From Candidatus Chisholmbacteria bacterium (GTDB lineage: Bacteria; Patescibacteriota; Microgenomatia; UBA1400; Chisholmbacteraceae): a DNA stretch of 64,000 bases. Of the stretch, positions 1 through 64,000 are shown one piece after another (positions within the stretch are counted from its first letter, which is position 1; every line of letters begins with the position of its first letter). The stretch is from assembly GCA_963704905.1 (NCBI GenBank), contig CAVPHZ010000001.1, forward strand, positions 1,089 to 65,088, read 5' to 3'. The notes beneath the pieces are model-generated. The model had not been told where the DNA came from, did no database searches, and was given only the letters and a program-made list of their open reading frames with translations. The position numbers and the translations under genes are program-made.

Positions 1-1732
1 TTTTGGCATTTATTTTTTTAATATCCTCTGGAAAATCGATTGCTTCGAGTATCTGTACCTCACCCGAGTTGGCGTCTACTTCAACTAGGTCATTGTCTGC
101 TAGGACCTTAGTAGCATTTTTAGTAGCAACTATGCATGGGATATTAAATTCTCTAGAAACAATAGCTGCATGACATGTCACCCCACCTTCATCTGTTACT
201 ATAGCTACAGCTTTACGAATAGCTATCATATAGTCTGGAGTCGTCATTTTGGCGACCAAAACATCGCCTTTTTTCACCTTTTCTAGTTCAGAAAGTTTAT
301 TAATAACCTTAACTTTACCAGTTACTTTTCCTCTACATGCTACATTACCCTTAATTACTCTTTTCAGTGAACTGGTTGGAGACACAATATTAAACCTCTC
401 TATAGCTTCGATGATTTTGTCTCCACCAATTATTGTTTTTATTTTTCCGTTGAACATTAGAAAAGCCCATCCCTTTTCTCGAGCTTTTACTTTCTTATGA
501 ATACTCTTTTTAGAAACATCTCCCAGCAGTCCTTTGATTATTTCCTTATGGGAAAGTTGTTTTACCTGTCTTTTTGTTAAGCCCAAGCGAGCACCAGCCT
601 CGTAAAACATTGGTAAATGGTAGTAGTGAGCCTGACAAATTGTATCTTTTCGATAAATTCTTAAATGAATGTATTCCTGTAAAAACTTAACCTGCTCTCG
701 AAGCGACCTGGTTGCTTTTATTTTCTTGAAAGCTTTTTCTAACTTAAGGTTGAAATGTCTTTCCTGGCTTTTTAATCTATTCTGCTCTTTTTTTGGATCA
801 TCAACGTTGTCAACAATATTTTTTATCTCTTCCTTAAAGTACTCTCTGGTAAGTGGTTTGTGAAAGATACTCCATAGCGAAAGCCAACAATACTTCTCTG
901 TGTGTTTATTAATTAATCTTTTAGCTTTGGCATTGAAACCATTTGTCTTTACATACGAGGCAATAACTAGAGCGTCATCTCGTTCTTGGTTAGTTAGAGC
1001 TGCTGGGGATAAAAGAAGTTCGAAAATTTTTTTATCCTTTACCTTGTGCTTAATTTTTTCCTCAAAGTGTCTTTCTATTCCATGTGGAACAGTAACGAAT
1101 GGAAACACTGCTACATAGTGTTTATAAAACCTTTTTAATTGTTTTACCAATGCTTGATTGTCTAACTTTTTTACATCGGTCTGATAAATAACTTTAGAAA
1201 TCTCAACAAGTTTGTCACAAGTTGTTTTACATAGAGCAATATCCTTGGATGCAAAGTTTGGATCAGAGTCTATTAGGTCGGCAATTGCTCTTCCTAAATC
1301 ATGAAGTTCTTTTTTGGAATAATATACTCCGTGGGTAAATTCATTTAACCAAAGGTTTTTAACAGATACTCCATAAATCTTCTTTAACTTATATTGGTTA
1401 GCTTCAGCTAGAGCTGAAGTAAATGAGTGTGATGTCTGTCGATTTAATATCTTCACCCAGTTGAATTTTGTCTCTTTTGTTAATTTCACTGAACCTTCAA
1501 TTATGTCTTCCAAAGCATTGAAATGCTTATAATCCCTATTTAATCGATAAAACTTAAATTTGCCTTTGACCTCGGCATTTACTATTTTTTGTTTTTCCAA
1601 AGTCATTAATGCACGATAGACAGAGTTAGGGTATAAGGACGAAAATCTCACCAGCTCATTTATGTAATAAGATTTGGCTGGATTATTAAACAATATACTT
1701 AATATCTTTTTAGAGGTTTTAGACAACTGCAT
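1..1732 (-). CDS. PEP-utilising enzyme mobile-domain protein with N-terminal winged-helix domain. Partial: the gene runs off the window edge.
   Basis: Minus-strand frame starts at ATG (revcomp 1730-1732) and is open to position 1. The track lists no ORF here, consistent with the stop lying off-window. N-terminus has an HTH-like stretch (LYPNSVYRALMTLEKQKIV). The C-terminal visible part has GGVTCHAAIVSREFNIPCIVATKNAT, the phospho-histidine mobile domain signature of the PEP synthase / PPDK family. Confidence 0.6.
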   Translation of the reverse strand, partial: MQLSKTSKKILSILFNNPAKSYYINELVRFSSLYPNSVYRALMTLEKQKIVNAEVKGKFKFYRLNRDYKHFNALEDIIEGSVKLTKETKFNWVKILNRQTSHSFTSALAEANQYKLKKIYGVSVKNLWLNEFTHGVYYSKKELHDLGRAIADLIDSDPNFASKDIALCKTTCDKLVEISKVIYQTDVKKLDNQALVKQLKRFYKHYVAVFPFVTVPHGIERHFEEKIKHKVKDKKIFELLLSPAALTNQERDDALVIASYVKTNGFNAKAKRLINKHTEKYCWLSLWSIFHKPLTREYFKEEIKNIVDNVDDPKKEQNRLKSQERHFNLKLEKAFKKIKATRSLREQVKFLQEYIHLRIYRKDTICQAHYYHLPMFYEAGARLGLTKRQVKQLSHKEIIKGLLGDVSKKSIHKKVKAREKGWAFLMFNGKIKTIIGGDKIIEAIERFNIVSPTSSLKRVIKGNVACRGKVTGKVKVINKLSELEKVKKGDVLVAKMTTPDYMIAIRKAVAIVTDEGGVTCHAAIVSREFNIPCIVATKNATKVLADNDLVEVDANSGEVQILEAIDFPEDIKKINAK

Positions 1733-1839
1733 AAAAGTCTTATCATTATACAATGATATTGTATAATATCAAATTATGAAGCGAATAGGAAATTATGGTG
1801 AAAAACCTGCTGAATTTCCTGGACTGCACTCTTAAAACT

Positions 1840-1878
1840 TTCAACCAGGGTGTTCGAAATAACTAAACGTGGGGTCAC
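1840..1878. repeat. conserved intergenic motif, copy A (TTCAACCAGGGTGTTCGAAATAACTAAACGTGGGGTCAC)
   Basis: Shares 31 of 32 nt with copy B. The extended 5' part (TTCAAC-AGGGTG) is shared with copy D. Confidence 0.8.
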
Positions 1879-1892
1879 GATGAATTTATAAA

Positions 1893-1915
1893 AGAGCCGT
1901 ACATCGGCTCTTTTA
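1893..1915. terminator. GC hairpin AGAGCCG-TACAT-CGGCTCT plus T tract, identical to 5642-5660
   Basis: Lies 15 nt downstream of motif copy A, inside a divergent promoter region. It cannot terminate either flanking gene, which suggests the motif plus hairpin is a discrete unit. Confidence 0.45.
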
Positions 1916-2011
1916 TGTTATTAGTATTCTAACGAATGTTCTTTACATACTCTCAGCTTTTTCTCAGATATTATTTGTATCCTTGGGTTTGTTAAATCAA
2001 AAAGGAGTTAT

Positions 2012-2347
2012 ATGGCTGAAAAAAAGAAAGAAGAAATTGCCGAAAATGAAGTCAAAAAGACTAAGAAGAAATCAAATGCCAAGCTTTGGATCATTGGAAT
2101 ACTGATTGCGCTTTTAGCATTTGCTGGATTTAAGTTCTACAGCTTCCGGCAGGATACGAACAAGCGTTTTGAGGTTGCTCAACAACAACGGGATATTATG
2201 ATCGATTCGTGGAGAGAGCAAGGATTAAGTGATGAAGAGATCGAAGAGCGTTTAGAGAATTTCAGAAAAGATCGTAGCAGTGGAGATCGACCTCCTGGAG
2301 CTGGAATATTTCGCTTGTTTAGAGGTGGACGAGGTCCTGGAAGGTAA
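2012..2347 (+). CDS. small membrane-anchored hypothetical protein with a Gly/Arg-rich C-terminus
   Basis: Lys-rich N-terminus followed by one TM helix (LWIIGILIALLAFAGF). Immediately precedes the efflux adaptor gene. Confidence 0.45.
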   Translation: MAEKKKEEIAENEVKKTKKKSNAKLWIIGILIALLAFAGFKFYSFRQDTNKRFEVAQQQRDIMIDSWREQGLSDEEIEERLENFRKDRSSGDRPPGAGIFRLFRGGRGPGR

Positions 2348-2349
2348 AT

Positions 2350-3600
2350 ATGATTTCAAGCTTAATTGATTTTGTTTCTCAGAGGATAAAGAATGTTATT
2401 ACTTGGTTCAAGAAAGCGTCACGCATTAAGCAAGTTGTTGTAATTGGTGTAGTTGTATTGGTCCTTTTTTTTGCGTATCGCAGTTTGAGTCAAGACACTT
2501 CTGAAGTTAGTTACCGCACAGAACCGGTTACCACAGATACTATTGTTAATATCATTTCTGAAACTGGAGAAATTTCCATCACTGGAAAAACTGATGTTTT
2601 GTCAACCATAACTGGGATTGTTGAAGAAGTGTATGTTGAAAATGGCGACGTGGTGCAGCGTGGACAGAGTTTATTTAAAGTAACAAGTACAGCAACCGAG
2701 GAAGAACGAGCCAAGGCTTATGCAGATTATACAAAGGCAAAAGCTGACTTTGGTACAGCTGAAGCGAATGAGTACAGCCTGCAAGCAGATATGTTTGAAG
2801 ACTGGGATGAATTTAAAGAGTTAGCGGAGAGTGATGATTATGAAGATATGAGCTCCGATAACCGTAATTTGCCTGAGTTTCATATCCCTGAAAAAGATTG
2901 GTTGGCATCTGAAGCTCAATACGTAAATCAAGAACAAGTGATTGCTCAGGCCAAAGCCAGTGTTAGTGAAACTTGGCTTGCTTATCAGGCAACTATTGAT
3001 GGTGTGGTGAAGTCAACTGCAAATGGAACGGTTGCAAATCTTGCGATCGCTTCTGGACGACATGTCGATAGCAGTTCAACGGCTTTGATGGTAACGAGCG
3101 ATGAGAGCGCATGGGTGGAGTTAGCGCTTAACGAAACGGACGTTGTTACTGTCGAAGCTGGCCAATCGGCAGTTGTTTCGGTTGATGCTTTGAAAGGACA
3201 AGAGTTTTCAGGAACAGTTGAGCGAGTAGATGAGGTTGGCACGGTCGAGTCCGGAGTGGTTACTTACAACGTTTACATCTCTCTGCCTGAAATTGATTCA
3301 TCTGTTAATCCGGGAATGACAGTGCAAGTGGATATTGAAACGCAAAAGAAAGAAAACGTCCTGGTTGCACCCAACAGCGCTATTGAACCGTATCAAGGTG
3401 GTAGGGCTGTGCAAGTTTTGGATGAGTCAACCGAAGAGTTACTTTACTACCCAATTGAGGTGGGCATTGTTGGACCAATAAACTCTGAAGTAATAAGTGG
3501 TTTGAAAGAAGGTCAGGAAATAGTAGTGAGCCAAACTGATAATGGAAGTGATGATCAAAGTAGTGGAGGTGGAATCTTCCCCGGTCCAGGTAGAAACTGA
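2350..3600 (+). CDS. efflux periplasmic adaptor (membrane fusion protein, HlyD/MacA family)
   Basis: N-terminal TM anchor and a biotinyl/lipoyl-like hairpin (GKTDVLSTITGIVEEVYVENGDVVQRGQSLFKV). Size and position directly upstream of the ABC ATPase and permease fit an adaptor. Confidence 0.8.
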   Translation: MISSLIDFVSQRIKNVITWFKKASRIKQVVVIGVVVLVLFFAYRSLSQDTSEVSYRTEPVTTDTIVNIISETGEISITGKTDVLSTITGIVEEVYVENGDVVQRGQSLFKVTSTATEEERAKAYADYTKAKADFGTAEANEYSLQADMFEDWDEFKELAESDDYEDMSSDNRNLPEFHIPEKDWLASEAQYVNQEQVIAQAKASVSETWLAYQATIDGVVKSTANGTVANLAIASGRHVDSSSTALMVTSDESAWVELALNETDVVTVEAGQSAVVSVDALKGQEFSGTVERVDEVGTVESGVVTYNVYISLPEIDSSVNPGMTVQVDIETQKKENVLVAPNSAIEPYQGGRAVQVLDESTEELLYYPIEVGIVGPINSEVISGLKEGQEIVVSQTDNGSDDQSSGGGIFPGPGRN

Positions 3601-3609
3601 GGTAGGCTA

Positions 3610-4314
3610 ATGAAAACTAAAGATAAACAGCCAATCATCAACTTCAAAAATATTCGAAAAACGTATGTCACTGGACCAGTGACTTATGAAGCGTTGCGTG
3701 GAATTACTTTCAAGATCTTTGAAGGAGAGTTTGTTGCGATCATGGGACCGTCTGGTAGCGGAAAGTCGACGATTATGAACATCATTGGAGCTCTGGATGT
3801 TCCGACTTCCGGCCAGTATTTGTTAAAAGAAAAAGATATTTCTTCGTATGACGAGGATGATCTGTCTGAAATTCGCAATCAGGAAGTTGGTTTCGTATTT
3901 CAAACGTTTAATCTTTTACCCAGAACTACAGTGCTCAAGAATGTTGAGCGGCCCATGATGTATGCAGGTATTCCTGCTGATGATCGGAATAAAAGAGCCA
4001 TGGATACATTAAAGAATGTTGGCCTTGAAGATAAAGCTGATAATTTGTCCAATCATCTTTCAGGAGGACAGATTCAACGTGTGGCTATTGCTCGGGCTTT
4101 GGTTATGAATCCATCTATACTTCTGGCTGATGAGCCAACAGGTAATTTGGATAGCACAACAGCAAATGAAATTATGGAGTTTTTTGAAAAACTTAACAAC
4201 GCCGGGAGCACTATTGTGGTGATTACTCATGAAAAAGAGATTGCCGAATTTGCCAAGCGAATTATTTACGTCAAAGATGGAGTTATTGATACGGATAGGA
4301 AAAACAATAAATAA
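3610..4314 (+). CDS. ABC transporter ATP-binding protein (MacB/LolD type)
   Basis: Walker A GPSGSGKST, ABC signature LSGGQIQRVAIARAL, Walker B LLADEPTGNLD. Confidence 0.9.
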   Translation: MKTKDKQPIINFKNIRKTYVTGPVTYEALRGITFKIFEGEFVAIMGPSGSGKSTIMNIIGALDVPTSGQYLLKEKDISSYDEDDLSEIRNQEVGFVFQTFNLLPRTTVLKNVERPMMYAGIPADDRNKRAMDTLKNVGLEDKADNLSNHLSGGQIQRVAIARALVMNPSILLADEPTGNLDSTTANEIMEFFEKLNNAGSTIVVITHEKEIAEFAKRIIYVKDGVIDTDRKNNK

Positions 4315-4317
4315 ACT

Positions 4318-5502
4318 ATGGATTTTAAAGAACTCATCCTACTCGCATTAGACGCACTAAAGAGCAATTTGGTGAGAACTTCACTCACGATGCTAGGCAT
4401 CATTATCGGAATCGCTTCTGTGATTGCGATTATTTCTCTAGGAGAAGGGTCAACGGCTTCGATTGTCAGTGACATTTCTTCTCATGGAGCCAATGTAATT
4501 ACCGTTTCACCTGGTCTATCACAACGAGGTCCTGGTCAGAGTGCAGGAACTGTTACTACGTTAACGACAGATGACGGTGAAAGTATCAGCGAGCTTGAAA
4601 ATGTTGTGGCGGTTAGTGCCGTTGTTAATAAAAGTGAACAAATAGTGGCAAATGCAGAAGAAACGAATGCTTCTATTCGAGGGGTTGAAGAAACCTATGC
4701 AGAAATTCAGTCACTTGAGTTAACCAGCGGTTTATTTTTTGAAGCAGGTGACGTTGAGGGGATGTCCAGAGTTGTGGTGCTGGGTGATGAAATTGTAGAA
4801 GAATTGTTTGGGGAGGGAGCTGAAATTATTGGAGAGACTGTGAGGATCGATGCTCGAACTTTTAGAATTGTTGGAGTGGCTTATGAAGATTCAAGCGCCT
4901 ACATCCCACTAACAACTGCTCAAAAAGTGATGTTTGGCCAAGATCATGTTGATAGCATCAGCGTTGCAGTCACTTCTACAGAACTTGTTGAGTCGACGAT
5001 GTCTGTTATTGAAGAACTTTTATTACTTGAACATGAAATTGATGACCCAGAACTTGCCGATTTTAATGTGCGAAGCTCTCAAACATTTGTTGAAACAATT
5101 AGCAGCGTTACTGGAACGTTAACAACATTACTTTCTGGGATTGCTGCAATTTCTCTTCTTGTCGGTGGGATTGGAATCATGAATATCATGTTGGTAACGG
5201 TAACCGAACGGACCAAAGAAATTGGTTTGCTTAAAGCCATTGGCGCAAAAAGAAAAGATATCTTGACCCAATTTTTAATCGAGGCGATCGTGCTCACTAT
5301 GTTTGGGGGTTTAATCGGAATGCTTTTGGGTGGAGGGATTGCGTATGTTGCTTCTTCGGTTATGAACATTCCGTTTGTAGTGAGTATTTCTTCGGTTCTT
5401 TTGGCTTTTGGAGTTTCAGCTGGAGTGGGAATTACCTTTGGCTGGTATCCGGCTAACAAAGCTTCTCGTCTCAATCCCATCGATGCTCTACGCTATGAGT
5501 AG
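4318..5502 (+). CDS. ABC transporter permease (FtsX/MacB family)
   Basis: N-terminal TM helix, a large periplasmic domain and C-terminal 3-TM FtsX-like region (GIMNIMLVTVTERTKEIGLLKAIGA). Confidence 0.85.
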   Translation: MDFKELILLALDALKSNLVRTSLTMLGIIIGIASVIAIISLGEGSTASIVSDISSHGANVITVSPGLSQRGPGQSAGTVTTLTTDDGESISELENVVAVSAVVNKSEQIVANAEETNASIRGVEETYAEIQSLELTSGLFFEAGDVEGMSRVVVLGDEIVEELFGEGAEIIGETVRIDARTFRIVGVAYEDSSAYIPLTTAQKVMFGQDHVDSISVAVTSTELVESTMSVIEELLLLEHEIDDPELADFNVRSSQTFVETISSVTGTLTTLLSGIAAISLLVGGIGIMNIMLVTVTERTKEIGLLKAIGAKRKDILTQFLIEAIVLTMFGGLIGMLLGGGIAYVASSVMNIPFVVSISSVLLAFGVSAGVGITFGWYPANKASRLNPIDALRYE

Positions 5503-5573
5503 ACTAACTGAAATTTAAATTTGGTTTAAATATACTTCGAAGATCTTTAATTATTTCTATAAAATCACTTACT

Positions 5574-5605
5574 AAGGTGTTCGAAATAACTAAACGTGGG
5601 GTCAC
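5574..5605. repeat. conserved intergenic motif, copy B (AAGGTGTTCGAAATAACTAAACGTGGGGTCAC)
   Basis: Near-identical to copies at 1840-1878, 7969-8000 and 12521-12558. Confidence 0.8.
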
Positions 5606-5641
5606 TTCACATTCGTTCAGTGCAAGCATAAGGCAATTATA

Positions 5642-5663
5642 AGAGCCGTACATCGGCTCTTTA
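5642..5663. terminator. GC hairpin AGAGCCG-TACAT-CGGCTCT followed by a T-rich tract. Sequence identical to the hairpin at 1893-1911.
   Basis: Perfect 7-bp stem with 5-nt loop, 140 nt downstream of the permease stop. May terminate the efflux operon and/or a small RNA starting at motif copy B. Confidence 0.5.
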
Positions 5664-5781
5664 TCATCTGACTCAACTGTGGGTATATTAATTCTTTAAA
5701 AAAATTAAGTTATTGTTGATTTTGTGTTGCGAATAACTGCCTGTTATCCATAATTAATATATAATCAAAGTTGATAAAAAT

Positions 5782-6177
5782 ATGGACACATATAACTGGT
5801 ACTCACAATTAATCAAACCTTCCTGGGCACCACCTTCTTGGCTATTCGGACCAGTATGGACATTTCTTTATCTTTTGATAGCTGTTTCTTTTGGTAAAGT
5901 GTTTCTCTTAACGTTTCAAAAAAAAATATCGATTATTGTCGCCTTGCCTTTTATCCTGAACCTCATTTTTAATTTAGCCTTTACCCCTTTGCAATTTGGC
6001 TTGAGAAGCAATTCGCTGGCGTCCGTTGATATTCTGTTGGTTCTTGTAACGCTCATCTGGTCTATTGTTGCAATATATCCTCACGTTCGGTGGATTGCGT
6101 ATGTCCAAGTTCCTTACTTACTGTGGGTTTCGTTTGCAACTATATTGCAATTAGCTATTACTTACTTAAATAGATAA
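5782..6177 (+). CDS. TspO/MBR family membrane protein (short form)
   Basis: N-terminal NWYSQLIKPSWAPPSWLFGPVWTFLYLLIA matches the TspO signature W-Y-x-L-x-K-P-x-W-x-P-P-x-W-x-F-x-x-x-W-T-x-L-Y. Four to five TM helices. Confidence 0.6.
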   Translation: MDTYNWYSQLIKPSWAPPSWLFGPVWTFLYLLIAVSFGKVFLLTFQKKISIIVALPFILNLIFNLAFTPLQFGLRSNSLASVDILLVLVTLIWSIVAIYPHVRWIAYVQVPYLLWVSFATILQLAITYLNR

Positions 6178-6178
6178 T

Positions 6179-6577
6179 ATGATTGCCAAACTTTACTTCA
6201 TTGCGCTACCGGTATTTTTAGTAATCGACATGCTATGGCTGGGATTGGTGGCAAAGAATTTTTACGCCAAACAAATCGGGTTTTTGATGAAATCAGATAT
6301 CAACTACACAGCGGCAATTATTTTTTATTTACTTTTTGTCGGTGGTCTTGTGCTGTTCGTCATTTCTCCAGCAATTGAGAAGGGATCATGGTTACATGCT
6401 TTGACTTATGGGGCATTGTTTGGATTGATTACCTACGCAACTTATGACTTAACAAACTTAGCCACCATTAAGGACTGGCCATTTTTAGTAACTATGGTTG
6501 ACTTAATATGGGGAACGGTTCTTGCTGCTTCAGTATCTGGGATCAGTTATTTTATTGCTGATAAGCTTGGATTGTGA
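6179..6577 (+). CDS. small 4-TM membrane protein (DUF2177-like)
   Basis: Hydrophobic 132-aa protein. Start codon is 2 nt after the TspO stop. Confidence 0.4.
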   Translation: MIAKLYFIALPVFLVIDMLWLGLVAKNFYAKQIGFLMKSDINYTAAIIFYLLFVGGLVLFVISPAIEKGSWLHALTYGALFGLITYATYDLTNLATIKDWPFLVTMVDLIWGTVLAASVSGISYFIADKLGL

Positions 6578-6628
6578 AAAATATATTCTTGATGTAATTA
6601 AATTGCAGCGATTTTGAACTAAAGCAAC

Positions 6629-7405
6629 TCATCTTTTAGGAGGCAGAGGAATCAACAAACTCGTTTTTCTTCTGTACTCTTGATACTTCACATTTTCAAC
6701 ATATTTCTGATCATACTTTTTTTCCAGTAGAGGAATTCCACTTACAAACATTAAAATATACGTGATAAAGATTGGACCGATTATTGTCAACCAAGCCAAT
6801 CCTTGTAATGTTGGCATGACAATAAGGTAAATACCCCACCAAACAAGCATCTCCCCAAAGTAATTCGGATGTCTCGAATATTTCCATAACCCCGATTGAA
6901 TCCACATATCTTTGTTCTTTGGATTGCTTTTGAATTTAAACTTCTGTCCGTCAGCAATTGATTCAAGTAATAATCCCATTAACCACACAATCATTCCCAT
7001 AATCATAATGGAACTGACTGGGATGCTATCAGATTGAGTGAGTATCAATATTGCAGGTAGCATGATTATCCAGACTGCTATCCCTTGAAATACCCAAAAC
7101 TGTAAGAAAGACAACAAATTTTCCCTCTTGTCGTCAAAACGACTATCCTTTTTAATTCTTAAAATCCGTATAACAAGGTAGGATATCAATCTTATTGCCC
7201 ATATGATTATCATCAATGTAATGAGTATTTGAATTGGAAAATAGGTTTGGTTGGTAAAGTTCAAAAAAAGTGCAAGTATAATGAAAGTTATGCCATAGGT
7301 AAAATCGGTAAACTTATCAGTTTTTAGAGCAAAGGCAACAATAAAAAACAAAAGGTTAATGCCCAAACTCAAGGCAAATGTAAGACTATATGGATTCATG
7401 AACAT
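6629..7405 (-). CDS. DUF1295 family membrane protein (steroid 5-alpha-reductase / ICMT-like fold)
   Basis: Multi-TM protein with the motif WKYSRHPNYFGEMLVWWG typical of the DUF1295 / methyltransferase-like family. Confidence 0.6.
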   Translation of the reverse strand: MFMNPYSLTFALSLGINLLFFIVAFALKTDKFTDFTYGITFIILALFLNFTNQTYFPIQILITLMIIIWAIRLISYLVIRILRIKKDSRFDDKRENLLSFLQFWVFQGIAVWIIMLPAILILTQSDSIPVSSIMIMGMIVWLMGLLLESIADGQKFKFKSNPKNKDMWIQSGLWKYSRHPNYFGEMLVWWGIYLIVMPTLQGLAWLTIIGPIFITYILMFVSGIPLLEKKYDQKYVENVKYQEYRRKTSLLIPLPPKR

Positions 7406-7439
7406 GGCTATACTTTAACAAAAACCTAGGGAAAATAAT

Positions 7440-7871
7440 ATGCGACTATGGAGTCTACATCCTAAATATCTTGATACTCAAGGCCTAGTTGCTGTATGGA
7501 GAGAAGGATTGCTGGCAAAAAAGGTGTTGGAAAGAAAAACTAAAGGTTATACTAAACATCCTCAACTGATTAGATTTAAAAAGCATCCATTCCCTTTAAA
7601 AGCCGTTGATCATTACTTGATTTATATATTCTATGAATCTGAAAATAGAGGTTTTCATTTTAGGCGGAGTAAAGTTGAAAAAGCACAAGATAAAATTAAT
7701 ACAATAACAGTTACTTCAGGTCAAATTGAATACGAGTTTAATCATTTAAAGAAGAAGTTAAGTCAAAGAAACCCTATTTTGTATAAAAATCTACTTATGA
7801 CTAAAAATATCGACACCCATCCTCTATTTGAGGTTATTAAGGGCAATGTCGAAACGTGGGAAAAAATATAA
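7440..7871 (+). CDS. pyrimidine dimer DNA glycosylase (endonuclease V / Pyr_excise-like)
   Basis: N-terminus MRLWSLHPKYLDTQGLVAVWREGLLAKKVL resembles T4 endoV-type proteins (RINLxxxxELxDQHLxAExREL). Confidence 0.6.
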   Translation: MRLWSLHPKYLDTQGLVAVWREGLLAKKVLERKTKGYTKHPQLIRFKKHPFPLKAVDHYLIYIFYESENRGFHFRRSKVEKAQDKINTITVTSGQIEYEFNHLKKKLSQRNPILYKNLLMTKNIDTHPLFEVIKGNVETWEKI

Positions 7872-7913
7872 ATGCTAAAGATATTATTAGAAGTAGTTTG
7901 AAATAAAGTAATA

Positions 7914-7943
7914 GCTTGAGTGAAACAATCATTGCAAGCTTTT
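7914..7943 (+). terminator. candidate rho-independent terminator (AGCTTG...CAAGCT plus TTT)
   Basis: 6-bp stem with 15-nt loop and a T tract, 40 nt after the glycosylase stop. Confidence 0.3.
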
Positions 7944-7968
7944 AATTATTACGAATATTTCTATAACT

Positions 7969-8000
7969 AAAGTGTTCGATATTATTAAACGTAGGGTCAC
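7969..8000. repeat. conserved intergenic motif, copy C (AAAGTGTTCGATATTATTAAACGTAGGGTCAC)
   Basis: Diverged copy with 5 substitutions, located between convergent genes. Confidence 0.7.
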
Positions 8001-8054
8001 TTGTTAATTTTGTGAAGTTCAGTGAATGGTGTTCAAGGTTATTCATAGGTTAGA

Positions 8055-8603
8055 TTATGACTTTAACTTTGTGGAATATTTTTCTTTTAAAGCTTTGAGT
8101 TTTGGCGAAATGACGAACGTGCAGTACGCAGCAGACGAATTATTAATATAGTAATTCTGGTGATACTCCTCCGCTTTAAAAAACTCTGTTAAGGGTACTA
8201 TTTGGGTGACAATTTTATCCTTATATTCTCCGCTCGCGCTCAACTCTTTTAGCAGCTTATTTGCAATATCTTTCTGCTCGTCATTAATATAGAGAATTAT
8301 TGATCGATATTGTGTTCCAGTATCAGATCCTTGCCTGTTTATAGTGGTGGGATCATGTGAATGCCAGAATATATCCAGAAGATCTCTGTAGGAGATCATT
8401 TGGGGATCAAATTCTATACGAACCGTCTCTGCATGTCCGGTGTCCGTATTGCTAACTTGATCATAGGTCGGATTGTTTACTGACCCACCAGCATAACCGG
8501 GAGTCACTGATATGACACCTTTTATCTGCTGGAAGATTGCTTCTGTGCACCAAAAACAGCCTCCTCCAAATACAGCAATTTGTTTATTTTTCATCCTTAC
8601 CAA
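8055..8603 (-). CDS. msrA: peptide methionine (S)-sulfoxide reductase MsrA
   Basis: Catalytic motif GGGCFWCTEAIF and GYAGG. Overlaps msrB by 20 nt. Confidence 0.9.
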   Translation of the reverse strand: MVRMKNKQIAVFGGGCFWCTEAIFQQIKGVISVTPGYAGGSVNNPTYDQVSNTDTGHAETVRIEFDPQMISYRDLLDIFWHSHDPTTINRQGSDTGTQYRSIILYINDEQKDIANKLLKELSASGEYKDKIVTQIVPLTEFFKAEEYHQNYYINNSSAAYCTFVISPKLKALKEKYSTKLKS

Positions 8604-8952
8604 TAAACTTCAGAGACATTGAATTGACGCAGTGACGAGTATTCTTGGGTGTATCACCTTCACCTTCAAAAACATGACCTAAGTGCGCACCGCATGAATT
8701 ACAGGTAATCTCAGTTCTGCGACCATCAGCATCTAGAGTTCGTTTTACTGCATCGTCTATTTCTTGATCAAAGCTAGGCCATCCGCAGTGTGCGTCAAAT
8801 TTATCTGAAGAATTATATAGTGGAGCATCACATTGCTTGCATACATAGACCCCATCCTCAAAAAATTCGTCGTACTTTCCCGTGAAGGGGGCTTCCGTGC
8901 CCTTGTCGATAATCACTCTTTTTTCTTCTTCAGTTAATTGATTTACTTTCAT
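8584..8952 (-). CDS. msrB: peptide methionine (R)-sulfoxide reductase MsrB
   Basis: SelR fold motifs CKQCDAPLY...HCGWPSF and CNSCGAHLGHVF (two CxxC zinc sites, catalytic Cys). Confidence 0.9.
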   Translation of the reverse strand: MKVNQLTEEEKRVIIDKGTEAPFTGKYDEFFEDGVYVCKQCDAPLYNSSDKFDAHCGWPSFDQEIDDAVKRTLDADGRRTEITCNSCGAHLGHVFEGEGDTPKNTRHCVNSMSLKFIGKDEK

Positions 8953-8954
8953 GT

Positions 8955-10682
8955 TTATCCAAATGTAAAAGCAAATAGTTCTAGATTGTTATCTTGGAAG
9001 ATTAGCTTGAGAGTATGTTTTCCAGGACTATCTAAACGGATGAGTTTGTAGAGCCTGTCCTTATCCACAGTTATAATTCCATCATCTACGTCTGCCCCCT
9101 TGTTGGTGGCGTCAACCGTCTGGCCATCAAGTGTTACTTCAATCCTACCGGCGCCGTTTTTCGACCTCATGACAAGAAATACTTCACTGGCTTCAAAATT
9201 TAAAATCAATGATCCACCTTGAGTTGGCTTTGCATATTCTTCTCCGATTTCCCAAGTGCTGGTATACGCAAAGCGATTGGGAAGTAAAGTATTGGGAGCT
9301 GAATATTCTTGTGGTGCGTTTTGGATGATGCGCTCTGGTGATTGAAAGTATTCGATTCTACCATAGCCCAAATAGAGCTCCGGTGTACGAGCTGTAATCG
9401 TATATTCAGGATTATCAATAGTTGTTTGGTTAACTTCAGTACCTGCTTCTTTGAGTAATGTTTGTATCACTTTTTCTGTTTCGTCGTAATCACCTTCACC
9501 ATAGTGGTGGTAACGAATATTCCCCTTCGCATCGATAAGATATTTTGCAGGCCAGTAATGATTGTCGTATGCTCGCCAAGTTGCGTAGTCATTATCCTGC
9601 ATGATTGGGTACGTTAACTCAAAGTCGTTGACGGCATCTTTTAGATTGTTAATGTCTTTTTCAAATTCAAACTCAGGTGTATGGACACCAATAATTACAA
9701 GTCCTTCATCACCATACTTTTCATTCCAACTCTTAAGGTAAGGTAGTGTTCGGATGCAATTAATGCAGGTGTAGGTCCAAAAGTCGATCAGGACAACTTT
9801 TCCCCGCAATTGCTCAAGTGTGAGCGGATCGCTATTTACCCATTCTCCACCAGGTATGAGATTTGGCGCAGTTCCTTCCTCTTCGAGCATTTCAAACATT
9901 GGTCTTCCCTTCTCTTCTGATTTTCCATTTGCATCTCCACGAAGACTTTGGAGTTCTTTTTGCACTGCTTGGTTTTCTTCCAACTTTGTCAGGCCTGTTC
10001 CATAGCTTGGGAAAGCATCTAGCACGAAGGTCTGAATTTTTCGATCGTAGTTAAAGTGTATGCCAATTGCTGTCAGGATCATCAGCATTCCAAAGGCTTT
10101 TTGAATTTTGCCAGTGTTGCTCACAAGCGTAGGTACTCGTGAGAGGAGTCCCTTTCCACCATAGAGAATTGCGAGCATCGGTAGTGCTGTGCCTACTGAA
10201 TACGCAAGCGTAATCATGAAGCTGGCTTGGGTAACCTCTCCGGTTAAAGCAAGTGAAATTACCGAGGCAAGAATTGGCCCAACACATGGGGTCCATATGA
10301 GACCAATACTTATACCGACAAGAAGACCGCCAAAAAAACCTTGGCCGCTTGTTGATGTTGGAACGATACCTGATAATTTTGAAAAGAGTTTTTCCATCTC
10401 GAGCTGAAATCGAGGTACGAGCAGGCTTACACCAAACAACCCCACAACGAGCACGGAGAGCACGCGTAAACTGTCAGCAGGTATACCAATTGCTTTCACA
10501 ATTGCAGTGAGAAATAAGGTGAAAAAGGTGAAGCTGATAATAAATCCCGTGACTACACCAAAAGGCCGTCTTTTACCACCTGAAACAGAACTCGATAACA
10601 CTATCGGGAGAATAGGTAAGATGCAAGGAGAAAGTATAGTTACAACTCCTGCCAAAAATGCAAAGCTAATGAGAACAATCAT
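8955..10682 (-). CDS. CcdA/DsbD-type thiol-disulfide transporter fused to a TlpA-like thioredoxin domain and a C-terminal beta-rich domain
   Basis: N-terminal 6-8 TM region with two Cys (LSPCILPIL, WTPCVGPIL) as in the DsbD / cytochrome c biogenesis family. Then WTYTCINC (CxxC) in a thioredoxin fold. A ~150-aa C-terminal domain is of unknown type. Confidence 0.8.
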   Translation of the reverse strand: MIVLISFAFLAGVVTILSPCILPILPIVLSSSVSGGKRRPFGVVTGFIISFTFFTLFLTAIVKAIGIPADSLRVLSVLVVGLFGVSLLVPRFQLEMEKLFSKLSGIVPTSTSGQGFFGGLLVGISIGLIWTPCVGPILASVISLALTGEVTQASFMITLAYSVGTALPMLAILYGGKGLLSRVPTLVSNTGKIQKAFGMLMILTAIGIHFNYDRKIQTFVLDAFPSYGTGLTKLEENQAVQKELQSLRGDANGKSEEKGRPMFEMLEEEGTAPNLIPGGEWVNSDPLTLEQLRGKVVLIDFWTYTCINCIRTLPYLKSWNEKYGDEGLVIIGVHTPEFEFEKDINNLKDAVNDFELTYPIMQDNDYATWRAYDNHYWPAKYLIDAKGNIRYHHYGEGDYDETEKVIQTLLKEAGTEVNQTTIDNPEYTITARTPELYLGYGRIEYFQSPERIIQNAPQEYSAPNTLLPNRFAYTSTWEIGEEYAKPTQGGSLILNFEASEVFLVMRSKNGAGRIEVTLDGQTVDATNKGADVDDGIITVDKDRLYKLIRLDSPGKHTLKLIFQDNNLELFAFTFG

Positions 10683-10694
10683 ACATCAAACTTT

Positions 10695-10985
10695 CTACCT
10701 ATCCCCCATCATGATGTCATTGTCATCCATCATTGTTTCACCTTCCGATGTCGCCTCTTTATCCTCCATCATTGCGTCATCGTCTTCCATCATTTTATCT
10801 TCATTATCCATCATTGCGTCATCGTCTTCCATCATTTTATCTTCATTCTCCATCATTTCTTCTGATGTTTCTCCAGTTGTTGTCGGAGCAAATGCAGATT
10901 GCTGAGATTGAAGTAATACATAACCAAAGACTAGCGCGATAATTCCAATGATTACTATTATTGTTGTCTTATTCATATATATCAC
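10695..10985 (-). CDS. membrane-anchored acidic Met-Met repeat protein
   Basis: One N-terminal TM helix, then MMENEDKMMEDDDAMMDNEDKMMEDDDAMMEDKEATSEGETMMDDNDIMMGD with nine Met-Met dipeptides. Encoded by a ~45-bp tandem repeat at 10761-10852. Lies 12 bp upstream of the CcdA-Trx gene on the same strand. Confidence 0.55.
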   Translation of the reverse strand: MIYMNKTTIIVIIGIIALVFGYVLLQSQQSAFAPTTTGETSEEMMENEDKMMEDDDAMMDNEDKMMEDDDAMMEDKEATSEGETMMDDNDIMMGDR

Positions 10986-11042
10986 CTCCTTTGCTAATAC
11001 ATACTAAGGTATTTCAGAGATAATTGTCAAGTATACTTTACA

Positions 11043-11411
11043 TCATTGACGGATGCGGCTATACATTCTGGATGCTATCTTGGAGAGCACCATCAAAGAT
11101 AGAGTGTAGACTAACCAGGGATCGACATTATGTCTGAAGCTCTGAATAACTACACCCAAAATAAGCATCGATGTTCCTGTTAAAAACGATATTCTACCGG
11201 CATTAAGTCTATGAAATTCTTCCCTTTCATCTGTAGATCGCTCCATCCAGATTAACGAAGCAAATACGATGAATGCCAGAATGAGAAGTACGCTTGCCAT
11301 GAGTGCAAATGAATCTGGCATTAATAGCTTGGTTGGCTGAATAAAGAGCAATAAAATACTCAGCATGATGCCTGCTGTGATGATTTCACTTCTAAGGTTA
11401 TTATTTCTCAT
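11043..11411 (-). CDS. 4-TM membrane protein (DUF2975-like partner of an XRE regulator)
   Basis: Hydrophobic 122-aa protein. Start overlaps the stop of the upstream XRE gene. Confidence 0.45.
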   Translation of the reverse strand: MRNNNLRSEIITAGIMLSILLLFIQPTKLLMPDSFALMASVLLILAFIVFASLIWMERSTDEREEFHRLNAGRISFLTGTSMLILGVVIQSFRHNVDPWLVYTLSLMVLSKIASRMYSRIRQ

Positions 11412-11614
11412 GATTCTATTGTAAATATTTTTTCAACCGGTGTCTTGAAGTATTTTGAAATTTTTATTGCAAGAGAGACTGATGGTGTGTAATTCCCTTT
11501 CTCAATCGCAATTATCGTTTGCCTTGTCACATTTACAACATCGGCCAATTCTTCCTGAGTGGTTTTATTTTTTTTACGTAGACTATAAACGTTGTTGTTT
11601 ACTTTTTCCTTCAT
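11408..11614 (-). CDS. XRE-family helix-turn-helix transcriptional regulator
   Basis: LRKKNKTTQEELADVVNVTRQTIIAIEKGNYTPSVSLAIKISKYF is a classic Cro/C1 HTH. Confidence 0.8.
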   Translation of the reverse strand: MKEKVNNNVYSLRKKNKTTQEELADVVNVTRQTIIAIEKGNYTPSVSLAIKISKYFKTPVEKIFTIES

Positions 11615-11797
11615 TTATTCGCTCTATTCATCATCCTTATACCATACCTTGCCGTTTCATATCACATTTTATGAAACTCCGCTGACACCCTAGCGGAGAA
11701 TATTTTTTTACTACATTGTAGTTACTGAAATATTAATAAGGGGTATTCCTATTTGAAGTTCTTTAACGGTATCAATCCAGTTTTTCAAACGCAGTTA

Positions 11798-11825
11798 AAT
11801 TAACTCCATGTAGGGTCACGATTAT
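11798..11825. repeat. partial fifth copy of the intergenic motif (TAACTCCATGTAGGGTCACGAT)
   Basis: Matches the 3' half of copy A (TAACTAAACGTGGGGTCACGAT) at 18 of 22 nt. Confidence 0.45.
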
Positions 11826-11910
11826 ATTCGTGGTCTATGAATCATTTTAATTATCTTGTGAAAGCGATATACGAAATTGCTGATATAGAATTCAAAATAT
11901 TTTTTTATTA

Positions 11911-12384
11911 CTATTTTTTGTTCATCTGATTTTCTAAATGTTTCTCAATCTTCTCAACGTTAGTCGGCTTAAGCATTTCCTGAAGTGTTTTATCGCTAGA
12001 AACATCGACTCCAGAATGCTGACAGAGTTTAGTAACCAGCTCGAGAATTTTAGTTATTTCTTCTTCCGTTACGATGTCTACTTGTAAATCTGCTTCCTCT
12101 CTTAGACTGTTGACTTTTTCTTCTCTGTTTTGAGAAACGAGAACAATGACTGAGAGTATGATCGCTTCTAATGAGACGATCATGGTCAAGAGACCAAATG
12201 GAAATGGGTCGAATGGTTTGACTTTCGGATTGAAACCGAGATTGAGAACAATCCAAACTATAAACCAAGCAACATTCAACAGTAAAAATGCAATACTTCC
12301 GAATTTGGAGGTTAGCCAGTCAGCGATCTTTTCTAAAGTACTGCGTTGCGCATCGGCTTTCGCTTTAATACTTTTAATAATCAT
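11911..12384 (-). CDS. DUF1003 family membrane protein
   Basis: Two TM helices with the conserved FDPFPFGLL...SLEAIILSVIVLVSQNR pattern. Confidence 0.65.
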   Translation of the reverse strand: MIIKSIKAKADAQRSTLEKIADWLTSKFGSIAFLLLNVAWFIVWIVLNLGFNPKVKPFDPFPFGLLTMIVSLEAIILSVIVLVSQNREEKVNSLREEADLQVDIVTEEEITKILELVTKLCQHSGVDVSSDKTLQEMLKPTNVEKIEKHLENQMNKK

Positions 12385-12520
12385 ATGTTAATTCCTTATT
12401 ATCTTATTACTTGAATAAGTGGATATGTTATTCTTTCAAAAAAATAAACTGGTCATGTGCCTTAATCTACATCCAGCATTAAGGCTGGGAGAATATCCTT
12501 TTTATAATAATACAACCTTT

Positions 12521-12558
12521 TTCAACAGGGTGTTCGAAATAACAAAACGCGGGGGACC
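12521..12558. repeat. conserved intergenic motif, copy D (TTCAACAGGGTGTTCGAAATAACAAAACGCGGGGGACCA)
   Basis: Shares the extended 5' part with copy A. Followed at 12578-12593 by a 16-nt perfect palindrome TTCTAGAGCTCTAGAA. Confidence 0.75.
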
Positions 12559-12793
12559 ATCGTCTTGAGTCAATACTTTCTAGAGCTCTAGAACACAAGA
12601 AATCAGTATTACCTTCTCTTGTTTTCTTAGTAATTCCTGATATACTGATATCATTAGTTCTTTTGAAATACTTGAACTACTAGCTTAATTTTTTCTAATT
12701 GATCTTCTTTGGTTATTAAATGAAATCTCCCCTAGAAGCGAATAGACAAATTCCCAAGTAGTGATTCAAAAAGTGAATTGGAGGTGAAAAGAA

Positions 12794-13081
12794 ATGGCTA
12801 CCAAACTATATGTTGGTAATTTGGACTATAACGTCACAAGCGACCAACTCGGAGAGCACTTTGCCCAGGCTGGAAAAGTTGTTGAGGTCAATGTGATAAG
12901 TGACCGTTTTTCAGGTCGATCTAAAGGTTTTGCATTTGTTGAAATGGGAAGTGAAAAAGAAGCAAAAGAGGCAATAACGCTGTTGAATGATAAGGATTTT
13001 CTAGGAAGAAACATTATTGTTAACGAAGCGAGACCAAAAACTGACTCAAATTTCAGACCTAATCAGCGATCAAGTTATTAA
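12794..13081 (+). CDS. RRM-domain RNA-binding protein
   Basis: RNP-2 KLYVGNL and RNP-1 KGFAFVEM motifs. Confidence 0.85.
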   Translation: MATKLYVGNLDYNVTSDQLGEHFAQAGKVVEVNVISDRFSGRSKGFAFVEMGSEKEAKEAITLLNDKDFLGRNIIVNEARPKTDSNFRPNQRSSY

Positions 13082-13123
13082 CTTTTAATTATTTCTATTT
13101 CTCAATAAGGGAGACTACGTACA

Positions 13124-13630
13124 ATGAATGACAGTAAATCATTTCGGGTCGGGGGGATGATCGTTAGGTTCGGTGAAGTGTGTCAAATTATTAGAATTGA
13201 GAAAAAAGATAATGCTGATGGAATTTCAGAAGAAATACTGGTTTATAAACCATATTATGCTGGGCAACAAGTCAATGAAGTGACTTATTCTATCTCAGTT
13301 AATAACTTGTCTTTAGCTTCAATACGAAAACCAATTTCTCAGAAAGGGTTGTTAGACTTAATCGAAGTTCTTTCTAAAACGATCGAAACTGATGTGCCTA
13401 TCAATATTATTGAATCCAAAGAAGCCTTCAATTCAAATGATCCGCATGATATTGCATATACTTTAAAAAGAATCTGGACTGAAAAAAAAGATAATGCTGA
13501 TGGAATAAGTAAGTCAAAAAGTGATCTTTACAAGACTTATATGAAAATATTAGTTGAGGAAGTCGCACTTCTTAATAAGACTACCATCATTGAGGCTGAA
13601 AAAATAATAACGAATGCACTAGAGAATTAG
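13124..13630 (+). CDS. hypothetical protein, possibly CarD/CdnL-like N-terminal domain, with an internal repeat
   Basis: N-terminus FRVGGMIVRFGEVCQIIRIEKK...EILVYKPYY resembles the CarD Tudor-like domain. The peptide EKKDNADGIS occurs twice, encoded by a ~23-nt direct repeat at about 13203-13225 and 13486-13508. Confidence 0.35.
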   Translation: MNDSKSFRVGGMIVRFGEVCQIIRIEKKDNADGISEEILVYKPYYAGQQVNEVTYSISVNNLSLASIRKPISQKGLLDLIEVLSKTIETDVPINIIESKEAFNSNDPHDIAYTLKRIWTEKKDNADGISKSKSDLYKTYMKILVEEVALLNKTTIIEAEKIITNALEN

Positions 13631-13975
13631 ATGAACAAGAAAATTAAGAAAACTGCAATGCGAACACCGTTTGGTGATTATATCAATGAGCTTGAGCGAA
13701 TTGATAAAGATTTGAAAGACAGTGATGAATATGGTTCTTTTCTTATCTTGACATTAGTAGAAGAGATCGGAGAAATGGCAAGAGCTTATCTTGCAAAGCA
13801 TGGTAGGAAGAAGACTAATATTGCAGCGCAAAAAGATGAAACATATGAACAGGAATTGGGAGATATTGTAGTTGCCATCTTACGATTTGCACGCATTAAG
13901 AACATTAATTTAGATCAAAGAGTTAAGTATTCAATGAAAAAGATATCTAGGAGACGAAAGGATCCTAAGATATAG
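13631..13975 (+). CDS. MazG-like nucleotide pyrophosphohydrolase (small single-domain)
   Basis: EEIGEMARAY and ELGDIVVAILRFA helices characteristic of the all-alpha NTP-PPase fold. Confidence 0.65.
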   Translation: MNKKIKKTAMRTPFGDYINELERIDKDLKDSDEYGSFLILTLVEEIGEMARAYLAKHGRKKTNIAAQKDETYEQELGDIVVAILRFARIKNINLDQRVKYSMKKISRRRKDPKI

Positions 13976-14122
13976 ACATTTCATTCAAACAATATCTTGC
14001 TAGCTGGCAGGTTATATTATCAAGCTACTGTTCAATACAATTTACAGGCAAAAATTGCAAAGGCTTCTCTAATTATTTCCTGAAACACTCTTCATGAGGG
14101 GCTTAAGAAAGATCACCAATAC

Positions 14123-14635
14123 TTAGTATCCAAACTTCTCTTTATACTCGTTGCGAAGATTCTCAAGTCGTTGTTTTATTGCGTGAGGATTTTCAACCTT
14201 ATCGATCAATACTTCTGCCTGTCCTGTTCCAGCAGTGTTAATAATGATAGCTCCCGTATTAAATAACCATTTCTCGATTACATTATCTCTAACTTGGATA
14301 TCAGTGATTTTGTTGAAATCTACACTTGTAAGATTTCTCGATAACCAACCTTGGTGAATTAATACTCTTTTGTTAGTAAACGCATACCGAAATGCTTGAG
14401 ATAAATAAAATTTGAAGTAGAATAGCGTATACAATAGAAAGAATATACCAATAATTAAAATCGCTGTTAAGATGCCTAGACTCATACCTATGAGAAATCC
14501 TCTATGGAGATATTTTTCACCGGGACCAAAGTCGAGTTTAATTTCCTCTCCGCGAGTAAGAACTTTATTCCAATCAAAGTGTTGGGTTAACTTGCTTGGT
14601 ATAGCCATACTTGAATACTGATCGTATTGTAGCAA
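14123..14635 (-). CDS. bacterial PH-domain (bPH_2 / DUF304) membrane protein
   Basis: Two TM helices followed by KRVLIHQGWLSRNLTSVDFNKITDIQVRDNVIEKWLFNTGAIII, as in the YdbS/YdbT family. Confidence 0.65.
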   Translation of the reverse strand: MLQYDQYSSMAIPSKLTQHFDWNKVLTRGEEIKLDFGPGEKYLHRGFLIGMSLGILTAILIIGIFFLLYTLFYFKFYLSQAFRYAFTNKRVLIHQGWLSRNLTSVDFNKITDIQVRDNVIEKWLFNTGAIIINTAGTGQAEVLIDKVENPHAIKQRLENLRNEYKEKFGY

Positions 14636-14710
14636 ACTTTTCTAAAATGATGAGATGTATATATCCATGCAGTTGCGGTAATAGTCTCGAGTTGTTATGA
14701 TGTTTTACAC

Positions 14711-14926
14711 ATGTGTTTTGCTTTGCCGCTTCAAGTTACATCTGTAAAAAAAACTCAGGCTATAATGGAGGACGGTCGGCATGTTAACCTGGCTATGATT
14801 GGAAAAGTAACAAAAGGTGATTGGTTACTTGTAAAATCCAACTTAGCATTTGAAAAACTGAGTAAGAAAGACGCGATATCCATTCGTTCAGCTATCAAGG
14901 AGGTTTCTGATGAACTCAAAATTTAA
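14711..14926 (+). CDS. hypC: [NiFe]-hydrogenase assembly chaperone HypC/HupF family
   Basis: N-terminal MCFALP (HypC signature MC-x-x-x-P with Cys2) and GDWLLVKSNLAFEKL matching HypC's GQWVLVHVGFAM region. 71 aa. Confidence 0.7.
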   Translation: MCFALPLQVTSVKKTQAIMEDGRHVNLAMIGKVTKGDWLLVKSNLAFEKLSKKDAISIRSAIKEVSDELKI

Positions 14927-15836
14927 ACACGGCATCTATCTGGCGCTCGGAACGGCACTGTTTTCAGGTGTTGCTAATTTTGCAAATAAGTTTGCTTTAC
15001 AATCAGTTAGTGATCCACTTGTTCACACAACTGCAAAAAATATTTTGGTTGGGTTACTCGTCATTTCATTGCTATTGGCTTCTAAAAAACTATCTTCTCT
15101 CCGTAATTTAGATCGGAAGCAATTGCTTATGTTATTGGCAATTGGGGTTGTCGGTGGGAGTTTACCTTTCTATTTATTTTTCACAGCTCTTTCACAAATT
15201 CCTGCCATCAATGCTGCCTTAATACATAAAACACTTATCTTTTGGGTTGCCTTGTTAGCACTACCTTTATTGGGGGAAAAAATTTCTATAAAACAGATAG
15301 GTGCATTAGGGCTTATTTTTTCTGCTAATCTTGTGGTTGGAGGATTTAAGGGATTTCAACTTTCTCTACCGGAATTGATGGTCTTAATGGCAACCATCCT
15401 TTGGTCAGTCGAAAATATTATTGGCAAGATCGTACTTCGTACTGTTGATCCTGATATTGTTGTTGCAGCGAGAATGGGAATTGGTTCAATGATTCTTCTT
15501 GGAGCGGTTTTATTATCAGGTAAAACACCCATACTCACCTCACTTTCTATTCATCAGTTGAGTTTAGTTGGGCTGACTTCCCTATTACTATTTGGATACG
15601 TAAGTACATGGTATCGAGCCTTAAAGCATGCTCCGGTTACACTGGTTGCCACGGTTCTTACTCTTGCAACACTTATTACCAATGGGCTTTCTGCGGTTTT
15701 TATCACACGGTCCTTGACGTTTGAGCAATTTTCCCAATTCATACTCATTACTGCTGGTGTTTGGTTTTTTATCGTCACTTCTGGAAAGCTCAAACCCTCA
15801 ACTGAACTCAACCTCTCGACAGCGGTCAAGGTTTAG
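14910..15836 (+). CDS. EamA/DMT-family 10-TM transporter
   Basis: Two EamA-like 5-TM halves. Overlaps the hypC stop. Confidence 0.7.
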   Translation: MNSKFKHGIYLALGTALFSGVANFANKFALQSVSDPLVHTTAKNILVGLLVISLLLASKKLSSLRNLDRKQLLMLLAIGVVGGSLPFYLFFTALSQIPAINAALIHKTLIFWVALLALPLLGEKISIKQIGALGLIFSANLVVGGFKGFQLSLPELMVLMATILWSVENIIGKIVLRTVDPDIVVAARMGIGSMILLGAVLLSGKTPILTSLSIHQLSLVGLTSLLLFGYVSTWYRALKHAPVTLVATVLTLATLITNGLSAVFITRSLTFEQFSQFILITAGVWFFIVTSGKLKPSTELNLSTAVKV

Positions 15837-15838
15837 TC

Positions 15839-16579
15839 ATGGATGGTGTACTTACTTGCGCGCGCTATGCGTTTGCCCCAAACTACTACAAATACTGTGG
15901 ACCAGATGCTAATCGTGGGATTGCTGCGTATCTTAAAGAGGGGGTGTCAGATTCAGGTCTTTCAAGTTACCTTTCAGAATTTGCCGTTCTCTACCCGTAT
16001 TTAAAGCTCATTGCGCATGAAAATGGGTATTCAGATCCTTTTGATCCAAAAGTTGTTGAGGCATATTGGGTTGGAAATCAACTGCTTGAAAAAGTTGGCA
16101 TGGACTCATTTAGCGATCATCTGCTCTATGGTCAGCGATTAAAACATCGAATTCCAAAGAAATCGTTAAAATGGATCATTGATAAAGTTCCAAAGGGAGC
16201 GAAGATTCATCATAGTTTTCATGTTTTTTCTATATTCACCAGGACAGGTCATCACACTGTTGAACATACACTAGATACTATGGATCAATGCAGGATCGGC
16301 TGGGGCAGAATTGTTAAGTCAATAAGAAAAGATCAAACGTTGAACATACGCGTTAAGAGTCAAAAATTGATTTATGAACATGGAAAGATACTATTTAATG
16401 ATGGTGTCTTTAGAGATGTCACTCTCCCAGTTGATAACGATTTTAAATCGTCGCTGAAAATTGGTGATTGGGTATCTTTTCATTGGGGATATGTGTGTGA
16501 CAAAATCACCAAATCTCAGGCATATCGACTTGCCTTTTATACGAAGCATAACTTAGTATTAGCGAATGGAACAATTTAA
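15839..16579 (+). CDS. conserved hypothetical protein with Cys-rich N-terminus inside the hydrogenase locus
   Basis: MDGVLTCARYAFAPNYYKYCGPD... has no family I can name. Translationally coupled with the flanking genes. Confidence 0.45.
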   Translation: MDGVLTCARYAFAPNYYKYCGPDANRGIAAYLKEGVSDSGLSSYLSEFAVLYPYLKLIAHENGYSDPFDPKVVEAYWVGNQLLEKVGMDSFSDHLLYGQRLKHRIPKKSLKWIIDKVPKGAKIHHSFHVFSIFTRTGHHTVEHTLDTMDQCRIGWGRIVKSIRKDQTLNIRVKSQKLIYEHGKILFNDGVFRDVTLPVDNDFKSSLKIGDWVSFHWGYVCDKITKSQAYRLAFYTKHNLVLANGTI

Positions 16580-16591
16580 GATACTATAGTA

Positions 16592-17143
16592 ATGAATAAA
16601 GCGTTACGACTCCTCCTGATAACTGATAGTTTCATCCTCATTTCATCAGCTATGTTCGGTCCTATTTATGCAATCTTTGTACAAGAGATTGGCGGTGGGA
16701 TTTTAGAGGCGAGTTGGGCAGTTGCAGTATTTTCATTTATTACTGGTATTTCACTATATTTTTTCGCACGGTTTGAAGATCAGATGAAAGAACAGGAGCT
16801 CGCGCTAGTATTCGGATACTTCGTTTTGGCAATTGGGTATTTTGGTTATCTATTCGTTCACTCACTTCCCTCTCTTCTTCTTATGCAAGCAATTCTAGGT
16901 ATTGGAAAGGCAGTCTATACTCCTGCATATGATGGGTTGTATTCGATTCATCTTGATAGGAAGAAGGCTGCATCTCAATGGGGAGCTTGGGAGATGATGG
17001 CATATATCATTTCGGGTATTGGTGCTGTTGTTGGTGGACTACTTGCAAATGCATTCGGATTTAGTATTCTTTTTGTCATCATGGGAATGCTATGTGTGTT
17101 TGGAGCTTTTGTAATCTGGCTGCAACCGAGAAAGGTATTATGA
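16592..17143 (+). CDS. 6-TM membrane protein (MFS half-transporter-like)
   Basis: 183 aa, six predicted TM helices. Stop overlaps the protease start (ATGA). Confidence 0.45.
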   Translation: MNKALRLLLITDSFILISSAMFGPIYAIFVQEIGGGILEASWAVAVFSFITGISLYFFARFEDQMKEQELALVFGYFVLAIGYFGYLFVHSLPSLLLMQAILGIGKAVYTPAYDGLYSIHLDRKKAASQWGAWEMMAYIISGIGAVVGGLLANAFGFSILFVIMGMLCVFGAFVIWLQPRKVL

Positions 17144-17580
17144 ATCAGAATTATCCTAAACCACTTGAGATCAAACGCATTAAATTAGACCCGTCGAAAA
17201 AGCGGGTATCAGTATTTGGGAATTCGCTCGTGGATAAAGATTCAATTTCGATTCGAATTCTCCCTGAATTACGAAAACGATTTCCGCACATAGAGTTCTT
17301 GGTAGAGGATCCGACAGAAACACTCAATCCACCGGATGACGAATGGTGGATTATTGACGCTGCTGAAGGAGTGAAACGAGTTGAGCTGATAGAAGATCTT
17401 ACGAAAATAGAGCCGACACAAAGTACCAGTGTTCATGATTATGATCTTTCTTTCGACTTATTTCTTCTGCAAAAACTTGGTAAACTTCCAAAAATGAAGA
17501 TAGTGATTGTGCCGTTTGAGTTTACTGTGAAAAAAGCTGTGAAAGAAGTTACAAGAATCCTCAAAGCCAGCGGATTTTAA
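17140..17580 (+). CDS. [NiFe]-hydrogenase maturation endopeptidase (HycI/HyaD-like)
   Basis: VFGNSLVDKDSISIRILPEL..IIDAAEG..VHDYDL parallels the HycI motifs VGNSMMGDDGAG / IVDA / HNMPL. Start set at the internal ATG at 17140 overlapping the upstream stop. The track ORF begins at 17092. Confidence 0.55.
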   Translation: MNQNYPKPLEIKRIKLDPSKKRVSVFGNSLVDKDSISIRILPELRKRFPHIEFLVEDPTETLNPPDDEWWIIDAAEGVKRVELIEDLTKIEPTQSTSVHDYDLSFDLFLLQKLGKLPKMKIVIVPFEFTVKKAVKEVTRILKASGF

Positions 17581-18850
17581 GGAAGTGAGTCGCACAGCTG
17601 ATACAAGGGTCGTAGGCTCGGATGAATTTTTCTATTTCGAATGAAATCTGATCTTTTTCCTCATCTATGTTTCCTTCAACAACTCCTATGAGATTTTTTT
17701 CAATGCTGATTTGATTTTGTCCTGTTGGAACAATAATGTCAGCGTGAGTCACCTTGCGATCTTTAATATCATACTTGTGATACAGCAATCCACGTGGAGC
17801 TTCGATTACTCCTATTCCAACGCCTTCTGTTTGTTGTGCTGTGATTAAATGCTCTTTGGGATAATCGGATTGTTTGTCGAGAATATCAAGACTTTCATCA
17901 ATGCAATGTAGAACTTCAATTGCTTGTGCTAGATTGTTGTGAAATATATTTGTTGATGGAAATTGTTCTAAAGCTGTTGCAGCATCTTGCTTGGCGCTTG
18001 GATGAAGAAGATCTTTATTCAAGTTCATTCTTGGTAGCGCTCCAACCATGAACCTGTTTCCCTGAAATTTATATCCCGATGCTTGTGAATATGGAATAAC
18101 TGTGTGGTCGAGATACTCGCGGATATTTTCCTCTTCTATCTTCTGACCTTTACTTGAAGTAACTTTCCCTTCCAAAAAATCGTAGTCGTTTCCCTTCAGT
18201 GCAACAAATGTCGTATCGTCCAGATATTCAAATGGGCATCTATAAAATACTTCAATTAAACGGAGTGCAGCAGGACGAGCTTCTTTGAGCATTCCAATAG
18301 ATTTTTCAATTTCGGCTTTTTCAGGATACTTAGAAAAACCTCCAACCATTGGGTATGGAGCATGGACGCTCCTGCCTCCAAAGGTAATTGATAGTTGGTT
18401 ACCCGCAGCTTTTATTATAAATGTATCGTGAAGGAGCTGATGTTCTTTTTCATCGTTTTCATCAAATTCCAATATCGAATCTTTTCCTAATACATCTGGA
18501 AGTGAAAAAACATAGAGGTGAAGACCGTGATCTCGTATGTTTAAGCCATTGTTTACTAGTCTGCGCATGCGTTTTGTTTGGTTTGATGGAATAATTCCAA
18601 CTCCTTTTTCCACCGCTTCAATACTGCAAAGCAGATGGGCGTTGGAGCAGGTTCCACAGATCCGAGCGACAAGTTGCGGTACTCCCATGACATCTTTACC
18701 TCGAATCGCTTGTGTGTAGAAACGCTTGAAATCGGTGAGTTGAAAATGAAGCTCTTCAACTTTTCCATTTCGAACCTTCACGTCCATGCCTGCATTGCCC
18801 TCAATCTTGCTGATTTCTTCTACTGATAGGTCAAAATTTGACTGATGCAT
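17561..18850 (-). CDS. [NiFe]-hydrogenase large subunit (group 3-like, cytoplasmic)
   Basis: L1 motif RICGTCSNAH near the N-terminus and L2 motif DPCISCATH 7 residues from the C-terminus. 429 aa, similar in size to group 3 alpha subunits. Confidence 0.85.
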   Translation of the reverse strand: MHQSNFDLSVEEISKIEGNAGMDVKVRNGKVEELHFQLTDFKRFYTQAIRGKDVMGVPQLVARICGTCSNAHLLCSIEAVEKGVGIIPSNQTKRMRRLVNNGLNIRDHGLHLYVFSLPDVLGKDSILEFDENDEKEHQLLHDTFIIKAAGNQLSITFGGRSVHAPYPMVGGFSKYPEKAEIEKSIGMLKEARPAALRLIEVFYRCPFEYLDDTTFVALKGNDYDFLEGKVTSSKGQKIEEENIREYLDHTVIPYSQASGYKFQGNRFMVGALPRMNLNKDLLHPSAKQDAATALEQFPSTNIFHNNLAQAIEVLHCIDESLDILDKQSDYPKEHLITAQQTEGVGIGVIEAPRGLLYHKYDIKDRKVTHADIIVPTGQNQISIEKNLIGVVEGNIDEEKDQISFEIEKFIRAYDPCISCATHFLKIRWL

Positions 18851-18875
18851 ACCTATGGATTCTAAATCTTAGCCG

Positions 18876-19409
18876 TTAACCGTTTGGCGATTGATCTGTT
18901 TGCTTTTCTCCTTCTTGAGATGGTGTAGTAATATTAAACTTCTCTAGTGCTTGAGCTAATACTGCCATGAACGTATCTGTATCCATAGGACAACCTGGTA
19001 CTATTGCATCAACTTGTACGACTTCGTTAAGTTTCATAACTTTTTCTGCATAGTTAAACTTCTCAAGAATGTGTTGTATCTCTGCTTTGGTTGTATCATC
19101 AAATAAATTTCTCTGAGCTGATGGGAATCCAGTTACTGCGCATGAGCCAATTGCGACTAGCATTTTCGAGACGCCTCTGATTTGTCGTAGTTTTTCAGCT
19201 TGAGATTCGCTTGAAATAGCCCCCTCGACAAAGGCAACGTCAAGTTCGTCAAGTACATTTTTTGTTTGCAATACTTTAGCGTGTCGGATATCGAGAATCT
19301 TTTTCCACTCGAAGAAGTGCTCGTTGAGCAGTTCGGTCATCATAATAGTTGAATCTTCACAGCAGGTGAAGCTAAACCAACCAATACGGAGTTTTTTTTG
19401 CTGTTCCAT
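18876..19409 (-). CDS. [NiFe]-hydrogenase small subunit, minimal form (NuoB / oxidored_q6-like, proximal-cluster domain only)
   Basis: Cys ligands in GWFSFTCCEDS, GSCAVTG and VPGCP. Only 177 aa and lacks medial/distal cluster motifs. Directly upstream of the large subunit on the same strand. Confidence 0.7.
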   Translation of the reverse strand: MEQQKKLRIGWFSFTCCEDSTIMMTELLNEHFFEWKKILDIRHAKVLQTKNVLDELDVAFVEGAISSESQAEKLRQIRGVSKMLVAIGSCAVTGFPSAQRNLFDDTTKAEIQHILEKFNYAEKVMKLNEVVQVDAIVPGCPMDTDTFMAVLAQALEKFNITTPSQEGEKQTDQSPNG

Positions 19410-19410
19410 G

Positions 19411-19629
19411 CTATTTCTTTTTTAAAAATGGGAATTTATACTTCACGATACCCAGGAGATAAAATATCTCAAGTACACCAAACGTTTGAATCAGAAGGAG
19501 GGCGATAAACCATTTCTTGTCATCTCGGTTTGCTGACACCCACAGTGCTAAACCTTTCCAAGGAACTGACCATAGCTGGAGAATGAGGATGAGCCAAGGA
19601 TTTTGATTAATGAGTTGTTGAATGTTCAT
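19411..19629 (-). CDS. small 2-TM membrane protein
   Basis: 72-aa hydrophobic ORF, 2 nt upstream of the small subunit gene. Confidence 0.3.
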   Translation of the reverse strand: MNIQQLINQNPWLILILQLWSVPWKGLALWVSANRDDKKWFIALLLIQTFGVLEIFYLLGIVKYKFPFLKKK

Positions 19630-19683
19630 TTCTCTTTCTACAATTGTGTAGAATTTTATATAACTCGATTGTAAAATTGAGTG

Positions 19684-20250
19684 CTATCCACGACTATATT
19701 TACCTACCAAACTTGTCTGAGCAATAATATGTCCTTCCATCGCTGCTTCGAGCGTCGCTTTTGTTGTTCCTGAAGAAAGCTCTAGTATCGTGTCAAGGGC
19801 GTAGAGTTTGAAGAAATAACGATGCTCCTGACCGGATGGAGGACAAGGCCCACCATAGGAGTTATTACCAAAATCATTCAGACCTTGTATTGAGCTTGGT
19901 GGAGGGCTTCCCTCCGGGATTTGATCGAACTGTGGTGGAATATCAAATATAATCCAATGAACCCAGGTTTTTACTGGTGCGTCAGGATCATCGATAATTA
20001 ATGCCAAACTCTTTGTTTCTTCTGGTATTCCTGAAAAGCTTAAGGATGGATTGATATTTTCTCCATCGCAGGTATATTTTCTTGGAATACTTTCATTGTC
20101 ATTAAATACTGTGCTTGAAATGTGTAATGGGTTCATAATTTTCTCAACCTGATTAGTACTCGGTTTTATCTGGCTATTGATATGAAGGCTATTGCAGCCT
20201 GATAGAAGCATAGCAAAAACGAAGAAAGTTGATAAGTGCCTCCGATTCAT
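19684..20250 (-). CDS. YbhB/YbcL (PEBP / Raf-kinase-inhibitor-like) family lipoprotein
   Basis: Lipobox LLSGC, then YTCDGENINPSLSFSGIPEETKSLALIIDDPDAP and HRYFFKLYALD, which are PEBP-family signatures. Confidence 0.85.
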   Translation of the reverse strand: MNRRHLSTFFVFAMLLSGCNSLHINSQIKPSTNQVEKIMNPLHISSTVFNDNESIPRKYTCDGENINPSLSFSGIPEETKSLALIIDDPDAPVKTWVHWIIFDIPPQFDQIPEGSPPPSSIQGLNDFGNNSYGGPCPPSGQEHRYFFKLYALDTILELSSGTTKATLEAAMEGHIIAQTSLVGKYSRG

Positions 20251-20517
20251 CTAATTTTTTCTTTTTCCAAGATCCTTACTTGATAAGGTCATTGCAAGCA
20301 TCTTACCCAGCTCTAGAGAAAATTTCTGTGCCTGATTTTTACTCATCCCTATTCGGGCTACAATTCGAATATTTCCGGTGTTCCCTAGGCGTTGCATGAC
20401 ATCAAATACCACCCCATCTTGATTTGCTGTGATACCAATGTTATCTGTGTACAGTATTGGCGTTTTATCTAGGTTAATATTAACTCGAGTGTTTGAAGAT
20501 TCCTTTTGTTCTGCCAA
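20251..20517 (-). CDS. DUF3467-like small protein
   Basis: 88 aa. Pattern ILYTDNIGITANQDGVVFDV...RIVARIGMS fits DUF3467. Weak call. Confidence 0.4.
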   Translation of the reverse strand: MAEQKESSNTRVNINLDKTPILYTDNIGITANQDGVVFDVMQRLGNTGNIRIVARIGMSKNQAQKFSLELGKMLAMTLSSKDLGKRKN

Positions 20518-20541
20518 GCTTACTCACTTCCTTTCTTATTT

Positions 20542-20787
20542 TTATTTTACGTTAAGCTTCTCAGTGAGTTCGTTATTTGAGGGTTCAACAAAGATATCAC
20601 CATCAGGAAAAATAATAGTTGGGATGGATTTCAACCCATTATTTATTTTTATAACAAATTCATAAGCACCTGGTTCGGAGTCAACATCATGATATTCATA
20701 GTCAACTTGATGCTTATCTAACAGACTCTTAGAACGAACGCAATCTCCACACCAAGCTGCGCCGTAGAATTGAATCTTTTTGTTCAT
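20542..20787 (-). CDS. glutaredoxin-like protein (NrdH/YruB type)
   Basis: KIQFYGAAWCGDCVRSK has a CxxC active site in a thioredoxin fold. 81 aa. Confidence 0.7.
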   Translation of the reverse strand: MNKKIQFYGAAWCGDCVRSKSLLDKHQVDYEYHDVDSEPGAYEFVIKINNGLKSIPTIIFPDGDIFVEPSNNELTEKLNVK

Positions 20788-20798
20788 GCAGATCCATT

Positions 20799-21404
20799 TT
20801 ACCTTGCTGTGTCGAGTCTTTTCTGAACCTCATTCCAATTTACAACATTCCACCATGCTTCGATATACTCCGCACGACGATTCTGGTATTTGAGATAATA
20901 GGCATGCTCCCATACGTCTATCCCTAGCAGAGGAGTATTTCCTTTCATGATAGGTGTATCTTGATTTGGAGTCGAGCAGACATGCAGCTCTCCCTGTTCT
21001 AGCGTTAACCATGCCCAACCACTTCCAAATCGAGTTAAAGCAGAATTTGTGAACTCTTTCTTGAAATTTTCAAAACTCCCAAAACTTGCTATGATCTCGT
21101 CTGAGAGTGAACCCTCAGGCTTGCCACCCGCTTTTGCGGATAAGCTTAACCAAAACAGTGAGTGATTTGCATGCCCCCCGCCGTTATTCTGAACTGCAGT
21201 TCGTATCTCTTCTGGAAGTTGGGAAAGATTTGATAAGATTGTATTAATATCTTGGTTTGCTAGATCTTCTCTCCCTTCCAGTGCAGTGTTTAGTTTGCTG
21301 ACGTACCCCGCATGATGTTTGCTGTGATGAATAGTCATCGTTTGCTCATCGATGTGAGGTTCTAACGCTTTATATGCGTAAGGTAATTCTGGTAATGTAT
21401 ACAT
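20799..21404 (-). CDS. sodA: Fe/Mn superoxide dismutase
   Basis: [30 protein letters not shown] and [18 protein letters not shown] metal-ligand motifs. Start placed at the ATG 7 nt after a strong SD AAAGGAGGTG (revcomp of 21411-21420). The track start at 21464 is likely too long. Confidence 0.9.
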
Positions 21405-21556
21405 TTCTTTCACCTCCTTTCGGTGATTCTGATATTTACCGTTTAGTATAGATTGTTGTGACACGAGATGCTGTGACTTTTGTTACAAGATTACTTTTCA
21501 ACTCTTCAACTTTTCAATCTCCAGTGGTTATCTCTTTGTCGTGTTAGAATGAACTC

Positions 21557-21988
21557 ATGGGATCGTTACTGCTTTTTCTCCAAGTGGGTTTGATATTCTT
21601 CCAATTTTTGTTTAGCGATCTGATTTCCGTGTTTCTTTTTCCTCATTTGTTACTACTTTTCATAGTTGGAATTGGAGTAGCGCTTTGGGGCTTTTTCAGC
21701 CTCGGCCGCTCATATTCCCCACTTCCGAAACCAAAAGAGGATAATCAGCTTTCACAGCGAGGTGTGTATCGGTTTATTCGGCATCCTATTTATACTGGTC
21801 TTTTTTTGATTTGTCTGTCTTTCTTACTATCAAGGATACATGCGCTTTCGATCATCACCTTTGGGTTAGTTGTTTATATCACAAATAAAAAGGCCAATCT
21901 TGAAGAAGATTTATTAATCAAAAAACATCCAACATATAAAACATATAGAAAGTCGGTTCGAAAATTCTTTCCTTTTGATCTCAGTTAA
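21557..21988 (+). CDS. ICMT/PEMT-family membrane methyltransferase
   Basis: RGVYRFIRHPIYTGLFLICLS motif (RHPxY-x-G) after 3 TM helices. Confidence 0.65.
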   Translation: MGSLLLFLQVGLIFFQFLFSDLISVFLFPHLLLLFIVGIGVALWGFFSLGRSYSPLPKPKEDNQLSQRGVYRFIRHPIYTGLFLICLSFLLSRIHALSIITFGLVVYITNKKANLEEDLLIKKHPTYKTYRKSVRKFFPFDLS

Positions 21989-23031
21989 TTCTGCTTTAGA
22001 TGCACCACTTGTTGTGGAAAAGGCACTTCTATCTTTTCTTTTTGTAGGCGCTTAGTAATGGCTTTAACTAGCTCGTGAATGGTTCTCCCTCGCTTGGAGG
22101 GCTGGGCAATAGTTCCCATAACCTCAAGTTCAACAGCAAAATCTCCAAATTTTCTGAATCTCACTCTTGGCTTTGGATCTTTTAAGATATATTTCTGGGC
22201 ACTGGTAACATCAACAAGAATGTTTTCTACTTTATCAAGATCAGCGCTGTATGAAACTCCAAGAGGTACCCGTATTCGAAGTTCTGGGTTCAGACCTGTC
22301 TCGTTGATTACTGCGTCGGTTGCCAAAATAGAATTTGGAACAGTGAGGAGAACATTATCTCTTGTCCGAATTTTTGTACTCCGCATGCCTATCTGTATCA
22401 CTTCTCCGCGGTATGTGTCTTTGATGATGACATAATCGCCGGTCTTATATGGCTTGTCTAAAAATATTGAAACTCCACCAAAGATATTGGCTACTGTGTC
22501 TTTAGCTGCAAATGCCACTGCAATACCAACTACTCCGGCGGATGCCAATGCAGGAGTAATGTTTATCCCCCAAACTGAAAGAATGGTAAGAATAATAATA
22601 ATTGCAGCTGCGATAATGACTACGTTATCGAGAAATGGTAACAGATCTCCGATACTATTTTGTTGTCCGTCTTCAATCTTTTCTTCTAACTTCGTAAAGA
22701 ATATCCGAGAGATTCCGATTCCTGCAATTCCCCAAAAAATGATTCCTGCAGTGACCAGCGTATTGTTTATCGGATCTAGTGCCTTTTCTGGTAATCCAAA
22801 CGTTTGAGCGGTAATATACCCTCCGATAAGTATCACGCTCCAAAATACTGGTTGTTTGGTAACGTTGATGATCTGATCATCGATTTTCGTTTTTGTTGTA
22901 CCAACCAGACTCAGGAGGATTTTTTCAAATACCCATTTCACAATTTTCCCAGCAATGATCGTTCCTGCGAGAATACTTATTGCTGATAGATATGGTGGTG
23001 CTCCACTTTGAAGAATGTCTTGCATTATCAA
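21985..23031 (-). CDS. mechanosensitive ion channel, MscS family
   Basis: TM region followed by the MscS beta domain FGGVSIFLDKPYKTGDYVIIKDTYRGEVIQIGMRSTKIRTRDNVLLTVPNS. Confidence 0.85.
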   Translation of the reverse strand: MIMQDILQSGAPPYLSAISILAGTIIAGKIVKWVFEKILLSLVGTTKTKIDDQIINVTKQPVFWSVILIGGYITAQTFGLPEKALDPINNTLVTAGIIFWGIAGIGISRIFFTKLEEKIEDGQQNSIGDLLPFLDNVVIIAAAIIIILTILSVWGINITPALASAGVVGIAVAFAAKDTVANIFGGVSIFLDKPYKTGDYVIIKDTYRGEVIQIGMRSTKIRTRDNVLLTVPNSILATDAVINETGLNPELRIRVPLGVSYSADLDKVENILVDVTSAQKYILKDPKPRVRFRKFGDFAVELEVMGTIAQPSKRGRTIHELVKAITKRLQKEKIEVPFPQQVVHLKQN

Positions 23032-23115
23032 TAATATAACATAACTTATTTTAGACTCGTTTTAATATTTTTAAGAAAGTAAAACGGTGATCAATTTATT
23101 TCAAAAATGACTACA

Positions 23116-23421
23116 TCAATTCAGATTTGGTTTCTTAGGAGGCGTTGCATCAATAGGTCTTTGATGAGGTTTTTTTCCAGCTTGTCTTTTTTTAGCTTCT
23201 TCGGTTGTGAACACCCTGGCCCAACTTATCTTTCCGTTTTCGTCTCTCACCGGAGTATATTTTCCTTTATCATCTAGTGGTACTTCTGGCATTGCATCTT
23301 TTGGCTCAGGTTGTGGTGACTCTATGTCATCTTGCATACTCTTCAATTCGTTTTCTTTGTAATTTCTACAAACGTAGAATAATTCATCAATAATTAATGC
23401 TATATGATATTCTTCAACCAT
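23116..23421 (-). CDS. hypothetical Lys/Pro-rich protein
   Basis: 101-aa ORF, low complexity, no recognisable motif. Confidence 0.3.
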   Translation of the reverse strand: MVEEYHIALIIDELFYVCRNYKENELKSMQDDIESPQPEPKDAMPEVPLDDKGKYTPVRDENGKISWARVFTTEEAKKRQAGKKPHQRPIDATPPKKPNLN

Positions 23422-24268
23422 GCAAATTGGATGTCATGTTTCGATTTCTGGAGGGTTGGATAAAAGTATTGATCGCGCGGTAGAGCGAGGTGCAAACTGT
23501 CTGCAATCATTCGCTAGCTCTCCAAGATCATTAAAAACAACCTCATTTGATGACCATGTGGTGGATCAATATCGAATAAAGAAAAAAGAATCTGGAATTG
23601 GGGAGCATTATTTCCATGCTCCATATCTAATAAATCTGGCTCATGAGAATAAAAGCTACGTTACGGCTTCAGTAGAAACACTCATCTTTTATCAGCAATT
23701 TTCTGGCGGTATCCATGGTTCTGGCACGATTGTTCATGTTGGAAGTCATAAAGGTCGTGGGTTTGAATCAGTCCAGCCAGCTGTTTCACGAGCAATCGTT
23801 GAGGTGTTAGAGCAAACTCCTAGTGGTGTACGATTGTTACTTGAAAATGCTGCTGGACAAAAGGGTGTCATTGGTGATTCTTTTGATGAGCTGGAAGTGC
23901 TTATTGCATCGGTTCCGAAGAAACTTCAATTAAAAATTGGGATTTGTCTTGATAGCCAACATGCTTTCGCGAGTGGACATGATGTACGAACCAAGGAGGG
24001 AGTAGATCGAATGCTTTCGGTTTTTGATAACGTTATTGGATTGGAGTTTTTACATGTCATCCATGCGAATGACTCAAAGATCGAATTTAACAGTCATAGA
24101 GATCGGCACGAAAATATTGGTAGCGGTTTTATCGGAAAAGAAGGTTTTCGGCACTTGGTCAATCATCCAAAACTGAAACATCTCCCGTTTATACTCGAAG
24201 TTCCAGGTGAGAACCGCAGCGGTCCAAGAAAGATAGATGTTGAGGGTCTCAAACAACTGGTGGAATGA
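23420..24268 (+). CDS. nfo: endonuclease IV (AP endonuclease family 2)
   Basis: MQIGCHVSISGG, HAPYLINLA, VHVGSH, LENAAGQ, CLDSQHAFASGHD and IHANDS are the metal-ligand motifs of Nfo. Confidence 0.85.
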   Translation: MQIGCHVSISGGLDKSIDRAVERGANCLQSFASSPRSLKTTSFDDHVVDQYRIKKKESGIGEHYFHAPYLINLAHENKSYVTASVETLIFYQQFSGGIHGSGTIVHVGSHKGRGFESVQPAVSRAIVEVLEQTPSGVRLLLENAAGQKGVIGDSFDELEVLIASVPKKLQLKIGICLDSQHAFASGHDVRTKEGVDRMLSVFDNVIGLEFLHVIHANDSKIEFNSHRDRHENIGSGFIGKEGFRHLVNHPKLKHLPFILEVPGENRSGPRKIDVEGLKQLVE

Positions 24269-24271
24269 TTC

Positions 24272-25085
24272 TCAGCGCTTAATGAATGCCAATAGTTTGG
24301 AAAGTTTGCTGTGCTCTTTAAGCGAGTTTATTAACACGACATATACTGCCCACATCATGACACCCGAGAAGACAAATTGACTGTCTTTTCCATAGATCTG
24401 AAACATTTCTCCACCAACGGCAGGGCCGACGATCCTGCCAATACTTCCCGATGATTGTAATAAACCCAAAACACCTCCATATTCCTCTGGTGACACAGTT
24501 TCTGAAGCAAGTGCTTGAATAGTTGGATTTTGAAATACCGTTTCCAAATGCGATAAACAAGATAGAAACATACGCCATCTTCGCTACAGTACTAAAATGA
24601 AGCAGAAACAATCCTACTCCTAATAACAACACACCGCCTTGCAGCAGCTTTCGCTCACCAAAGTGGCTCACTAGTTTTGGTAGTAATGCGAGTTGGGTTA
24701 TAACGCTGATTACTCCAGCAAAAGAGAATAGCCAGCCTGTTTCTCTTGGCCCGTATTGGAATGTTCCTTGCGTCCATAATGCAAAGGTTGCCGTCATTGC
24801 AGAGAATGCAAAGTTGATAAGTAGAAATGAGATTATGAGTACACCGATAGGTTGTGCCCGAAGCACTTCCATGAGAGGCTTGAGAGAAAAGGCAGACTTT
24901 TCTTGTTGAGCTGTTTTCGCTATATCCACAGTTTCTTTCAAGAAAAATAATGTGGTTATTACAGAGAGCATTGAGACAGCTGCCGCAAAAAAGGCTGGAG
25001 TAGAATAACTTATGGTTGAAAGCAGATCACCAATCGCTGGTCCGAGAATAAAACCGATGCCAAAAGCGGCTCCGATAAGTCCCAT
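24272..25085 (-). pseudogene. MFS transporter, N-terminally truncated and frameshifted
   Basis: ORF 24318-25085 starts at the MFS TM5 motif GLIGAAFGIGFILGPAIGD, so about 140 aa of the N-terminus is absent. Its last ~85 aa are off-frame. The true C-terminus continues in another frame (ORF 24272-24571, ...GVMMWAVYVVLI), implying a frameshift near 24540-24570. Confidence 0.55.
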
Positions 25086-25184
25086 ACCTTTAGCACGATT
25101 CTTTTTGGCGGAGTTAGCAATGGTTTTTTGGACATAAGCAAAGATTATATCCGGTACTGGTTTATGCCGTCACTGAGGAAAGTA

Positions 25185-25820
25185 CTACTCACCCACATCG
25201 TGGAAGCGTTGTTCAATATCAATTGTTGTTTCTGGACCATGACCAGGGTAGATAATCATATTTTTTTGGAAACTCAATACTCTTGTGACTGAATCAGAAA
25301 GTTCATTTGGTTGACTGTAGGAAAAATCAGTTCTGCCTACACTTCCTCCGGAAAAGAGAAGATCTCCAACAATGATGATATTATCCGCCTTACTGGCAAG
25401 CGATACACTGCCAGGAGTATGGCCAGGAGTATGAAGAACTTTTAAACAGAGATTCTTTGTTTTTAACTCATCTTCGGGTTTGAGATAGTAATCAATTTTA
25501 GGAGGCGGGCCTGCCTCAATACCGGTAAAGTGGATAGATGTTTGGTTCATTCTTTTGACAAGAAATTCATCTTTTTTGTGAATGAGGAAGGGAATGTTGA
25601 ATGCGAGCTGAAGCTCCATTGCAGCCATGATGTGGTCAAAATGACCGTGTGTGGCAATTATCTTTACGGGAGATAAATGCAATTTTAATATTGTATTGGT
25701 GATGTATTCGGCATCATCTCCGGGATCGATGATCATTGTTTCTTTGGATTTGTTATCGTAAACGAGATAACAATTACTCTGAAGTTGGCCAACGACGAGT
25801 TGTTGTATTTTCATTAGCAC
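25185..25820 (-). CDS. MBL-fold metallo-hydrolase (glyoxalase II-like)
   Basis: ATHGHFDH metal-binding motif and HTPGHTPG. Confidence 0.8.
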   Translation of the reverse strand: MLMKIQQLVVGQLQSNCYLVYDNKSKETMIIDPGDDAEYITNTILKLHLSPVKIIATHGHFDHIMAAMELQLAFNIPFLIHKKDEFLVKRMNQTSIHFTGIEAGPPPKIDYYLKPEDELKTKNLCLKVLHTPGHTPGSVSLASKADNIIIVGDLLFSGGSVGRTDFSYSQPNELSDSVTRVLSFQKNMIIYPGHGPETTIDIEQRFHDVGE

Positions 25821-26392
25821 TATATTTCATTGATATCTATCGTTATGTGGGTGCCATCTTCTTCTTCATTTATAATGACTGCACCTTCGAAGTCGTTTTT
25901 TGATATTCCAAACACCGTTGCATTTGTAATATCTGTTCTCGTTGCGATGCTCCACCCAGTATCAATGAGATTTTGCTCATAATACTTCACAACATCTGAT
26001 AACGTATCAGAAGATCGTTGCTCTGTTACAGATCCGCTGTCTGTGGTAACTGTACTTTCTATTTCAGTGTCAGGGTATAAGGGAATCACATCTTGGATAT
26101 CAACCTTGCTTAATTGCGGACCTGCTGAAAACGTTGCTTCATCTGTACTTAGCATTATTTCCTCAGACAGATCCATTTCTGCTTCAGCTTCCTCTTCAAG
26201 AGATTGTTGATTGACTGATTGATCTTGTAGAGATTTTTGAGTTAAATATCTAGAGAGGTTTGTAAAAATACCATAAGCGACAACTGCTCCAGCAACAATG
26301 GTAATAAGCACCTCTACGAACTTTCGTTCCTGTTTCTGCTGATTGATACGAGTTGATTTACTTGAGGACGATTCTAGATGATCTTTTTTCAC
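25820..26392 (-). CDS. membrane-anchored acidic hypothetical protein
   Basis: N-terminal TM helix followed by a Ser/Glu/Gln-rich ectodomain. Start overlaps the next gene's stop. Confidence 0.4.
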   Translation of the reverse strand: MKKDHLESSSSKSTRINQQKQERKFVEVLITIVAGAVVAYGIFTNLSRYLTQKSLQDQSVNQQSLEEEAEAEMDLSEEIMLSTDEATFSAGPQLSKVDIQDVIPLYPDTEIESTVTTDSGSVTEQRSSDTLSDVVKYYEQNLIDTGWSIATRTDITNATVFGISKNDFEGAVIINEEEDGTHITIDINEI

Positions 26393-27192
26393 TTATTCAC
26401 CTGATTTCACTCTCTTTTTATCATAGTTTTTGCTTTAACTGTAGGTGTAATCTGTGGCTATTGTACAATGGTGTAGTGGACGTATTGTATGTGGTTATTG
26501 CTTCTACTATTGCAGTTTTTATAGGTACGTTTTCTGGCTATGGTATCTCTATTGCTCTCGTACCAATCCTTACACTCGTTCTTCCGTTACCTGAGACTCT
26601 TTTCTATTCAAGCATTATTTATCTAGCTCATATGCTTCACAAAGTCAGTCAACTCAGAGAACATGCTCAACTTAATTTAGTCATTCAATTTGGATTGCTT
26701 GCATCGGTTTTCAGTCTGATTGGCGCTTTACTCATCAGTCTCATGCCGACAAGAGGGTTAGAACGATTACTTGGGTTATATGTACTAGCTTATATTGGGT
26801 TTATGCTTTTTGATCCAAAATTCCGAATCACAAATACCACGAATGTGACTTTAGTCGGTGCTATTTCATCAGGCTTTCTCTCTGGATTTTTTGGTTTTGC
26901 ACGGGCAGTTCAATCACTCGTTCTCTCGACATACGTACTTACCGAGTATGACCTCTTTGCAACGAGCACTTTGGTTACCTTGATGATAACGTTTGCCCGT
27001 ATGACGGGGTATTTCATCGGAGGAATTCGCCTCTCCTCAACATTGTTACTCGCAATGATCTTTTCGATTCCACTCTCATTTGTTGCTGAAGTCGTTGCGA
27101 AGCGTAGTTCATCTGGATTTTCTACTCGAAACGTTCGGATCGTAATTGGAGTTATCTTTTTTCTTCTCGGTCTTCGGTTAAGTTTTTTTTAA
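26353..27192 (+). CDS. TauE/SafE (DUF81) family membrane permease
   Basis: Two 4-TM repeats with Gly-rich helices (GTFSGYGISIALVPIL; GFFGFARAV). The true start is probably downstream of 26353, possibly a GTG/TTG near 26460, because the first 40 nt overlap the opposite-strand gene. Confidence 0.55.
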   Translation: MIYLRTILDDLFSLIHLISLSFYHSFCFNCRCNLWLLYNGVVDVLYVVIASTIAVFIGTFSGYGISIALVPILTLVLPLPETLFYSSIIYLAHMLHKVSQLREHAQLNLVIQFGLLASVFSLIGALLISLMPTRGLERLLGLYVLAYIGFMLFDPKFRITNTTNVTLVGAISSGFLSGFFGFARAVQSLVLSTYVLTEYDLFATSTLVTLMITFARMTGYFIGGIRLSSTLLLAMIFSIPLSFVAEVVAKRSSSGFSTRNVRIVIGVIFFLLGLRLSFF

Positions 27193-27242
27193 CAAATTCA
27201 AATGTGATTGCGATTACTTTGTTGCACTTCTAGCGTGTTAGA

Positions 27243-27491
27243 ATGAGATTGATGAAATGCGAGATCAAGGAGCCGACTGAACTTGTGAATTTTGGAGCTA
27301 CAGGCGACCCTACAAGAAGAATACTCCTGCCGGCTCGGGCACATGATTGTTTACTTGCTAAAAATATTCCCATTGGTGAAAGTCTTGACATGTCTCATGT
27401 TGAACCTGGAAAATATAATGTTGCTGGTTTTCCGTTAAAATTTATCAGTATAGATGGTTCTCCAGCTAGGGTAGTTTTAATTAGTGAGTAA
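27243..27491 (+). CDS. hypothetical protein
   Basis: 82-aa ORF with no recognised motif. Confidence 0.25.
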   Translation: MRLMKCEIKEPTELVNFGATGDPTRRILLPARAHDCLLAKNIPIGESLDMSHVEPGKYNVAGFPLKFISIDGSPARVVLISE

Positions 27492-27499
27492 AATTCAAT

Positions 27500-28340
27500 A
27501 TGTATATTGCAGTAGATGTTGGAGGCACGAGTACACGGATAGCTACATCTCGTGCTGGAAAAACTATTCATGATAAAGAGCGCTTTTCTACATCTCAGTC
27601 TTTCGAGATTGAAGTGAAGAGATTGTTCAAACAGTTAGAGAGCTTATTGGTCAGAATAAGTTAGATGGCGCTAGCGATTGGTGTTCCTGGAAGAATTGAT
27701 CATGATCGAATGTAGAGACTCTTTCGGTTCTCTAATTTACCTTCATGGAGTAATAAAGAAGTCTGTAAAATATTTCATAATGAACTCATGGCAAATATTC
27801 TACTCGCAAATGATGCTGAATTGGCAGCTTTAGGAGAAGCGACCATTGGTGCAGGAAAAAATCATCGAATTGTCGCATTTATCTACAGTAAGTACCGGGA
27901 TTGGAGGTTCACTTGTAATAGATAGGAAGCTTAGTCCCTGCTTGGACCAATACAGAACCAGGCACTATGTTTGTCTTCTTTGAAGAAGGGTCGGGTAATC
28001 AGATAACGAGCTGATTGGGAAGGACTATGGATCAGGACTAGCATTTGAAGAAACGCTATGGTAGTTTCTCCTGAAAAAAGTGCAATGATCCGATATATGT
28101 GGTAGAGCATGCTGCAAATTCTCGGACGGGGTGTAATTTCTGTTATACACGTGTGGTCTCCTGAAATTCTCGTTATTGGTGGAGGACTTTCACTAAAAGG
28201 AGAACTTCTTTTTGAACCGTTGAAAATTACGTTATGACCAATCTAACTTTGTTACCATCCACCCCAGCAGTAGTTCACGGAAAACTTGGTGATGATGCAG
28301 GGCTTTATGGTGGGTTTGCTCTTCTGAAGGAAAAAGAATA
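27500..28340 (+). pseudogene. ROK-family sugar kinase (glucokinase-like) broken by multiple frameshifts and stops
   Basis: MYIAVDVGGTSTRIA (ROK N-terminus), ALAIGVPGRIDHD, NDAELAALGEATIGAG and C-terminal GKLGDDAGLYGG are all present but in three different frames interrupted by stop codons. No ORF of 60 aa or more is in the track here. Confidence 0.6.
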
Positions 28341-28345
28341 AACAG

Positions 28346-30742
28346 CTACTTCTTTAAGGCTATTTTTAACACCTCATCCATGTGGGAAACGAAGTGGAAT
28401 TTGAGGTCATTTTTTACATGCTCGGGTATGTCCACTAAATCTTTTTTGTTGTTTTTAGGTAAGATTATCTCTTTCAAGCCTCCTCGGTGAGCGGCAATGA
28501 TTTTTTCCTTTAGTCCTCCAATTTCCAACACTCTTCCCCGAAGTGTAACTTCTCCGGTCATCCCTACCTCTCGTCTGGTTGGCTTTTTGGTGAGCGCTGA
28601 CACGAGTGCAGTGGTAATCGTCACTCCTGCAGAGGGACCGTCTTTGGGAACTGCTCCCTCAGGAACGTGTATGTGAACGTCAATTGACTTATGAAAACCC
28701 TGATTAAGCTTTAGCTCTTTCCATCTGCTTCGAACATAGGAGAGTGCGGCCTGACCTGATTCCTTCATGACTTCTCCGAGTTTTCCCGTGAGAATAAGTT
28801 TTCCTTTTCCTGGCATCAGTGCAACTTCAACGAAGAGAATGTCTCCACCCGCTTGGGTATATGCAAGTCCTGTGGCTAGTCCAATTTCATCTTTTTTCTC
28901 AGCCAGTGTCTCTGAGAATTTCTCTGGTCCGAGATAGTCGCTTAGGGTATCTTTTGTAATAGATACTTTTCCTTTTTTTCCTTCGGCAACTTTCCGAGCA
29001 ACTTTTCTGCTTACCTTAGAAAGTTCCCGTTCAAGATTGCGGACCCCAGCTTCTCGTGTATAGCGCTGAATGATCTTTCGTAGTATTGTTATTGGGATTA
29101 ATATCTGCTTCTGGTTCAAACCATTGGCTCCAAGCACTTTGTCGATAAGATGGCGTTTGGCGATATGAAATTTTTCATCTTCTGTATATCCGGAAAAACG
29201 AATGATTTCCAAGCGGTCTCTCAGCGCCGGGGGGATAGTATCTAAAACATTGGCTGTGGTAATAAAGGTCACTTCACTGAGATCAAACGGAACCTCAAGA
29301 TAGTGATCTGAAAATTCTTTATTTTGCTCTGGATCAAGAGCTTCCAGAAGAGCAGAGGATGGATCCCCACGGAAATCCGCTCCAACTTTGTCAATTTCAT
29401 CTAACATAAATACCGGATTTTTGCTTCCTGATGTGCGAATCCCTTGAATAATTCTTCCTGGCATAGCTCCTACATATGTTCTTCTGTGCCCACGAATTTC
29501 TGCTTCGTCACGTATTCCTCCAAGTGACATTTTAATGAATTTTCTCTCGAGCGCTCGCGCAATTGAACGGCCGATTGACGTTTTTCCCACACCAGGTGGA
29601 CCTACAAAACATAAAATCGTCGGAGTAATTCTATCGTCCACTGCTTCTCCGTTTGCTTCCTCTTGTTTTTTTGCTTTCTTTTGGGATAACGTTTCTTTAA
29701 TTTTCAAAACTGCAAGATACTCGATGATTCTCTCTTTCACATCCTTGAGTGCGTAGTGGTCATCATCGAGAACTTTTTGTGCTTTCTTGAGTGATACTTT
29801 ATTGGTTGTACGTTTGCTCCAAGGCATCTCGACCATGGTTTCAAGCCAGGTTCTAATGTAACCGGCCTCAGGATTGTGGGCAGACATTTGCGTCAGTCGT
29901 TTGAGCTCTTTCACAGCTTTTTCTCTAGCCGTTTTCGGCATTTTTGCATCGACGATCTTCCTCTTTAACTGTTTGGCTTCTTCGTCATCTTCTGTCTCGT
30001 CGCCGAGTTCTTTTTGAATGGTCTTCATTCTCTCTCTTAGCACTGCTTCACGCATGCTTTTATCGAACTTCTTTTGGGTTTTGCTGGCAATCTTTCGTTC
30101 AATTTCCAGAATTTTAATTTCGTGGTTGAGATGATCGAGCGTCTGTTCAAGCCGGTCTTTTACATTTACGAGTTCGAGCAAGTGCTGTTTTTCTTCGGTC
30201 TTAATATCAAGAGTCGAAGCGATTTGATCTGCTAACTCGCTCGGCTTCACCTCACCCATAAGCTTCATAAAGCTTAAGAATTCGACCGACTTGCCTAAAT
30301 TGACTGCTTTTTTGAACTCGTTTACCAAATGCTTCACGACTGCCTCAAGTTCGTGTGAATCTTCTATAATCTCAGGCATAGCCGCAACCTCTGCAAGCAT
30401 GTGCTCTCCATTATCAGAAATGCTTTGAATGCGGACCCTGTTTAACCCCTTCACGATAGCGTTTACTTCACCATTTGATTTCAAGGTTTTTTCAATGAGA
30501 CAAAGGGTTCCAATTTTATAGACATCTTCTGAAGTTGGGTCTGAAAGTGAAGCGTTGCGCTGCGTAACAAATACGATTTGCCTGTTTGTTTGGAAAGCAG
30601 TTTTTACCCCCGCAATTGATTTTTTCCGACCAAAGACAAGTACTTGTTCAGTATGAGGGAATACTACTCCTTCTCGAATTGCTACCAGTGGTAGTCGGAG
30701 TGTATCTTTCGAATCTGGTGGTTTATTGAGTATGACTGCCAT
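28346..30742 (-). CDS. lon: ATP-dependent protease Lon
   Basis: N-terminal LON domain, AAA+ Walker A GPPGVGKTS, and protease domain with catalytic PKDGPSAG. 798 aa. Confidence 0.95.
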   Translation of the reverse strand: MAVILNKPPDSKDTLRLPLVAIREGVVFPHTEQVLVFGRKKSIAGVKTAFQTNRQIVFVTQRNASLSDPTSEDVYKIGTLCLIEKTLKSNGEVNAIVKGLNRVRIQSISDNGEHMLAEVAAMPEIIEDSHELEAVVKHLVNEFKKAVNLGKSVEFLSFMKLMGEVKPSELADQIASTLDIKTEEKQHLLELVNVKDRLEQTLDHLNHEIKILEIERKIASKTQKKFDKSMREAVLRERMKTIQKELGDETEDDEEAKQLKRKIVDAKMPKTAREKAVKELKRLTQMSAHNPEAGYIRTWLETMVEMPWSKRTTNKVSLKKAQKVLDDDHYALKDVKERIIEYLAVLKIKETLSQKKAKKQEEANGEAVDDRITPTILCFVGPPGVGKTSIGRSIARALERKFIKMSLGGIRDEAEIRGHRRTYVGAMPGRIIQGIRTSGSKNPVFMLDEIDKVGADFRGDPSSALLEALDPEQNKEFSDHYLEVPFDLSEVTFITTANVLDTIPPALRDRLEIIRFSGYTEDEKFHIAKRHLIDKVLGANGLNQKQILIPITILRKIIQRYTREAGVRNLERELSKVSRKVARKVAEGKKGKVSITKDTLSDYLGPEKFSETLAEKKDEIGLATGLAYTQAGGDILFVEVALMPGKGKLILTGKLGEVMKESGQAALSYVRSRWKELKLNQGFHKSIDVHIHVPEGAVPKDGPSAGVTITTALVSALTKKPTRREVGMTGEVTLRGRVLEIGGLKEKIIAAHRGGLKEIILPKNNKKDLVDIPEHVKNDLKFHFVSHMDEVLKIALKK

Positions 30743-30880
30743 ATTTTGAACTCTAGCAGTATAATTTATAGAGTGCTAATTGTCAACCAATATTTTTTAT
30801 TATTTCTCCTCAAGAAGAATCGATTTATCCTAACATGCTCATGATTTATCTGCAAGAGAATGCATTCCTAGGAGAATTGC

Positions 30881-31345
30881 TTAGCGTCTCGATCTTGGTC
30901 TTATTTTATCTTTTGAGTCAATGATGATGGTTACCGGTCCGTCATTTACGAGCTCAACCTCCATATAATCACCAAATGAACCGGAGGAGACTTTGATGTC
31001 ATACTCTTTTAGCTCCTCAATAAACTGTTTATATAACTGGTTTGCTCTTTTGGGTTCTGCAGCGTCGATAAAGCTTGGCCTGTTTCCTTTTCTAGTACGT
31101 GCGTACAGGGTGAATTGAGATACTACAAGCACCTCACCACCTCCATCTATGAGAGTTTTGTTCATTAATCGATGTTCATCCTGCAATATACGAAGATTTG
31201 CTGTTTTTGTAGCTACATACTCTACGTCTTTCTTTGTATCCGAATGGGTCGCAGCAAACAAGACAAGGAACCCTTTTTTGATGGATGATTGCTTCTTTTC
31301 ACTTGTAACTGTAGCTCTAGATACTCTCTGAATGATCACCTTCAT
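30881..31345 (-). CDS. dtd: D-aminoacyl-tRNA deacylase
   Basis: MKVIIQRV start, SQFTLYA and NDGPVT motifs of the Dtd fold. Confidence 0.9.
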   Translation of the reverse strand: MKVIIQRVSRATVTSEKKQSSIKKGFLVLFAATHSDTKKDVEYVATKTANLRILQDEHRLMNKTLIDGGGEVLVVSQFTLYARTRKGNRPSFIDAAEPKRANQLYKQFIEELKEYDIKVSSGSFGDYMEVELVNDGPVTIIIDSKDKIRPRSRR

Positions 31346-31468
31346 AGTGACTTTGACTCATAAAAATTATAGGCAGTTGATTATACCTCTCGATCATAGT
31401 GTTGTATGTATCAACTATCACAGTTGAAAACGTTGCATCAGACTCATTTTTTCTCTACCATATAGTAT

Positions 31469-32062
31469 ATGGCCTCGCAAAACATTCAGGACTCAATTAC
31501 TGAAAGATACCAACAAATTCAAGCGCTTTCCCCTTCTGATGAAACTGCAGATTTTGGTAATGAACCTTCTGTGCCAATTTCGACATTTTTAAGTTTATCA
31601 TTGTTTATATTTTTCTTTGTGGTCATCTTTTTAGGATTTCTTCCGCTCGTGCTTGAACGATTTCGAGACTTTAAACGATTTCAGATGGCATTGTTGCTGG
31701 CTTTTGTTGGTGCAGCTCTACCGCTTACAATGGGTCTGTTGTTTCAGAGAAGCGGTCTGTTGACAAGAGCATCCGTGGACGAAATGCCGCAGAATATACA
31801 GGTTTCCGTTGCTGATGATTCATTTCTTGTGCGCTGGGAGACACCTGGAGAGCAATTTGGTGCACTCCATTATGGTTTGCAGCCTTACTCATCGGCGCTC
31901 ACGGCCAATGTTTTGGAAATCGATGGTTTGGAAAAGTCTACTGATCATGAAGTTGTTGTAGAAGGACTTGAACCAAGTACGGATTACTACTTCGAAATTC
32001 TCTCAGGAGCACGGTGGTATAACAACCAAGGTGTTCTTCTGCATGTTATGACTTCTCCGTAA
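31469..32062 (+). CDS. membrane-anchored protein with a fibronectin type III-like domain
   Basis: TM helix, then FLVRWETPGEQ...LEPSTDYYFEI, which resembles the FN3-like N-domain of purple acid phosphatases. Confidence 0.4.
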   Translation: MASQNIQDSITERYQQIQALSPSDETADFGNEPSVPISTFLSLSLFIFFFVVIFLGFLPLVLERFRDFKRFQMALLLAFVGAALPLTMGLLFQRSGLLTRASVDEMPQNIQVSVADDSFLVRWETPGEQFGALHYGLQPYSSALTANVLEIDGLEKSTDHEVVVEGLEPSTDYYFEILSGARWYNNQGVLLHVMTSP

Positions 32063-32069
32063 GAGATGT

Positions 32070-33356
32070 TCAACGGGCAAAGATAACTGCATTAGGAAGG
32101 CTCCTGCCAGGTCCCGCAAGATATCTGCCGTTGTAGTATAAGGCTGAAGATCCTCCACCATCTAAATTCATCGCGTGATCAACGCCAAGACTCATAAATA
32201 TTTCAGCAAGATCGGGCACAGAAGCACCTCGAGCTACCACAAGGTATGCTACCTTTCCTTTAATCCCTAACCCAGAGCGTGTTGATCTTGTCACTTTAAG
32301 GTAATCATTTAAAGAATCGCCATTACCTAACACGTTCTGCCCTCCTGAGACCAAAGCTGGATAATTCACTATTGCTGCCTTTAGATCACCAACACCCCCA
32401 AATGAGTTTGCGTCTTTAAAAAAGTACGGGTTTGATCCACCGTCAAATGCTATCATGGTTCTCCCATTCCAGAATAATGTTGTTCCGTTTATCCATCGAC
32501 TTTGCCTGGTGTTGAATAATCCGAAATCAAACGAGTTCACCTTCCCCGCACAAGTTGAGTAATCCTGAGGGCAAAAATAGGTACCATTGATACCTGCAAA
32601 CCCACCACTTTCCGCAATATATTGTGCAAGTGATTTGGTAGGACAATTATCAGAACAGTCATTTTCGTTGGCTGAATCAGTTATCACACGAACTCCATTG
32701 AGGTCAATTTTGACAAGATCGATGAGAAAAGACCCTTTGCTTGTCGATACTGAGATTCGTCCAGACCCTAGACCTGGTACAGATGTTGGGAGTTGGGCTG
32801 CCTGTGCTGCATGCTGTTTTGCTTCTTGCTCAGCAATAGAGGCAAGTCTGTCTTCAAGTAGTTTTTCTAGAAGTACGTTGATTTCGTTCAAGGTTGATCT
32901 TGCCTCCTCGTAGTTTCTTCCGAATATTTTTTCTAGAGCGTTTCCAAGTTTTTGCTCAGGTTCTTTGATATCGATACCTTGGCTTTCATAGTCAATCAAT
33001 TTCTGTTGACTAAACAGGTATGCGTCAATTGTTTCTTCAATTTCTTCTAACTTCTCTTGAGGTTCACTGTTTTGGAGTTTTGATAATTCTACTGCGATAG
33101 ACTCATTTGCCGTTCTTTCGCCTGTAATCACTGACTCAAGTTGTTTAACTTCATCTTCAAGTGATCGAGTGAACTGAGTACTTTGATTTCTTACCTGAAT
33201 TATTTCAGCAATTAACCCACCGACCATTACTAGGAGGAGAAGAATTACAATCGCATGTGTTCGGTTTGAGGGGATTTTTGATTTTAGTTTCGCAATTTGA
33301 AGTTTTTTACCCGTTACGCCCGCAAAAATATTTTTTAGTCTATCGACTGCAGGCAT
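32070..33356 (-). CDS. membrane-anchored coiled-coil protein with a C-terminal phosphodiester glycosidase (NAGPA-like) domain
   Basis: N-terminal TM and coiled coil. C-terminus has GINGTYFCP and HAMNLDGGGSSALY, typical of the phosphodiester glycosidase family. Confidence 0.65.
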   Translation of the reverse strand: MPAVDRLKNIFAGVTGKKLQIAKLKSKIPSNRTHAIVILLLLVMVGGLIAEIIQVRNQSTQFTRSLEDEVKQLESVITGERTANESIAVELSKLQNSEPQEKLEEIEETIDAYLFSQQKLIDYESQGIDIKEPEQKLGNALEKIFGRNYEEARSTLNEINVLLEKLLEDRLASIAEQEAKQHAAQAAQLPTSVPGLGSGRISVSTSKGSFLIDLVKIDLNGVRVITDSANENDCSDNCPTKSLAQYIAESGGFAGINGTYFCPQDYSTCAGKVNSFDFGLFNTRQSRWINGTTLFWNGRTMIAFDGGSNPYFFKDANSFGGVGDLKAAIVNYPALVSGGQNVLGNGDSLNDYLKVTRSTRSGLGIKGKVAYLVVARGASVPDLAEIFMSLGVDHAMNLDGGGSSALYYNGRYLAGPGRSLPNAVIFAR

Positions 33357-33395
33357 AGTAGTCTCGCTTCGCTATTACTACAAAATCAAGTTGAT

Positions 33396-33764
33396 TTATG
33401 CCTTGATCTTGCTCATTGCTTCTTTTACAAGCTCTTCCGGTGTGTATTCTTGCTTGCTTAAAAATGCAGCCGCACCAAGTTCAAGAGCTTTTTTTGGATT
33501 TTCACCTTGATCGTAATTACTCATCACAACAACAGGTGTATCGGTCATTTCTTCATCTTCTTTCAATTCCTTGAGCACTGTCAGGCCAATTTTCTCAGGC
33601 AAGATGACATCCATTAAAATGAGGTCAGGTTTCTCTTGCTTGGCAAGCTCAAGTCCTTTTTTGCCATCATTTGCTATATGCACTTTTGCACCGAGCAGCT
33701 CGAGCTCAGTTGTATATAAGTTGACAAGATTCTTGTCGTCCTCAATAAGTACTACTTTTACCAT
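33396..33764 (-). CDS. single-domain response regulator (CheY-like receiver)
   Basis: VLIEDDKNL..DLILMDVILP..PVVVMSN with receiver-domain Asp residues. Confidence 0.85.
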   Translation of the reverse strand: MVKVVLIEDDKNLVNLYTTELELLGAKVHIANDGKKGLELAKQEKPDLILMDVILPEKIGLTVLKELKEDEEMTDTPVVVMSNYDQGENPKKALELGAAAFLSKQEYTPEELVKEAMSKIKA

Positions 33765-33815
33765 AACTAACTCCTTCTGATGAAGCGTAGCATACTCATC
33801 AATTCTCTTTCAAGG

Positions 33816-35468
33816 TTATTTCTTCAGTGGAAGTGTAAATGAAAAGGTCGATCCTTTACCCTCTTGAGATTCAACCCAGATTTTTCCCCCATGTGCCTCG
33901 ATGATACCTTTGGCAACCACCAATCCTAGTCCTGTCCCCTCTGCAGTTCGTGGTTTATTGGTGGTGAGCTGAGCAAATTTGGAAAACAATCTGCTTTGCT
34001 CTTCGGATTTCATGCCATTACCTGTGTCTTTTATTGAGATGGTGGCTTCGTTCTCATTTTTAGAAAGTTTTATTGTGATACTTCCCTTTTCTGTAAATTT
34101 AATTGCATTACTTAATAAATTCGTTAACACTTGACCAATACGAGATGGATCAAAGATTCCTTTTACCTTCTCTGCTTCAATTTCTGTTGTTATTTTGAGA
34201 TTCTTCTCCTCTGTAAGTGGTGTAAATTCGCTGACTTTAAGTTCGATGAGTTTCACGATGTCAGCCTCAGTTTTGTCTATCTGCATTTTTTCTGCTTCAA
34301 TTTTTGCAACATCGAGTAAGTCATTCACAATGGCGAGCATGTTCTCGCTGCTATTTTTTATCATGGTGAGGTATTCATTTTTCTTTTCTTCTGGAAAACC
34401 TTCCTTATGTGACATAATTGCGCTGCTTGCACCTTTGACTGCGGTCAGAGGAGCGCGAAGCTCATGAACCATCATTGCTATAAAATCCTCACGAAGACGT
34501 TCAAGTTCTTTTTCTTTTGATATGTCATGAAAAACCATTACCACACCGATGAGTTTCTCTCGCTTATCGCTCACTGGTGAAATGAGGACCCGTACTGCAG
34601 TGTCGCTGAGTACGAGTTCCTCGATAATTTTCGACTCTTGGGATTTCAGTACTTCATCGACTTCTCTAGGAACATTTAATTTTCCTCCAAGGACATCGAC
34701 CAAGTCATAGAGCGTTGGATCTTCATCTTTAATGCCGAGCAAATATATGGCAGCGGGATTAATCAACTGGAGCTCTGATTCACGATCGATCATAATCACA
34801 CCGTCCGGCATAGAGTGAAGCATGGACGACATTTTGCCTTGCTCTATTTCTAAAACGTGTCTGAGTTTTGAAACTGCGGTTGACGCCTGATTGACGATAC
34901 GATAAAGAATTGTGGTTTCTCCCACTTGATACTTCCCTGGAATTTTTGAAGCGATATTCATGAGTCCTGCCAGTTTGTCATTGATTACAACTGGAATGTT
35001 GAAGTACGATCCGATTTCTTGTTCAACTTGGTCATCGACAAAGGTTCCGGTGGTGATTTCTTCGATAGGATTTTGTCGAACTTGATACCCTAATGCTTCG
35101 ACAGAGGCAAACATGCTTTCTCTCATCGTGTCAATGAATTTTTGATTCACGGATTCTTTCAGATGGATTTTTAAAACACTTTTATCTTTATTGAGAAGGA
35201 TTGAACTTACAGTTGAATATGAGAAAAGTCTCCCTATTGAACTGGTGATGACGTCAATTATTTTCTCCTCATTTAATTCATAGCCAAATCTCTCTCCGAG
35301 TTCTCGCAGTATTTCTGCTTCATATGCCTCTTTTTTGAGTTCACCTTCACGAGCACGTAATTTTTGTTTTGCGATTTTTTCTTTTTGTATTGACTGTGAA
35401 ATGAGAAAACCACCTCCAGCGAGGATGAGCGGAAAAAGTATTGCGGCGAGGAGAATGGGCAGTTCCAT
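33816..35468 (-). CDS. sensor histidine kinase (TM anchor, sensory region, HisKA, HATPase)
   Basis: H-box [13 protein letters not shown]-box [10 protein letters not shown]-boxes DTGNGM and [18 protein letters not shown]. Confidence 0.9.
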
Positions 35469-35485
35469 GATTATAAATTACACAT

Positions 35486-35782
35486 TTATTGAAGTACGCG
35501 CTTTTGAATGTCGCTTAAGAAATTCGGATAATATCGACTGATAGCTGTGAAATCAAATTCCTTGAGAAGATCTTCTTTTGGTTCTTGCTCTAGTAAAAAT
35601 TCGAACGACTTTTTGAGTAGTACTTCAGGCTTAATATGACCTTTCGTCAAGCGAATATGATCGGTTCTATTCAAACTTACCTTGTGCTCGGTTTGAGAGT
35701 TATTATTTTTCACGATCACCTGAAACACCATTACTTGGTTTTCAGCTATTTTTGTAACGATAATTTCTAATCCAGTTCCCAT
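35486..35782 (-). CDS. hypothetical protein
   Basis: 98-aa ORF 17 nt upstream of the kinase gene on the same strand. Confidence 0.3.
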   Translation of the reverse strand: MGTGLEIIVTKIAENQVMVFQVIVKNNNSQTEHKVSLNRTDHIRLTKGHIKPEVLLKKSFEFLLEQEPKEDLLKEFDFTAISRYYPNFLSDIQKRVLQ

Positions 35783-35822
35783 GCACTTAAGTATCGCACA
35801 CCTGCATTCGTAATGGCAATGG

Positions 35823-36704
35823 ATGCCATGGTGTATGATAAATCACGATATGAATACAGCAGAGCCTTATAAAGCAGGAAAAGTAGCCATTGTCGGTAGG
35901 CCAAATGTGGGAAAATCGACACTCCTTAACGCCCTGGTTTTACATAAAGTGGCTATCGTTTCCCCAAAACCACAAACTACTCGATCTCAGATTGTAGCTC
36001 ATTTGGAAGAGGAGCGAGGACAACTATTTTTTTTAGATACACCTGGCTATTATTCAACCCGGTCAGGAGCTACACATTTCAATGCACTTGTTTCCCATAC
36101 GATAGAAGAGGCGGATGTGGTTATCTATGTTGTGGATCATACTCGAGACTGGGGTCAAGAAGAGGAAAAGATTTGGAACATGATTCAAGCTAGTGAAAAG
36201 CCGGTTATTCTGGCAATTAATAAGACTGATATTACCTCCCCGACATATAAAGATTCCTATATTGCACTTCTTAAACCTCATGTTCAGGAAGTTGTGGAAG
36301 TTTCTGCGCAGCGAGAAACACATATCAAATCACTTATCAACCTTCTGTTTACATACTTACCTCTAGGAGAGCGGGATGATTCTGTTGATTATTTTCCAAC
36401 GCCCTTGCTCTCTCAGGATAGTAAAGAATACCTCGCTGAGTTAGTTCGGGAGAAGATCTATCAGCTTACTGGACAAGAAGTTCCATACCAAACGAGCGTA
36501 CGCATAGAATCGGTCGAAGAAGATGATGAGAAAAATACTTTACTTGTTAAAGGAAAAATTCTCGTTTCTGATAAACGATATAAACCAATGTTAATTGGCA
36601 AACAAGGTAGAAAGATTAACGAAATAAAAAGTGCGGTTCGAAAAGAACTCCATGTTGCAACTGGAAAGTCTATATCTGTATCTCTCCAGGTAGATGTTGA
36701 GTAA
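35823..36704 (+). CDS. era: GTPase Era
   Basis: G1 GRPNVGKST, G3 DTPG, G4 NKTD, and a C-terminal KH domain. The true start may be the internal Met (MNTAEPYKAGKVAIVG). Confidence 0.9.
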   Translation: MPWCMINHDMNTAEPYKAGKVAIVGRPNVGKSTLLNALVLHKVAIVSPKPQTTRSQIVAHLEEERGQLFFLDTPGYYSTRSGATHFNALVSHTIEEADVVIYVVDHTRDWGQEEEKIWNMIQASEKPVILAINKTDITSPTYKDSYIALLKPHVQEVVEVSAQRETHIKSLINLLFTYLPLGERDDSVDYFPTPLLSQDSKEYLAELVREKIYQLTGQEVPYQTSVRIESVEEDDEKNTLLVKGKILVSDKRYKPMLIGKQGRKINEIKSAVRKELHVATGKSISVSLQVDVE

Positions 36705-36934
36705 GAGTCAACGACAGTTATTTATTTCAATTTCCGGTACTTGTCTTAAAGCTCTCTTGTATTCAGATTCTATTTGAACTTTATTAGTGGAACTGGGAGT
36801 ACGCAAGGAATCAACCCTAAGGACATTTGAAAAGAGCGTAATAGAAAATTGATAGAATGCTATTATCAATATTATAAATAGTAATACTTGTACCCCGCCG
36901 TTGTTTTCATTATCAGCAGGGCTTTCTGCAATTC

Positions 36935-37513
36935 TTATATGTTATTCGTATTTTCTAAAATCTCATCGAGATCTCCGCCATTCCATTTTTGAATTTCGTT
37001 TCCCTGCGCATCAACTTGCACAAAGGTATGTTGGCTTACAATGCCGTATTTTTTCTTGAGTGTTGATTCTTTATCATAATCAGTCTTGAGAATAGTAAGA
37101 CCTGCTGGGATTTCATCGAGACGACTTGTAATGTCTTGCTCGGCTGCTCGGCAAAACGGACACCAGGTCGCGTGGAAAAAGAGAACGGCCGTACCATTAT
37201 TAGCTGTGGCCTGCGTAAGATTTTCCTGCGAGTATTTGACATATTCACCTGCTGAACCACTTTTCATCATCGCATCGCCATTCGTATCCATAGCGTTGTC
37301 TTCATGATCACCTGATGTTGCGTCTCCATTTGGGGTTTGTGCCATTTTACTGTCACTGCCATTTTCAGTACTTGTGCTTGGTTGTGATGTGCTCGTTAAC
37401 GTCTGTGTGTCCGAGGCTGTTTTTGACGCATTCAGCACAAATATTCCACCGATACCAAGAACTGCAACAAGACCAATGACTATTAATACACCTTTATTCA
37501 TAATTCTACTCAC
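36935..37513 (-). CDS. membrane-anchored thioredoxin-family protein
   Basis: Signal/TM helix and Ser/Thr-rich linker, then LFFHATWCPFCRAAEQD (CxxC). Confidence 0.7.
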   Translation of the reverse strand: MSRIMNKGVLIVIGLVAVLGIGGIFVLNASKTASDTQTLTSTSQPSTSTENGSDSKMAQTPNGDATSGDHEDNAMDTNGDAMMKSGSAGEYVKYSQENLTQATANNGTAVLFFHATWCPFCRAAEQDITSRLDEIPAGLTILKTDYDKESTLKKKYGIVSQHTFVQVDAQGNEIQKWNGGDLDEILENTNNI

Positions 37514-37716
37514 CTCCTTTCGAAAATTTGTTCAATTATTCTTCTTAATATTCGCATTGTACTTTTTTTTGCAGCGGAATATTGTGCCATAGATGACATC
37601 TTTACGTATTCATAGTTTTGAGTTAGAAGTATCTCACGTACCTTCAAATCCAGTGGAGCAATTTCCTGTTTTTTTCTTCAAATCTGGTATGTTTAGATTA
37701 TAGGGAAGGAATATCG

Positions 37717-38040
37717 ATGACACCAATTTATGCACAATCAGTTAATGTTGATAAGCCTATTGGCTTTCAAATCACTGATATTGGTACGCTCGTAAGCGGA
37801 ACGATTGGTGTCGCTTTTTTAATCACTGGAATCATCATTTTTGGATTTATTGTCTTCGGCGGCATACTCATGATCACTTCGTCAGGAGATAAGACTCAAA
37901 CCGAACGGGGAAGAAATGCAATCTCTGGAGCTTTGGTTGGATTAGGTATCGTTGCAGCTGCGTGGGCGATCATGTTGTTGGTTAATTACTTCTTTGGCGT
38001 GAATTTTACCGGCTCGCTTTCGCTTCCGACGTTTTACTAA
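37717..38040 (+). CDS. small two-TM pilin-like protein (CPR-type T4SS pilin-like family)
   Basis: GIIIFGFIVFGGILMITSSGDKTQTERGRNAISGALVGLGIVAAAWAIMLLVNYF matches the G-G-I-x-x-I-T-S-x-G...A...I...A-W-A-I pattern of TrbC/VirB2-like pilins common in Patescibacteria. Confidence 0.45.
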   Translation: MTPIYAQSVNVDKPIGFQITDIGTLVSGTIGVAFLITGIIIFGFIVFGGILMITSSGDKTQTERGRNAISGALVGLGIVAAAWAIMLLVNYFFGVNFTGSLSLPTFY

Positions 38041-38367
38041 CTTCCCAGGAGAATATCACTCATATCTGCTGTCATGTCTGCAAGACGCGCCAATTCAGAT
38101 GGCGTCATTTCACGGACTTCATCAACAGTTAGTCCACATAATAATGCATCAGATTGCTCCCAGACGGTTAATTTCCTATGCCCAATTGGCGCTTCTGGCT
38201 CTTGCGAAGGGACGTTTGGTTGCAATTCTGATAATGCCATGATCATAAAATACATGGTTGTCTCGATTTTTTCAAGAGAATGCAGTATATCTGGTAAAAT
38301 AATTCAGCTGACGCTATTGCCGGGTGTTTACACTGAACAATGTGAACACATTTTATAAAGCATGTAA

Positions 38368-38441
38368 TGCCGGGTGGTGAAATGGTATCACGGCTGGCTC
38401 TGAACCAGTTATTCTAGGTTCGAATCCTAGCCCGGCAGCCA
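38368..38441 (+). tRNA. tRNA-Gln (anticodon CTG)
   Basis: Manual fold: acceptor stem TGCCGGG/CCCGGCA with the U1-A72 pair typical of bacterial tRNA-Gln, D-arm GTGA-AATGGTA-TCAC, anticodon arm GCTGG-CTCTGAA-CCAGT with anticodon CTG, T-arm CTAGG-TTCGAAT-CCTAG, discriminator G, encoded CCA. Confidence 0.85.
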
Positions 38442-38508
38442 AATCGCGAACTCGGATTCGAACCTTCGTATTTCCATAATTGAAAAAGTATAAATTAAAG
38501 CATAATAT

Positions 38509-38787
38509 ATGAACATGGGTTCATATAATTGCTGTGTTCCAGAAACCAAAGAGTTTACACAAGTAAGTTCTCTATCAACACTGTTAAAGTTGGTAGGTGA
38601 GGAAAGTAGGTTGAAGCTTCTGTGCCTGCTTCATCAAGGAGAGCATTGTGTGTGTGAAATGCTAGAGCACTTTGACATGTCGCAAAGTTTGGTGTCGCAT
38701 CATTTGTCGGATTTAAAGGAAGCTGGATTAGTGAGCATCCGAAAAGATGGAAGACAAGTACATTACTCACTTACTGCCAAGAGGTGA
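38509..38787 (+). CDS. ArsR/SmtB-family metalloregulator
   Basis: LLCLLHQGEHCVCEMLEHFDMSQSLVSHHLSDLKEAGLV is a winged HTH with Cys pairs at the ArsR metal-site position. Confidence 0.85.
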   Translation: MNMGSYNCCVPETKEFTQVSSLSTLLKLVGEESRLKLLCLLHQGEHCVCEMLEHFDMSQSLVSHHLSDLKEAGLVSIRKDGRQVHYSLTAKR

Positions 38788-38814
38788 TAAAGTTACTAAT
38801 TCGATATTTTCTAT

Positions 38815-39111
38815 GTGAGAGGAAAAGATATGAAAATCCAGGTTTTAGGTTCAGGTTGTACTACCTGTAAAAAGTTGTATGAAACTACCAAAGAAGCAGT
38901 TAAGGACATGGAAGGTGAATATGAAGTTGAATATGTCACTGGAACAGATGGCACTCAGAAAATAATCGAGCTAGGTGCTATGAATAGTCCGGTACTGGCA
39001 GTAAATGACCAAATTGCTATGACTGGTTTTACTCCCGACTTAAGAAGATTCAAGACAAAATTAAGAAACTTACCTAATGGATATTTTCGCCCCAATTCAA
39101 GCCTTGTCTGA
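38815..39111 (+). CDS. thioredoxin-like protein (redox-active disulfide protein 2 family)
   Basis: MKIQVLGSGCTTCKKLYE with a CxxC at the N-terminus of a short Trx fold, commonly paired with ArsR and arsenic permeases. The C-terminal 20 aa overlap the next ORF, so the end is uncertain. Confidence 0.6.
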   Translation: MRGKDMKIQVLGSGCTTCKKLYETTKEAVKDMEGEYEVEYVTGTDGTQKIIELGAMNSPVLAVNDQIAMTGFTPDLRRFKTKLRNLPNGYFRPNSSLV

Positions 39112-39643
39112 TGAGGTCACCTACCAGTGGCTGAGTATTACTCAAGGCTCGTATTTAGGGAAAGCGGTCAACTTTTTTATCTATGATGTGATCAAGATTG
39201 GTCTACTTTTGATTGCCATCAATTACCTGATGGCGATGGTTAGATACTATTTACCTGTAGCTAAAATAAACCAAGTATTAACCGGTAAAAACTGGTATGG
39301 GCTGGACTATTTAGTGGCAGCACTACTGGGCGTGGTTACCCCTTTTTGTTCTTGCTCATCGATCCCACTGTTTATCGGTTTTTTATCTGCTGGTATCCCA
39401 ATTGGCGTGACCTTTACATTCCTCATTAGCTCCCCTTTGGTTAATGAAGCTTCACTCTTTCTATTTCCGGCTATGTTTGGTCTCAAAATCACCCTGCTTT
39501 ACAACCTGATCGGTATGCTGGTGGCAATCATCGGTGGCTGGTTGATAGGTAAGTTATCCATGGAGCGGTTTATCCAACCCGAGTTTAAAAGCATTACATC
39601 AACTGCAAAAATACAAGAAGATGAAGGTGATAAAACGCCATGA
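39077..39643 (+). CDS. ArsP-like permease (DUF318 / PF03773), N-terminal half
   Basis: TPFCSCSSIPLF motif of organoarsenical permeases. Ends in a hydrophilic linker, and the stop overlaps the next start (ATGA). Confidence 0.6.
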   Translation: MDIFAPIQALSDEVTYQWLSITQGSYLGKAVNFFIYDVIKIGLLLIAINYLMAMVRYYLPVAKINQVLTGKNWYGLDYLVAALLGVVTPFCSCSSIPLFIGFLSAGIPIGVTFTFLISSPLVNEASLFLFPAMFGLKITLLYNLIGMLVAIIGGWLIGKLSMERFIQPEFKSITSTAKIQEDEGDKTP

Positions 39644-40056
39644 GAAAATTGGCAGTATCTTGGTGGCATGATGGCATGACTATCACCAAGCAAATATTTC
39701 CATATGTGGTACTAGGTGTGGCAATCGGTGCTATAATTCACGGCTTTGTACCTGATAGCTTTGTGAGTCAGTACCTCAGCACTGACGCCTGGTGGGTCAT
39801 TCCCGTTGCAGTTATTGCCGGAGTACCTCTTTACGCCAATTCAGTCAGTGTCATCCCAATTGTAGAAGCATCCGTAGGCAAAGGCGTCATGATTGGTACG
39901 GCTTTAGCTTTTATGACTGCCATTGTGACTCTATCAATCCCGGAGGCATTGATGCTAAAAAAAGCCATGAAGTGGCAGCTACTGGCTGCGTTTTTTGGGA
40001 TTACTATTATTGGCATTATGATTATCGGCTATGTATTTAATGCCATATCAACTTAA
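39640..40056 (+). CDS. ArsP-like permease, C-terminal half (separate ORF)
   Basis: 4-TM continuation. The combined length of 326 aa equals a single typical family member. Confidence 0.6.
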   Translation: MRKLAVSWWHDGMTITKQIFPYVVLGVAIGAIIHGFVPDSFVSQYLSTDAWWVIPVAVIAGVPLYANSVSVIPIVEASVGKGVMIGTALAFMTAIVTLSIPEALMLKKAMKWQLLAAFFGITIIGIMIIGYVFNAIST

Positions 40057-40097
40057 GCCTTGGGCAGAGCTGGAAGGGTTAGAGTTGTTGCTTGTTG

Positions 40098-40134
40098 AGT
40101 AAAATAGGTTCGAATAGCGTCCGAGGTCGCCAGC
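40098..40134 (+). repeat. T-loop-like repeat R1 (TAAAATAGGTTCGAATAGCGTCCGAGGTCGCCAGC)
   Basis: 35-nt core identical to R2 at 41479-41513. It is related to R3 and R4, not to the tRNA-Gln 3' end. Contains GGTTCGAAT, and an inverted segment AGGTTC...GAACCT spans 40106-40164. Confidence 0.8.
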
Positions 40135-40193
40135 CCCCTCAAGTAGCCTGAATCACGGTCAGAACCTCTCTTAGGAATTGGTATACTTTTTGG

Positions 40194-41348
40194 ATGAGCC
40201 TTCATAAAAATGTAAGATTGCTGACTTGGTTTAATTTTTTCTTGGATTTCAGATTGTATGCTCCGATCATGGCAATATACTTTTCTAGGGTTACTGGGTC
40301 GTATGCTCTGGGAATGAGTGTGTTTTCTATTACCATGCTGTCAGCTGCTATTTTTGAGATACCCACAGGAGTGTATTCAGACATAATTGGAAGAAAGAAA
40401 ACTATAGTTTTGGGTGCAGTAACAACACTCGTTTCAGTAGTAATGTATGCTATTGGGACTATTTATTGGGTGCTGTTGTTTGGGGCAGTGTTTGAGGGAT
40501 TAGCCAGATCATTTTATAGTGGCAACAATGATTCGATGCTGCATGATAGCCTGGCTGAACAAGGTCAGGAGAAAGAATATGCCCAATACTATGGAAAAAC
40601 AAGTTCGGCATATCAAATAGCATTGGCGATAGTGGCGGTATTAGGGTCAGTAATTGCGTATTTTTCATTTGGGCTGGTGATGTGGTTGTCGGTGATACCG
40701 GCGTTGATTGGATTGATATTCAGCATGGAGATGGTAGAGCCGAAGGTGGTGAGTGAAAAGAGTGCTAATGTATATGTTCATTTAAAGGAAGCGGTGAATA
40801 ATTTTAGAAAAAATGATCGGCTAAGAAAAATAAGTATTGCTTCTATCGTGGGTTATGTAAAAGGTGAGTCTGCACATTTATTCTTACCAGTATATTTTGA
40901 ACTCCTAATTCCAATATGGGCAATAGGCGTGGTGAGATTTTTTACTCACGCTGGAGCTGCGATTAGCTTTTATTCAAGCGGGAAATTGATAAAAAAATAT
41001 GGGGAATTGAAAATGCTTTTGTCAGGTACAGGCTATAGTTTTGTGAGTAACATTTTTGCCTTGCTACTAGCCTCTGTTATCTCGCCATTTGTTATAGCTA
41101 CAAATAGCTTGTTTTTTGGGGTAGTTACATCTTCTAAGAGTTCGTTGCTGCAAAAAGAGTACAGTCAATCACAGAGATCAACTATGGGATCGCTAAACTC
41201 TTTGGCTGGAGGAATTGTGTTTGCAATGGTGGTATTTTTGCTGGGGCTAGTGGCAGATATGCTGACGCCAACAAGAGCGCTGATACTACTGCAATTTTTA
41301 GGATTGATACCACTAGTTATTTGGTGGAGGTTGTATCGGAATGACTAG
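40194..41348 (+). CDS. MFS-type transporter (12 TM)
   Basis: 384 aa hydrophobic protein. GVYSDIIGRKKTIVLG fits the MFS loop 2-3 motif. Flanked by R1 and R2. Confidence 0.55.
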   Translation: MSLHKNVRLLTWFNFFLDFRLYAPIMAIYFSRVTGSYALGMSVFSITMLSAAIFEIPTGVYSDIIGRKKTIVLGAVTTLVSVVMYAIGTIYWVLLFGAVFEGLARSFYSGNNDSMLHDSLAEQGQEKEYAQYYGKTSSAYQIALAIVAVLGSVIAYFSFGLVMWLSVIPALIGLIFSMEMVEPKVVSEKSANVYVHLKEAVNNFRKNDRLRKISIASIVGYVKGESAHLFLPVYFELLIPIWAIGVVRFFTHAGAAISFYSSGKLIKKYGELKMLLSGTGYSFVSNIFALLLASVISPFVIATNSLFFGVVTSSKSSLLQKEYSQSQRSTMGSLNSLAGGIVFAMVVFLLGLVADMLTPTRALILLQFLGLIPLVIWWRLYRND

Positions 41349-41477
41349 ATAGGTGATTCATGACTTCTAAAACGAATCCGAACAGTAAAAAGTTTGGATA
41401 TGAAAATGAAACAAAACACCTAGGGTTTGGTACATTCATATGGTAGCGCAGGTATATAATGAATGCTACCTACTTGA

Positions 41478-41513
41478 CTAAAATAGGTTCGAATAGCGTC
41501 CGAGGTCGCCAGC
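41478..41513 (+). repeat. T-loop-like repeat R2
   Basis: Direct repeat of R1, 35 of 35 nt. Confidence 0.8.
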
Positions 41514-41551
41514 ACGTCTCAGGATTTCTTCGGATTTGATAAAATTATTGT

Positions 41552-42016
41552 ATGAAAACTTCATCAAAAAAGTATTCACAACTTTTTCTTCTGCTAACAG
41601 ATGCTGTTAAAGCATTCTTAAATGAAGTCAATAGACATAGTCTTTCGGATAAGGCTACCGAAGAGTGGACTGTTAAAGATGAATTATGTCATATTGCATT
41701 TTGGCACGATTATTATGCCCAAAATTATGCTGCATTAGCCGCAGGCACTAAACCTTTTCTTTTTGTCTCTAAAGGTGGCTCGACCCGAAATCAAGAAGGA
41801 GTTAATAAACTAAAACGCAAGTCTCAAAAGTATCTGGTTACTTTGTTAAATAATGCTCAAATAAGTTTGTATGACAACATTGTAGTAAAACAGGTTCCCA
41901 AAATGACCTACATAGTTGGAAAAGAGTATAAAACAGAAAAGTTTCTTGAAATAATAATCGGGCACATTAATAGACATACAATACTGGTAAGACGCGCAAA
42001 AAAGATTAACAAGTAA
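41552..42016 (+). CDS. hypothetical protein (DinB/ClbS-like four-helix bundle?)
   Basis: 154 aa. WTVKDELCHIAFWHDYYAQN is suggestive of the DinB_2/ClbS fold. Weak call. Confidence 0.3.
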   Translation: MKTSSKKYSQLFLLLTDAVKAFLNEVNRHSLSDKATEEWTVKDELCHIAFWHDYYAQNYAALAAGTKPFLFVSKGGSTRNQEGVNKLKRKSQKYLVTLLNNAQISLYDNIVVKQVPKMTYIVGKEYKTEKFLEIIIGHINRHTILVRRAKKINK

Positions 42017-42063
42017 ATGTATTAATATAAGGTTGTGTAGAACCCGAAAGTAATAATTCAAAG

Positions 42064-42140
42064 AAATAGGTTCGAACTCTGTCCACGGTTGGCAGCACGA
42101 CTGGACAACCATGTAACCGTACCCTTGCGGTTCAGGCCTT
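42064..42140 (+). repeat. T-loop-like repeat R3 (AAATAGGTTCGAACTCTGTCCACGGTTGGCAGCACGA plus structured tail)
   Basis: Shares AAATAGGTTCGAA, GTCC and CAGCACG blocks with R1 and R2. Followed by hairpin AACCG-TACCCTTG-CGGTT. Confidence 0.6.
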
Positions 42141-42236
42141 CAAAAACCCCGAATAACTGAATCTTTTCCTTGATGTGAGAAGCGTCTATTGCTACTGAGA
42201 AAGCCGGAATGGGCTAATTTTATGAGAGCAATCCCT

Positions 42237-42848
42237 CTAATGATCGTGAAGTTCTTTTTCTTTTAAGATTTCGCCTTTAACCGCTTTTTCCACTGCATGA
42301 ATAAATATTACATATGATTCTATAAATTTTCTTCCAGATGAGACATCATCAACTCCGTAGTTAGATTTCTCCTGAAGTGTATGAAAAAGGTGGGCAATAA
42401 CCTTTTTGTTTCCAGGATTCTTGATATGTTTGATGACATCATCTAACGTTTTTGTTTTCACTGCTGTATCGGCCATGGCAATTTCCGGCTCAACCGAACC
42501 GGCTGGTTTGATACCCTCATACTCTGCTCCTTCTCCCTCGCGATGAATCTTTACTAACGTTTCGAAAAACTCCATATCTGCTTGGTCTTTTTCTTCTTTG
42601 GATTTAGCCTTTTTCCTTTTATCTCTGGCTCTTTTTAACGCTTTTCTGATCTCTACTTCGTTTTCCGGTTTAACCCAAATAAGAACATAATTAACGTTTT
42701 CAGTATTAAGAGCTTTTCTGGCTGCGTTGACCACAGGGCCATCCAGTGTATCGCAGTGGGCTGACACCTTGTCCGGTGATACGAAAGATACAACTACAAA
42801 AAATATAAGGACTGTAAGCAGCCGGAAAAATGTTTTCTTGTTTTTCAT
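42237..42848 (-). CDS. secreted hypothetical protein
   Basis: Signal peptide (FFVVVSFVSPDKVSA), a Lys-rich central region, 203 aa. Confidence 0.4.
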   Translation of the reverse strand: MKNKKTFFRLLTVLIFFVVVSFVSPDKVSAHCDTLDGPVVNAARKALNTENVNYVLIWVKPENEVEIRKALKRARDKRKKAKSKEEKDQADMEFFETLVKIHREGEGAEYEGIKPAGSVEPEIAMADTAVKTKTLDDVIKHIKNPGNKKVIAHLFHTLQEKSNYGVDDVSSGRKFIESYVIFIHAVEKAVKGEILKEKELHDH

Positions 42849-43111
42849 ATCCTAAGAGTAAATATAAGAAAAAAATATAAAATCGTCAAGATTATTGCGA
42901 AAAACATATAAATCTTTTAATACTGTCTCATTTGTCTCATTTAGCCTGGATGTGAGACAATCGAATAGTTGAGTTATCAACGAAGTTTGCAAGCTACGCT
43001 TATAAGGACCCAAAGGGTCCCGTGCGTCATGCTCAACCAAGAATTTTAACCTTGAAAATAGCCACCGAAGTGGGATAGTTTAAACCTTTGGTTAAATAAA
43101 AATGAAATATT

Positions 43112-43459
43112 ATGACAAATAAAATCCTTAACATTACGCTTATAAAAATTACACATACTGTAATTTGGCTAATAATGGCATCAGCAGTGTTTTATATCTT
43201 ATATTGTGGCATCAGCGGCAATTTGAATAGAACACTATATTTCACCATTTGTTTGATCCTCTTCGAAATTGTAGTGCTTATACTCAATCATTGGGCTTGT
43301 CCACTCACAATCGTAGCCAAAAAGATAAAACCTGACTGGAAAGACGGAGACGACATTTTTCTGCCAAAATGGCTGGCAATACATAATAAAATGATTTTTG
43401 GAACCCTATTTATTATTGGAATTGTTGTAGTCATTTTCAGACTATTATTGAAATTTTGA
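43112..43459 (+). CDS. small 3-4 TM membrane protein
   Basis: 115-aa hydrophobic ORF. Confidence 0.4.
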   Translation: MTNKILNITLIKITHTVIWLIMASAVFYILYCGISGNLNRTLYFTICLILFEIVVLILNHWACPLTIVAKKIKPDWKDGDDIFLPKWLAIHNKMIFGTLFIIGIVVVIFRLLLKF

Positions 43460-43498
43460 AACAAAAACAAACGACATGTGGTTGGCATTTACGGATAT

Positions 43499-43530
43499 AA
43501 AATAGTTTTGAACCCTGTCCACAGTTCGCT
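43499..43530 (+). repeat. T-loop-like repeat R4 (AAAATAGTTTTGAACCCTGTCCACAGTTCGCT), degenerate
   Basis: Same block order as R3, with substitutions. Confidence 0.5.
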
Positions 43531-43598
43531 ACTGAATATTTTCCTAAACAGAAGTTTAATCCGAGCTATCTATCGACCAGGCTCTAAATGAAAGTAGC

Positions 43599-45173
43599 TT
43601 ATTGAAATCCTTCTTTTATCTCTTCTGTAACGTCGAGAAATTCAAATGGAAGCTTATCATCGTTGAAGTAGCTTTTATCGGGAAGTAATTCAAAATCTGC
43701 TCCGAAGTAGGTATTAAAGAGTATTGGAAATGTATTTACCGGTGTAATCGAGTCATAAAAGTATTCCTCAGCAAGGGGTGCGTAATAGGCGTAGAGGATA
43801 TACATACGTTCCTTGACTCCTTCAATCGGTGGTGGTCTGGTCCACTTTCCTGGATGTCCAAGCGTAGTAGCTGATCCATGATCTGATTGAATAATAATAA
43901 CTGGTGGGTTACTAGATCGATTTACTATTTTCTCTACCGTTTCAAGCGTGCGGGTTGATGCGAATTGTAGCTGTTTTAAATAGTTGACCCGGTCTGAAAA
44001 GGAATCACCAGTAAGCTCAAGCACTTGATCTGGAATGGGATTGCACCGTTTTCATCAAAAAGGTATGGAGGGTGGGGAATGTTGAGGTGAGCGAGGGTGA
44101 ATTTGTTTCCTCTCTGATACGGAATCTCTGTCAGCTGGTCAAACGTATATTGCACATTGGCTCTTGCTTGATCGGCTAAAGCGTTTTTGATGAATGGAGA
44201 AAGTGCAGTTGTTTGGAGAAAAACTATGTAGAATTCATTAATTGCAAAGTGCTGCCCAAAAAACGTGAAGGTATTTCCATTACTGTAATTGATATCGGCT
44301 ATCTCAAGATTATCCGTCGGCCCAATCCCTGAAGCAAAGTTGATGATTGTGTATCCATGACTTTTTAGAAACTGTGCTGCATGATTTTGGTGAATCAATT
44401 GATTGGCAAAGCGAAAATCAGTTGTATCGTTCTCTAAGACATCCGCATACTCATTGATATACACAAAATTCAGGCTAGAGGAAAGCGAAAATGGTGTGTG
44501 AGCATAATTACTTTTTGCATTTCTGGCAACTCGGAAACCTAAATTCTCAAGACCTTCTATAAAATCGTTGTTATCAAAGTAAAATATTTTTTCCAACGTA
44601 TCGCTACGTGCATAGGCATCAAGAATTATGTAATAGATGTCAGGACTTACGCTTTGCTCTGAGATGCGTAGGCTTGATTCATTTTCAGTGCTGTTTAGTT
44701 GTTGCTTCACAGTGGTTTCATTGCTGTAGATAGAAATGACTTGAAACAGAATCAAGGTAAGAGAGGCAATATTCAAAAAGTGATTGACCTTTATTCTTGA
44801 CTGCGATGATTTTTTTAGCTTGATTGCAACAGCAGTTAAAACAATGATCATAAGCGGTATGAGAATTTTGTGAGGACCGATCACTAATCCTTCCCCAATT
44901 GGAATAAATATATTTTTTAATAACGATGCGATGTGGCCATAGGAGAAAAATATACCTATGATTACCGATGAGAATATCGCACTCTTCACCCAAGATTTGA
45001 ACAGCACTTTTCCACTTAACCATAGGAGGAGATGCTCCGGTGAGTGCAAAAATGATTGGCTGAAATATTATCTGAATTCGCATTTCTTCTTGATTATGCG
45101 AGTAGAAAAATAATAATGGATAGATAGCGAATAGGAGCGGATGAACGATGATATTTTTTATTATTTGCTTCAT
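43599..45173 (-). pseudogene. membrane-anchored sulfatase / alkaline-phosphatase superfamily enzyme interrupted by two frameshifts
   Basis: Three overlapping minus-strand ORFs in different frames: an N-terminal TM region (44718-45173), a TM plus catalytic N-lobe (43976-45049, YIILDAYARSD) and a C-lobe (43599-44024, IIIQSDHGSATTLGHPGK). Frame changes lie near 45045 and near an A5 run at about 44030. Confidence 0.5.
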
Positions 45174-45310
45174 CTTTTTTCTAGAAGGTACATTGTGCTT
45201 TAGGCTTCTTTCAACGACAGTCTATTGACAATCTTGTAAAACTTCAAATTGAAAATATTTCTGTAGTGCATGAATATGCATCCATTCGGATTTGTAAAAT
45301 TGCAGGATCA

Positions 45311-45583
45311 TTATTCCTGTTTTTCGGTTTCATCTTTCGAGCCAAAAATTGTTTTTAATTTTTTCGCCATTTTCTTCATGTTAACCCAAAAAGTTTTCAT
45401 AAAAAATCCAACACTAATGAGGCCTGCAATGATCACCTGCGCGATAAAGCTGCCCGTTCCCGGATCAAGATATGCATATGCAGGTCTTGGTAATGCGAGA
45501 GCTGCTAGCACAATGATGAAGATAACTGTAATCGTGAGTTGTGATTTTTCACGTTTCATGGTGAACATTATAGCCGTAGTCAA
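45311..45583 (-). CDS. small 2-TM membrane protein
   Basis: 90-aa ORF with two hydrophobic helices. Preferred over the overlapping plus-strand ORF 45270-45602, which lacks protein-like composition. Confidence 0.3.
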   Translation of the reverse strand: MTTAIMFTMKREKSQLTITVIFIIVLAALALPRPAYAYLDPGTGSFIAQVIIAGLISVGFFMKTFWVNMKKMAKKLKTIFGSKDETEKQE

Positions 45584-45862
45584 GAATGCTTTAAAGCGTT
45601 GACCTTTTTTTATACATACACAAGCTTGAGATTCATAACAGGATTAAGTTTTTATTGTTCATCATGTGTGAGATTGTGTTGGTGAACAATTGTTGATGAT
45701 GCAATAAAAATGATCGCAACCTTTCCTTCCAGTAATTTTAATCAATCATCCGATATTCCTTATCTCTAAGTGAGACTCTTGTTCTCCTTATTTGAAAGCT
45801 GAATTTCAAATTGCTTCTCATAATTATATTCATAATTGATATACTAAATACTGAGCGCGACT

Positions 45863-46807
45863 ATGATAAAAAGACTAATTAACTTACTTTCTTTAACTGG
45901 AATTGGCTTCGCATTATTTTTTGTGGATTTGAAATACCCCGATATTAATCTTCGAAAAGGATACATCACTGCCTTTGCTACTGCGGTGTGTTACTTTCTT
46001 CTAAAGATGTTATTGGATGAAATAGTAGTTAGAAAGATCAAAACTGCCAAAACCCGTTATTCCCTTCGAAAAGTAACATCAATGTTTTTCTTGGTATTTT
46101 TAGCCATCGTCATGCTTCGAATTTGGCTTCCTAATGCTCAGGCTTTACTCGTATCGTACGGATTGATTGCTGCTGGAGTAGCAATTGCTCTTCAGGATTT
46201 TTTCAAAAATATTGTTGCTGGAATAATTATTTTTGTTAGTGGCACATATCGGGTTGGTGATCGCATTGAGATCAATGGAAAATTTGGTGATGTCATTGAT
46301 ATCGATATATTCTATACCTCACTTTTAGAGATTAGAGAATGGGTTGCAGGAGATCAGGCTACGGGTAGAATTGTGTCAATTCCCAATGGATATATTTTGT
46401 CAAACACCATTAATCATTACACTAAAGACCATGACTTTATCTGGGATGAAATCATGCTACCTATTACCTATCAAAGCAACTGGGAAAAAGCAGTACAACT
46501 AATTAAAGAAGTTGTCACTGAAGAAACAAAAGCGATTACCAAACAGGCAGAGGATGAATTCACTGCTCTGGAAAAAAAATATTTTGTTTCAAGAAGAAAT
46601 GTTGAGCCAGATGTGTTTTTAATGCCGACTGATAACTGGATTACATTTCACATTCGTTATATTGCTGAGGTTCGAGAGCGAAGAATTCTCCACAACAAAC
46701 TTGTTAAACTCATTCTAAAGATAGCTGAAGAGCACTCTGATATAACAATCGCCTCAACTACTATGGAGATTGTCGGTTTGCCTGATATACGAGTTGCAAA
46801 AACATAA
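45863..46807 (+). CDS. mechanosensitive ion channel, MscS family (second paralog)
   Basis: 3 TM helices, then GTYRVGDRIEINGKFGDVIDIDIFYTSLLEIREW...GRIVSIPNGYIL, the MscS beta-domain signature. Confidence 0.8.
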   Translation: MIKRLINLLSLTGIGFALFFVDLKYPDINLRKGYITAFATAVCYFLLKMLLDEIVVRKIKTAKTRYSLRKVTSMFFLVFLAIVMLRIWLPNAQALLVSYGLIAAGVAIALQDFFKNIVAGIIIFVSGTYRVGDRIEINGKFGDVIDIDIFYTSLLEIREWVAGDQATGRIVSIPNGYILSNTINHYTKDHDFIWDEIMLPITYQSNWEKAVQLIKEVVTEETKAITKQAEDEFTALEKKYFVSRRNVEPDVFLMPTDNWITFHIRYIAEVRERRILHNKLVKLILKIAEEHSDITIASTTMEIVGLPDIRVAKT

Positions 46808-46835
46808 ACAATACTTCATGAAAGGAGGTGAAGCT

Positions 46836-47399
46836 ATGTTAACTAAACTTGTTACTGAAACTACAAATGCGGTGGTTGCTGCTGTGAAAGGTGTTGATGA
46901 TATCCTGTCAGCGCTTCGAGGTGCAGTGAAAAACCAAATCACTGGAGCGTTTAAAGACGTGAGTGATATTGGAACTTCCGGAATGGATGCAGTGACTGCA
47001 GTAGTCACAGGAGGAGTGAAAAGCTCCGGTCAGATCGGTGCATCAGTACTTGATGTGGCTCGGGCTACGGTTCATGCTGCGGTTATGAGTGTATCAGAAG
47101 CTGGTGGTGATGTAGTCATGGCTGCAAGAAAAGCAGCCCGTGGAGCAGTATCTGGAGCAAATGAGATTGGCAAGGATGTCGGGAGTGCTGCTGTTGGAGC
47201 TGTTGAGGGTGCTATTAAAGCAGCTGGATCTGTCGGAAAAGGTACTACTGAGGTTACTCGGGAAGCTATTACTGGCGCTGTTCGCGCAGCCGATGAAATC
47301 GGTGGTCAAGCAGGAGCAACAGTCAGGAAAGCTCTACTCTCGGCTGCATCCCTTCCAAAAGACGTTGTAGAGAGCGCTATAAACGGAAGTAAAAAGTAG
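46836..47399 (+). CDS. Ala/Gly/Val-rich repeat protein (LEA/phasin-like amphipathic helices?)
   Basis: Strong SD AAAGGAGGTG 6 nt upstream of the ATG at 46836. The track ORF starting at 46770 overlaps the mscS gene end. 187 aa of repetitive A/G/V with periodic D/E/K/R, no TM helix. Confidence 0.5.
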   Translation: MLTKLVTETTNAVVAAVKGVDDILSALRGAVKNQITGAFKDVSDIGTSGMDAVTAVVTGGVKSSGQIGASVLDVARATVHAAVMSVSEAGGDVVMAARKAARGAVSGANEIGKDVGSAAVGAVEGAIKAAGSVGKGTTEVTREAITGAVRAADEIGGQAGATVRKALLSAASLPKDVVESAINGSKK

Positions 47400-47506
47400 A
47401 ATACGATTTATTTTTGCCTACAATAATTTATATCAGCTATCGATTCAATAAATGATGAGATCGTTGATGAAATTTGTTAGTAGTTTCTATTAGTGCAATC
47501 TAAGAT

Positions 47507-47552
47507 GTTGTTCGAAATCCTCCCATTGGGATAGCGGAACCTTCGTGTTTCC
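47507..47552. repeat. divergent relative of the GTTCGAAAT-type intergenic motif (GTTGTTCGAAATCCTCCCATTGGGATAGCGGAACCTTCG)
   Basis: Shares GTTCGAAAT with motif copies A-D, and GGAACCTTCG with the sequence following tRNA-Gln. Lies upstream of gene 47586. Confidence 0.3.
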
Positions 47553-47585
47553 AGTAAACTCGATTCACTTCAAATACTTGATATA

Positions 47586-48311
47586 ATGAGGATTATGAAA
47601 ATTGTTAAATTTTTACTAGTATCGATTTTAATTTTAATACTCATTGTAATTCTGGTTCTGGGCTATTTTGGTTTTATTCCAGCACTATCAAATCTGATGG
47701 GAACTAATAAGCCTAGAGATTTGGGTGTAATGTACTCAGAAGAAATGTATCTTTCAGGTCTTGAAAAAAGCGGAGTAGAAATAAAAACATTACCAATCAG
47801 CTCGGGAGAAACCATTTCCTACGAAGGGAGTCATTCTGTGACAGCCTCATTTACTGATGATGAATTAACCTCAAATTCTCACTGGAAAGAAGAGTGGTCA
47901 GATTTTCCAATTCGAGAAGTTCAGGTGCGAATCAATGATGATAATAGCGCTGAAGTATCTGGAGTCCTTGTACTCGATAAGATGGATGACTTTCTTGCGA
48001 CTATGAATATCAGTCCAGAAGGGTATCGTGAAGCATTGAGCCGAGCAAAGATTCCAATCACTGATATTGCATTTTATGGAAAAGGAACTGGTGTTGCTCG
48101 GAACAATTCGCTCGAGATTAGCATTTCAGCCGTTGAGGTCGGACGATTTCCGGTTCCAATAGGAATTGTCGATGAGTATCAAGATGATTTAGCAAGTTTT
48201 GGAGAAACGCTGATGACAAGAATTCCAGGATTTTCTGTTAATGAAGCACTATTTGAAAATGGATCTATCTTCTTCAACGGTACTCTCCCCGATGCAGAAT
48301 TGAAACGCTAG
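47586..48311 (+). CDS. membrane-anchored hypothetical protein
   Basis: N-terminal TM helix, 241 aa, no recognised motif. Confidence 0.45.
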   Translation: MRIMKIVKFLLVSILILILIVILVLGYFGFIPALSNLMGTNKPRDLGVMYSEEMYLSGLEKSGVEIKTLPISSGETISYEGSHSVTASFTDDELTSNSHWKEEWSDFPIREVQVRINDDNSAEVSGVLVLDKMDDFLATMNISPEGYREALSRAKIPITDIAFYGKGTGVARNNSLEISISAVEVGRFPVPIGIVDEYQDDLASFGETLMTRIPGFSVNEALFENGSIFFNGTLPDAELKR

Positions 48312-48426
48312 TTAGTTTTGTCAATACGATTTATCTAATTTAGAAATGTTTGATAAATTAATAATTAATTTCGTTTGTAAAGCTTTACTTGGATACTAGT
48401 GGTCAGGATATGAATAGAACTACTAC

Positions 48427-48879
48427 ATGACCAACACAAAAGATAAATCAGTGCTTAGGTGGTTAGTCTATACAACTCGATATATTTCTATTAAAGAAAT
48501 TGGTAAATTTTATCTGACAATTACCATTCCGCTGTTCTACCTGTTTTGTCTTTACATTATTGCAAGATTTCCTCATACGATATCTTTTCCAATTACTTAT
48601 GTGTATGCAGGATTGCTTTTAAGTTTTGTCGGAATAGTATTTTGGTTTCTCAGCTTTATTCAACTCGGAAAATCTTTTGGAGTATTACCTCAAAAGCAGA
48701 AGAGAATCCGCAGAGGTATCTATCGATATCTCAAGCACCCAATGTACGTAGGAATGAGTCTGACGTATGTTGGTTTAGGATTGGCTAACCAGTCTCAGCA
48801 AGGTCTGTTTGTTACTTTATTGTTACTCATTCCTTTGCTGGTGTTGAGAGCTTCGCTTGAAGAAAATAAATTAAGTTAA
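48427..48879 (+). CDS. ICMT/PEMT-family membrane methyltransferase (second paralog)
   Basis: RGIYRYLKHPMYVGMSLTYVGLGL motif after TM helices. Confidence 0.6.
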   Translation: MTNTKDKSVLRWLVYTTRYISIKEIGKFYLTITIPLFYLFCLYIIARFPHTISFPITYVYAGLLLSFVGIVFWFLSFIQLGKSFGVLPQKQKRIRRGIYRYLKHPMYVGMSLTYVGLGLANQSQQGLFVTLLLLIPLLVLRASLEENKLS

Positions 48880-48996
48880 TATTCGGAAATATCAATTAAT
48901 GCTGTCTCTTAAGACTTTAGCAGAGTGGCTGAGAAGAAATTAATATTTCAAGTAAATGAATTAGTCTGATGCGAGTGTAATTTTAAAATGGATAAT

Positions 48997-49806
48997 TTAG
49001 TTCAAGAGCTGATCAATAGCACTTTGAAAAACAGTAAATGGCTGGGCTCCGATGACTAATTGTCCATCGATATTTCCATCACCTGAGGATTTCCCTATTA
49101 CGAAGCTGGGTGTTCCTGAAGCTCCGGCAGCCTGTGCGTCTGCTTTGTCTTTTTTCACTTCTTCACCCTGTGCATTATCTTGAAGACAAGATGTGAAGCT
49201 ACTGGTATTCAAGCCAACATCGCTAGCTATTGATTGAATATCATCATCATTTAAACCATTTCCGTTAGAAATGGTTCTGTTAAATATCTCGTCGTGGTAT
49301 TCGAAGTATTTACTATCTCCACCCTGTTCTCGTGCACAATTGGCAGCAATTGCTTCCTTGGTTGCCATTGGATCATGAAAAGGAAGCGGAAGATCACGAT
49401 AGACTATTTTCACTTTCCCTGTATCAACATATTCTTTCTTTATCTGAGGTAGTGTTTCATCATAATGGCGCTTGCAGAATGGACATTCGTAGTCAGAAAA
49501 TTCAATGATTGTCACTGGAGCATTTGCATCACCAATTACCGGATCATCATCAACTGAAACAATAGAATTCGATGGTGGAGGTTGGCCTGGATCTGTTCCT
49601 TGGTTCGGTTGTGTTCCTCCTTGTGGCACTCCATCTTGTTGTGATCCAGTTAGTTGCGTTTTACTACCTTTTAGGAGTTCTAGTTGGCCCTGAAATCTTC
49701 CGATCAAAAATGCAGCAACTATCAATAGCAGAATCAAGAGAGGGGTAGCTGTTTTTTTCGATGGAACTGGGACTGAAATTGTTTTTTTCTCCATAACTCT
49801 TCGCAC
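48997..49806 (-). CDS. DsbA-family thiol:disulfide oxidoreductase, membrane-anchored
   Basis: N-terminal TM, Pro/Gln-rich linker, then IIEFSDYECPFCKRHY (CPFC active site). Confidence 0.8.
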   Translation of the reverse strand: MRRVMEKKTISVPVPSKKTATPLLILLLIVAAFLIGRFQGQLELLKGSKTQLTGSQQDGVPQGGTQPNQGTDPGQPPPSNSIVSVDDDPVIGDANAPVTIIEFSDYECPFCKRHYDETLPQIKKEYVDTGKVKIVYRDLPLPFHDPMATKEAIAANCAREQGGDSKYFEYHDEIFNRTISNGNGLNDDDIQSIASDVGLNTSSFTSCLQDNAQGEEVKKDKADAQAAGASGTPSFVIGKSSGDGNIDGQLVIGAQPFTVFQSAIDQLLN

Positions 49807-49857
49807 CTTTCTACTACTCAGTGTAGTAGTTACTCGTTTACCGTGTCAAGACCTAAA

Positions 49858-50811
49858 TTACTTAAAATGAGAAAATGATGTGGCTTCTGAGAAGAATTTT
49901 CTCGAGTGCTGCTGTTCACAAGCAGTTTGATTTTCGAGTACTGTTTGACTTTCCGCCTTGCTCTCGGTTGGCAATAAAAAAAGTGCAAGAAACAGAAGAG
50001 TTAAAAACAACAATGATTTTGATACGGTTTTCGGTACAGTAAAAAAAGATTCTCGCTTGCCGTACTCATTAAGTTGAAGTATTCGCAATTTCAACGATTG
50101 GTTTTGAAATGATGGTGTGTATGGAAGAGCTGGCATAGAAACAATCTTTGCAAGAGCTGATTTTAAAAATCGATTTGTACTTTGAGTTTGTAAGACATAT
50201 TTATCAGCCTGCAGTTCTATATGCGTATGATAGAGAGAGACAAGTTCTCGAACTATCGGTACAAAGAAGAATACGTCTTTAATAATTTGGCTGAAGAATA
50301 ATTTCAGTGAGTGTCTTTGCTTGATGTGTGCGAGCTCATGAAGAATCACTGCTTCTAGCTCTTGGTCGTTGATCGTTTTGAGCAGGTGTTCTGAAAGAAG
50401 TATCGTTTTCTTGAAAAATCCGAGACTTAGTGCCAAGGGATTATTATTACTAATTATTCTTATATTTATCTTCTCAAATTCCATTTTGTTCACAATGTTA
50501 GCTATACGCTTATATCCAGACTTCGATTTTGCTTCTTGAAAGGACTGGATTCTGCTTATCATCTTCACGAGTGACAAACTGGTGCTAATCACTACTACCA
50601 GAACCATGAAGGTTAGGAGACTCGCTATAAATATCCCAATTATATGCGTCGGGGAAGAAAGAAAAGCACCCAGCGATTGCTGACAGTATTCTATATAGTG
50701 AACCACTGTCGATTGTACATATTTATTCACTAACAGTAATCCAGCGAACCCAATGGAACCGGCTATGAGAAGTAGGGAATAAAATATTTGATCATCTTTC
50801 TTTAACTTCAT
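49858..50811 (-). CDS. BlaR1-like M56 peptidase with a minimal extracytoplasmic tail
   Basis: 4 TM helices, then HELAHIKQRH (HExxH) in the M56 position, a terminal TM helix and a ~35-aa tail. No penicillin-binding sensor domain. Confidence 0.75.
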   Translation of the reverse strand: MKLKKDDQIFYSLLLIAGSIGFAGLLLVNKYVQSTVVHYIEYCQQSLGAFLSSPTHIIGIFIASLLTFMVLVVVISTSLSLVKMISRIQSFQEAKSKSGYKRIANIVNKMEFEKINIRIISNNNPLALSLGFFKKTILLSEHLLKTINDQELEAVILHELAHIKQRHSLKLFFSQIIKDVFFFVPIVRELVSLYHTHIELQADKYVLQTQSTNRFLKSALAKIVSMPALPYTPSFQNQSLKLRILQLNEYGKRESFFTVPKTVSKSLLFLTLLFLALFLLPTESKAESQTVLENQTACEQQHSRKFFSEATSFSHFK

Positions 50812-51208
50812 TGAGCAATTTGAGAATATTCTCCCTTTCTTCCCGTGGTAATTTACTTATGCCACGAGCAAACGCAGCAGAAGCATCAGTACCATACACC
50901 TGCGATAATGACCTCACTGTGCTGGTAATAATTCGCTGGACAACTTGTGATTTACTCAGCTTTGGACTGTAGACAAACGCCTTTCCAACTTTTTTTCTGG
51001 ATACGATTTTTTTAGAATGCAACCTATCCAGAATCGTCATCACAGTTGTATAAGCGATCTTTTTCTTCGCTTTTAAACAACGATGAACGTCGTTTACCGT
51101 TGTCTCATCATGATTCCAAAGACAATCCATGATTTTTCTTTCCAGTGGTCCTAGGGTGGTGCTTTGGGTCATACTACAGATTGTAGTAAATAATTGAACC
51201 AATCGCAA
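50792..51208 (-). CDS. BlaI/MecI/CopY-family winged-helix repressor
   Basis: LGPLERKIMDCLWNHDETTVNDVHRCLKAKKKIAYTTVMTILDRLHSKKIVSRKK is the Penicillinase_R fold. No C-terminal Cys cluster. The true start is probably the internal Met (MTQSTTL...). Confidence 0.8.
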   Translation of the reverse strand: MRLVQLFTTICSMTQSTTLGPLERKIMDCLWNHDETTVNDVHRCLKAKKKIAYTTVMTILDRLHSKKIVSRKKVGKAFVYSPKLSKSQVVQRIITSTVRSLSQVYGTDASAAFARGISKLPREERENILKLLNEVKER

Positions 51209-52069
51209 TTATTTTTGATTCTTGAGTGCTGATTTTAGGAGCCTGTAAAAGAGATAACTTCCAACGACCACAAAGAGAATATTTATTCCAGGAATATTTT
51301 TAGTAACATTTGTGACAGATATGGCTGTATTTTGAATGGTCTGAATAACTGCAGACTCGTCAGACGGCATCCCAAGCATTCCGACCGAAGAAAGAATTAT
51401 CGTCAAGGTTCCCGTCACGGTGAATATTGCAGCGGCAATGAGGTTTGAGACGAAAACAGGATACTCTTTTTTTCCTAAGCGAATTATTCCAAGTTTCCGT
51501 TTCAGTAGTGGTTTTTCTAAAATGTTTCGTTTTTCAATGAACAGCGAGGCAATATAGAGTGGAGCAACCATGCCAAATACATAACTTAATCCGACTCCAA
51601 GCGCTTGGAATGTTGATGAACTCAGAGTGCTTAGAGCTATGACACCAATAAGAACCGGAGCACAACAGGCAGAAGTGATGCCAGAGAAAACACCTAATGT
51701 AAATGTGGAAAAGATGTCATTTTTTTGTTTTCCACTACTCAATGCAAAATTCGGCATTGGTAGTTTTATCCCCAGAAGTGAAAAAATTGCTACAAGCAGC
51801 ATAAAAAACCCTCCTACAATGTAGGTTTGGTCATGGAGCTGGAAAAAGAGTGTTGATAGCGCTTTGGCTCCTAAGACGACAGGTAGCATGACTACAAATA
51901 TTCCCAACGAATATACAATTGTCATTAAGAGAATTCTTTTTTTCTCTTTGAAAATATTTGCAAAGTACGCTGGAAGAAGGTATGAAATACAGCAAGGCGC
52001 AAACAGCGCAACCATCCCAGCTGCAAAGGCAGCAATAAGAGAAACCTGGTAGAGCGCTGATTGTCCCAT
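51209..52069 (-). CDS. CcdA/DsbD_2-like cytochrome c biogenesis-type membrane protein
   Basis: LFAPCCISYLLP in TM1 and GITSACCAPVLIG later are paired-Cys motifs, in a multi-TM protein. Confidence 0.65.
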   Translation of the reverse strand: MGQSALYQVSLIAAFAAGMVALFAPCCISYLLPAYFANIFKEKKRILLMTIVYSLGIFVVMLPVVLGAKALSTLFFQLHDQTYIVGGFFMLLVAIFSLLGIKLPMPNFALSSGKQKNDIFSTFTLGVFSGITSACCAPVLIGVIALSTLSSSTFQALGVGLSYVFGMVAPLYIASLFIEKRNILEKPLLKRKLGIIRLGKKEYPVFVSNLIAAAIFTVTGTLTIILSSVGMLGMPSDESAVIQTIQNTAISVTNVTKNIPGINILFVVVGSYLFYRLLKSALKNQK

Positions 52070-52072
52070 AAT

Positions 52073-54244
52073 TTAGATTTCCACTTTGAGATTTGCTTTG
52101 CGCAGAGTCATTGCGTTGATGACAACAATAACTGAGGAGAGACTCATCAGGAGAGCTCCAAATGCTGGTGTGAGTTTAAAACCAAGCGGAATAAAGAGAC
52201 CAGCTGCAGCAGGTATAGCAACGATGTTGTACCCTAGTGCCCACCAAAGATTTTGAACCATTTTGTTATACACTTTTCTTGAAAGAACGATTAAGCGGAC
52301 AATATGCTGAGGATTACTCTGTGTGAGTACAATATCACCAGCTTCGACGGCTACATCTGTTCCTGTACCAATTGCTATACCTACATCGGCTTGTGTTAAT
52401 GCCGGAGCGTCATTGACCCCATCACCCGCCATAATAACAACATTTCCTTCATCCTGTAGCTTCTTAAGATATTTGTATTTATCCTCCGGTAAAACTTCGG
52501 CAAATACTTTGTCTATCCCTAACTCTCTTGCGACCGGTTCCGCAGCTGCCTTCGTATCGCCTGTCAACATTGCAACTTTCACTCCCAGTTTGTGAAGTTC
52601 TTCTACTGCTTTTTTTGACTCTTCTTTAATCTGGTCACTAAGGGAAAAAATACCAATGATTTCCTTATTACTTGCAACAAACACAGGAGTTTTTCCTTGG
52701 TTGGAAATATCAGTAAGGACTGACTCTGCTTTTTCATTCCATACATTCTTCTCTTCCATAAGACGCTTGTTACCAAGAAAGTATGACTCCCCTCCTATAT
52801 TCGCTTGCATACCTCTTCCTGAAAGATTTTTTACATTCTTTGCTTCTGGTATCTTTACTTTCTGTTTATTTACATACTCCACAATCGCCATTCCAATGAC
52901 ATGAGAAGAATGTTGTTCAATTGCCCCTGCTACGGTGAGAAGGTTCTCTGTATTCCGTTGAAGTACTTCTACACCTGTAACACCAAAGTTTCCTTCAGTT
53001 AACGTTCCAGTCTTATCAAAAACCACATAGTCCGCTTTTTTAACTATTTCAATTTTTCCCATATCTTTCATGAAGACACCGTTTTTTACGGCTAAACGAG
53101 TAGCTATAGTTGAAACTGTAGGTATTGCTAACCCTAAGGCATGTGGACAGGCAATAACGAGCACTGTGATAGCGAGCGTTATTGCAAAGACAAACGATTG
53201 ACCGACAATCAAAGACCATACTAAGAGCGTGATCATTGAAACCGTGAGTGCTGAGAGTGTTAACCACTTCGAAGCACGGTCAGCCAATTTTTGAGCAGAC
53301 GGTTTGGTTTTCTGAGCTTTTGAAATAAGATCTTGAATTTGGCCGATCGTCGATGACTCTCCAACGCGTAATAGCTTTACCTCAACTGAACCGTCGATGC
53401 TAATAGCTCCAGCAACAACCTCTGCGCCTTTTCCTTTTTCAACTGGTTTGGATTCTCCGCTGAGGTGGGCTTCATTGAAATTAGCACTCCCCTTGATAAT
53501 CTCTCCATCGGCTGGAACTTTTTCTCCAGGTTTGACAAGTACAATGTCTCCTTCTTTAAGTCTATCTAGGGGAACATCTTTAACTTTGCCATTTTTTTTG
53601 AGATGTGCTTCTTTTGGTAGAAGTTTTGCTACTTCCTGAAGCGCATCACCAGCTGCCGTTGATGATTTTGCCTCGAGAAAGTGACCAAAGAGTAGAACCC
53701 AAATTAGCGTTGCTATTTCCAGATAAAACTCGACCTGTAATGCAGGAACAAATGTTGAAGCGACTGAAAATAGATAACCAGCGCCGACACCTAATGAGAC
53801 TAAAGTCATCATTCCAAATTGCTTGGCTTTAATTTCATGCTTTGCATGCTCAAAGAACACAAGTGAAAAGTAAAAGATGATGGTTGCGATGATGAACTCT
53901 AAGTATGGTCTAAGAAAGAAGTCGGGAATTCCGAGAAATTGAACTGCTGGTTTGCTGAATAATGCAAGAGGAACAAGTAGAACTGTTACAATAAAAAATC
54001 TTCCCAGAAATTCACTCGCTGCTCCTTCACCTACCATCATTGACTGATGTTCATGCCCTTCGTGATTTCCATGTTGATGATCCTCGTGATGTTTATGTTC
54101 ACCTTCACCATTTTTTTCCACCAAGTCCATGCCGCATTTTGAGCAAGACCCTGGTTTATTGCTCCTGACCTTAGAATGCATAGGACAATAGTATGATCCT
54201 TCTCCTTCGTCATGATGATCTTGGTGACCTTCACAACAAGACAT
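52073..54244 (-). CDS. copB: P1B-type heavy-metal ATPase of the CopB class (CPH motif) with a His-rich N-terminus
   Basis: DKTGTLT, GDGVNDAPAL, TGDT and the transmembrane CPH (IACPHALGL). N-terminus HQDHHDEGEGSYYCPMHS...CSKCGM...HKHHEDHQHGNHEGHEHQ. Start set at the ATG preceded by the RBS AGGAGAA (MSCCEG...). The track start at 54340 would overlap the upstream gene. Confidence 0.9.
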   Translation of the reverse strand: MSCCEGHQDHHDEGEGSYYCPMHSKVRSNKPGSCSKCGMDLVEKNGEGEHKHHEDHQHGNHEGHEHQSMMVGEGAASEFLGRFFIVTVLLVPLALFSKPAVQFLGIPDFFLRPYLEFIIATIIFYFSLVFFEHAKHEIKAKQFGMMTLVSLGVGAGYLFSVASTFVPALQVEFYLEIATLIWVLLFGHFLEAKSSTAAGDALQEVAKLLPKEAHLKKNGKVKDVPLDRLKEGDIVLVKPGEKVPADGEIIKGSANFNEAHLSGESKPVEKGKGAEVVAGAISIDGSVEVKLLRVGESSTIGQIQDLISKAQKTKPSAQKLADRASKWLTLSALTVSMITLLVWSLIVGQSFVFAITLAITVLVIACPHALGLAIPTVSTIATRLAVKNGVFMKDMGKIEIVKKADYVVFDKTGTLTEGNFGVTGVEVLQRNTENLLTVAGAIEQHSSHVIGMAIVEYVNKQKVKIPEAKNVKNLSGRGMQANIGGESYFLGNKRLMEEKNVWNEKAESVLTDISNQGKTPVFVASNKEIIGIFSLSDQIKEESKKAVEELHKLGVKVAMLTGDTKAAAEPVARELGIDKVFAEVLPEDKYKYLKKLQDEGNVVIMAGDGVNDAPALTQADVGIAIGTGTDVAVEAGDIVLTQSNPQHIVRLIVLSRKVYNKMVQNLWWALGYNIVAIPAAAGLFIPLGFKLTPAFGALLMSLSSVIVVINAMTLRKANLKVEI

Positions 54245-54261
54245 ATGTTCTCCTAACCTTG

Positions 54262-54861
54262 TTAATTTCTCTTTTTTCCTGCAATACCTTTCAAAAAGTA
54301 GATGCTTCCTGTCGTTAGAAACATGACTAGTAAGATCCAAGTAATTATTCCTCCAAGACCATACATACCATGATTAAATTTAGTTGCTTTTGTATTACCA
54401 CCAATCATCCAGGGTCGCTTCCCTGAACTATTTCCGTTGGACATATGCGAGGCAAACATTCCTCGATATGTTCCTTCACTATCATTCCCACAGCCAAGAA
54501 ATCTTGATCCCATTACAATATGAGCATTATCAAGTGATTCGGACCCCTCTCCACCCATCATACGGTCCATTCTTTCATGAAGTTCTGGATCTGGATGCAT
54601 AACTCCCATCCAGGCATCTCCGAGACGTTCAAACTCATCATTCGTCACTTCGTCACAATTTAGTTCACTTATTATGCTTACACCATGAGCTGATAAAACA
54701 TTTTCTAAAACCTCATCAATTTCTTCACTATGAGTATCTAGTTCAGCTTGAGATTCATTTTCGGAATCAAACCCCATCATGCCCATCTGTGCATTGACTG
54801 AACCGGTATAAGTGATAACGAGCGCTAATGCAAACAAGGTTGATATGATTGTTCTCTTCAT
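54262..54861 (-). CDS. secreted Met/His-rich protein with a C-terminal TM anchor (putative periplasmic Cu-binding)
   Basis: Signal peptide, then MGMMGFD, MGVMHPDPELHERMDRMMGG, MFASHM and MYGLGG segments, and a terminal TM helix. Confidence 0.45.
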   Translation of the reverse strand: MKRTIISTLFALALVITYTGSVNAQMGMMGFDSENESQAELDTHSEEIDEVLENVLSAHGVSIISELNCDEVTNDEFERLGDAWMGVMHPDPELHERMDRMMGGEGSESLDNAHIVMGSRFLGCGNDSEGTYRGMFASHMSNGNSSGKRPWMIGGNTKATKFNHGMYGLGGIITWILLVMFLTTGSIYFLKGIAGKKRN

Positions 54862-54878
54862 GTGTTCTCCTTTTTTTT

Positions 54879-55103
54879 CTAGCTTTTTATAACATTGGCG
54901 GTAATGGTTACTTCTAGACTAGGATAATTGATATTATCTGTTTCAATGTAAATGGTGCGGGTAAGTTTTCCGAGATCAGTATCATCTTTGTGAACTGCTG
55001 GATCAAAACTCACTTTTACTTTTGTGGACTCATATGGCGCGAGGGAATTCTTTTCAACTTCAGCGCTTGTACATCCGCAAGATGTTGAGACTCTAGTGAC
55101 CAT
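54879..55103 (-). CDS. DUF1573-family small protein (C-G-C motif)
   Basis: VSTSCGCTSAEVEKN...VSFDPAVH...IYIETDNINYPSLEVTITANVI parallels the 57411-57905 paralog. Confidence 0.5.
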   Translation of the reverse strand: MVTRVSTSCGCTSAEVEKNSLAPYESTKVKVSFDPAVHKDDTDLGKLTRTIYIETDNINYPSLEVTITANVIKS

Positions 55104-55149
55104 TATTGGCTGAAGGGAGTAAAATTAGTGAGTGTAAATTCTGTGTTTT

Positions 55150-55611
55150 CTACATCTCCGTAAATGACTGTTCCCAGCTCTTGATTTTCGGTGTCAAGCT
55201 AACCTCAACGTTCACTTCCCTGTAGGCATTAATTCCACCGACAAGATCGCTAACATTTGTATATCCCAGTTCCACAAGTTCTTTGCTGGCTGAGTCACTC
55301 ATTGAACCTGAGCGGCAGTAGACGAAAAGTGGCGTATTTTTGTCTTGGGGAAGTTGTGAAAGGTTCTGTGAGATTTGATTATAGGGAATGAACGCATCAG
55401 TTCCTGAAATGTGCTGTTGTTCTGGAATATGTACGTCAAGGATAAATGTATCTTTGTTGTTGATAATGTCCTGTGCTTCGAGTGCACTTACTTTTTTAAC
55501 TCCTGACTCACTTACCATGGTTTGTCCCTCTTCTCCTTTTGATTCATTTGGTATCTGCGAGTTACGTGTAGATAAATATCCACAATCCAACAAGTACAAG
55601 TATCGCAACAA
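55150..55611 (-). CDS. rhodanese-domain sulfurtransferase
   Basis: FVYCRSGSMSDSASKELVELGYTNV has the active-site Cys loop of the rhodanese fold. Confidence 0.75.
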   Translation of the reverse strand: MLRYLYLLDCGYLSTRNSQIPNESKGEEGQTMVSESGVKKVSALEAQDIINNKDTFILDVHIPEQQHISGTDAFIPYNQISQNLSQLPQDKNTPLFVYCRSGSMSDSASKELVELGYTNVSDLVGGINAYREVNVEVSLTPKIKSWEQSFTEM

Positions 55612-55744
55612 TAACTATTCTAATGTTTTTCATCGTTATCTCCCTTTTATATTAGTTTGCTCCAACGTGATCGTCACTCGGGACTCAAATTCTATAGGGT
55701 CATTTGAAAATAGCGATACTGTTCTGGTTACAGGTCCGAACTAG

Positions 55745-56265
55745 ATCAGGGTGTACTGTTGGATCATAGAAAACTCTAAGGATTGCAGTGTCTCCCGGGC
55801 GGATAGCTCACTTTCCAGTTTTTAGGATTTTCCTGTCCGTGCCCCTCCATTGTAAATGTTGGTCCGACTTCCCCGTCATAGACGAGCCGCTACGGATGTG
55901 CAGCCGCACGATGAGCTCAGTTTATGAATTTCTAAATCACTTTCTCCAAGATTTTTAAATTCAAAGTCGGTTGATACAGTTCCTTTTGCTTGACTTACTT
56001 TTCCTAGATCCTGCTTAACTTCACGAATCTCAATCTTCGGTGCGTCAGCTGGGGCAAGCTCTGCCAATTTTTGTTTTAACGCATCTTGGTCCTCCATGTT
56101 TGTTAATCTATCGATACCAAATTGTTTCGCCGTTGCCAGTATCACTTCATCTTTTGAAGATCCGCCTAATATTTGCTGGTCGATGTAATCAATCATTTGA
56201 ACCATCGCTCCGCAACATGGCTTTTCTTTATTTAAAGGTTGTCCGCAACAGGGACAAGTGAACAT
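55745..56265 (-). pseudogene. DUF1573-like paralog with an N-terminal Cys-rich segment; C-terminal half disrupted
   Basis: ORF 55876-56265 ends abruptly right after SSSCGCTSVAARL. In shifted frames the sequence continues with ...GHGQENPKNWKVSYPPG and ...ETLQSLEFSMIQQYTLI, resembling the paralog C-terminus (LEFSLSANVIN) but about 30 aa shorter. Confidence 0.4.
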
Positions 56266-56437
56266 CGGATATACTTCACTTGCCTCAACTGGTTTAATGA
56301 TTGTTTGCTTTGTGGTATGAGTAGTGTTTTTGAAATGGACTAAGTGCTGTGTTCAGTGGAGTCGACAGCAGAGCGACTAGTATCACTAGTGTTGAAAGCT
56401 GCCAGAACAGTCTTTCCCTGTTGATATTCTTCATGAT

Positions 56438-57403
56438 TTAGGCTCCACATCCTCCTCCACCTTGTGCTGGCTGTGGAAGGCTTTTAATTTTTTGTCTAGT
56501 TGTCTGATACCCTTGAGCACTCGAATACTGCGCACTCAGTGCAAGTTTCGGGTCCACTTGGTTCCACTCCTGACCTTGTTCCTTAAAATAGGTCGCAAGC
56601 TCAATGTAAGTTTGCGGAAACCAGAGTGAATTCACTTTAAGTGCAACATCGTACATTTCCTGTTCACTCACTCCATTGGCAGCCATTAGCTCCAAAAGAC
56701 CTAACATTGCCATTCCGTGGTTACAGTCAGGAAAATGGGTTGAGTTCCCACAACATGGTCTGTAAATATTTTGAGATACAGTGTCGACTAATGCTTGCTG
56801 TTGGCCGGTCAGAGTAACGTACGGATGAGTAGAGTAGTGCTCCATTGCTGGTGTTTTACTCAGTGACCAACCACCGGTTGCGGCAAACTTGCTGGCATCA
56901 CCGCCGAATTGTGCATCCGTCATTTCACCGTTTTCTAAAATGTCATTTTTGTTAGCTAACCCAAATGCCCAGAGCATATCCAGAAGAAAACGGCTGTTTT
57001 GTTGGTTCAAGACAACTGTATCGTTGAACTCTCCCGTAAGCATCTGTTCGTCGTTTTCTTGGAGTCCACCTTGAAACAATGTCTTGAGCTTTTGTTCGTC
57101 AATCACCCCATCATCTACCATGCGTTTTCCTAAATCACCCCAGGTAATGGGGAGCTCTACCCCCTCAGCTGGGATAACGATTTTTTGTTGTTCTGATACT
57201 TCCACTTGACTAGTTGGTTGGTTAGCGTTGCTTTGCGTGGAAGCTTTCTGAAAAGCTGGATTTCTTACCTTGAATTTAGGTTCAATCTTCACGGTAAATA
57301 GCTGAAGGAAAACAAGTAACCCAAAGAGAATAAGCGCCGAAGATTTCCAAAATTTTTCTGGATCCTTCATGAGATTAGGTTTTTTAATAATCTGTTTGGG
57401 CAT
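56438..57403 (-). CDS. secreted/membrane-anchored hypothetical protein with a Cys/His motif
   Basis: N-terminal TM helix, 321 aa, RPCCGNSTHFPDCNHGM motif and a C-terminal GGGGCGA. Confidence 0.45.
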   Translation of the reverse strand: MPKQIIKKPNLMKDPEKFWKSSALILFGLLVFLQLFTVKIEPKFKVRNPAFQKASTQSNANQPTSQVEVSEQQKIVIPAEGVELPITWGDLGKRMVDDGVIDEQKLKTLFQGGLQENDEQMLTGEFNDTVVLNQQNSRFLLDMLWAFGLANKNDILENGEMTDAQFGGDASKFAATGGWSLSKTPAMEHYSTHPYVTLTGQQQALVDTVSQNIYRPCCGNSTHFPDCNHGMAMLGLLELMAANGVSEQEMYDVALKVNSLWFPQTYIELATYFKEQGQEWNQVDPKLALSAQYSSAQGYQTTRQKIKSLPQPAQGGGGCGA

Positions 57404-57410
57404 ATGCCTC

Positions 57411-57905
57411 CTAGTTGATTACATTGGCTGATAATGAGAATTCTAGATTGGAATTATTTTGGTCATTGGTTTCTACTGACACAATTCTAGTTATCTGTCC
57501 TGTTCCTGATGGACCATGAAAAGCAGGGTCGAAGGTTACGACAAGTTCGGCTTCCTGACCAGGTTCAAGTTCACCGAGCCAAGATGAATTTGAATGCATT
57601 CCGAAGTATGGACTTTGTTGTCCATTGATGATGACCTTCGCTTCAGTGCACATACATGACGTTTTAATATTGGCTAACTGAAGTGGGCTGGATCCTGAAT
57701 TTTTTATCATGAAGCTCTTATGTACGACCCCGCCAGTTAAGGTAATTGTTCCCCAATCGTGGGTTGATTCTTGTATTTCTGCCTGAGCTTGTGCAGTCGT
57801 TTCAATTCGTGGTGGACTTGGCGCTCTTGAAGCAAGGACTACGCCACCTATAAGTAATAGTACTGTAGCTCCTACCACCAGAGAAACAATTTTTGAATTA
57901 CTCAA
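57411..57905 (-). CDS. DUF1573-family protein, membrane-anchored (C-x-C variant SCMCT)
   Basis: N-terminal TM, then IKTSCMCTEAKV..VVTFDPAFHGPSGTGQITRIVSVETNDQ..LEFSLSANVIN. Confidence 0.5.
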   Translation of the reverse strand: MSNSKIVSLVVGATVLLLIGGVVLASRAPSPPRIETTAQAQAEIQESTHDWGTITLTGGVVHKSFMIKNSGSSPLQLANIKTSCMCTEAKVIINGQQSPYFGMHSNSSWLGELEPGQEAELVVTFDPAFHGPSGTGQITRIVSVETNDQNNSNLEFSLSANVIN

Positions 57906-58402
57906 TTTTTTCTCCTCTTATTTATGTACTTCTTTCTATCTTTTATAAACTTTTCTTTACATCCAGAAGCACAGAAATAATACGCTTCCTTGTTTAGATT
58001 TACCGCTACTGCGGCGGTTTTTGGACTCAGTCTCATGCCACAAACAGGGTCGATCACAACTGGAACCAGATCTTTCATTCTCCATTTAAGTTCCTCTGAA
58101 AGAATGACATCATCTTTTTGTTGATCGAGAAGCATTTCGCGAAATAAATCTGAGGCTTTGACAATGTTTGGATGAGAAAGTTTGTAGTAGATCGCCGTGC
58201 CGTTCCTCCGAGTTTCTACTACACCATGTTCTCGAAGAACTGACAGATGTTGAGACAGATTCGCCTGGGGAAGTCCAAGCATATCTTGCATTTCTGAAAC
58301 TGAGAGCTCTTGATCGCGAAGAAGGTGGATTATTTCAACACGTTTTTGACTGGCAAGGGCTTTATAGAGCATCTCGTGAAGTTTAAATACTTTGTTATAC
58401 AT
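57902..58402 (-). CDS. ArsR-family HTH regulator fused to a C-terminal TRASH/YHS metal-binding domain
   Basis: ArsR HTH (LASQKRVEIIHLLRDQELSVSEMQDMLGLPQANLSQHLSVLREHGVV), then DPVCGMRL...YYFCASGCKEKF, the TRASH/YHS Cys pattern. Confidence 0.75.
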   Translation of the reverse strand: MYNKVFKLHEMLYKALASQKRVEIIHLLRDQELSVSEMQDMLGLPQANLSQHLSVLREHGVVETRRNGTAIYYKLSHPNIVKASDLFREMLLDQQKDDVILSEELKWRMKDLVPVVIDPVCGMRLSPKTAAVAVNLNKEAYYFCASGCKEKFIKDRKKYINKRRKN

Positions 58403-58503
58403 GTTTATATTCGCATATACGAATATTTAAGAGTATATTTATTCAAGATTAATCTGTCAAGCAGTAATTGGAGTAAATATTTGTAGAATAAACCGGTCTA
58501 GGC

Positions 58504-59385
58504 CTATTGAAGTATTGATGATGCGTCAAAAAGGAAGTCTTCCGATCCGACTATTTTTGGCATGACACCATCCCATTTTTCGATAAAGAGTTTTTGGTTA
58601 TCGAGCTTAATTTTTTCAAGGACTTGTGCATCCAGAGTCTGCCTTTGCAATCGCTGTTCTTCAGCTTGCCCTTCCGCTTTAGTGATTCTTGCTTCCTTCT
58701 GGAATTTCGCCTGCTCAGCAATATTTTCTTCTGTTTCTACCTTTACGGCTTCTATCTGTTTGGTCTCGATCGCACTGATGTATTGATCTGTAAATTTTAT
58801 CTCACGTATCCCAACAGAATCTAAAACAAGCCCATTGTCTTCAAACGTGTTTTTGAGTGCATTGAATATTTCATTTTGGACTTGCACCGAACCATCACCG
58901 GTGTATAGCGTATCTGCAGTAAATCTTCTAGGAATGTTTCTTGCCCAAATTCTTGATTCGGTTTTGACTACCTTTTCCACTAGTGATGTTTCTGAGCCGA
59001 TATTCTGCGCTACCCAAGCTGCCTTGGTCCGGTCAATATTAAATCGAACGGTATAAAAGATATTTACTTGCTGTCCGTCTTCTGTATTTGTATCCACTGG
59101 TTCATCTTTGTAGTCTGCCTCGGATGATCTTTGTTTTTCTGCTGTAGTAGTTTCATAGATAATTTTTTTTGTATTATATGTTGTTACGCGTTCAACTAGA
59201 GGAATAACAAAATGTGGACCAGGATCCAATACGCGGCCAGTAACTTTTCCAAATCGGGTTACGACTCCAACTTCCCCGGCTGAGACGATCTTGAATGAGA
59301 GGAGCATGACTGTGATCGGGAGGAGAATGTAAACGATGTATTTTTTTACTTCGCTGAGCTCTGGAATTCTAAAATAGGTTTCCAT
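58504..59385 (-). CDS. SPFH/band-7 (prohibitin / HflC-like) membrane protein
   Basis: N-terminal TM, then VVTRFGKVTGRVLDPGPHFVIPLVERV and a coiled-coil C-terminus. Confidence 0.8.
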   Translation of the reverse strand: METYFRIPELSEVKKYIVYILLPITVMLLSFKIVSAGEVGVVTRFGKVTGRVLDPGPHFVIPLVERVTTYNTKKIIYETTTAEKQRSSEADYKDEPVDTNTEDGQQVNIFYTVRFNIDRTKAAWVAQNIGSETSLVEKVVKTESRIWARNIPRRFTADTLYTGDGSVQVQNEIFNALKNTFEDNGLVLDSVGIREIKFTDQYISAIETKQIEAVKVETEENIAEQAKFQKEARITKAEGQAEEQRLQRQTLDAQVLEKIKLDNQKLFIEKWDGVMPKIVGSEDFLFDASSILQ

Positions 59386-59560
59386 CGCTTGGATAGTATC
59401 ATATCTTATAGGATTAGTAAAATTCTATTTTAAATACAAACCTATTCGTATGAAAAAGCAAGTTGATTATTGTGCTCTAGGTAACAGGTAAGTTGGTACC
59501 AATTCACCATGATGATGAAAGATTACTTATTGAATCACTTTTGATTGGCGGTGATACTAT

Positions 59561-59776
59561 ATGGATAACGATCATAACTCAACCTCACATTCAATGACTT
59601 GTCCAGTTGAAGGATGCGGTCGTCGAATTGAAGTTCATGCGCACAATGATGATGATGCTGTCATGAAAATAATGCAAGCTGGGAAGGCTCACTTTGGTGA
59701 AATGCACCCAGGTGCTACTGGTATGTCACCTGAAGAAATGGAAAGTATGACGCGAAAATTAATGAAAAAGCACTAA
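59561..59776 (+). CDS. DUF1059-like small metal-binding protein
   Basis: 71 aa. MTCPVEGCGRRIEVHAHNDDDAVMKIMQAGKAHFGEMHP fits the C..GC...H...H pattern of DUF1059. Confidence 0.4.
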   Translation: MDNDHNSTSHSMTCPVEGCGRRIEVHAHNDDDAVMKIMQAGKAHFGEMHPGATGMSPEEMESMTRKLMKKH

Positions 59777-60017
59777 TAAATGCTTAGTGAAAGTAAAAAA
59801 TATTAGCTCTCCCTCCCAGGACGAACTCAAGATATGGAACCTTTTTTAAAGTGAATTCGTATATTGATTTTCTTCTGGCTTCTTCGTAATATGTCTCTAA
59901 GAAGTTGTGTTTAAGGAATCTGGTGAAATTCCAGAACTGTGCCGCAACTGTAATCCGACTTAAAGCTCGGTAAGTCAGAAAACTAACAACTTCTAGTATC
60001 CCGAGCAGGAGAAATTC

Positions 60018-60917
60018 ATGTCGAAAGAACTTCATCAATTCACGCAAGCTGTACTAGAATTTCCCCCTCCGCAACGCTTTGAAGAACTCGCATCTGAAAT
60101 TCATGAGACTAATCGCCTTCCCGATCCATATCTATTTGTGTTTGACGAGCAGACAAATCAGTTTATTACGCCAGCTGGAGAGTCTGTAGTTGATAACATT
60201 GTTACTGATTCGTACTTAGGTGCAGTTGAATATTCAGCATGGCAACGAATACAAGACTGGTCAAGTAACAATGCGTCTGGATTGGCGCTTTGGTTCAGCC
60301 CACCATTTGAAAGGGAAGGTTACGAAAATTCAAAATTTATTATTCATGAACTTTCGCTTCTGGAAACTGGAGAAAAAATTATTTTCAACAGAGCAGTTAT
60401 TTTGGACATCGAAGCTCAAGAGCTTCTCGATTTGGCAAATGCTCTGTCTTCAAAAAAAATCATGAATCCTGAAATGCTCCGTTCCCAACCGTTATTTCCA
60501 AATCTGCAAGATTTTCAACACTGGTTTGCAAATGAACTATCAGGAATTACTTATCAGACTGGGATTATAGAATCTGGGCGAGATCTACTTTTAAAACGGG
60601 AGGCTTATGCCTCAGCTCAGGATATTTATTCTTCAATTGCTATAGTTGGAGAAGATCTCTTTTCATCTCAAATGTACGCTGCTGCTGTTCGTGAAGCTGA
60701 AGATCGAGAACTTATTGGTGAACATTCAAGGAGCTGTCCACCTGGTCAGTCAAAACAATCTACAGCGTTTGAAAAAGCTCTGGAATACTCTTCGAATAGT
60801 AATGAGAAAAGGCTAAATTGTACTTGTCCATTCTGTAAAAAGAAGGTTACAGCTACCATTTTAAATAATAAAATTCACTGTCCAGAATGTAAGAAGAGTG
60901 TTCCTTATGAATGTTGA
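60018..60917 (+). CDS. hypothetical protein with a C-terminal zinc ribbon
   Basis: 299 aa. The C-terminus CTCPFCKKKVTATILNNKIHCPECKK has two CxxC pairs. The rest matches no family I can name. Confidence 0.45.
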   Translation: MSKELHQFTQAVLEFPPPQRFEELASEIHETNRLPDPYLFVFDEQTNQFITPAGESVVDNIVTDSYLGAVEYSAWQRIQDWSSNNASGLALWFSPPFEREGYENSKFIIHELSLLETGEKIIFNRAVILDIEAQELLDLANALSSKKIMNPEMLRSQPLFPNLQDFQHWFANELSGITYQTGIIESGRDLLLKREAYASAQDIYSSIAIVGEDLFSSQMYAAAVREAEDRELIGEHSRSCPPGQSKQSTAFEKALEYSSNSNEKRLNCTCPFCKKKVTATILNNKIHCPECKKSVPYEC

Positions 60918-61043
60918 GTCCCATGTGAATTGTATTGTTCGTCTAAACAGCGAGCAATACCAGCTATAATTGATGTGATGAAGTCATCTGATGTTTAAAA
61001 CTCTATAGCCAATTTTAAAAGAGTAATACTGTGAATAGCTATT

Positions 61044-61811
61044 ATGAAGGTGAAAAAGCCAATCAAAGAATTGTTAAAAAGCTTAACAAATGGGATCTCT
61101 TTAGTCCTTGGAGAAAACTTACTTGGATTCTATTTAACTGGCTCTCTTACCTATGATGATTTTAATCCTTTGCGAAGTGATATTGATTTACTAGCAGTAG
61201 TGAGGAAGCCGTTAAACTCTAAGGAATTAGTACAAATTAAAAAGCTCCATCTGAAAATTGAAAATCAATTTAAGAAGTGGGCGAAACGAATTGAATGCTC
61301 ATATCTGCCGGTTGAATTGATGAAGAGCATTCTTCCGCCAAAAAAACCTCGTCCCTACTATGGTGAAGGTGTTCTTTATCCACAAGCACCATATGGCAAC
61401 GAATGGATAATCAATCAATACTTGTTATATTACTATAGTGTTGCGTTAAAAGGACCAGAATTCTCTAGCTTAGTAGACAAACCGATTGATATCAAAGATG
61501 TCCAAGATGCATGCAGGAAAGATCTCGTTGATGAATGGCAACCAAAGATACAGGAACCTAAGTATCTAAACAATAGCCATTATCAATCATATGTCATACT
61601 GAATCTCTGTCGCATTCTCTATACCATTAAAAAAGATGATGTCGCTTCAAAGTCTGTTTCATCAAAATGGGTTATTAACAATTTCGGAGATCATTGGGGA
61701 GATCTAATCAGAGAGGCTGACACTTGGAGTTATGGAAAGCAAATGAACCGAAGAGGAGAAACTATAGATTTTATTAAATTTGTTTTGGAAAAAGTTAAAA
61801 ACGTAAAATGA
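61044..61811 (+). CDS. ANT(3'')/ANT(9)-like nucleotidyltransferase (AadA fold: NTase domain plus DUF4111)
   Basis: GSLTYDDFNPLRSDIDLLAVV is the Pol-beta NTase motif (GS...D.DLL.VV). The C-terminal YVILNLCRILYTIKKDDVASKSVSSKWVI matches the DUF4111 helix of aminoglycoside adenylyltransferases. Confidence 0.6.
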   Translation: MKVKKPIKELLKSLTNGISLVLGENLLGFYLTGSLTYDDFNPLRSDIDLLAVVRKPLNSKELVQIKKLHLKIENQFKKWAKRIECSYLPVELMKSILPPKKPRPYYGEGVLYPQAPYGNEWIINQYLLYYYSVALKGPEFSSLVDKPIDIKDVQDACRKDLVDEWQPKIQEPKYLNNSHYQSYVILNLCRILYTIKKDDVASKSVSSKWVINNFGDHWGDLIREADTWSYGKQMNRRGETIDFIKFVLEKVKNVK

Positions 61812-61832
61812 AAACAATATTGAGGAGGGTAC

Positions 61833-62414
61833 ATGGCAGTTAGAAAAACTATTCAAGTTGGTCATCCAGCACTTAAAGCAAAAAATCAGGAGATTAGAAG
61901 CTTTAGGTCTCCAAAACTAAAACAACTGATTCATGATTTGAAAGACACGATGGAAGATGTTGGGCTTATCGGAATTGCCGCTCCGCAAATCGCTGAAAAT
62001 TACCAAGTCTTTCTCACACATCCAAGAAAAACTAAAGATAGGACTGGAGATGGTGATAAACTCAGGATCTATCTCAATCCTACGATAGTTACGACGTCCA
62101 AGAAGCAGAGTATTATTTATGAAGGATGCGGGAGTGTGCTGACTGGTGCTCTATTTGGTCCGGTTCAAAGACCTGCAGAAATCACTGTTGAGGCATTTGA
62201 TGAAAAAGGAGATAAATTTCAGCTATGCTGTGATGGTATTTTGGCAAGAGTAATTCAGCATGAAATCGATCATCTCAGAGGTATCGAGTTTCTTGAATGT
62301 GTACATAATTACAAACAAATGATGACAGATGAGTATTATCGACTTCGCATCAAAACCTTAAAACAACATATGAAAGCTTCAATGATTACGAAAGTGGAAT
62401 ATAAGAAGATATGA
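61833..62414 (+). CDS. def: peptide deformylase
   Basis: Motif I GIAAPQI, motif II EGCGSV, motif III QHEIDHLRG. Confidence 0.85.
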   Translation: MAVRKTIQVGHPALKAKNQEIRSFRSPKLKQLIHDLKDTMEDVGLIGIAAPQIAENYQVFLTHPRKTKDRTGDGDKLRIYLNPTIVTTSKKQSIIYEGCGSVLTGALFGPVQRPAEITVEAFDEKGDKFQLCCDGILARVIQHEIDHLRGIEFLECVHNYKQMMTDEYYRLRIKTLKQHMKASMITKVEYKKI

Positions 62415-62672
62415 TTGACACTACGAGTATGAATCAAGATAAAAATTGGAGATACCTGTTTGTAATCAAGATGTATGATTTCTTTGGAATGGATGTGACA
62501 AAAATAATTTCTGACGAAAAGAGATTTTAACGGACTGCAGATCTTGTCATTAATTCACTCGCACTTACAATACTCGGGATACTCTTTCCGATATTTTTAG
62601 TCTTTCTCGGTATTTCGTACTGATAATTCTTCTGTTTTGATATACAATGTGATCTTTCTATACGTATAGATA

Positions 62673-63062
62673 TTGTTTATATTCATTAGTGTTTATCATA
62701 TGGGAAAAGAAGCTCTCGCACATCATATTCGGAATATTGGAATGACTCTTCAAGGGGAGAGTGATGTGGGAAAAATTAAACAATGGGCTAAACAACATAC
62801 TACGCACCTAAGCAGAATGTTCGGCGAGGAATCGGGTGAGCCTATTTATCCTGGATTACAAACCCCTGATGGAAGAAAGCAGTATGCAGCTACATTAGTA
62901 GAAATGGCAGTAGCAAAAAGCGAAGGACAATTGCATGTGATTCCTGATTTTAGGCCAGATGGAGAGCCGAATTTCGACGAGCTCTGTGATCACTGTGGAA
63001 ATCGTTGTGTTGATGAATGTAGAAAATCTAATCTTCCATTTGTAATAATTGGTGGACATTAA
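62673..63062 (+). CDS. hypothetical protein with a C-terminal Cys cluster
   Basis: 129 aa. CDHCGNRCVDEC near the C-terminus. The start may be the internal Met at about 62701. Confidence 0.3.
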   Translation: MFIFISVYHMGKEALAHHIRNIGMTLQGESDVGKIKQWAKQHTTHLSRMFGEESGEPIYPGLQTPDGRKQYAATLVEMAVAKSEGQLHVIPDFRPDGEPNFDELCDHCGNRCVDECRKSNLPFVIIGGH

Positions 63063-63199
63063 TACCTCTGCTAAAGTAGCCTCTCCTACCTTACAACTGG
63101 ATTCACTATTTCTGTAGGTTGCTATATTTCTCACAGGTTTGAGATGCGATAATTTTCAGACCATTGAGATGTTCACTTTATTACTTGAAATATATTTAT

Positions 63200-63961
63200 T
63201 TAGACGGATATGTGTTCGGGAGTGAAAAAGGTTAGAAGATACATAATAACCACTCCAGCGATAAGTAGAACAATTTTTTTACTAGCATTTGCTCCCTTTT
63301 CCTCTTCTCCTACCATTGGAAGAAAGTCGCTTGCACCCAGATAGAGAAAAACTCCTGCAGATATTGCAAGAAGTATAGCGACTATTCCACGTGATTCATT
63401 TGTAAACATTAATACTAGAAAAGCACCTGGAAATGTTGCAAGTGCGGAGAGAAAGTTTGCTATAAATGTTTTTTTCTCAGACCAACCAGCAGCTACAAGA
63501 ACGCCAAAATCCCCTATCTCATGTGGTGTTTCATGAAGAAACGTGGCAAATGCAACAACGAAACCAAACATAGGATCTGTTAAGTATGCAGCTCCAATTG
63601 CGACACCATCAATGAAGTTGTGAATCGTATCACCAAACAATACCAGTGGAACTGAATGTTTTAGAGATTTTGTTTCTGGCGTTTCATGATGATGAAGATG
63701 GGCAAAAAACTGTTCAAACAGAAATGAGAGAAGAAAAGCGACAAGAAGATACAGGTACGCAGAATCTCCCAAATCGTGTACTGCCTCTGGAAGAAGATGT
63801 AAGAGTGAAACAGAAAGCAAGACACCTGCTGCAAAAGGCACAGCATATTTACACAGTGTTTGTGACCATGATTTTTTTACAAGAAACACAACTCCGCCAA
63901 TCAAGCCGGCGATGCTTCCTATTGTTGCTAACAGTAATATCGATGGAATTGAATTGCTCAT
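63200..63961 (-). CDS. ZIP-family divalent metal transporter (ZupT-like)
   Basis: HNFIDGVAIGAAY and HETPHEIGDFGVLVAAG signature helices, 8 TM helices. Confidence 0.85.
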   Translation of the reverse strand: MSNSIPSILLLATIGSIAGLIGGVVFLVKKSWSQTLCKYAVPFAAGVLLSVSLLHLLPEAVHDLGDSAYLYLLVAFLLSFLFEQFFAHLHHHETPETKSLKHSVPLVLFGDTIHNFIDGVAIGAAYLTDPMFGFVVAFATFLHETPHEIGDFGVLVAAGWSEKKTFIANFLSALATFPGAFLVLMFTNESRGIVAILLAISAGVFLYLGASDFLPMVGEEEKGANASKKIVLLIAGVVIMYLLTFFTPEHISV

Positions 63962-64000
63962 ATTTATAGTCTACCTGTAAATTCAATAAATACCAAAAAC

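Follow-up and report, generated by a model that had tools for sequence, protein, structure and literature searches.

What does a copper-type P1B ATPase share with a series of membrane-anchored cysteine-motif proteins that are encoded beside it: do these proteins handle the exported metal, or do they form a thiol relay that accompanies the export? The question is raised by a cluster at positions 48997–58402 of a 64-kb stretch of DNA (the window) from Chisholmbacteria, ultra-small bacteria of the CPR (Patescibacteria), which the original prediction described as a co-directional copper/thiol homeostasis cluster of twelve genes.

Cluster organization and the disrupted fusion genes

All twelve predicted open reading frames (ORFs) are indeed present on the minus strand, with the predicted coordinates, and most of the domain assignments were upheld by Pfam and NCBIfam, namely ArsR HTH_5 with YHS, DUF1573 with the SCMCT motif, rhodanese, P1B ATPase with HMBD and CPH, BlaI/Penicillinase_R, M56 and DsbA/Thioredoxin_4. 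The gene anatomy, in contrast, required correction. What had been listed as three genes (a disrupted DUF1573-like gene, a rhodanese and a small DUF1573) proved to be two frameshifted genes, denoted here A and B; given that the rhodanese and small DUF1573 ORFs are parts of one frameshifted gene, the cluster as read from the sequence consists of 11 genes, two of which are disrupted. The gaps of 0–50 bp reported for the original set do not hold for two inter-ORF gaps, of 172 and 264 bp, but these are filled by frameshifted coding sequence, and all gaps in the reconstructed cluster are ≤51 bp.

Gene A (55636..56434) encodes a transmembrane (TM) anchor, a Cys-rich domain (CPCCG..PCC) and a full DUF1573 domain (SCGCT), with 4 frame changes. 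Gene B (54879..55633) encodes a TM anchor, a rhodanese domain (CRSGSMS) and a full DUF1573 domain (SCGCT), with 3 frame changes, i.e., the rhodanese is fused to a DUF1573 paralog instead of being interleaved with these paralogs. The frames were mapped by three-frame translation and by tblastn with intact orthologs. In Pfam, the ORF at 55876–56265 covers only positions 1–47 of the DUF1573 profile and the ORF at 54879–55103 only positions 35–98; the rhodanese domain is in the ORF at 55150–55611. Intact orthologs of 260–268 aa (loci L001, L086 and L087) are colinear with gene A, in which single-base insertions map to ~55886, 55809 and 55738, none of the three within a homopolymer, and both genes are unbroken in three relatives. 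Gene A and gene B each appear to be a pseudogene, and the two fusions, with 7 frame disruptions in total, are probably non-functional in this genome. The intact rhodanese-DUF1573 family yielded 549 matches; the best 120 of these all combine rhodanese and DUF1573 in ~220–265 aa, and this family keeps both the rhodanese Cys and the CGC without exception. The core of the cluster (regulator, DUF1573, P321, ATPase and CcdA-like protein) is intact in the window.

Conservation and properties of the components

The conservation of the cluster was surveyed in 80 CPR loci that hold orthologs of the 164-aa DUF1573 protein and were chosen by the motifs of the query; the survey shows the conservation of an operon among CPR orthologs, not a general property of DUF1573. 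The recurring order is a CsoR or ArsR-YHS regulator, DUF1573, P321, in some loci a rhodanese-DUF1573 fusion, the CcdA-like protein and the P1B ATPase. A link of DUF1573 with metal genes, as originally suggested, is apparent within this CPR subfamily, with a P1B ATPase in 61/80 loci (less than 6 kb from DUF1573 in 58) and a rhodanese in 25. The tightest partner, however, is not the ATPase but the CcdA-like protein, present in 78/80 loci and always on the same strand; P321 is found in 67, CsoR in 38 and ArsR in 26. The layout is thus shared by many CPR relatives, and our literature search found no paper describing it, in agreement with the original view that it does not belong to any described cop/cus/pco system.

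The DUF1573 protein itself (57411..57905, SCMCT; PF07610, 50.8 bits) is anchored by one predicted N-terminal TM segment. Its AF2 model is a beta-sandwich (pLDDT 93) of the PapD/Ig-like fold, with 2qsv as the top PDB match, and the alignment contains invariant C84-M-C86, M103 and D126-P-x-x-H130-G-P along with a near-invariant H104. Selenoprotein forms of DUF1573 with a UGC motif exist (PMC9312934, PMC13188914), which indicates a functional role for the leading Cys of CxC; NCBIfam holds a model of this type, OS_HP2.

P321 (56438..57403, 321 aa) is a membrane-anchored member of a large CPR family without a Pfam model, with an invariant RPCCGNxxHFPDCNHG motif and a C-terminal GGGGCG tail; the Cys-rich domain of gene A shows weak profile similarity to this motif. 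P321 contains a CcmH-like helical domain, whose Cys motif lies on the loop that follows helix one. HMMER detects no CcmH in P321, the Foldseek match is not significant, and LRCxxC is replaced by PCCG...C; the likeness is purely structural.

The CcdA-like protein (51209..52069) has 7 predicted TM segments, a cytoplasmic C-terminus and doubled active-site cysteines (FAPCC in TM1, SACCAP in TM4). Despite the lack of any Pfam match for the window protein, which does not reach a DsbD model, the assignment to the CcdA family stands: the profile of its orthologs matches the solved CcdA 5vkv (E=6e-10), and the alignment pairs the two catalytic Cys. In three loci (L046, L075 and L080), this gene is fused in-frame to an HMBD-ATPase, which fits the predicted inside location of its C-terminus, given the cytoplasmic N-terminus of the ATPase. 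The CcdA-like partnership and the CcmH-like domain of P321, a protein previously noted only for its secretion and Cys/His motifs, point to a thiol-redox relay at least as much as to simple metal chaperones. N-terminal anchors are predicted on all the Cys-motif proteins, consistent with their proposed placement on the outer face of the membrane.

The ATPase (52073..54244) combines an MSCC N-terminus, His-rich stretches, an HMBD ribbon, CPH, GYN(X)4P, MSLSS and DKTGT (motifs as defined in PMC5552934). The ORF extends to a TTG at 54340; most likely, translation starts at the ATG at 54244 (MSCCEGH...), so that the ATPase does not overlap the Met/His-rich gene. It scores 569 bits with the copper-ATPase model TIGR01511, well above the cutoff of 397, compared to 384 bits for the Cd-type TIGR01512, and its nearest solved structures are those of CopA (440 bits vs. 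282 for ZntA, with CadA also far below). Among 39 CsoR-like sequences of related loci, 32 carry the Cu(I)-type C-H-C fingerprint, and multicopper oxidase, cupredoxins and HMA domains are added in related clusters. The predicted theme of copper, a thiophilic metal, accordingly holds.

The first gene (57902..58402) encodes an ArsR/SmtB-family repressor with a C-terminal YHS/TRASH-type Cys motif, C-X22-C-X3-C (HTH_5, 50.6 bits, and YHS, 37.1 bits, in Pfam; NF033788, 84.9 bits vs. a cutoff of 55, in NCBIfam). The canonical alpha3 CxC site of ArsR is not present, with ELSVSEM found there; 18 of the 80 loci encode the same fusion. Upstream lies a promoter-like site, TTGACA-17-TATACT (58432..58460, minus strand; 11/12 matches), the top-scoring one of the region, for which position is the sole argument given that the regional number of such sites is no higher than in shuffled sequences. 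Between the -10 element and the start codon, there is a perfect palindrome, ATATTCG-N6-CGAATAT (58407..58426), without a second exact copy in the window (0.2 matches expected by chance at up to 2 mismatches). In ~20 of the 26 ArsR-type loci, the ArsR(-YHS) gene starts with the related TATTCR-N6-YGAATA near its 5' end, with 6 exact instances, and the palindrome is a candidate operator.

The remaining genes are accessory. A Met/His-rich protein (54262..54861), with 15 Met and 7 His, carries a signal peptide as well as an anchor at its C-terminus (TM segments 4–22 and 172–190); it has no Pfam match and has homologs in 12/80 loci. At the distal end are a BlaI/CopY-family winged-helix repressor without a C-terminal Cys motif (50792..51208; Penicillinase_R, 94 bits), an M56/M48-type membrane zinc protease (49858..50811; HELAH, 5 TM segments, Peptidase_M56, 57.3 bits) in which the penicillin-binding sensor domain is not present, and a membrane-anchored DsbA-like thioredoxin-fold protein (48997..49806; CPFC, Thioredoxin_4, 106.9 bits, DSBA, 76.3 bits), with a promoter-like site of its own at 49849–49820 from the promoter scan. 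BlaI was found in only 3 of the 80 related loci, adjacent to M56 and DsbA in all three and, in two, placed with them after the ATPase in that order, i.e., the three genes form a module that is added only occasionally; a DsbA-like gene is present in 22/80 loci.

Thiol relay or metal relay

We are inclined, with somewhat better than even confidence, to interpret the cluster as a copper-inducible envelope-protection operon of monoderm, Microgenomates-type CPR that couples copper export to an Scs-like thiol system outside the cytoplasm that is not based on thioredoxin. The repressor would sense metal via the fused YHS/TRASH motif, sitting on the promoter-overlapping palindrome and letting go when Cu(I) rises, and the ATPase, by virtue of its family, would pump Cu(I) from the cytoplasm. 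By homology, the CcdA-type protein, co-transcribed with the pump, would deliver reducing power from the cytoplasm across the membrane to its outer side. Its clients are proposed to be membrane-anchored Cys-motif proteins without a thioredoxin fold: the DUF1573 CxC protein, which can be likened to DsbD's Ig-like alpha domain, P321 (with PCC...C and a flexible C-terminal Cys) and, in intact relatives, the rhodanese-DUF1573 and CPCC-DUF1573 fusions. The reduced surface thiols might repair copper-catalyzed protein mis-oxidation and/or bind and buffer exported Cu(I). We infer copper induction, electron flow and Cu binding for this operon; synteny across the 80 loci, the gene fusions, the CcdA and Ig homology, the functional Cys, the copper markers, the palindrome, the topology and the Scs precedent all favor the scheme. 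Against it, the cluster lacks a thioredoxin-fold reductase that would link the CcdA-like protein to the proposed clients, and DsbA is normally an oxidant. Furthermore, two proposed clients (genes A and B) are broken here, the CcmH likeness is structural, the window CcdA-like protein is below Pfam DsbD and atypical in its doubled Cys, and the CMC, GMH and FHGP motifs of DUF1573 suit direct metal coordination no less well than redox chemistry.

The original prediction suggested metal- or persulfide-handling chaperones on the outer face. We prefer the thiol relay, and retain the metal version as a rival of distinctly lower, although appreciable, probability. Under that scheme, Cu(I) at the ATPase exit site would be picked up outside the cytoplasm by DUF1573, P321 and the Met/His-rich protein, acting as chaperones or sponges, and no redox relay is needed. 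The invariant C-M-C and D-P-x-x-H of DUF1573, with its G-M-H, are compatible with such a role, as are the M-x-CC tails at the N-terminus of the ATPase and of 8 DUF1573 sequences among the 33 aligned. In TM1 and TM4, the CcdA-like protein has vicinal CC pairs that are foreign to characterized CcdA; instead of a redox pair, they could form a MerT-like Cu(I)-thiolate site or channel in the membrane, yet the CcdA alignment falls exactly on the two redox-active Cys. The fusion of this protein to the ATPase and an HMA-TM-P321 fusion found inside a DUF1573/ATPase locus fit the metal relay, whereas in Pacebacteria P321 adjoins a classical CcdA and Redoxin pair (DsbD_TM + Redoxin). According to the same tables that include the UGC forms, Sec variants are also listed for many metal-binding Cys sites (PMC9312934, PMC13188914). 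The CcmH-like fold and rhodanese, on the other hand, are redox or sulfur-transfer modules and not known metallochaperone folds, and no CusF, CopC, PCuAC or HMA fold is among the top PDB matches of DUF1573.

That the system handles reactive sulfur, with the rhodanese-DUF1573, CxC and CcdA-like proteins processing surface persulfides under a CstR- or BigR-like regulator and the copper ATPase doing a separate job, seems improbable. The invariant catalytic Cys of the DUF1573-fused rhodanese and weak NCBIfam matches to TsoB (rhodanese/DsbD) would suit it, but rhodanese occurs in only 25 loci and has decayed here while the core is intact. The ArsR domain matches the sulfite sensor BigR below threshold (61.9 bits, cutoff 155), whereas the sensor in this regulator is a YHS/TRASH metal motif; likewise, the CstR-like C-Y-C without His, in 3 of the 39 CsoR-like regulators, is set against the prevailing C-H-C. 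The fusions of CcdA with ATPase and of HMA with P321 also link the core to a metal pump.

Quite improbable, too, is the same architecture serving Ag(I), Hg(II) or Cd/Zn/Pb. All soft metals are bound by thiolate-rich sites, sensors of the ArsR family vary in their ligands, and the TM8 motif of the ATPase is MSLSS vs. MSXST in textbook P1B-3 ATPases (PMC5552934). The TIGR01511 and CopA scores, the CsoR fingerprint and the neighboring multicopper oxidase and cupredoxins argue for copper, and merA/merB are absent from the window cluster and from the Pfam-annotated related loci. A relic or variant cytochrome c maturation or general disulfide system that merely adjoins a copper pump is very unlikely: CcdA homology, a CcmH-like fold and DsbA are there, but in most of the 80 loci these genes have one regulator position in common (CsoR or ArsR-YHS) and keep a constant order relative to the ATPase, and fusions to ATPase and HMA exist, while the LRCxxC motif of CcmH and, among Pfam-annotated neighbors, heme-handling genes are missing.

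Comparison with known systems

As in the cop operons known from Gram-positive bacteria and archaea (CsoR/CopY-CopZ-CopA/CopB), a metal-sensing repressor adjoins a CopA/CopB-type P1B ATPase with CPH and a His-rich N-terminus, and a DNA-binding domain is joined to a Cys motif of the TRASH/YHS type. Archaeal HTH-TRASH regulators, CopR/CopT, encoded with CopA, were reportedly described by Ettema et al. in 2003; these combine an Lrp/TrmB-type HTH with TRASH, whereas here an ArsR HTH is joined to YHS. The window differs from cop operons in the lack of a CopZ/HMA chaperone and in the presence, between regulator and pump, of five to six additional Cys proteins that are extracytoplasmic or in the membrane.

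The CcdA/DsbD -> CcmG -> CcmH pathway, the reductive branch in cytochrome c maturation, is resembled in having a CcdA homolog with both redox Cys and a membrane-anchored CcmH-like helical domain with its Cys motif past helix one. The CPR cluster departs from that branch in that P321 has PCCGNxxHFPDC instead of LRCxxC, with no sequence-level CcmH match, that there is neither a CcmG-type thioredoxin nor heme-handling genes, and that the regulators are copper sensors.

The Ig/PapD-like sandwich of DUF1573 carries an invariant CxC and is almost always encoded with a CcdA-like protein, but it is a separate membrane-anchored polypeptide; its CxC lies at a hairpin and is not the DsbD alpha Cys pair, C103/C109. 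The alpha domain, likewise Ig-like with a redox Cys pair, acts at the step after the DsbD/CcdA membrane core (PMC3322552); neither a sequence match nor a top-ranking fold match to it was seen for DUF1573.

The closest precedent for the preferred thiol system is Scs (ScsABCD) of Salmonella, Proteus and Caulobacter, in which a DsbD-superfamily transporter keeps extracytoplasmic Cys proteins reduced, these being isomerases or reductases able to bind Cu(I) tightly (PMC10907172, PMC3322552, PMC8900818, PMC5524982). Scs is a proteobacterial precedent for repair and/or Cu(I) buffering (PMC10907172, PMC8900818, PMC5524982). Like Scs, the CPR cluster would be a copper-linked envelope thiol system co-regulated with copper defense. 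By contrast with the alpha-beta-gamma ScsB, the CPR membrane component is CcdA-only, with doubled Cys and an extra TM segment, and is sometimes fused to the ATPase; its proposed clients are Ig-like DUF1573 and CcmH-like P321 instead of the thioredoxin-fold ScsC and ScsD; the host is monoderm; and the entire system is encoded in a single operon with the P1B pump.

Reconstructed gene content of the cluster

The observation behind the original prediction, a minus-strand copper cluster, is real and its copper reading is supported, but the anatomy had been partly misread. Twelve minus-strand ORFs are present at 48997-58402, as claimed; the reconstructed count, however, is 11 genes, two of them disrupted, because the frame map and intact orthologues join the ORFs at 54879-56434 into two genes. 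With these two (genes A and B) reconstructed, all intergenic gaps are 51 bp or shorter, where 0-50 bp had been stated. The domain calls were mostly borne out by Pfam and NCBIfam (ArsR-YHS, DUF1573, rhodanese, P1B ATPase, BlaI, M56 and DsbA), and Pfam gave no match for the 321-aa anchored protein (P321; 56438-57403, minus strand), the 199-aa Met/His-rich protein (54262-54861, minus strand) and a 286-aa membrane protein (51209-52069, minus strand).

The ORFs at 55876-56265 and 54879-55103 cover only positions 1-47 and 35-98, respectively, of the Pfam DUF1573 profile. Three-frame translation and tblastn with intact orthologues resolve 54879-56434 into two genes, each spread over several frames. 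Gene A (55636-56434, minus strand), with four frame changes, comprises an anchor (MKNINRERLFWQLSTLVILVALL) followed by a CPCCGQPLNKEKPCCG domain and a full DUF1573 domain; in gene B (54879-55633, minus strand), with three, the anchor (MKNIRIVIVAILVLVGLWIFIYT) is followed by a rhodanese (CRSGSMS) and again a full DUF1573 domain. The intact orthologues of genes A and B encode 260 and 249 aa in one related locus (L001) and 268 and 262 aa in the closest relative (L087), respectively; in a third (L086), gene A has an intact counterpart of 260 aa and the gene B orthologue reaches the contig end. Insertion of the rhodanese into a DUF1573 gene whose halves overlap at SCGCT was also considered and rejected because each half can be followed in another frame until its domain is complete; this reading is further opposed by the colinearity of the gene A and gene B domains with the intact orthologues and by the lack of any DNA repeat flanking the rhodanese.

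We read the frameshifts in the copper cluster, along with those in a ROK-family sugar kinase, as gene decay, with the two accessory genes, A and B, decayed in this genome; local assembly error may be the alternative cause. Homopolymer sequencing error is rejected given that all three single-base insertions mapped against L087 by DNA alignment in the gene A region (~55886, ~55809 and ~55738) fall outside homopolymer runs. The ROK kinase (27488-28338, plus strand) is divided among three or more reading frames (DVGGTSTR..., ANDAELAALGE... and ...VIGGGLS...), of which the middle piece alone matches Pfam ROK (E 3.9e-4); thus, disrupted genes in the window are not limited to the copper cluster. Elsewhere in the window, a separate metalloid-type set (38506-41348, plus strand) consists of an ArsR with the canonical CVC, Thioredoxin_3, an MFS transporter and an ArsP_1 permease, the last of which falls into two overlapping ORFs, 39077-39643 (profile positions 2-138) and 39640-40056 (175-293), a split that is either a natural two-gene form or another disruption. 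The Met/His-rich homologue of L087 (3087-3747) is likewise called as a pair of ORFs that overlap (76 and 146 aa), and there may be a frameshift in that genome.

Conservation of the operon and choice of metal

A genome scan with the DUF1573 alignment yielded 80 loci, orthologues of this one subfamily, the ORFs of which were searched with a panel of the cluster proteins. The 286-aa membrane protein (hereafter, CcdA-like) is encoded in 78 of the 80, always on the same strand and within 6 kb, followed by P321 (67 loci) and the P1B ATPase (61, including 58 within 6 kb). CsoR is found in 38 loci and ArsR in 26, of which 18 are ArsR-YHS fusions; the counts for the rhodanese, DsbA, the Met/His-rich protein, M56 and BlaI are 25, 22, 12, 4 and 3. 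By our estimate, a genome of ~1 Mb would carry one or two such pumps and a random 16-kb window would hold one in a few percent of cases, so that the linkage between DUF1573 and the pump appears to be far above chance. The 80 loci show conservation of the operon within one subfamily and do not speak for DUF1573 at large. The recurrent order is CsoR or ArsR-YHS, DUF1573, P321, in some loci a rhodanese-DUF1573 fusion, CcdA-like and ATPase. The order in the window, with the ATPase before CcdA-like, is common to another Chisholmbacteria locus (L007), and L006 has the same order up to the contig end.

The operon was found across Chisholm-, Roizman-, Levy-, Davies-, Collier-, Beckwith-, Ames-, Woese- and Pacebacteria as well as WWE3. 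Judged by record title, nearly all of the 80 loci come from CPR/Microgenomates-type MAGs; about a quarter bear titles such as 'uncultured Gammaproteobacteria' and are probably mislabelled. Many TPA_asm records of MAGs under the names 'uncultured Gammaproteobacteria' or 'Pseudomonadales' (L009, L012, L013, L022, L025 and others) contain the same CPR-type operon at 44-56% identity, and these names seem to be placeholders or taxonomic errors. In three different CPR lineages, CcdA-like is fused in frame to an ATPase with the HMBD (L046, 10201-13227; L075, 10252-13182; L080, 4062-5870), giving reading frames of 977-1009 residues in the first two and one that reaches the contig end in the third. In another relative, a multicopper oxidase, YHS, DUF302 and DsbA are encoded within the cluster. 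Next to the ATPase, 18-19 of the 80 loci (e.g., L001, 15225-16195) carry a gene pair that is absent from the window and encodes a 169-aa membrane protein (VACCAHHAVD) and a 153-aa DUF5643-like secreted protein.

The ATPase (52073-54244, minus strand, probably starting at the ATG at 54244) scores 569.3 bits against the copper-ATPase model TIGR01511 (cutoff 397) and 590.2 bits against TIGR01525 (cutoff 346). Among solved structures, Archaeoglobus fulgidus CopA is the nearest (440 bits), followed by Legionella CopA (400) and ZntA (282). Its translation contains CPH (VIACPHALG), GYN(X)4P (LGYNIVAIP), a His-rich N-terminus (HKHHEDHQHGNHEGHEH), DKTGT and the HMBD ribbon. The P1B-3 group is defined by a metal-binding TM helix with CPH, followed by a helix with GYN(X)4P, and by a His-rich N-terminal region and MSXST in the last helix (PMC5552934). 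The pump has the CPH, the GYN(X)4P and the His-rich N-terminal metal-binding region; MSXST is absent from its last TM helix, which reads MSLSS, the form given for P1B-1-like groups (Table 2 in PMC5552934). The co-occurrence of CPH and GYN(X)4P with MSLSS therefore makes the pump a CPH/MSLSS hybrid. On sequence grounds, we place it in the copper class and leave it without assignment to either the P1B-3/CopB-like or the P1B-1/CopA subclass.

In the CsoR/RcnR family, x-C-H-C is the mark of Cu(I) sensors. Of the 39 CsoR-like regulators that take the slot of ArsR-YHS in related loci, 32 have C-H-C, 4 have C-H-H and 3 have C-Y-C; together with the TIGR01511 match and the proximity to CopA, the C-H-C fingerprint upholds the predicted copper theme. 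The regulator in the window itself (57902-58402, minus strand), predicted to be a TRASH-type fusion, indeed combines an ArsR domain (PF01022 HTH_5, 50.6 bits, cutoff 22; NF033788, 84.9 bits, cutoff 55) with a YHS domain (PF04945, 37.1 bits, cutoff 30.3) that contains a C-X22-C-X3-C motif. In its translation, the canonical ArsR/SmtB metal sites are absent, namely the alpha3 CxC (ELSVSEM instead) and a His-rich alpha5. Given that the usual alpha3 site is lacking, the natural inference is that metal would be sensed through the fused YHS/TRASH motif. Upstream lies the best promoter-like site of the region (TTGACA-17-TATACT, 58460-58432, 11 of 12 matches), and between it and the start codon there is a perfect palindrome, ATATTCG-N6-CGAATAT (58407-58426), the sole exact copy in the window. 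About 20 of the 26 ArsR-type loci have the pattern TATTCR-N6-YGAATA at the 5' end of their ArsR(-YHS) gene, and all six exact copies are in loci of this type.

At the other end of the cluster are a Penicillinase_R repressor (94 bits) and an M56 protease (57.3 bits) with a HEXXH motif (HELAH in translation), a pair that resembles BlaI/BlaR1, followed by a DsbA-like protein with a CPFC motif (48997-49806, minus strand). Pfam detects no further domain, and hence no BlaR1 penicillin-binding sensor domain, in the 317-aa M56 protein. The CopY motif CxCx4CxC is absent from the C-terminus of the repressor, which has no Cys; for this reason, and because the module is present in just 3-4 of the 80 loci, a CopY-type role of the BlaI homologue is rejected. 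The BlaI-M56-DsbA trio is adjacent in three other lineages, directly following the ATPase in L028 and L051 (in the order BlaI, M56, DsbA) and on the opposite strand, upstream of the regulator, in L024. This distribution points to a mobile accessory module, with a DsbA under the control of a BlaR1-like protease that lacks the penicillin sensor.

A short N-terminal M-x-(D/S)-CC or HC motif is present in 8 of 33 aligned DUF1573 sequences (MSQDCCS, MKHDCCN, ...NMNCCA). The same type of CC motif is found at the start of the ATPase (54236-54244, MSCCEGH; MTCCPGH in L087) and in a 62-aa protein of L001 (16413-16601, MSDCCGDH...GGCC). This motif, presumably cytoplasmic, may be a shared Cu(I)-binding tail. 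A divergently oriented gene ~1.2 kb upstream of the operon, past an SPFH gene, encodes a 71-aa His/Cys/Met-rich protein (59561-59776, plus strand; SHSMTCPVEGCG...HAHNDDD...HFGEMHPG) without a Pfam match.

The DUF1573, P321 and CcdA-like families

The predicted DUF1573 domains are confirmed, the three pieces scoring 50.8, 39.4 and 42.0 bits against PF07610 (cutoff 26.1), with S-C-x-C-T motifs that read SCMCT, SCGCT and SCGCT in translation. The 164-aa DUF1573 protein (57411-57905, minus strand) is predicted to form an Ig/PapD-like sandwich (pLDDT 93) behind a single anchor, with C-M-C in a four-residue hairpin between predicted strands 75-82 and 87-93. The alignment shows no variation at C84, C86, M103, D126, P127 and H130, and H104 is almost invariant. 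DUF1573 has been listed in the literature as also having a selenoprotein form, with UGC as its motif (PMC9312934, PMC13188914), and in NCBIfam it is linked to the OS_HP2 (seleno)protein family, which argues that the first Cys of the CxC is functional. The rhodanese of gene B, frameshifted here, scores 44 bits against PF00581 (cutoff 22.2) and has a CRSGSMS catalytic loop, with C-R-x-G-x-M-S invariant in 28 orthologues. The rhodanese-DUF1573 fusion family has 549 matches; the best 120 of the 549 all have the same architecture, and the catalytic Cys, CGC and DPAVH are invariant. A literature search on the Tso (TsoR/TsoB) system, at which NCBIfam hints, returned nothing usable.

P321 represents a very large and highly conserved family (>6900 matches at 60-75% identity; 666 clusters at 50% identity) without a Pfam model, the alignment of which has an invariant RPCCGNxxHFPDCNHG and a C-terminal GGGGCG tail. 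In fold searches against PDB, a helical domain of P321 resembles the periplasmic three-helix bundle of CcmH/NrfF; the CcmH active-site motif LRCxxC is absent from it, with RPCCGNSTHFPDCNHG in its place, and neither P321 nor the Cys-rich domain of gene A matches CcmH in Pfam/HMMER or PDB sequence searches. Because these sequence-level tests failed, we treat the likeness to CcmH as a resemblance of fold only and do not file P321 as CcmH. The gene A Cys-rich domain itself gives a weak hhalign alignment with the P321 motif (E 0.0025, probability 12%). P321 variants with extra N-terminal modules (P0309 at L088 1749-2912, P0334, P0343 and P0315) include one with an HMA domain (MTCPSC) N-terminal to the anchor, which adjoins a DUF1573 gene and an HMA-ATPase, and several with a multi-TM domain of ~200 aa that has a membrane CPxC motif and no Pfam match. 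In Pacebacteria, P321 adjoins a classical DsbD_TM and Redoxin pair and lies beside a copper island of cupredoxins, an HMA protein, a P1B ATPase and a two-component system.

A profile of 10 CcdA-like orthologues matches Thermus CcdA (5vkv, E=6.2e-10), with aPCc aligned to sPCv and acCaP to tpCigP, so that the CcdA redox cysteines correspond to the first Cys of FAPCC (TM1) and the second Cys of SACCAP (TM4). The protein from the window has no match above threshold to Pfam DsbD_TM or DsbD_2, and one of the 10 orthologues matches DsbD_TM (7e-5). As judged from the profile match, it is a CcdA homologue from a divergent CcdA/DsbD subfamily and, by homology, would transfer electrons from cytoplasmic thioredoxin to a partner on the outer face; its doubled cysteines could alter the chemistry. 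Seven TM segments are predicted, and a cytoplasmic C-terminus, indicated by the positive-inside pattern, fits the in-frame fusion to the HMBD-ATPase.

Proposed function and likeness to known systems

We propose that copper would release the repressor and that the pump would export Cu(I), with CcdA-like supplying reducing power to the outer face or, alternatively, forming a membrane thiolate site. The thiols of the anchored DUF1573 protein and P321 would be kept reduced and would repair mis-oxidation catalysed by copper, bind the exported Cu(I), or both. Jointly, in a tentative reading that we hold to be possible rather than probable, DUF1573 (CxC, Ig-like) and P321 (CcmH-like, PCC...C, with a swinging C-terminal Cys) would be an unrecognised non-thioredoxin extracytoplasmic relay, served by a tetra-Cys CcdA physically coupled to the copper pump, and fused to it in some lineages. 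Cu(I) and reducing power would thereby be brought to one surface spot by a machine dedicated to 'export and hold as thiolate' and typical of the CPR lineages in the sample. To the chaperone idea of the original prediction, the evidence adds the dimension of a redox relay. The main rival is a pure Cu(I) chaperone or sponge, which the conserved Met/His residues and vicinal Cys pairs fit equally well. Persulfide handling, with a rhodanese in fewer than a third of the loci, and another soft metal, with C-H-C prevailing among the CsoR-like regulators, are less likely, as is a relic cytochrome c maturation system, with the CcmH motif LRCxxC absent.

CPR/Patescibacteria account for a large part of bacterial diversity and, to our knowledge, the handling of metals and oxidants at their single-membrane surface is poorly understood. 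The operon, built in part from uncharacterised families, ties three of them without an assigned function (DUF1573, P321 and the tetra-Cys CcdA subfamily) to a copper pump and copper sensors, and our literature search found no publication describing a copper/DUF1573/P321 operon. If the relay reading is true, it would be the first function proposed for DUF1573 and the P321 family; if copper export is indeed coupled to a surface thiol relay, DUF1573, which is also common in Bacteroidota and Planctomycetota, would gain its first testable function, and Scs-like copper/redox protection could be made from non-thioredoxin folds. Expression of the small soluble domains should be easy, which makes the hypothesis directly testable.

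The closest described logic is that of the Scs system, a likeness in function by analogy and not membership (PMC10907172, PMC3322552, PMC8900818, PMC5524982). The cluster encodes neither an ScsB with alpha and gamma periplasmic domains nor thioredoxin-fold ScsC/ScsD clients: in contrast to Scs, the membrane protein is CcdA-only and the proposed clients are Ig-like (DUF1573) and helical (P321). An Ig-like Cys domain acting downstream of a membrane core has a precedent in the alpha domain of DsbD, which is Ig-like and redox-active. Compared with the known systems, then, the cluster combines a CcdA-only core with doubled cysteines and clients without the thioredoxin fold, and its thiol components are encoded in one operon with the pump, and sometimes fused to it, in a monoderm CPR bacterium.

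Follow-up and report, generated by a model that had tools for sequence, protein, structure and literature searches.

A sensor-less BlaI/M56 pair beside a metal ATPase cluster in a Candidatus Chisholmbacteria bacterium, with predicted operators pointing to dsbA as its probable direct target

Sensor-less BlaIR systems are already known from PetRP, the BlaIR pair of Mycobacterium tuberculosis, and CenIR, and the pair analyzed here belongs to that class. Among approximately 15,000 M56 proteins, a short or unstructured C-terminus is the most common arrangement, a sensor is present in approximately 6%, and 96% are encoded near a blaI gene. The signals of the approximately 94% of BlaR-like proteins without a beta-lactam sensor are largely unestablished, PetRP being the copper case identified in the literature. 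PetR and PetP of Synechocystis sp. PCC 6803 are a BlaI/CopY-family factor and a sensor-less M48/M56 protease that together respond to copper. In M. tuberculosis, BlaR (Rv1845c) likewise lacks the beta-lactam-binding domain, and its partner BlaI (Rv1846c) has been solved (2G9W); the BlaI regulon reportedly includes blaC and ATP synthase genes. CenIR of Clostridioides difficile combines an M56 protein that has a short or unstructured C-terminal region with a main target encoded just downstream. In PetRP and other precedents, a BlaI-type repressor controls few genes, its own among them, through N5-spaced dyads.

The locus under study lies in a window of 64 kb, by which we mean the whole stretch of DNA analyzed; the relatives of this genome are CPR bacteria of the Microgenomates type. 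A first-pass annotation had placed a BlaI/MecI-like repressor without the C-terminal cysteine site of CopY, together with an HExxH-bearing M56 protein whose short tail takes the place of a sensor, between copB/ccdA-like genes and dsbA. The neighbors and the coordinates proved correct, both genes lie on the minus strand, and both protein descriptions held.

50792..51172, minus strand: gene for a BlaI-family repressor of 126 aa, with its ATG at 51172 (Pfam PF03965)
49858..50811, minus strand: gene for a 317-aa membrane zinc protease of the M56 family, BlaR1-like and sensor-less (Pfam PF05569)
48997..49794, minus strand: predicted effector, a membrane-anchored DsbA/MdbA/BdbD-type thiol-disulfide oxidoreductase, 265 aa, CPFC active site

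The longest form of the repressor open reading frame (50792-51208, minus strand) reaches a TTG at 51208. Translation almost certainly begins at the ATG at 51172: the public record holds a 126-aa product, and the 64%-identical ortholog in L001, the closest ortholog locus (63% identity), begins at the same ATG. The repressor matched the Pfam Penicillinase_R profile over positions 1-114 of 115 (E 9.8e-27, 94 bits, cut-off 22.6), a full-length match above the curated cut-off that takes in both the winged helix and the C-terminal dimerisation region. Its relatives in the PDB are 2G9W, 1SD4, and 1OKR, the closest being the M. tuberculosis BlaI structure 2G9W (E 3.6e-14, residues 2-122). The last cysteine lies at or before residue 33, and the C-terminal half is free of cysteine and of a CxC..CxC motif. 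The same half is Cys-free in 76 of 77 repressor relatives, and none of the 77 carries the CopY-type CxCx4CxC (or CxC) motif. The CopY/TcrY model TIGR02698 reached 52.2 bits against a cut-off of 121.95 and covered the DNA-binding half alone (residues 23-97). Assignment to the BlaI/MecI-like rather than the CopY-like class is thus supported by the profile matches. CopY/CopR of Firmicutes share the DNA-binding domain family and the copper P-type ATPase neighborhood; however, they bind Cu(I) through CxCx4CxC, whereas the repressor here lacks that site and its inactivation would be proteolytic. The putative cleavage position is marked by Phe101 (codon 50870-50872). It aligns with Phe102 of S. aureus BlaI, which occupies the P1' position of the cut in that protein, and 70 of the 77 relatives keep the residue.

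The first 20 nt of the M56 gene are shared with the 3' end of blaI. Its product matched Peptidase_M56 (PF05569) with E 1.9e-15 and 57.3 bits (cut-off 31), and carries the zinc site H158ELAH162 (codons 50326-50340). The HExxH and ExxxD residues H158, E159, H162, E199, and D203 are invariant in all 48 relatives, and R243, the equivalent of BlaR1 Arg294, occurs in all 44 ungapped sequences. The gluzincin core and an outer loop just before the helix that enters the protease domain are common to BlaR1/MecR1. In contrast to those proteins, the M56 protein has one N-terminal membrane helix fewer, with three in all, and ends in a 38-aa outer tail where BlaR1/MecR1 carry a penicillin-binding sensor domain of approximately 250 aa. 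The NCBIfam BlaR1/MecR1 models (NF000326, NF033108, NF033109) scored 35-43 bits, far under their cut-offs of 400-1200, which argues that no beta-lactam sensor domain is present. We also modeled the protein with AlphaFold2, the check for a hidden sensor fold that the first-pass annotation had proposed. The model (pLDDT 82.8) places TM3 at residues 261-279, followed by one low-confidence helix (284-306) and a disordered end; therefore, the 38-aa tail contains no hidden fold. In a Foldseek search, the model matched the BlaR1 structures 8EXS/8EXP/8EXR best (E 1e-6, probability 1.0). Conservation of an autocleavage site, which in BlaR1 is Ser283-Phe284 upstream of Arg294, is weak: Ser234-Phe235 lies 8 residues upstream of R243, and the 48 sequences show only a loose preference for hydrophobic residues in the Phe235 column (F in 15, I in 10, A in 7, L in 5).

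The short tail is not featureless, since it holds Cys298 (codon 49918-49920), which is kept in 38 of 48 M56 relatives; the commonest tail motif among them is C-x4-6-C-x3-C. A second cysteine, Cys43 (codon 50683-50685), lies in the outer loop equivalent to EL1, the BlaR1 signalling loop. In the HMMER alignment, the Cys43 loop directly precedes the helix matched to the BlaR1 residues after EL1. The loop (residues 30-56, NKYVQSTVVHYIEYCQQSLGAFLSSPTH) contains no Met, and its Cys43 is kept in 46 of 48 relatives, nearly as well as the catalytic residues, compared with a Cys frequency of 1% across the protease core. Some Firmicute members, L053 and L076, have the loop cysteine without a C-terminal one, so that a loop-tail Cys bridge is not universal. 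The conservation of Cys43 and Cys298 is as compatible with a structural role as with the sensing of metal or redox state.

Two candidate operators and two overlapping promoters were identified at the pair and dsbA, as follows.

51173..51187, no strand assigned: candidate operator O1, perfect dyad ACTACAATCTGTAGT (PWM window 51168-51192, 23.8 bits)
49813..49827, no strand assigned: candidate operator O2, dyad ACTACACTGAGTAGT read on the minus strand (PWM window 49808-49832, 27.2 bits)
51180..51208, minus strand: predicted blaI-M56 promoter from the promoter scan, TTGCGA-17-TACAAT
49820..49849, minus strand: predicted dsbA promoter from the promoter scan, TTGACA-18-TACACT, 10/12 matches

O1 ends 1 nt before the blaI ATG, and O2 extends to the longer inverted repeat CTACTAC-N5-GTAGTAG. 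The -35 of the predicted blaI promoter begins directly past the stop codon of the ccdA-like gene, and its -10 lies within O1 and ends 7 nt upstream of the ATG, which implies a leaderless or nearly leaderless blaI-M56 transcript. The -10 of the predicted dsbA promoter lies within O2; an AAAGGTG ribosome-binding site comes next, and then the ATG at 49794. Exact copies of ACTAC-N5-GTAGT occur twice in the 64-kb window, at O1 and O2 alone and each over a -10 hexamer, compared with approximately 0.08 expected (an estimate from base composition); with one mismatch tolerated, the window holds 6 dyads versus 0.82 in shuffles. We conclude that O1 and O2 are most likely repressor operators serving autoregulation and dsbA control, an assignment made in silico. 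The 5-nt spacer is shared with PetRP, whose operator is GAC-N5-GTC versus CTAC-N5-GTAG here; in comparison with BlaI/MecI operators, the dyad reads TACA-N3-TGTA and departs from the classical spacing. The third-best PWM site of the window (21647-21671, 15.4 bits, one core mismatch) lies inside the open reading frame 21557-21988 and was judged a chance match. No Rfam family was matched in the region.

The dyad was further assessed in related loci chosen solely for an encoded M56 homolog. Across 80 such loci (1.10 Mb), the exact core occurred 78 times versus 0.92 +/- 0.89 in shuffles, an approximately 85-fold enrichment; this count is independent of the operator PWM, which was trained on the same loci that it scanned. 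At least one exact core was found in 44 of the 80 loci and at least two in 24, the carriers being CPR bacteria and members of the Bacillales, Lederbergia lenta among them. In L. lenta NBRC 16444 (L059), blaI spans 7239-7652, the M56 gene 7659-8507, and the dsbA-like gene 8541-9212; Sporosarcina soli is a further cultivable carrier. The blaI gene lies upstream of the M56 gene in 79 of 86 loci examined, many loci have similar dyads before blaI, and the distance from the dyad center to the blaI ATG is 8-13 nt. In L001, an identical dyad abuts the blaI ATG and an equivalent one precedes the DsbA ortholog.

The same layout recurs more broadly, with sites preceding blaI and then DsbA-like genes downstream of M56 in approximately 20 loci. 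The DsbA-like protein of the window matched the Pfam families Thioredoxin_4 (E 1.6e-30) and DSBA (E 3.5e-21), and its PDB relatives include DsbA (4PWP, E 1e-20), BdbD (3EU3), and ScsC proteins (approximately 1e-8). Further genes behind sites in the relatives encode DsbB, DsbD_2-Cupredoxin_1 proteins with or without HMA, GILT/thioredoxin-like proteins, DUF3105 and DUF3179 proteins, small membrane proteins ending in Cys, and, at L041, a cupredoxin recognized by reading its sequence. Gene neighbors include CsoR, Csp, DUF305, and SCO1-like genes. The window itself contains no homologs of the relatives' other regulon members (SMVGGC, CCAH, DsbB, DsbD_2-cupredoxin, DUF3105, BNR).

These data suggest, with moderate confidence, that the pair is an autoregulated, PetRP-like BlaI/BlaR-type (BlaIR) regulated-proteolysis module whose direct output is dsbA and not the copper ATPase. 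The pair shares with PetRP a repressor without the CopY cysteines, a short membrane protease without a penicillin-binding domain, overlapping genes, the conserved cleavage-site Phe, and a regulon that is predicted to be tiny. The winged-helix repressor, the P1' Phe, the gene order, and, by prediction, autoregulation are also common to BlaI-BlaR1 of S. aureus and B. licheniformis and to MecI-MecR1. The targets are not alike: PetRP acts on petE/petJ and two small genes, BlaI-BlaR1 and MecI-MecR1 act on beta-lactamase and PBP2a, and the predicted target here is a DsbA-type oxidoreductase. The layout also matches CenIR, although the CenR tail is longer (residues 334-460) and neither a cysteine-based feature nor a Dsb link has been reported for that system. 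A literature search for a BlaIR system tied to DsbA or disulfide regulation found none.

In the proposed mechanism, a repressor dimer would occupy the two 15-bp dyads ACTAC-N5-GTAGT, each over a -10, so that O1 would block the leaderless blaI-M56 transcript and O2 would block dsbA, as sequence and conservation suggest. Homology and the structural model indicate that the M56 protein runs from a cytoplasmic N-terminus through TM1 to the outer loop 30-56, with Cys43 at the BlaR1 EL1 position, and then through TM2, the cytoplasmic gluzincin domain (H158ExxH, E199xxxD203, R243), and TM3 to the 38-aa outer tail with Cys298. The least certain step would be activation of the protease through TM2 by a chemical change at the outer cysteines, either Cu(I) or another soft metal bridging thiolates or an altered disulfide state; this change would stand in for the acylated sensor domain on which BlaR1 relies. 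By homology, the M56 protein would then cut the repressor before Phe101, DNA binding would be lost, and dsbA and blaI-M56 would be induced. Most likely, what the switch adjusts is the thiol or copper defence of the envelope, and not the pump.

More tentatively, and with odds that we place somewhat below even, the pair may represent a distinct and widespread BlaR-like subfamily of CPR/Patescibacteria and some Bacillales, in which the EL1-loop Cys, usually with the C-x4-6-C-x3-C tail, would sense Cu(I) or the envelope thiol-disulfide state and feed back on DsbA, DsbB, and DsbD-cupredoxin genes. An envelope thiol or metal signal had been suggested by the first-pass annotation and appears plausible by analogy with copper-responsive PetRP. 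In PetP, the proposed copper ligands sit in the outer loop that precedes the protease domain, which is also the loop of the candidate Cys43; however, the PetP loop has conserved Met53/Met58, whereas the loop here has a near-invariant Cys in place of Met, plus the Cys-bearing tail. PetR also acts as an activator, and copper dependence, which has been demonstrated for PetRP, is only inferred here.

The same architecture and regulon could instead answer another signal, such as cell-wall damage, beta-lactams, unfolded exported proteins, or a partner protein, with the cysteines being structural, an alternative that we consider rather unlikely. It draws on the kinship of the repressor to M. tuberculosis BlaI, whose sensor-less BlaR partner has been reported to answer cell-wall damage or beta-lactams, on CenIR having been unresponsive to all stresses tried, on the unestablished signals of most sensor-less BlaR proteins, and on the low confidence with which the M56 tail is predicted. 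Some targets in the relatives also have no evident thiol or metal link, namely BNR/YCF48-like propellers and DUF3179 proteins, together with lgt-like and YceI-like proteins assigned by reading sequences. However, the effector is a DsbA-type enzyme both here and in the approximately 20 relatives, and DsbB, DsbD_2-cupredoxin-HMA, and cupredoxin proteins are among the other targets. The CsoR, Csp, DUF305, and SCO1-like neighbors and the near-catalytic conservation of the loop Cys also weigh against it. No beta-lactamase or PBP gene adjoins the pair, and the absence of a beta-lactamase sets this locus apart from the M. tuberculosis system.

The first-pass annotation had also proposed that the pair controls the metal ATPase cluster, with repressor proteolysis derepressing the ATPase. 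The cluster comprises the following features.

51209-52069, minus strand: divergent CcdA-like membrane protein (CcdA 5VKV, E 7.6e-7; no Pfam match)
52073-54244, minus strand (probable ATG): CopB-like P1B ATPase with a CPH motif, a His-rich N-terminus, and an HMBD (TIGR01525, 590 bits; PF19335)
57902..58460, minus strand: ArsR/SmtB regulator with a C-terminal YHS domain (Pfam HTH_5, YHS) and its promoter region, at the head of the metal cluster
58432-58460, minus strand: predicted arsR promoter, TTGACA-17-TATACT, 11/12 matches, the best of the region
58407-58426: perfect palindrome ATATTCG-N6-CGAATAT (inverted repeat I1) behind the arsR promoter

We consider control of the copB-ccdA metal cluster by the pair improbable. 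The genes are collinear, and the ccdA-like gene is separated from blaI by 36 nt without a terminator, for which reason read-through from the ATPase operon into the blaI unit could couple both. Of 44 operator-type loci, 14 have a P1B ATPase within approximately 8 kb and 9 have a CcdA-like gene, against a rough estimate of 2-3% for the chance of an ATPase in a 16-kb window of an approximately 1-Mb genome. Daviesbacteria and WWE3 loci have a dyad heading a CcdA-containing operon. In addition, PetR activates from non-palindromic sites, which are invisible to a dyad scan. On the other hand, blaI lies downstream of the ATPase and has its own predicted promoter and operator. The TACA/TGTA-type dyad that the first-pass annotation expected was present before blaI (51173-51187) and absent near 58402 and 54861: no PWM site above 8.2 bits was found there, in the other gaps of the cluster, or anywhere ahead of the ATPase, p199, rhodanese, DUF1573, and arsR genes. 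An 8.2-bit site at 58213 lies within the arsR open reading frame. The classical CopY/BlaI box TACAnnTGTA was rejected as an operator, with 3 copies in the window and none at a promoter of the cluster or upstream of those genes; the sole cluster copy (52970) falls within the ATPase open reading frame.

Conservation beside P1B ATPases, which the first-pass annotation had proposed to check, was seen in the 14 of 44 loci and not in L001, where blaI-M56-dsbA is kept and no ATPase is encoded within 10.0 kb upstream and 3.9 kb downstream. Across the relatives, none of 110 scored sites directly precedes an ATPase homolog; the only related case is a weak site in L023 (18.1 bits, one core mismatch), which is followed by a 90-aa open reading frame and then by the ATPase operon. 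The pair-ATPase association is thus a recurrent neighborhood and not a shared operator. The cluster, moreover, has its own ArsR-YHS metalloregulator and promoter-overlapping palindrome, which is unique in the window and has no further copies in the internal gaps of the cluster. The ATPase/CcdA-like cluster shares an envelope metal/thiol theme with the pair and appears to be under separate control, probably by this regulator. The predicted control of dsbA rather than of the ATPase corrects an expectation, in that a BlaI/CopY-like gene beside a copper ATPase need not regulate that ATPase.

Finally, it is very improbable that the dyads are palindromes that arose by chance, RNA hairpins, terminators, or binding sites for some other factor, leaving the pair without a local target: promoter-like matches in the region are not above chance overall, but the approximately 85-fold enrichment was obtained in loci chosen by M56 homolog alone, the half-site sequence is conserved across phyla rather than its pairing through compensatory changes, the position over the -10 and beside blaI start codons is fixed, the scan gave no T-run and no terminator call at O1 or O2, and repressors of the BlaI family as a rule regulate their own genes through N5-spaced dyads.

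With dsbA as the predicted output, one BlaR-like subfamily gains a conserved putative operator, a predicted regulon of DsbA and thiol/copper envelope proteins, and a candidate sensing residue. If the Cys-sensor proposal is true, oxidative folding outside the cytoplasm, or copper-thiol defence, would have a transcriptional regulator of its own that acts via regulated proteolysis, and part of the large orphan BlaIR class would gain both a signal and an output. CPR bacteria cannot be cultured alone, and for them the analysis provides the predicted wiring of an envelope stress response, leaderless promoters included. The blaI-M56-dsbA triad is also present, together with the dyads, in the cultured Lederbergia lenta, and its occurrence in cultivable Bacillales makes the idea open to direct testing.

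A BlaI-family repressor and an M56 peptidase had been placed side by side in this region by the first-pass annotation, and the pair was confirmed by coordinates, strand and family matches. Every gene between 58402 and 48997 lies on the minus strand, in the following order.

Gene order of the cluster
57902-58460 (including the promoter region), minus strand: ArsR-YHS regulator, first gene
minus strand: DUF1573 proteins
56438-57403, minus strand: Cys-rich 321-aa protein, no Pfam family
minus strand: rhodanese
minus strand: 199-aa protein
minus strand: P1B ATPase, CPH-type, His-rich, with an HMBD domain
51209-52069, minus strand: divergent CcdA-like protein
minus strand: BlaI-like repressor, M56 protease and DsbA-like protein, in that order

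The repressor matches Pfam Penicillinase_R across the full model (E 9.8e-27). Among solved structures, M. tuberculosis BlaI (2G9W, E 3.6e-14) is closest to it, and S. aureus BlaI and MecI come next. It has no C-terminal cysteine, and the CopY model covers its DNA-binding half alone (52 bits versus a cut-off of 122), in agreement with its initial assignment as BlaI-like rather than CopY. The true start is almost certainly the ATG at 51172, since the resulting 126-aa product is found in the public record and the ortholog (64% identical) from the closest related locus, L001, begins with the same ATG, immediately behind the same operator-like dyad. In alignment, Phe101 coincides with Phe102 of S. 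aureus BlaI, the P1' residue of its cleavage site, and this residue is kept in 70 of 77 repressor relatives, so that proteolysis would be the expected mode of inactivation.

The M56 protein scored above the Pfam cut-off (57.3 versus 31 bits) and carries HELAH and a downstream E199xxxD203, but reached only 35-43 bits against the BlaR1/MecR1 models, whose cut-offs are 400-1200. In the AlphaFold2 model (69 sequences, pLDDT 82.8, pTM 0.76), two N-terminal membrane helices connected by an outer loop are followed by a protease core modelled with confidence, a third membrane helix (261-279), a single low-confidence helix (284-306) and a disordered end. The model contains no hidden sensor fold, and the sensor-less reading thus holds; its best structural matches are the cryo-EM structures of S. 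aureus BlaR1, then ZMPSTE24/Ste24. Sequence searches returned one 63%-identical ortholog and many distant homologues of about 290-360 aa, and the profile search gave at least 1316 matches at E <= 1e-5, indicating that short, sensor-less M56 proteins are common. Among roughly 15,000 M56 proteins, a transpeptidase domain is found in only about 6%, and 96% are near a blaI. Sensor-less BlaIR systems as such are already known, having been described as CenIR, the BlaIR systems of M. tuberculosis and M. abscessus, and the copper-responsive PetRP. For the present subfamily, our literature searches found no description of the operator, of the conserved cysteine in the loop or of the Dsb/copper-type regulon.

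BlaI-family regulators typically control small autoregulated regulons through dyads with 5-nt spacing. No promoter of the cluster contains the classical box TACAnnTGTA. The 36 nt that separate the stop codon of the ccdA-like gene from the blaI ATG hold a perfect dyad, ACTACAATCTGTAGT, and a second, ACTACACTGAGTAGT, lies between the M56 gene and dsbA; these are the only two exact matches to ACTAC-N5-GTAGT in 64 kb. An independent promoter scan located TTGCGA-17-TACAAT at 51208-51180 and TTGACA-18-TACACT at 49849-49820, so that each dyad overlies a -10 hexamer. The ATG of blaI is 7 nt behind its -10, implying a leaderless transcript. Start codons of blaI 7-9 nt past a dyad-embedded -10 (TACAAT or TATAAT) occur at 51170-51190 in the window and at many related loci, a sequence pattern suggesting that the blaI-M56 mRNAs of CPR bacteria are leaderless; in Bacillales, by contrast, a ribosome-binding site, GTGAGGTG, follows the dyad. 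With a position weight matrix, the two dyads scored 27.2 and 23.8 bits, compared to 15.4 bits (in an unrelated ORF) and 8.2 bits (in the arsR ORF) for the next-best sites in the window; none was found at promoters or gaps of the ATPase cluster. The direct targets are thus predicted to be blaI-M56 itself and dsbA, whose product is closest to the DsbA, MdbA and BdbD oxidases and more distant from the copper-tolerance ScsC proteins.

Comparison of 86 loci collected through contig look-ups and by scanning species-representative genomes, mostly from CPR/Patescibacteria (Roizman-, Davies- and Levybacteria, WWE3, Saccharibacteria), Chloroflexota and DPANN archaea with a few Bacillales, placed blaI upstream of M56 in 79. 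The exact core occurs in 78 copies in the 80 non-duplicate loci (1.10 Mb) versus 0.92 +/- 0.89 in shuffles, with at least one copy in 44 loci and at least two in 24. Typically, one site abuts the blaI start codon and the others lie behind M56, where they precede DsbA-like genes in about 20 loci. Other genes behind sites encode DsbB, DsbD_2-Cupredoxin_1 fusions with or without an HMA domain, a GILT/thioredoxin-like protein, DUF3105, DUF3179, BNR/YCF48-like propellers, membrane proteins of ~90 aa with an SMVGGC end, and CCAH-motif membrane proteins of ~150 aa that come first in operons containing CcdA. L001 preserves blaI-M56-dsbA and both dyads, and no ATPase lies in the flanking DNA covered, 10.0 kb upstream and 3.9 kb downstream. 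A cultured organism, Lederbergia lenta, likewise carries the triad and its dyads; the hypothesis is open to testing in cultivable Bacillales.

The ~90-aa protein is single-pass, ends in (V)PxSMVGGC, has no Pfam family and stands directly behind M56 and a dyad in many CPR loci (L012, L020, L023, L031, L040, L049 and L054, e.g. L054 1888-2163). The ~150-aa protein (MISCCAHYLTN, no Pfam family) is first in an operon headed by a second dyad and including a CcdA-like gene (L030, L031, L049, L054, L063, L067 and L071, e.g. L054 4425-6860); the BlaI regulon of lineages with this operon seems to include the CcdA-like gene.

The first-pass annotation had also proposed that the repressor, cleaved by the sensor-less protease, controls the metal ATPase cluster. 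The proteolytic part of this interpretation stands, and the dyad before blaI would supply the anticipated operator, but control of the ATPase cluster is not supported, as the exact dyad occurs only before blaI and dsbA. None of 110 scored sites has a P1B ATPase homologue directly behind it, the nearest case being L023, where a weak site precedes a small ORF located upstream of the ATPase. Within about 8 kb, the 44 operator-type loci contain a P1B ATPase in 14, a DsbA homologue in 21 and a CcdA-like gene in 9 cases. The ATPase link is therefore one of recurrent neighbourhood and shared theme, and the dsbA link one of conserved operator. The ATPase cluster is more probably regulated by the ArsR/SmtB-YHS protein encoded at its head. 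The arsR promoter TTGACA-17-TATACT is the best match of the region (11/12) and is followed by a perfect 7-6-7 palindrome, ATATTCG-N6-CGAATAT (ATATTCGCATATACGAATAT, 58407-58426), unique in the window and likely an autoregulatory operator. The C-terminal YHS domain of this regulator is TRASH-like.

All of 48 non-identical M56 proteins adjoining this operator type have the catalytic His, Glu and Asp, 46 have Cys43 and 38 the tail Cys298, and most tails contain C-x4-6-C-x3-C; in the protease core, cysteine accounts for about 1% of residues. In the HMMER alignment, residues 68 onward correspond to BlaR1 residues 110 onward, so that loop 30-56 takes the position of BlaR1 EL1 (residues 56-96). In BlaR1, signalling starts when EL1, which docks into the sensor domain, is displaced; in PetP, the proposed Met ligands sit in the same loop. 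Based on these correspondences and the cysteine conservation, we propose that the outer cysteines may act as the sensor in place of an acylated sensor domain, either binding Cu(I) or another soft metal or switching their disulfide state. A loop-tail bridge cannot be universal, because some Firmicute members lack the C-terminal Cys; alternatively, a bridge might join both loops of an M56 dimer. The regulon content and the CsoR, Csp, DUF305 and SCO1-like neighbours in relatives fit both copper and thiol stress. The originally suggested trigger, an envelope thiol or metal cue, stays probable.

A Chloroflexi-type contig (L005 9552-19278, same in L006) carries three separate BlaI-M56 pairs inside 10 kb, beside genes encoding a copper storage protein (Csp), DUF305 and an AhpC/Redoxin/SCO1-like protein; none of the pairs has an ACTAC-N5-GTAGT dyad next to it. 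On DPANN and other archaeal contigs with BlaI-M56 pairs (L055, L057, L074, L075 and L081), the bacterial-type dyad is absent, and the M56 proteins are only about 250 aa long: their sequence stops right behind the protease core, and the outer loop is rich in Cys (e.g. ACGAACMPC).

Within the window cluster, the 321-aa protein contains a CCGNSTHFPDCNHG motif; its homologues (E < 1e-10) occur near BlaI-M56 pairs in 7 of 80 non-duplicate loci (such as L007, L008, L015, L057, L066, L067 and L083), and it is a conserved member of this gene neighbourhood. The CcdA-like protein has no Pfam match, its sole match being CcdA 5VKV (E 7.6e-7), and its cysteines come in pairs (APCC and SACCAP), in contrast to the one Cys per repeat of usual CcdA. 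Two DUF1573 genes are apparently frameshifted (about 55870-55890 and about 55100-55160) and are either pseudogenes or assembly errors: the domain beginning in ORF 55876-56265 resumes in another frame past a stop codon, and a DUF1573 N-terminal half after the rhodanese ORF differs in frame from ORF 54879-55103. Just beyond the cluster, a cobalamin riboswitch aptamer is located at 59888-60005 on the plus strand (Rfam RF00174, 43 bits versus a gathering score of 31.5).
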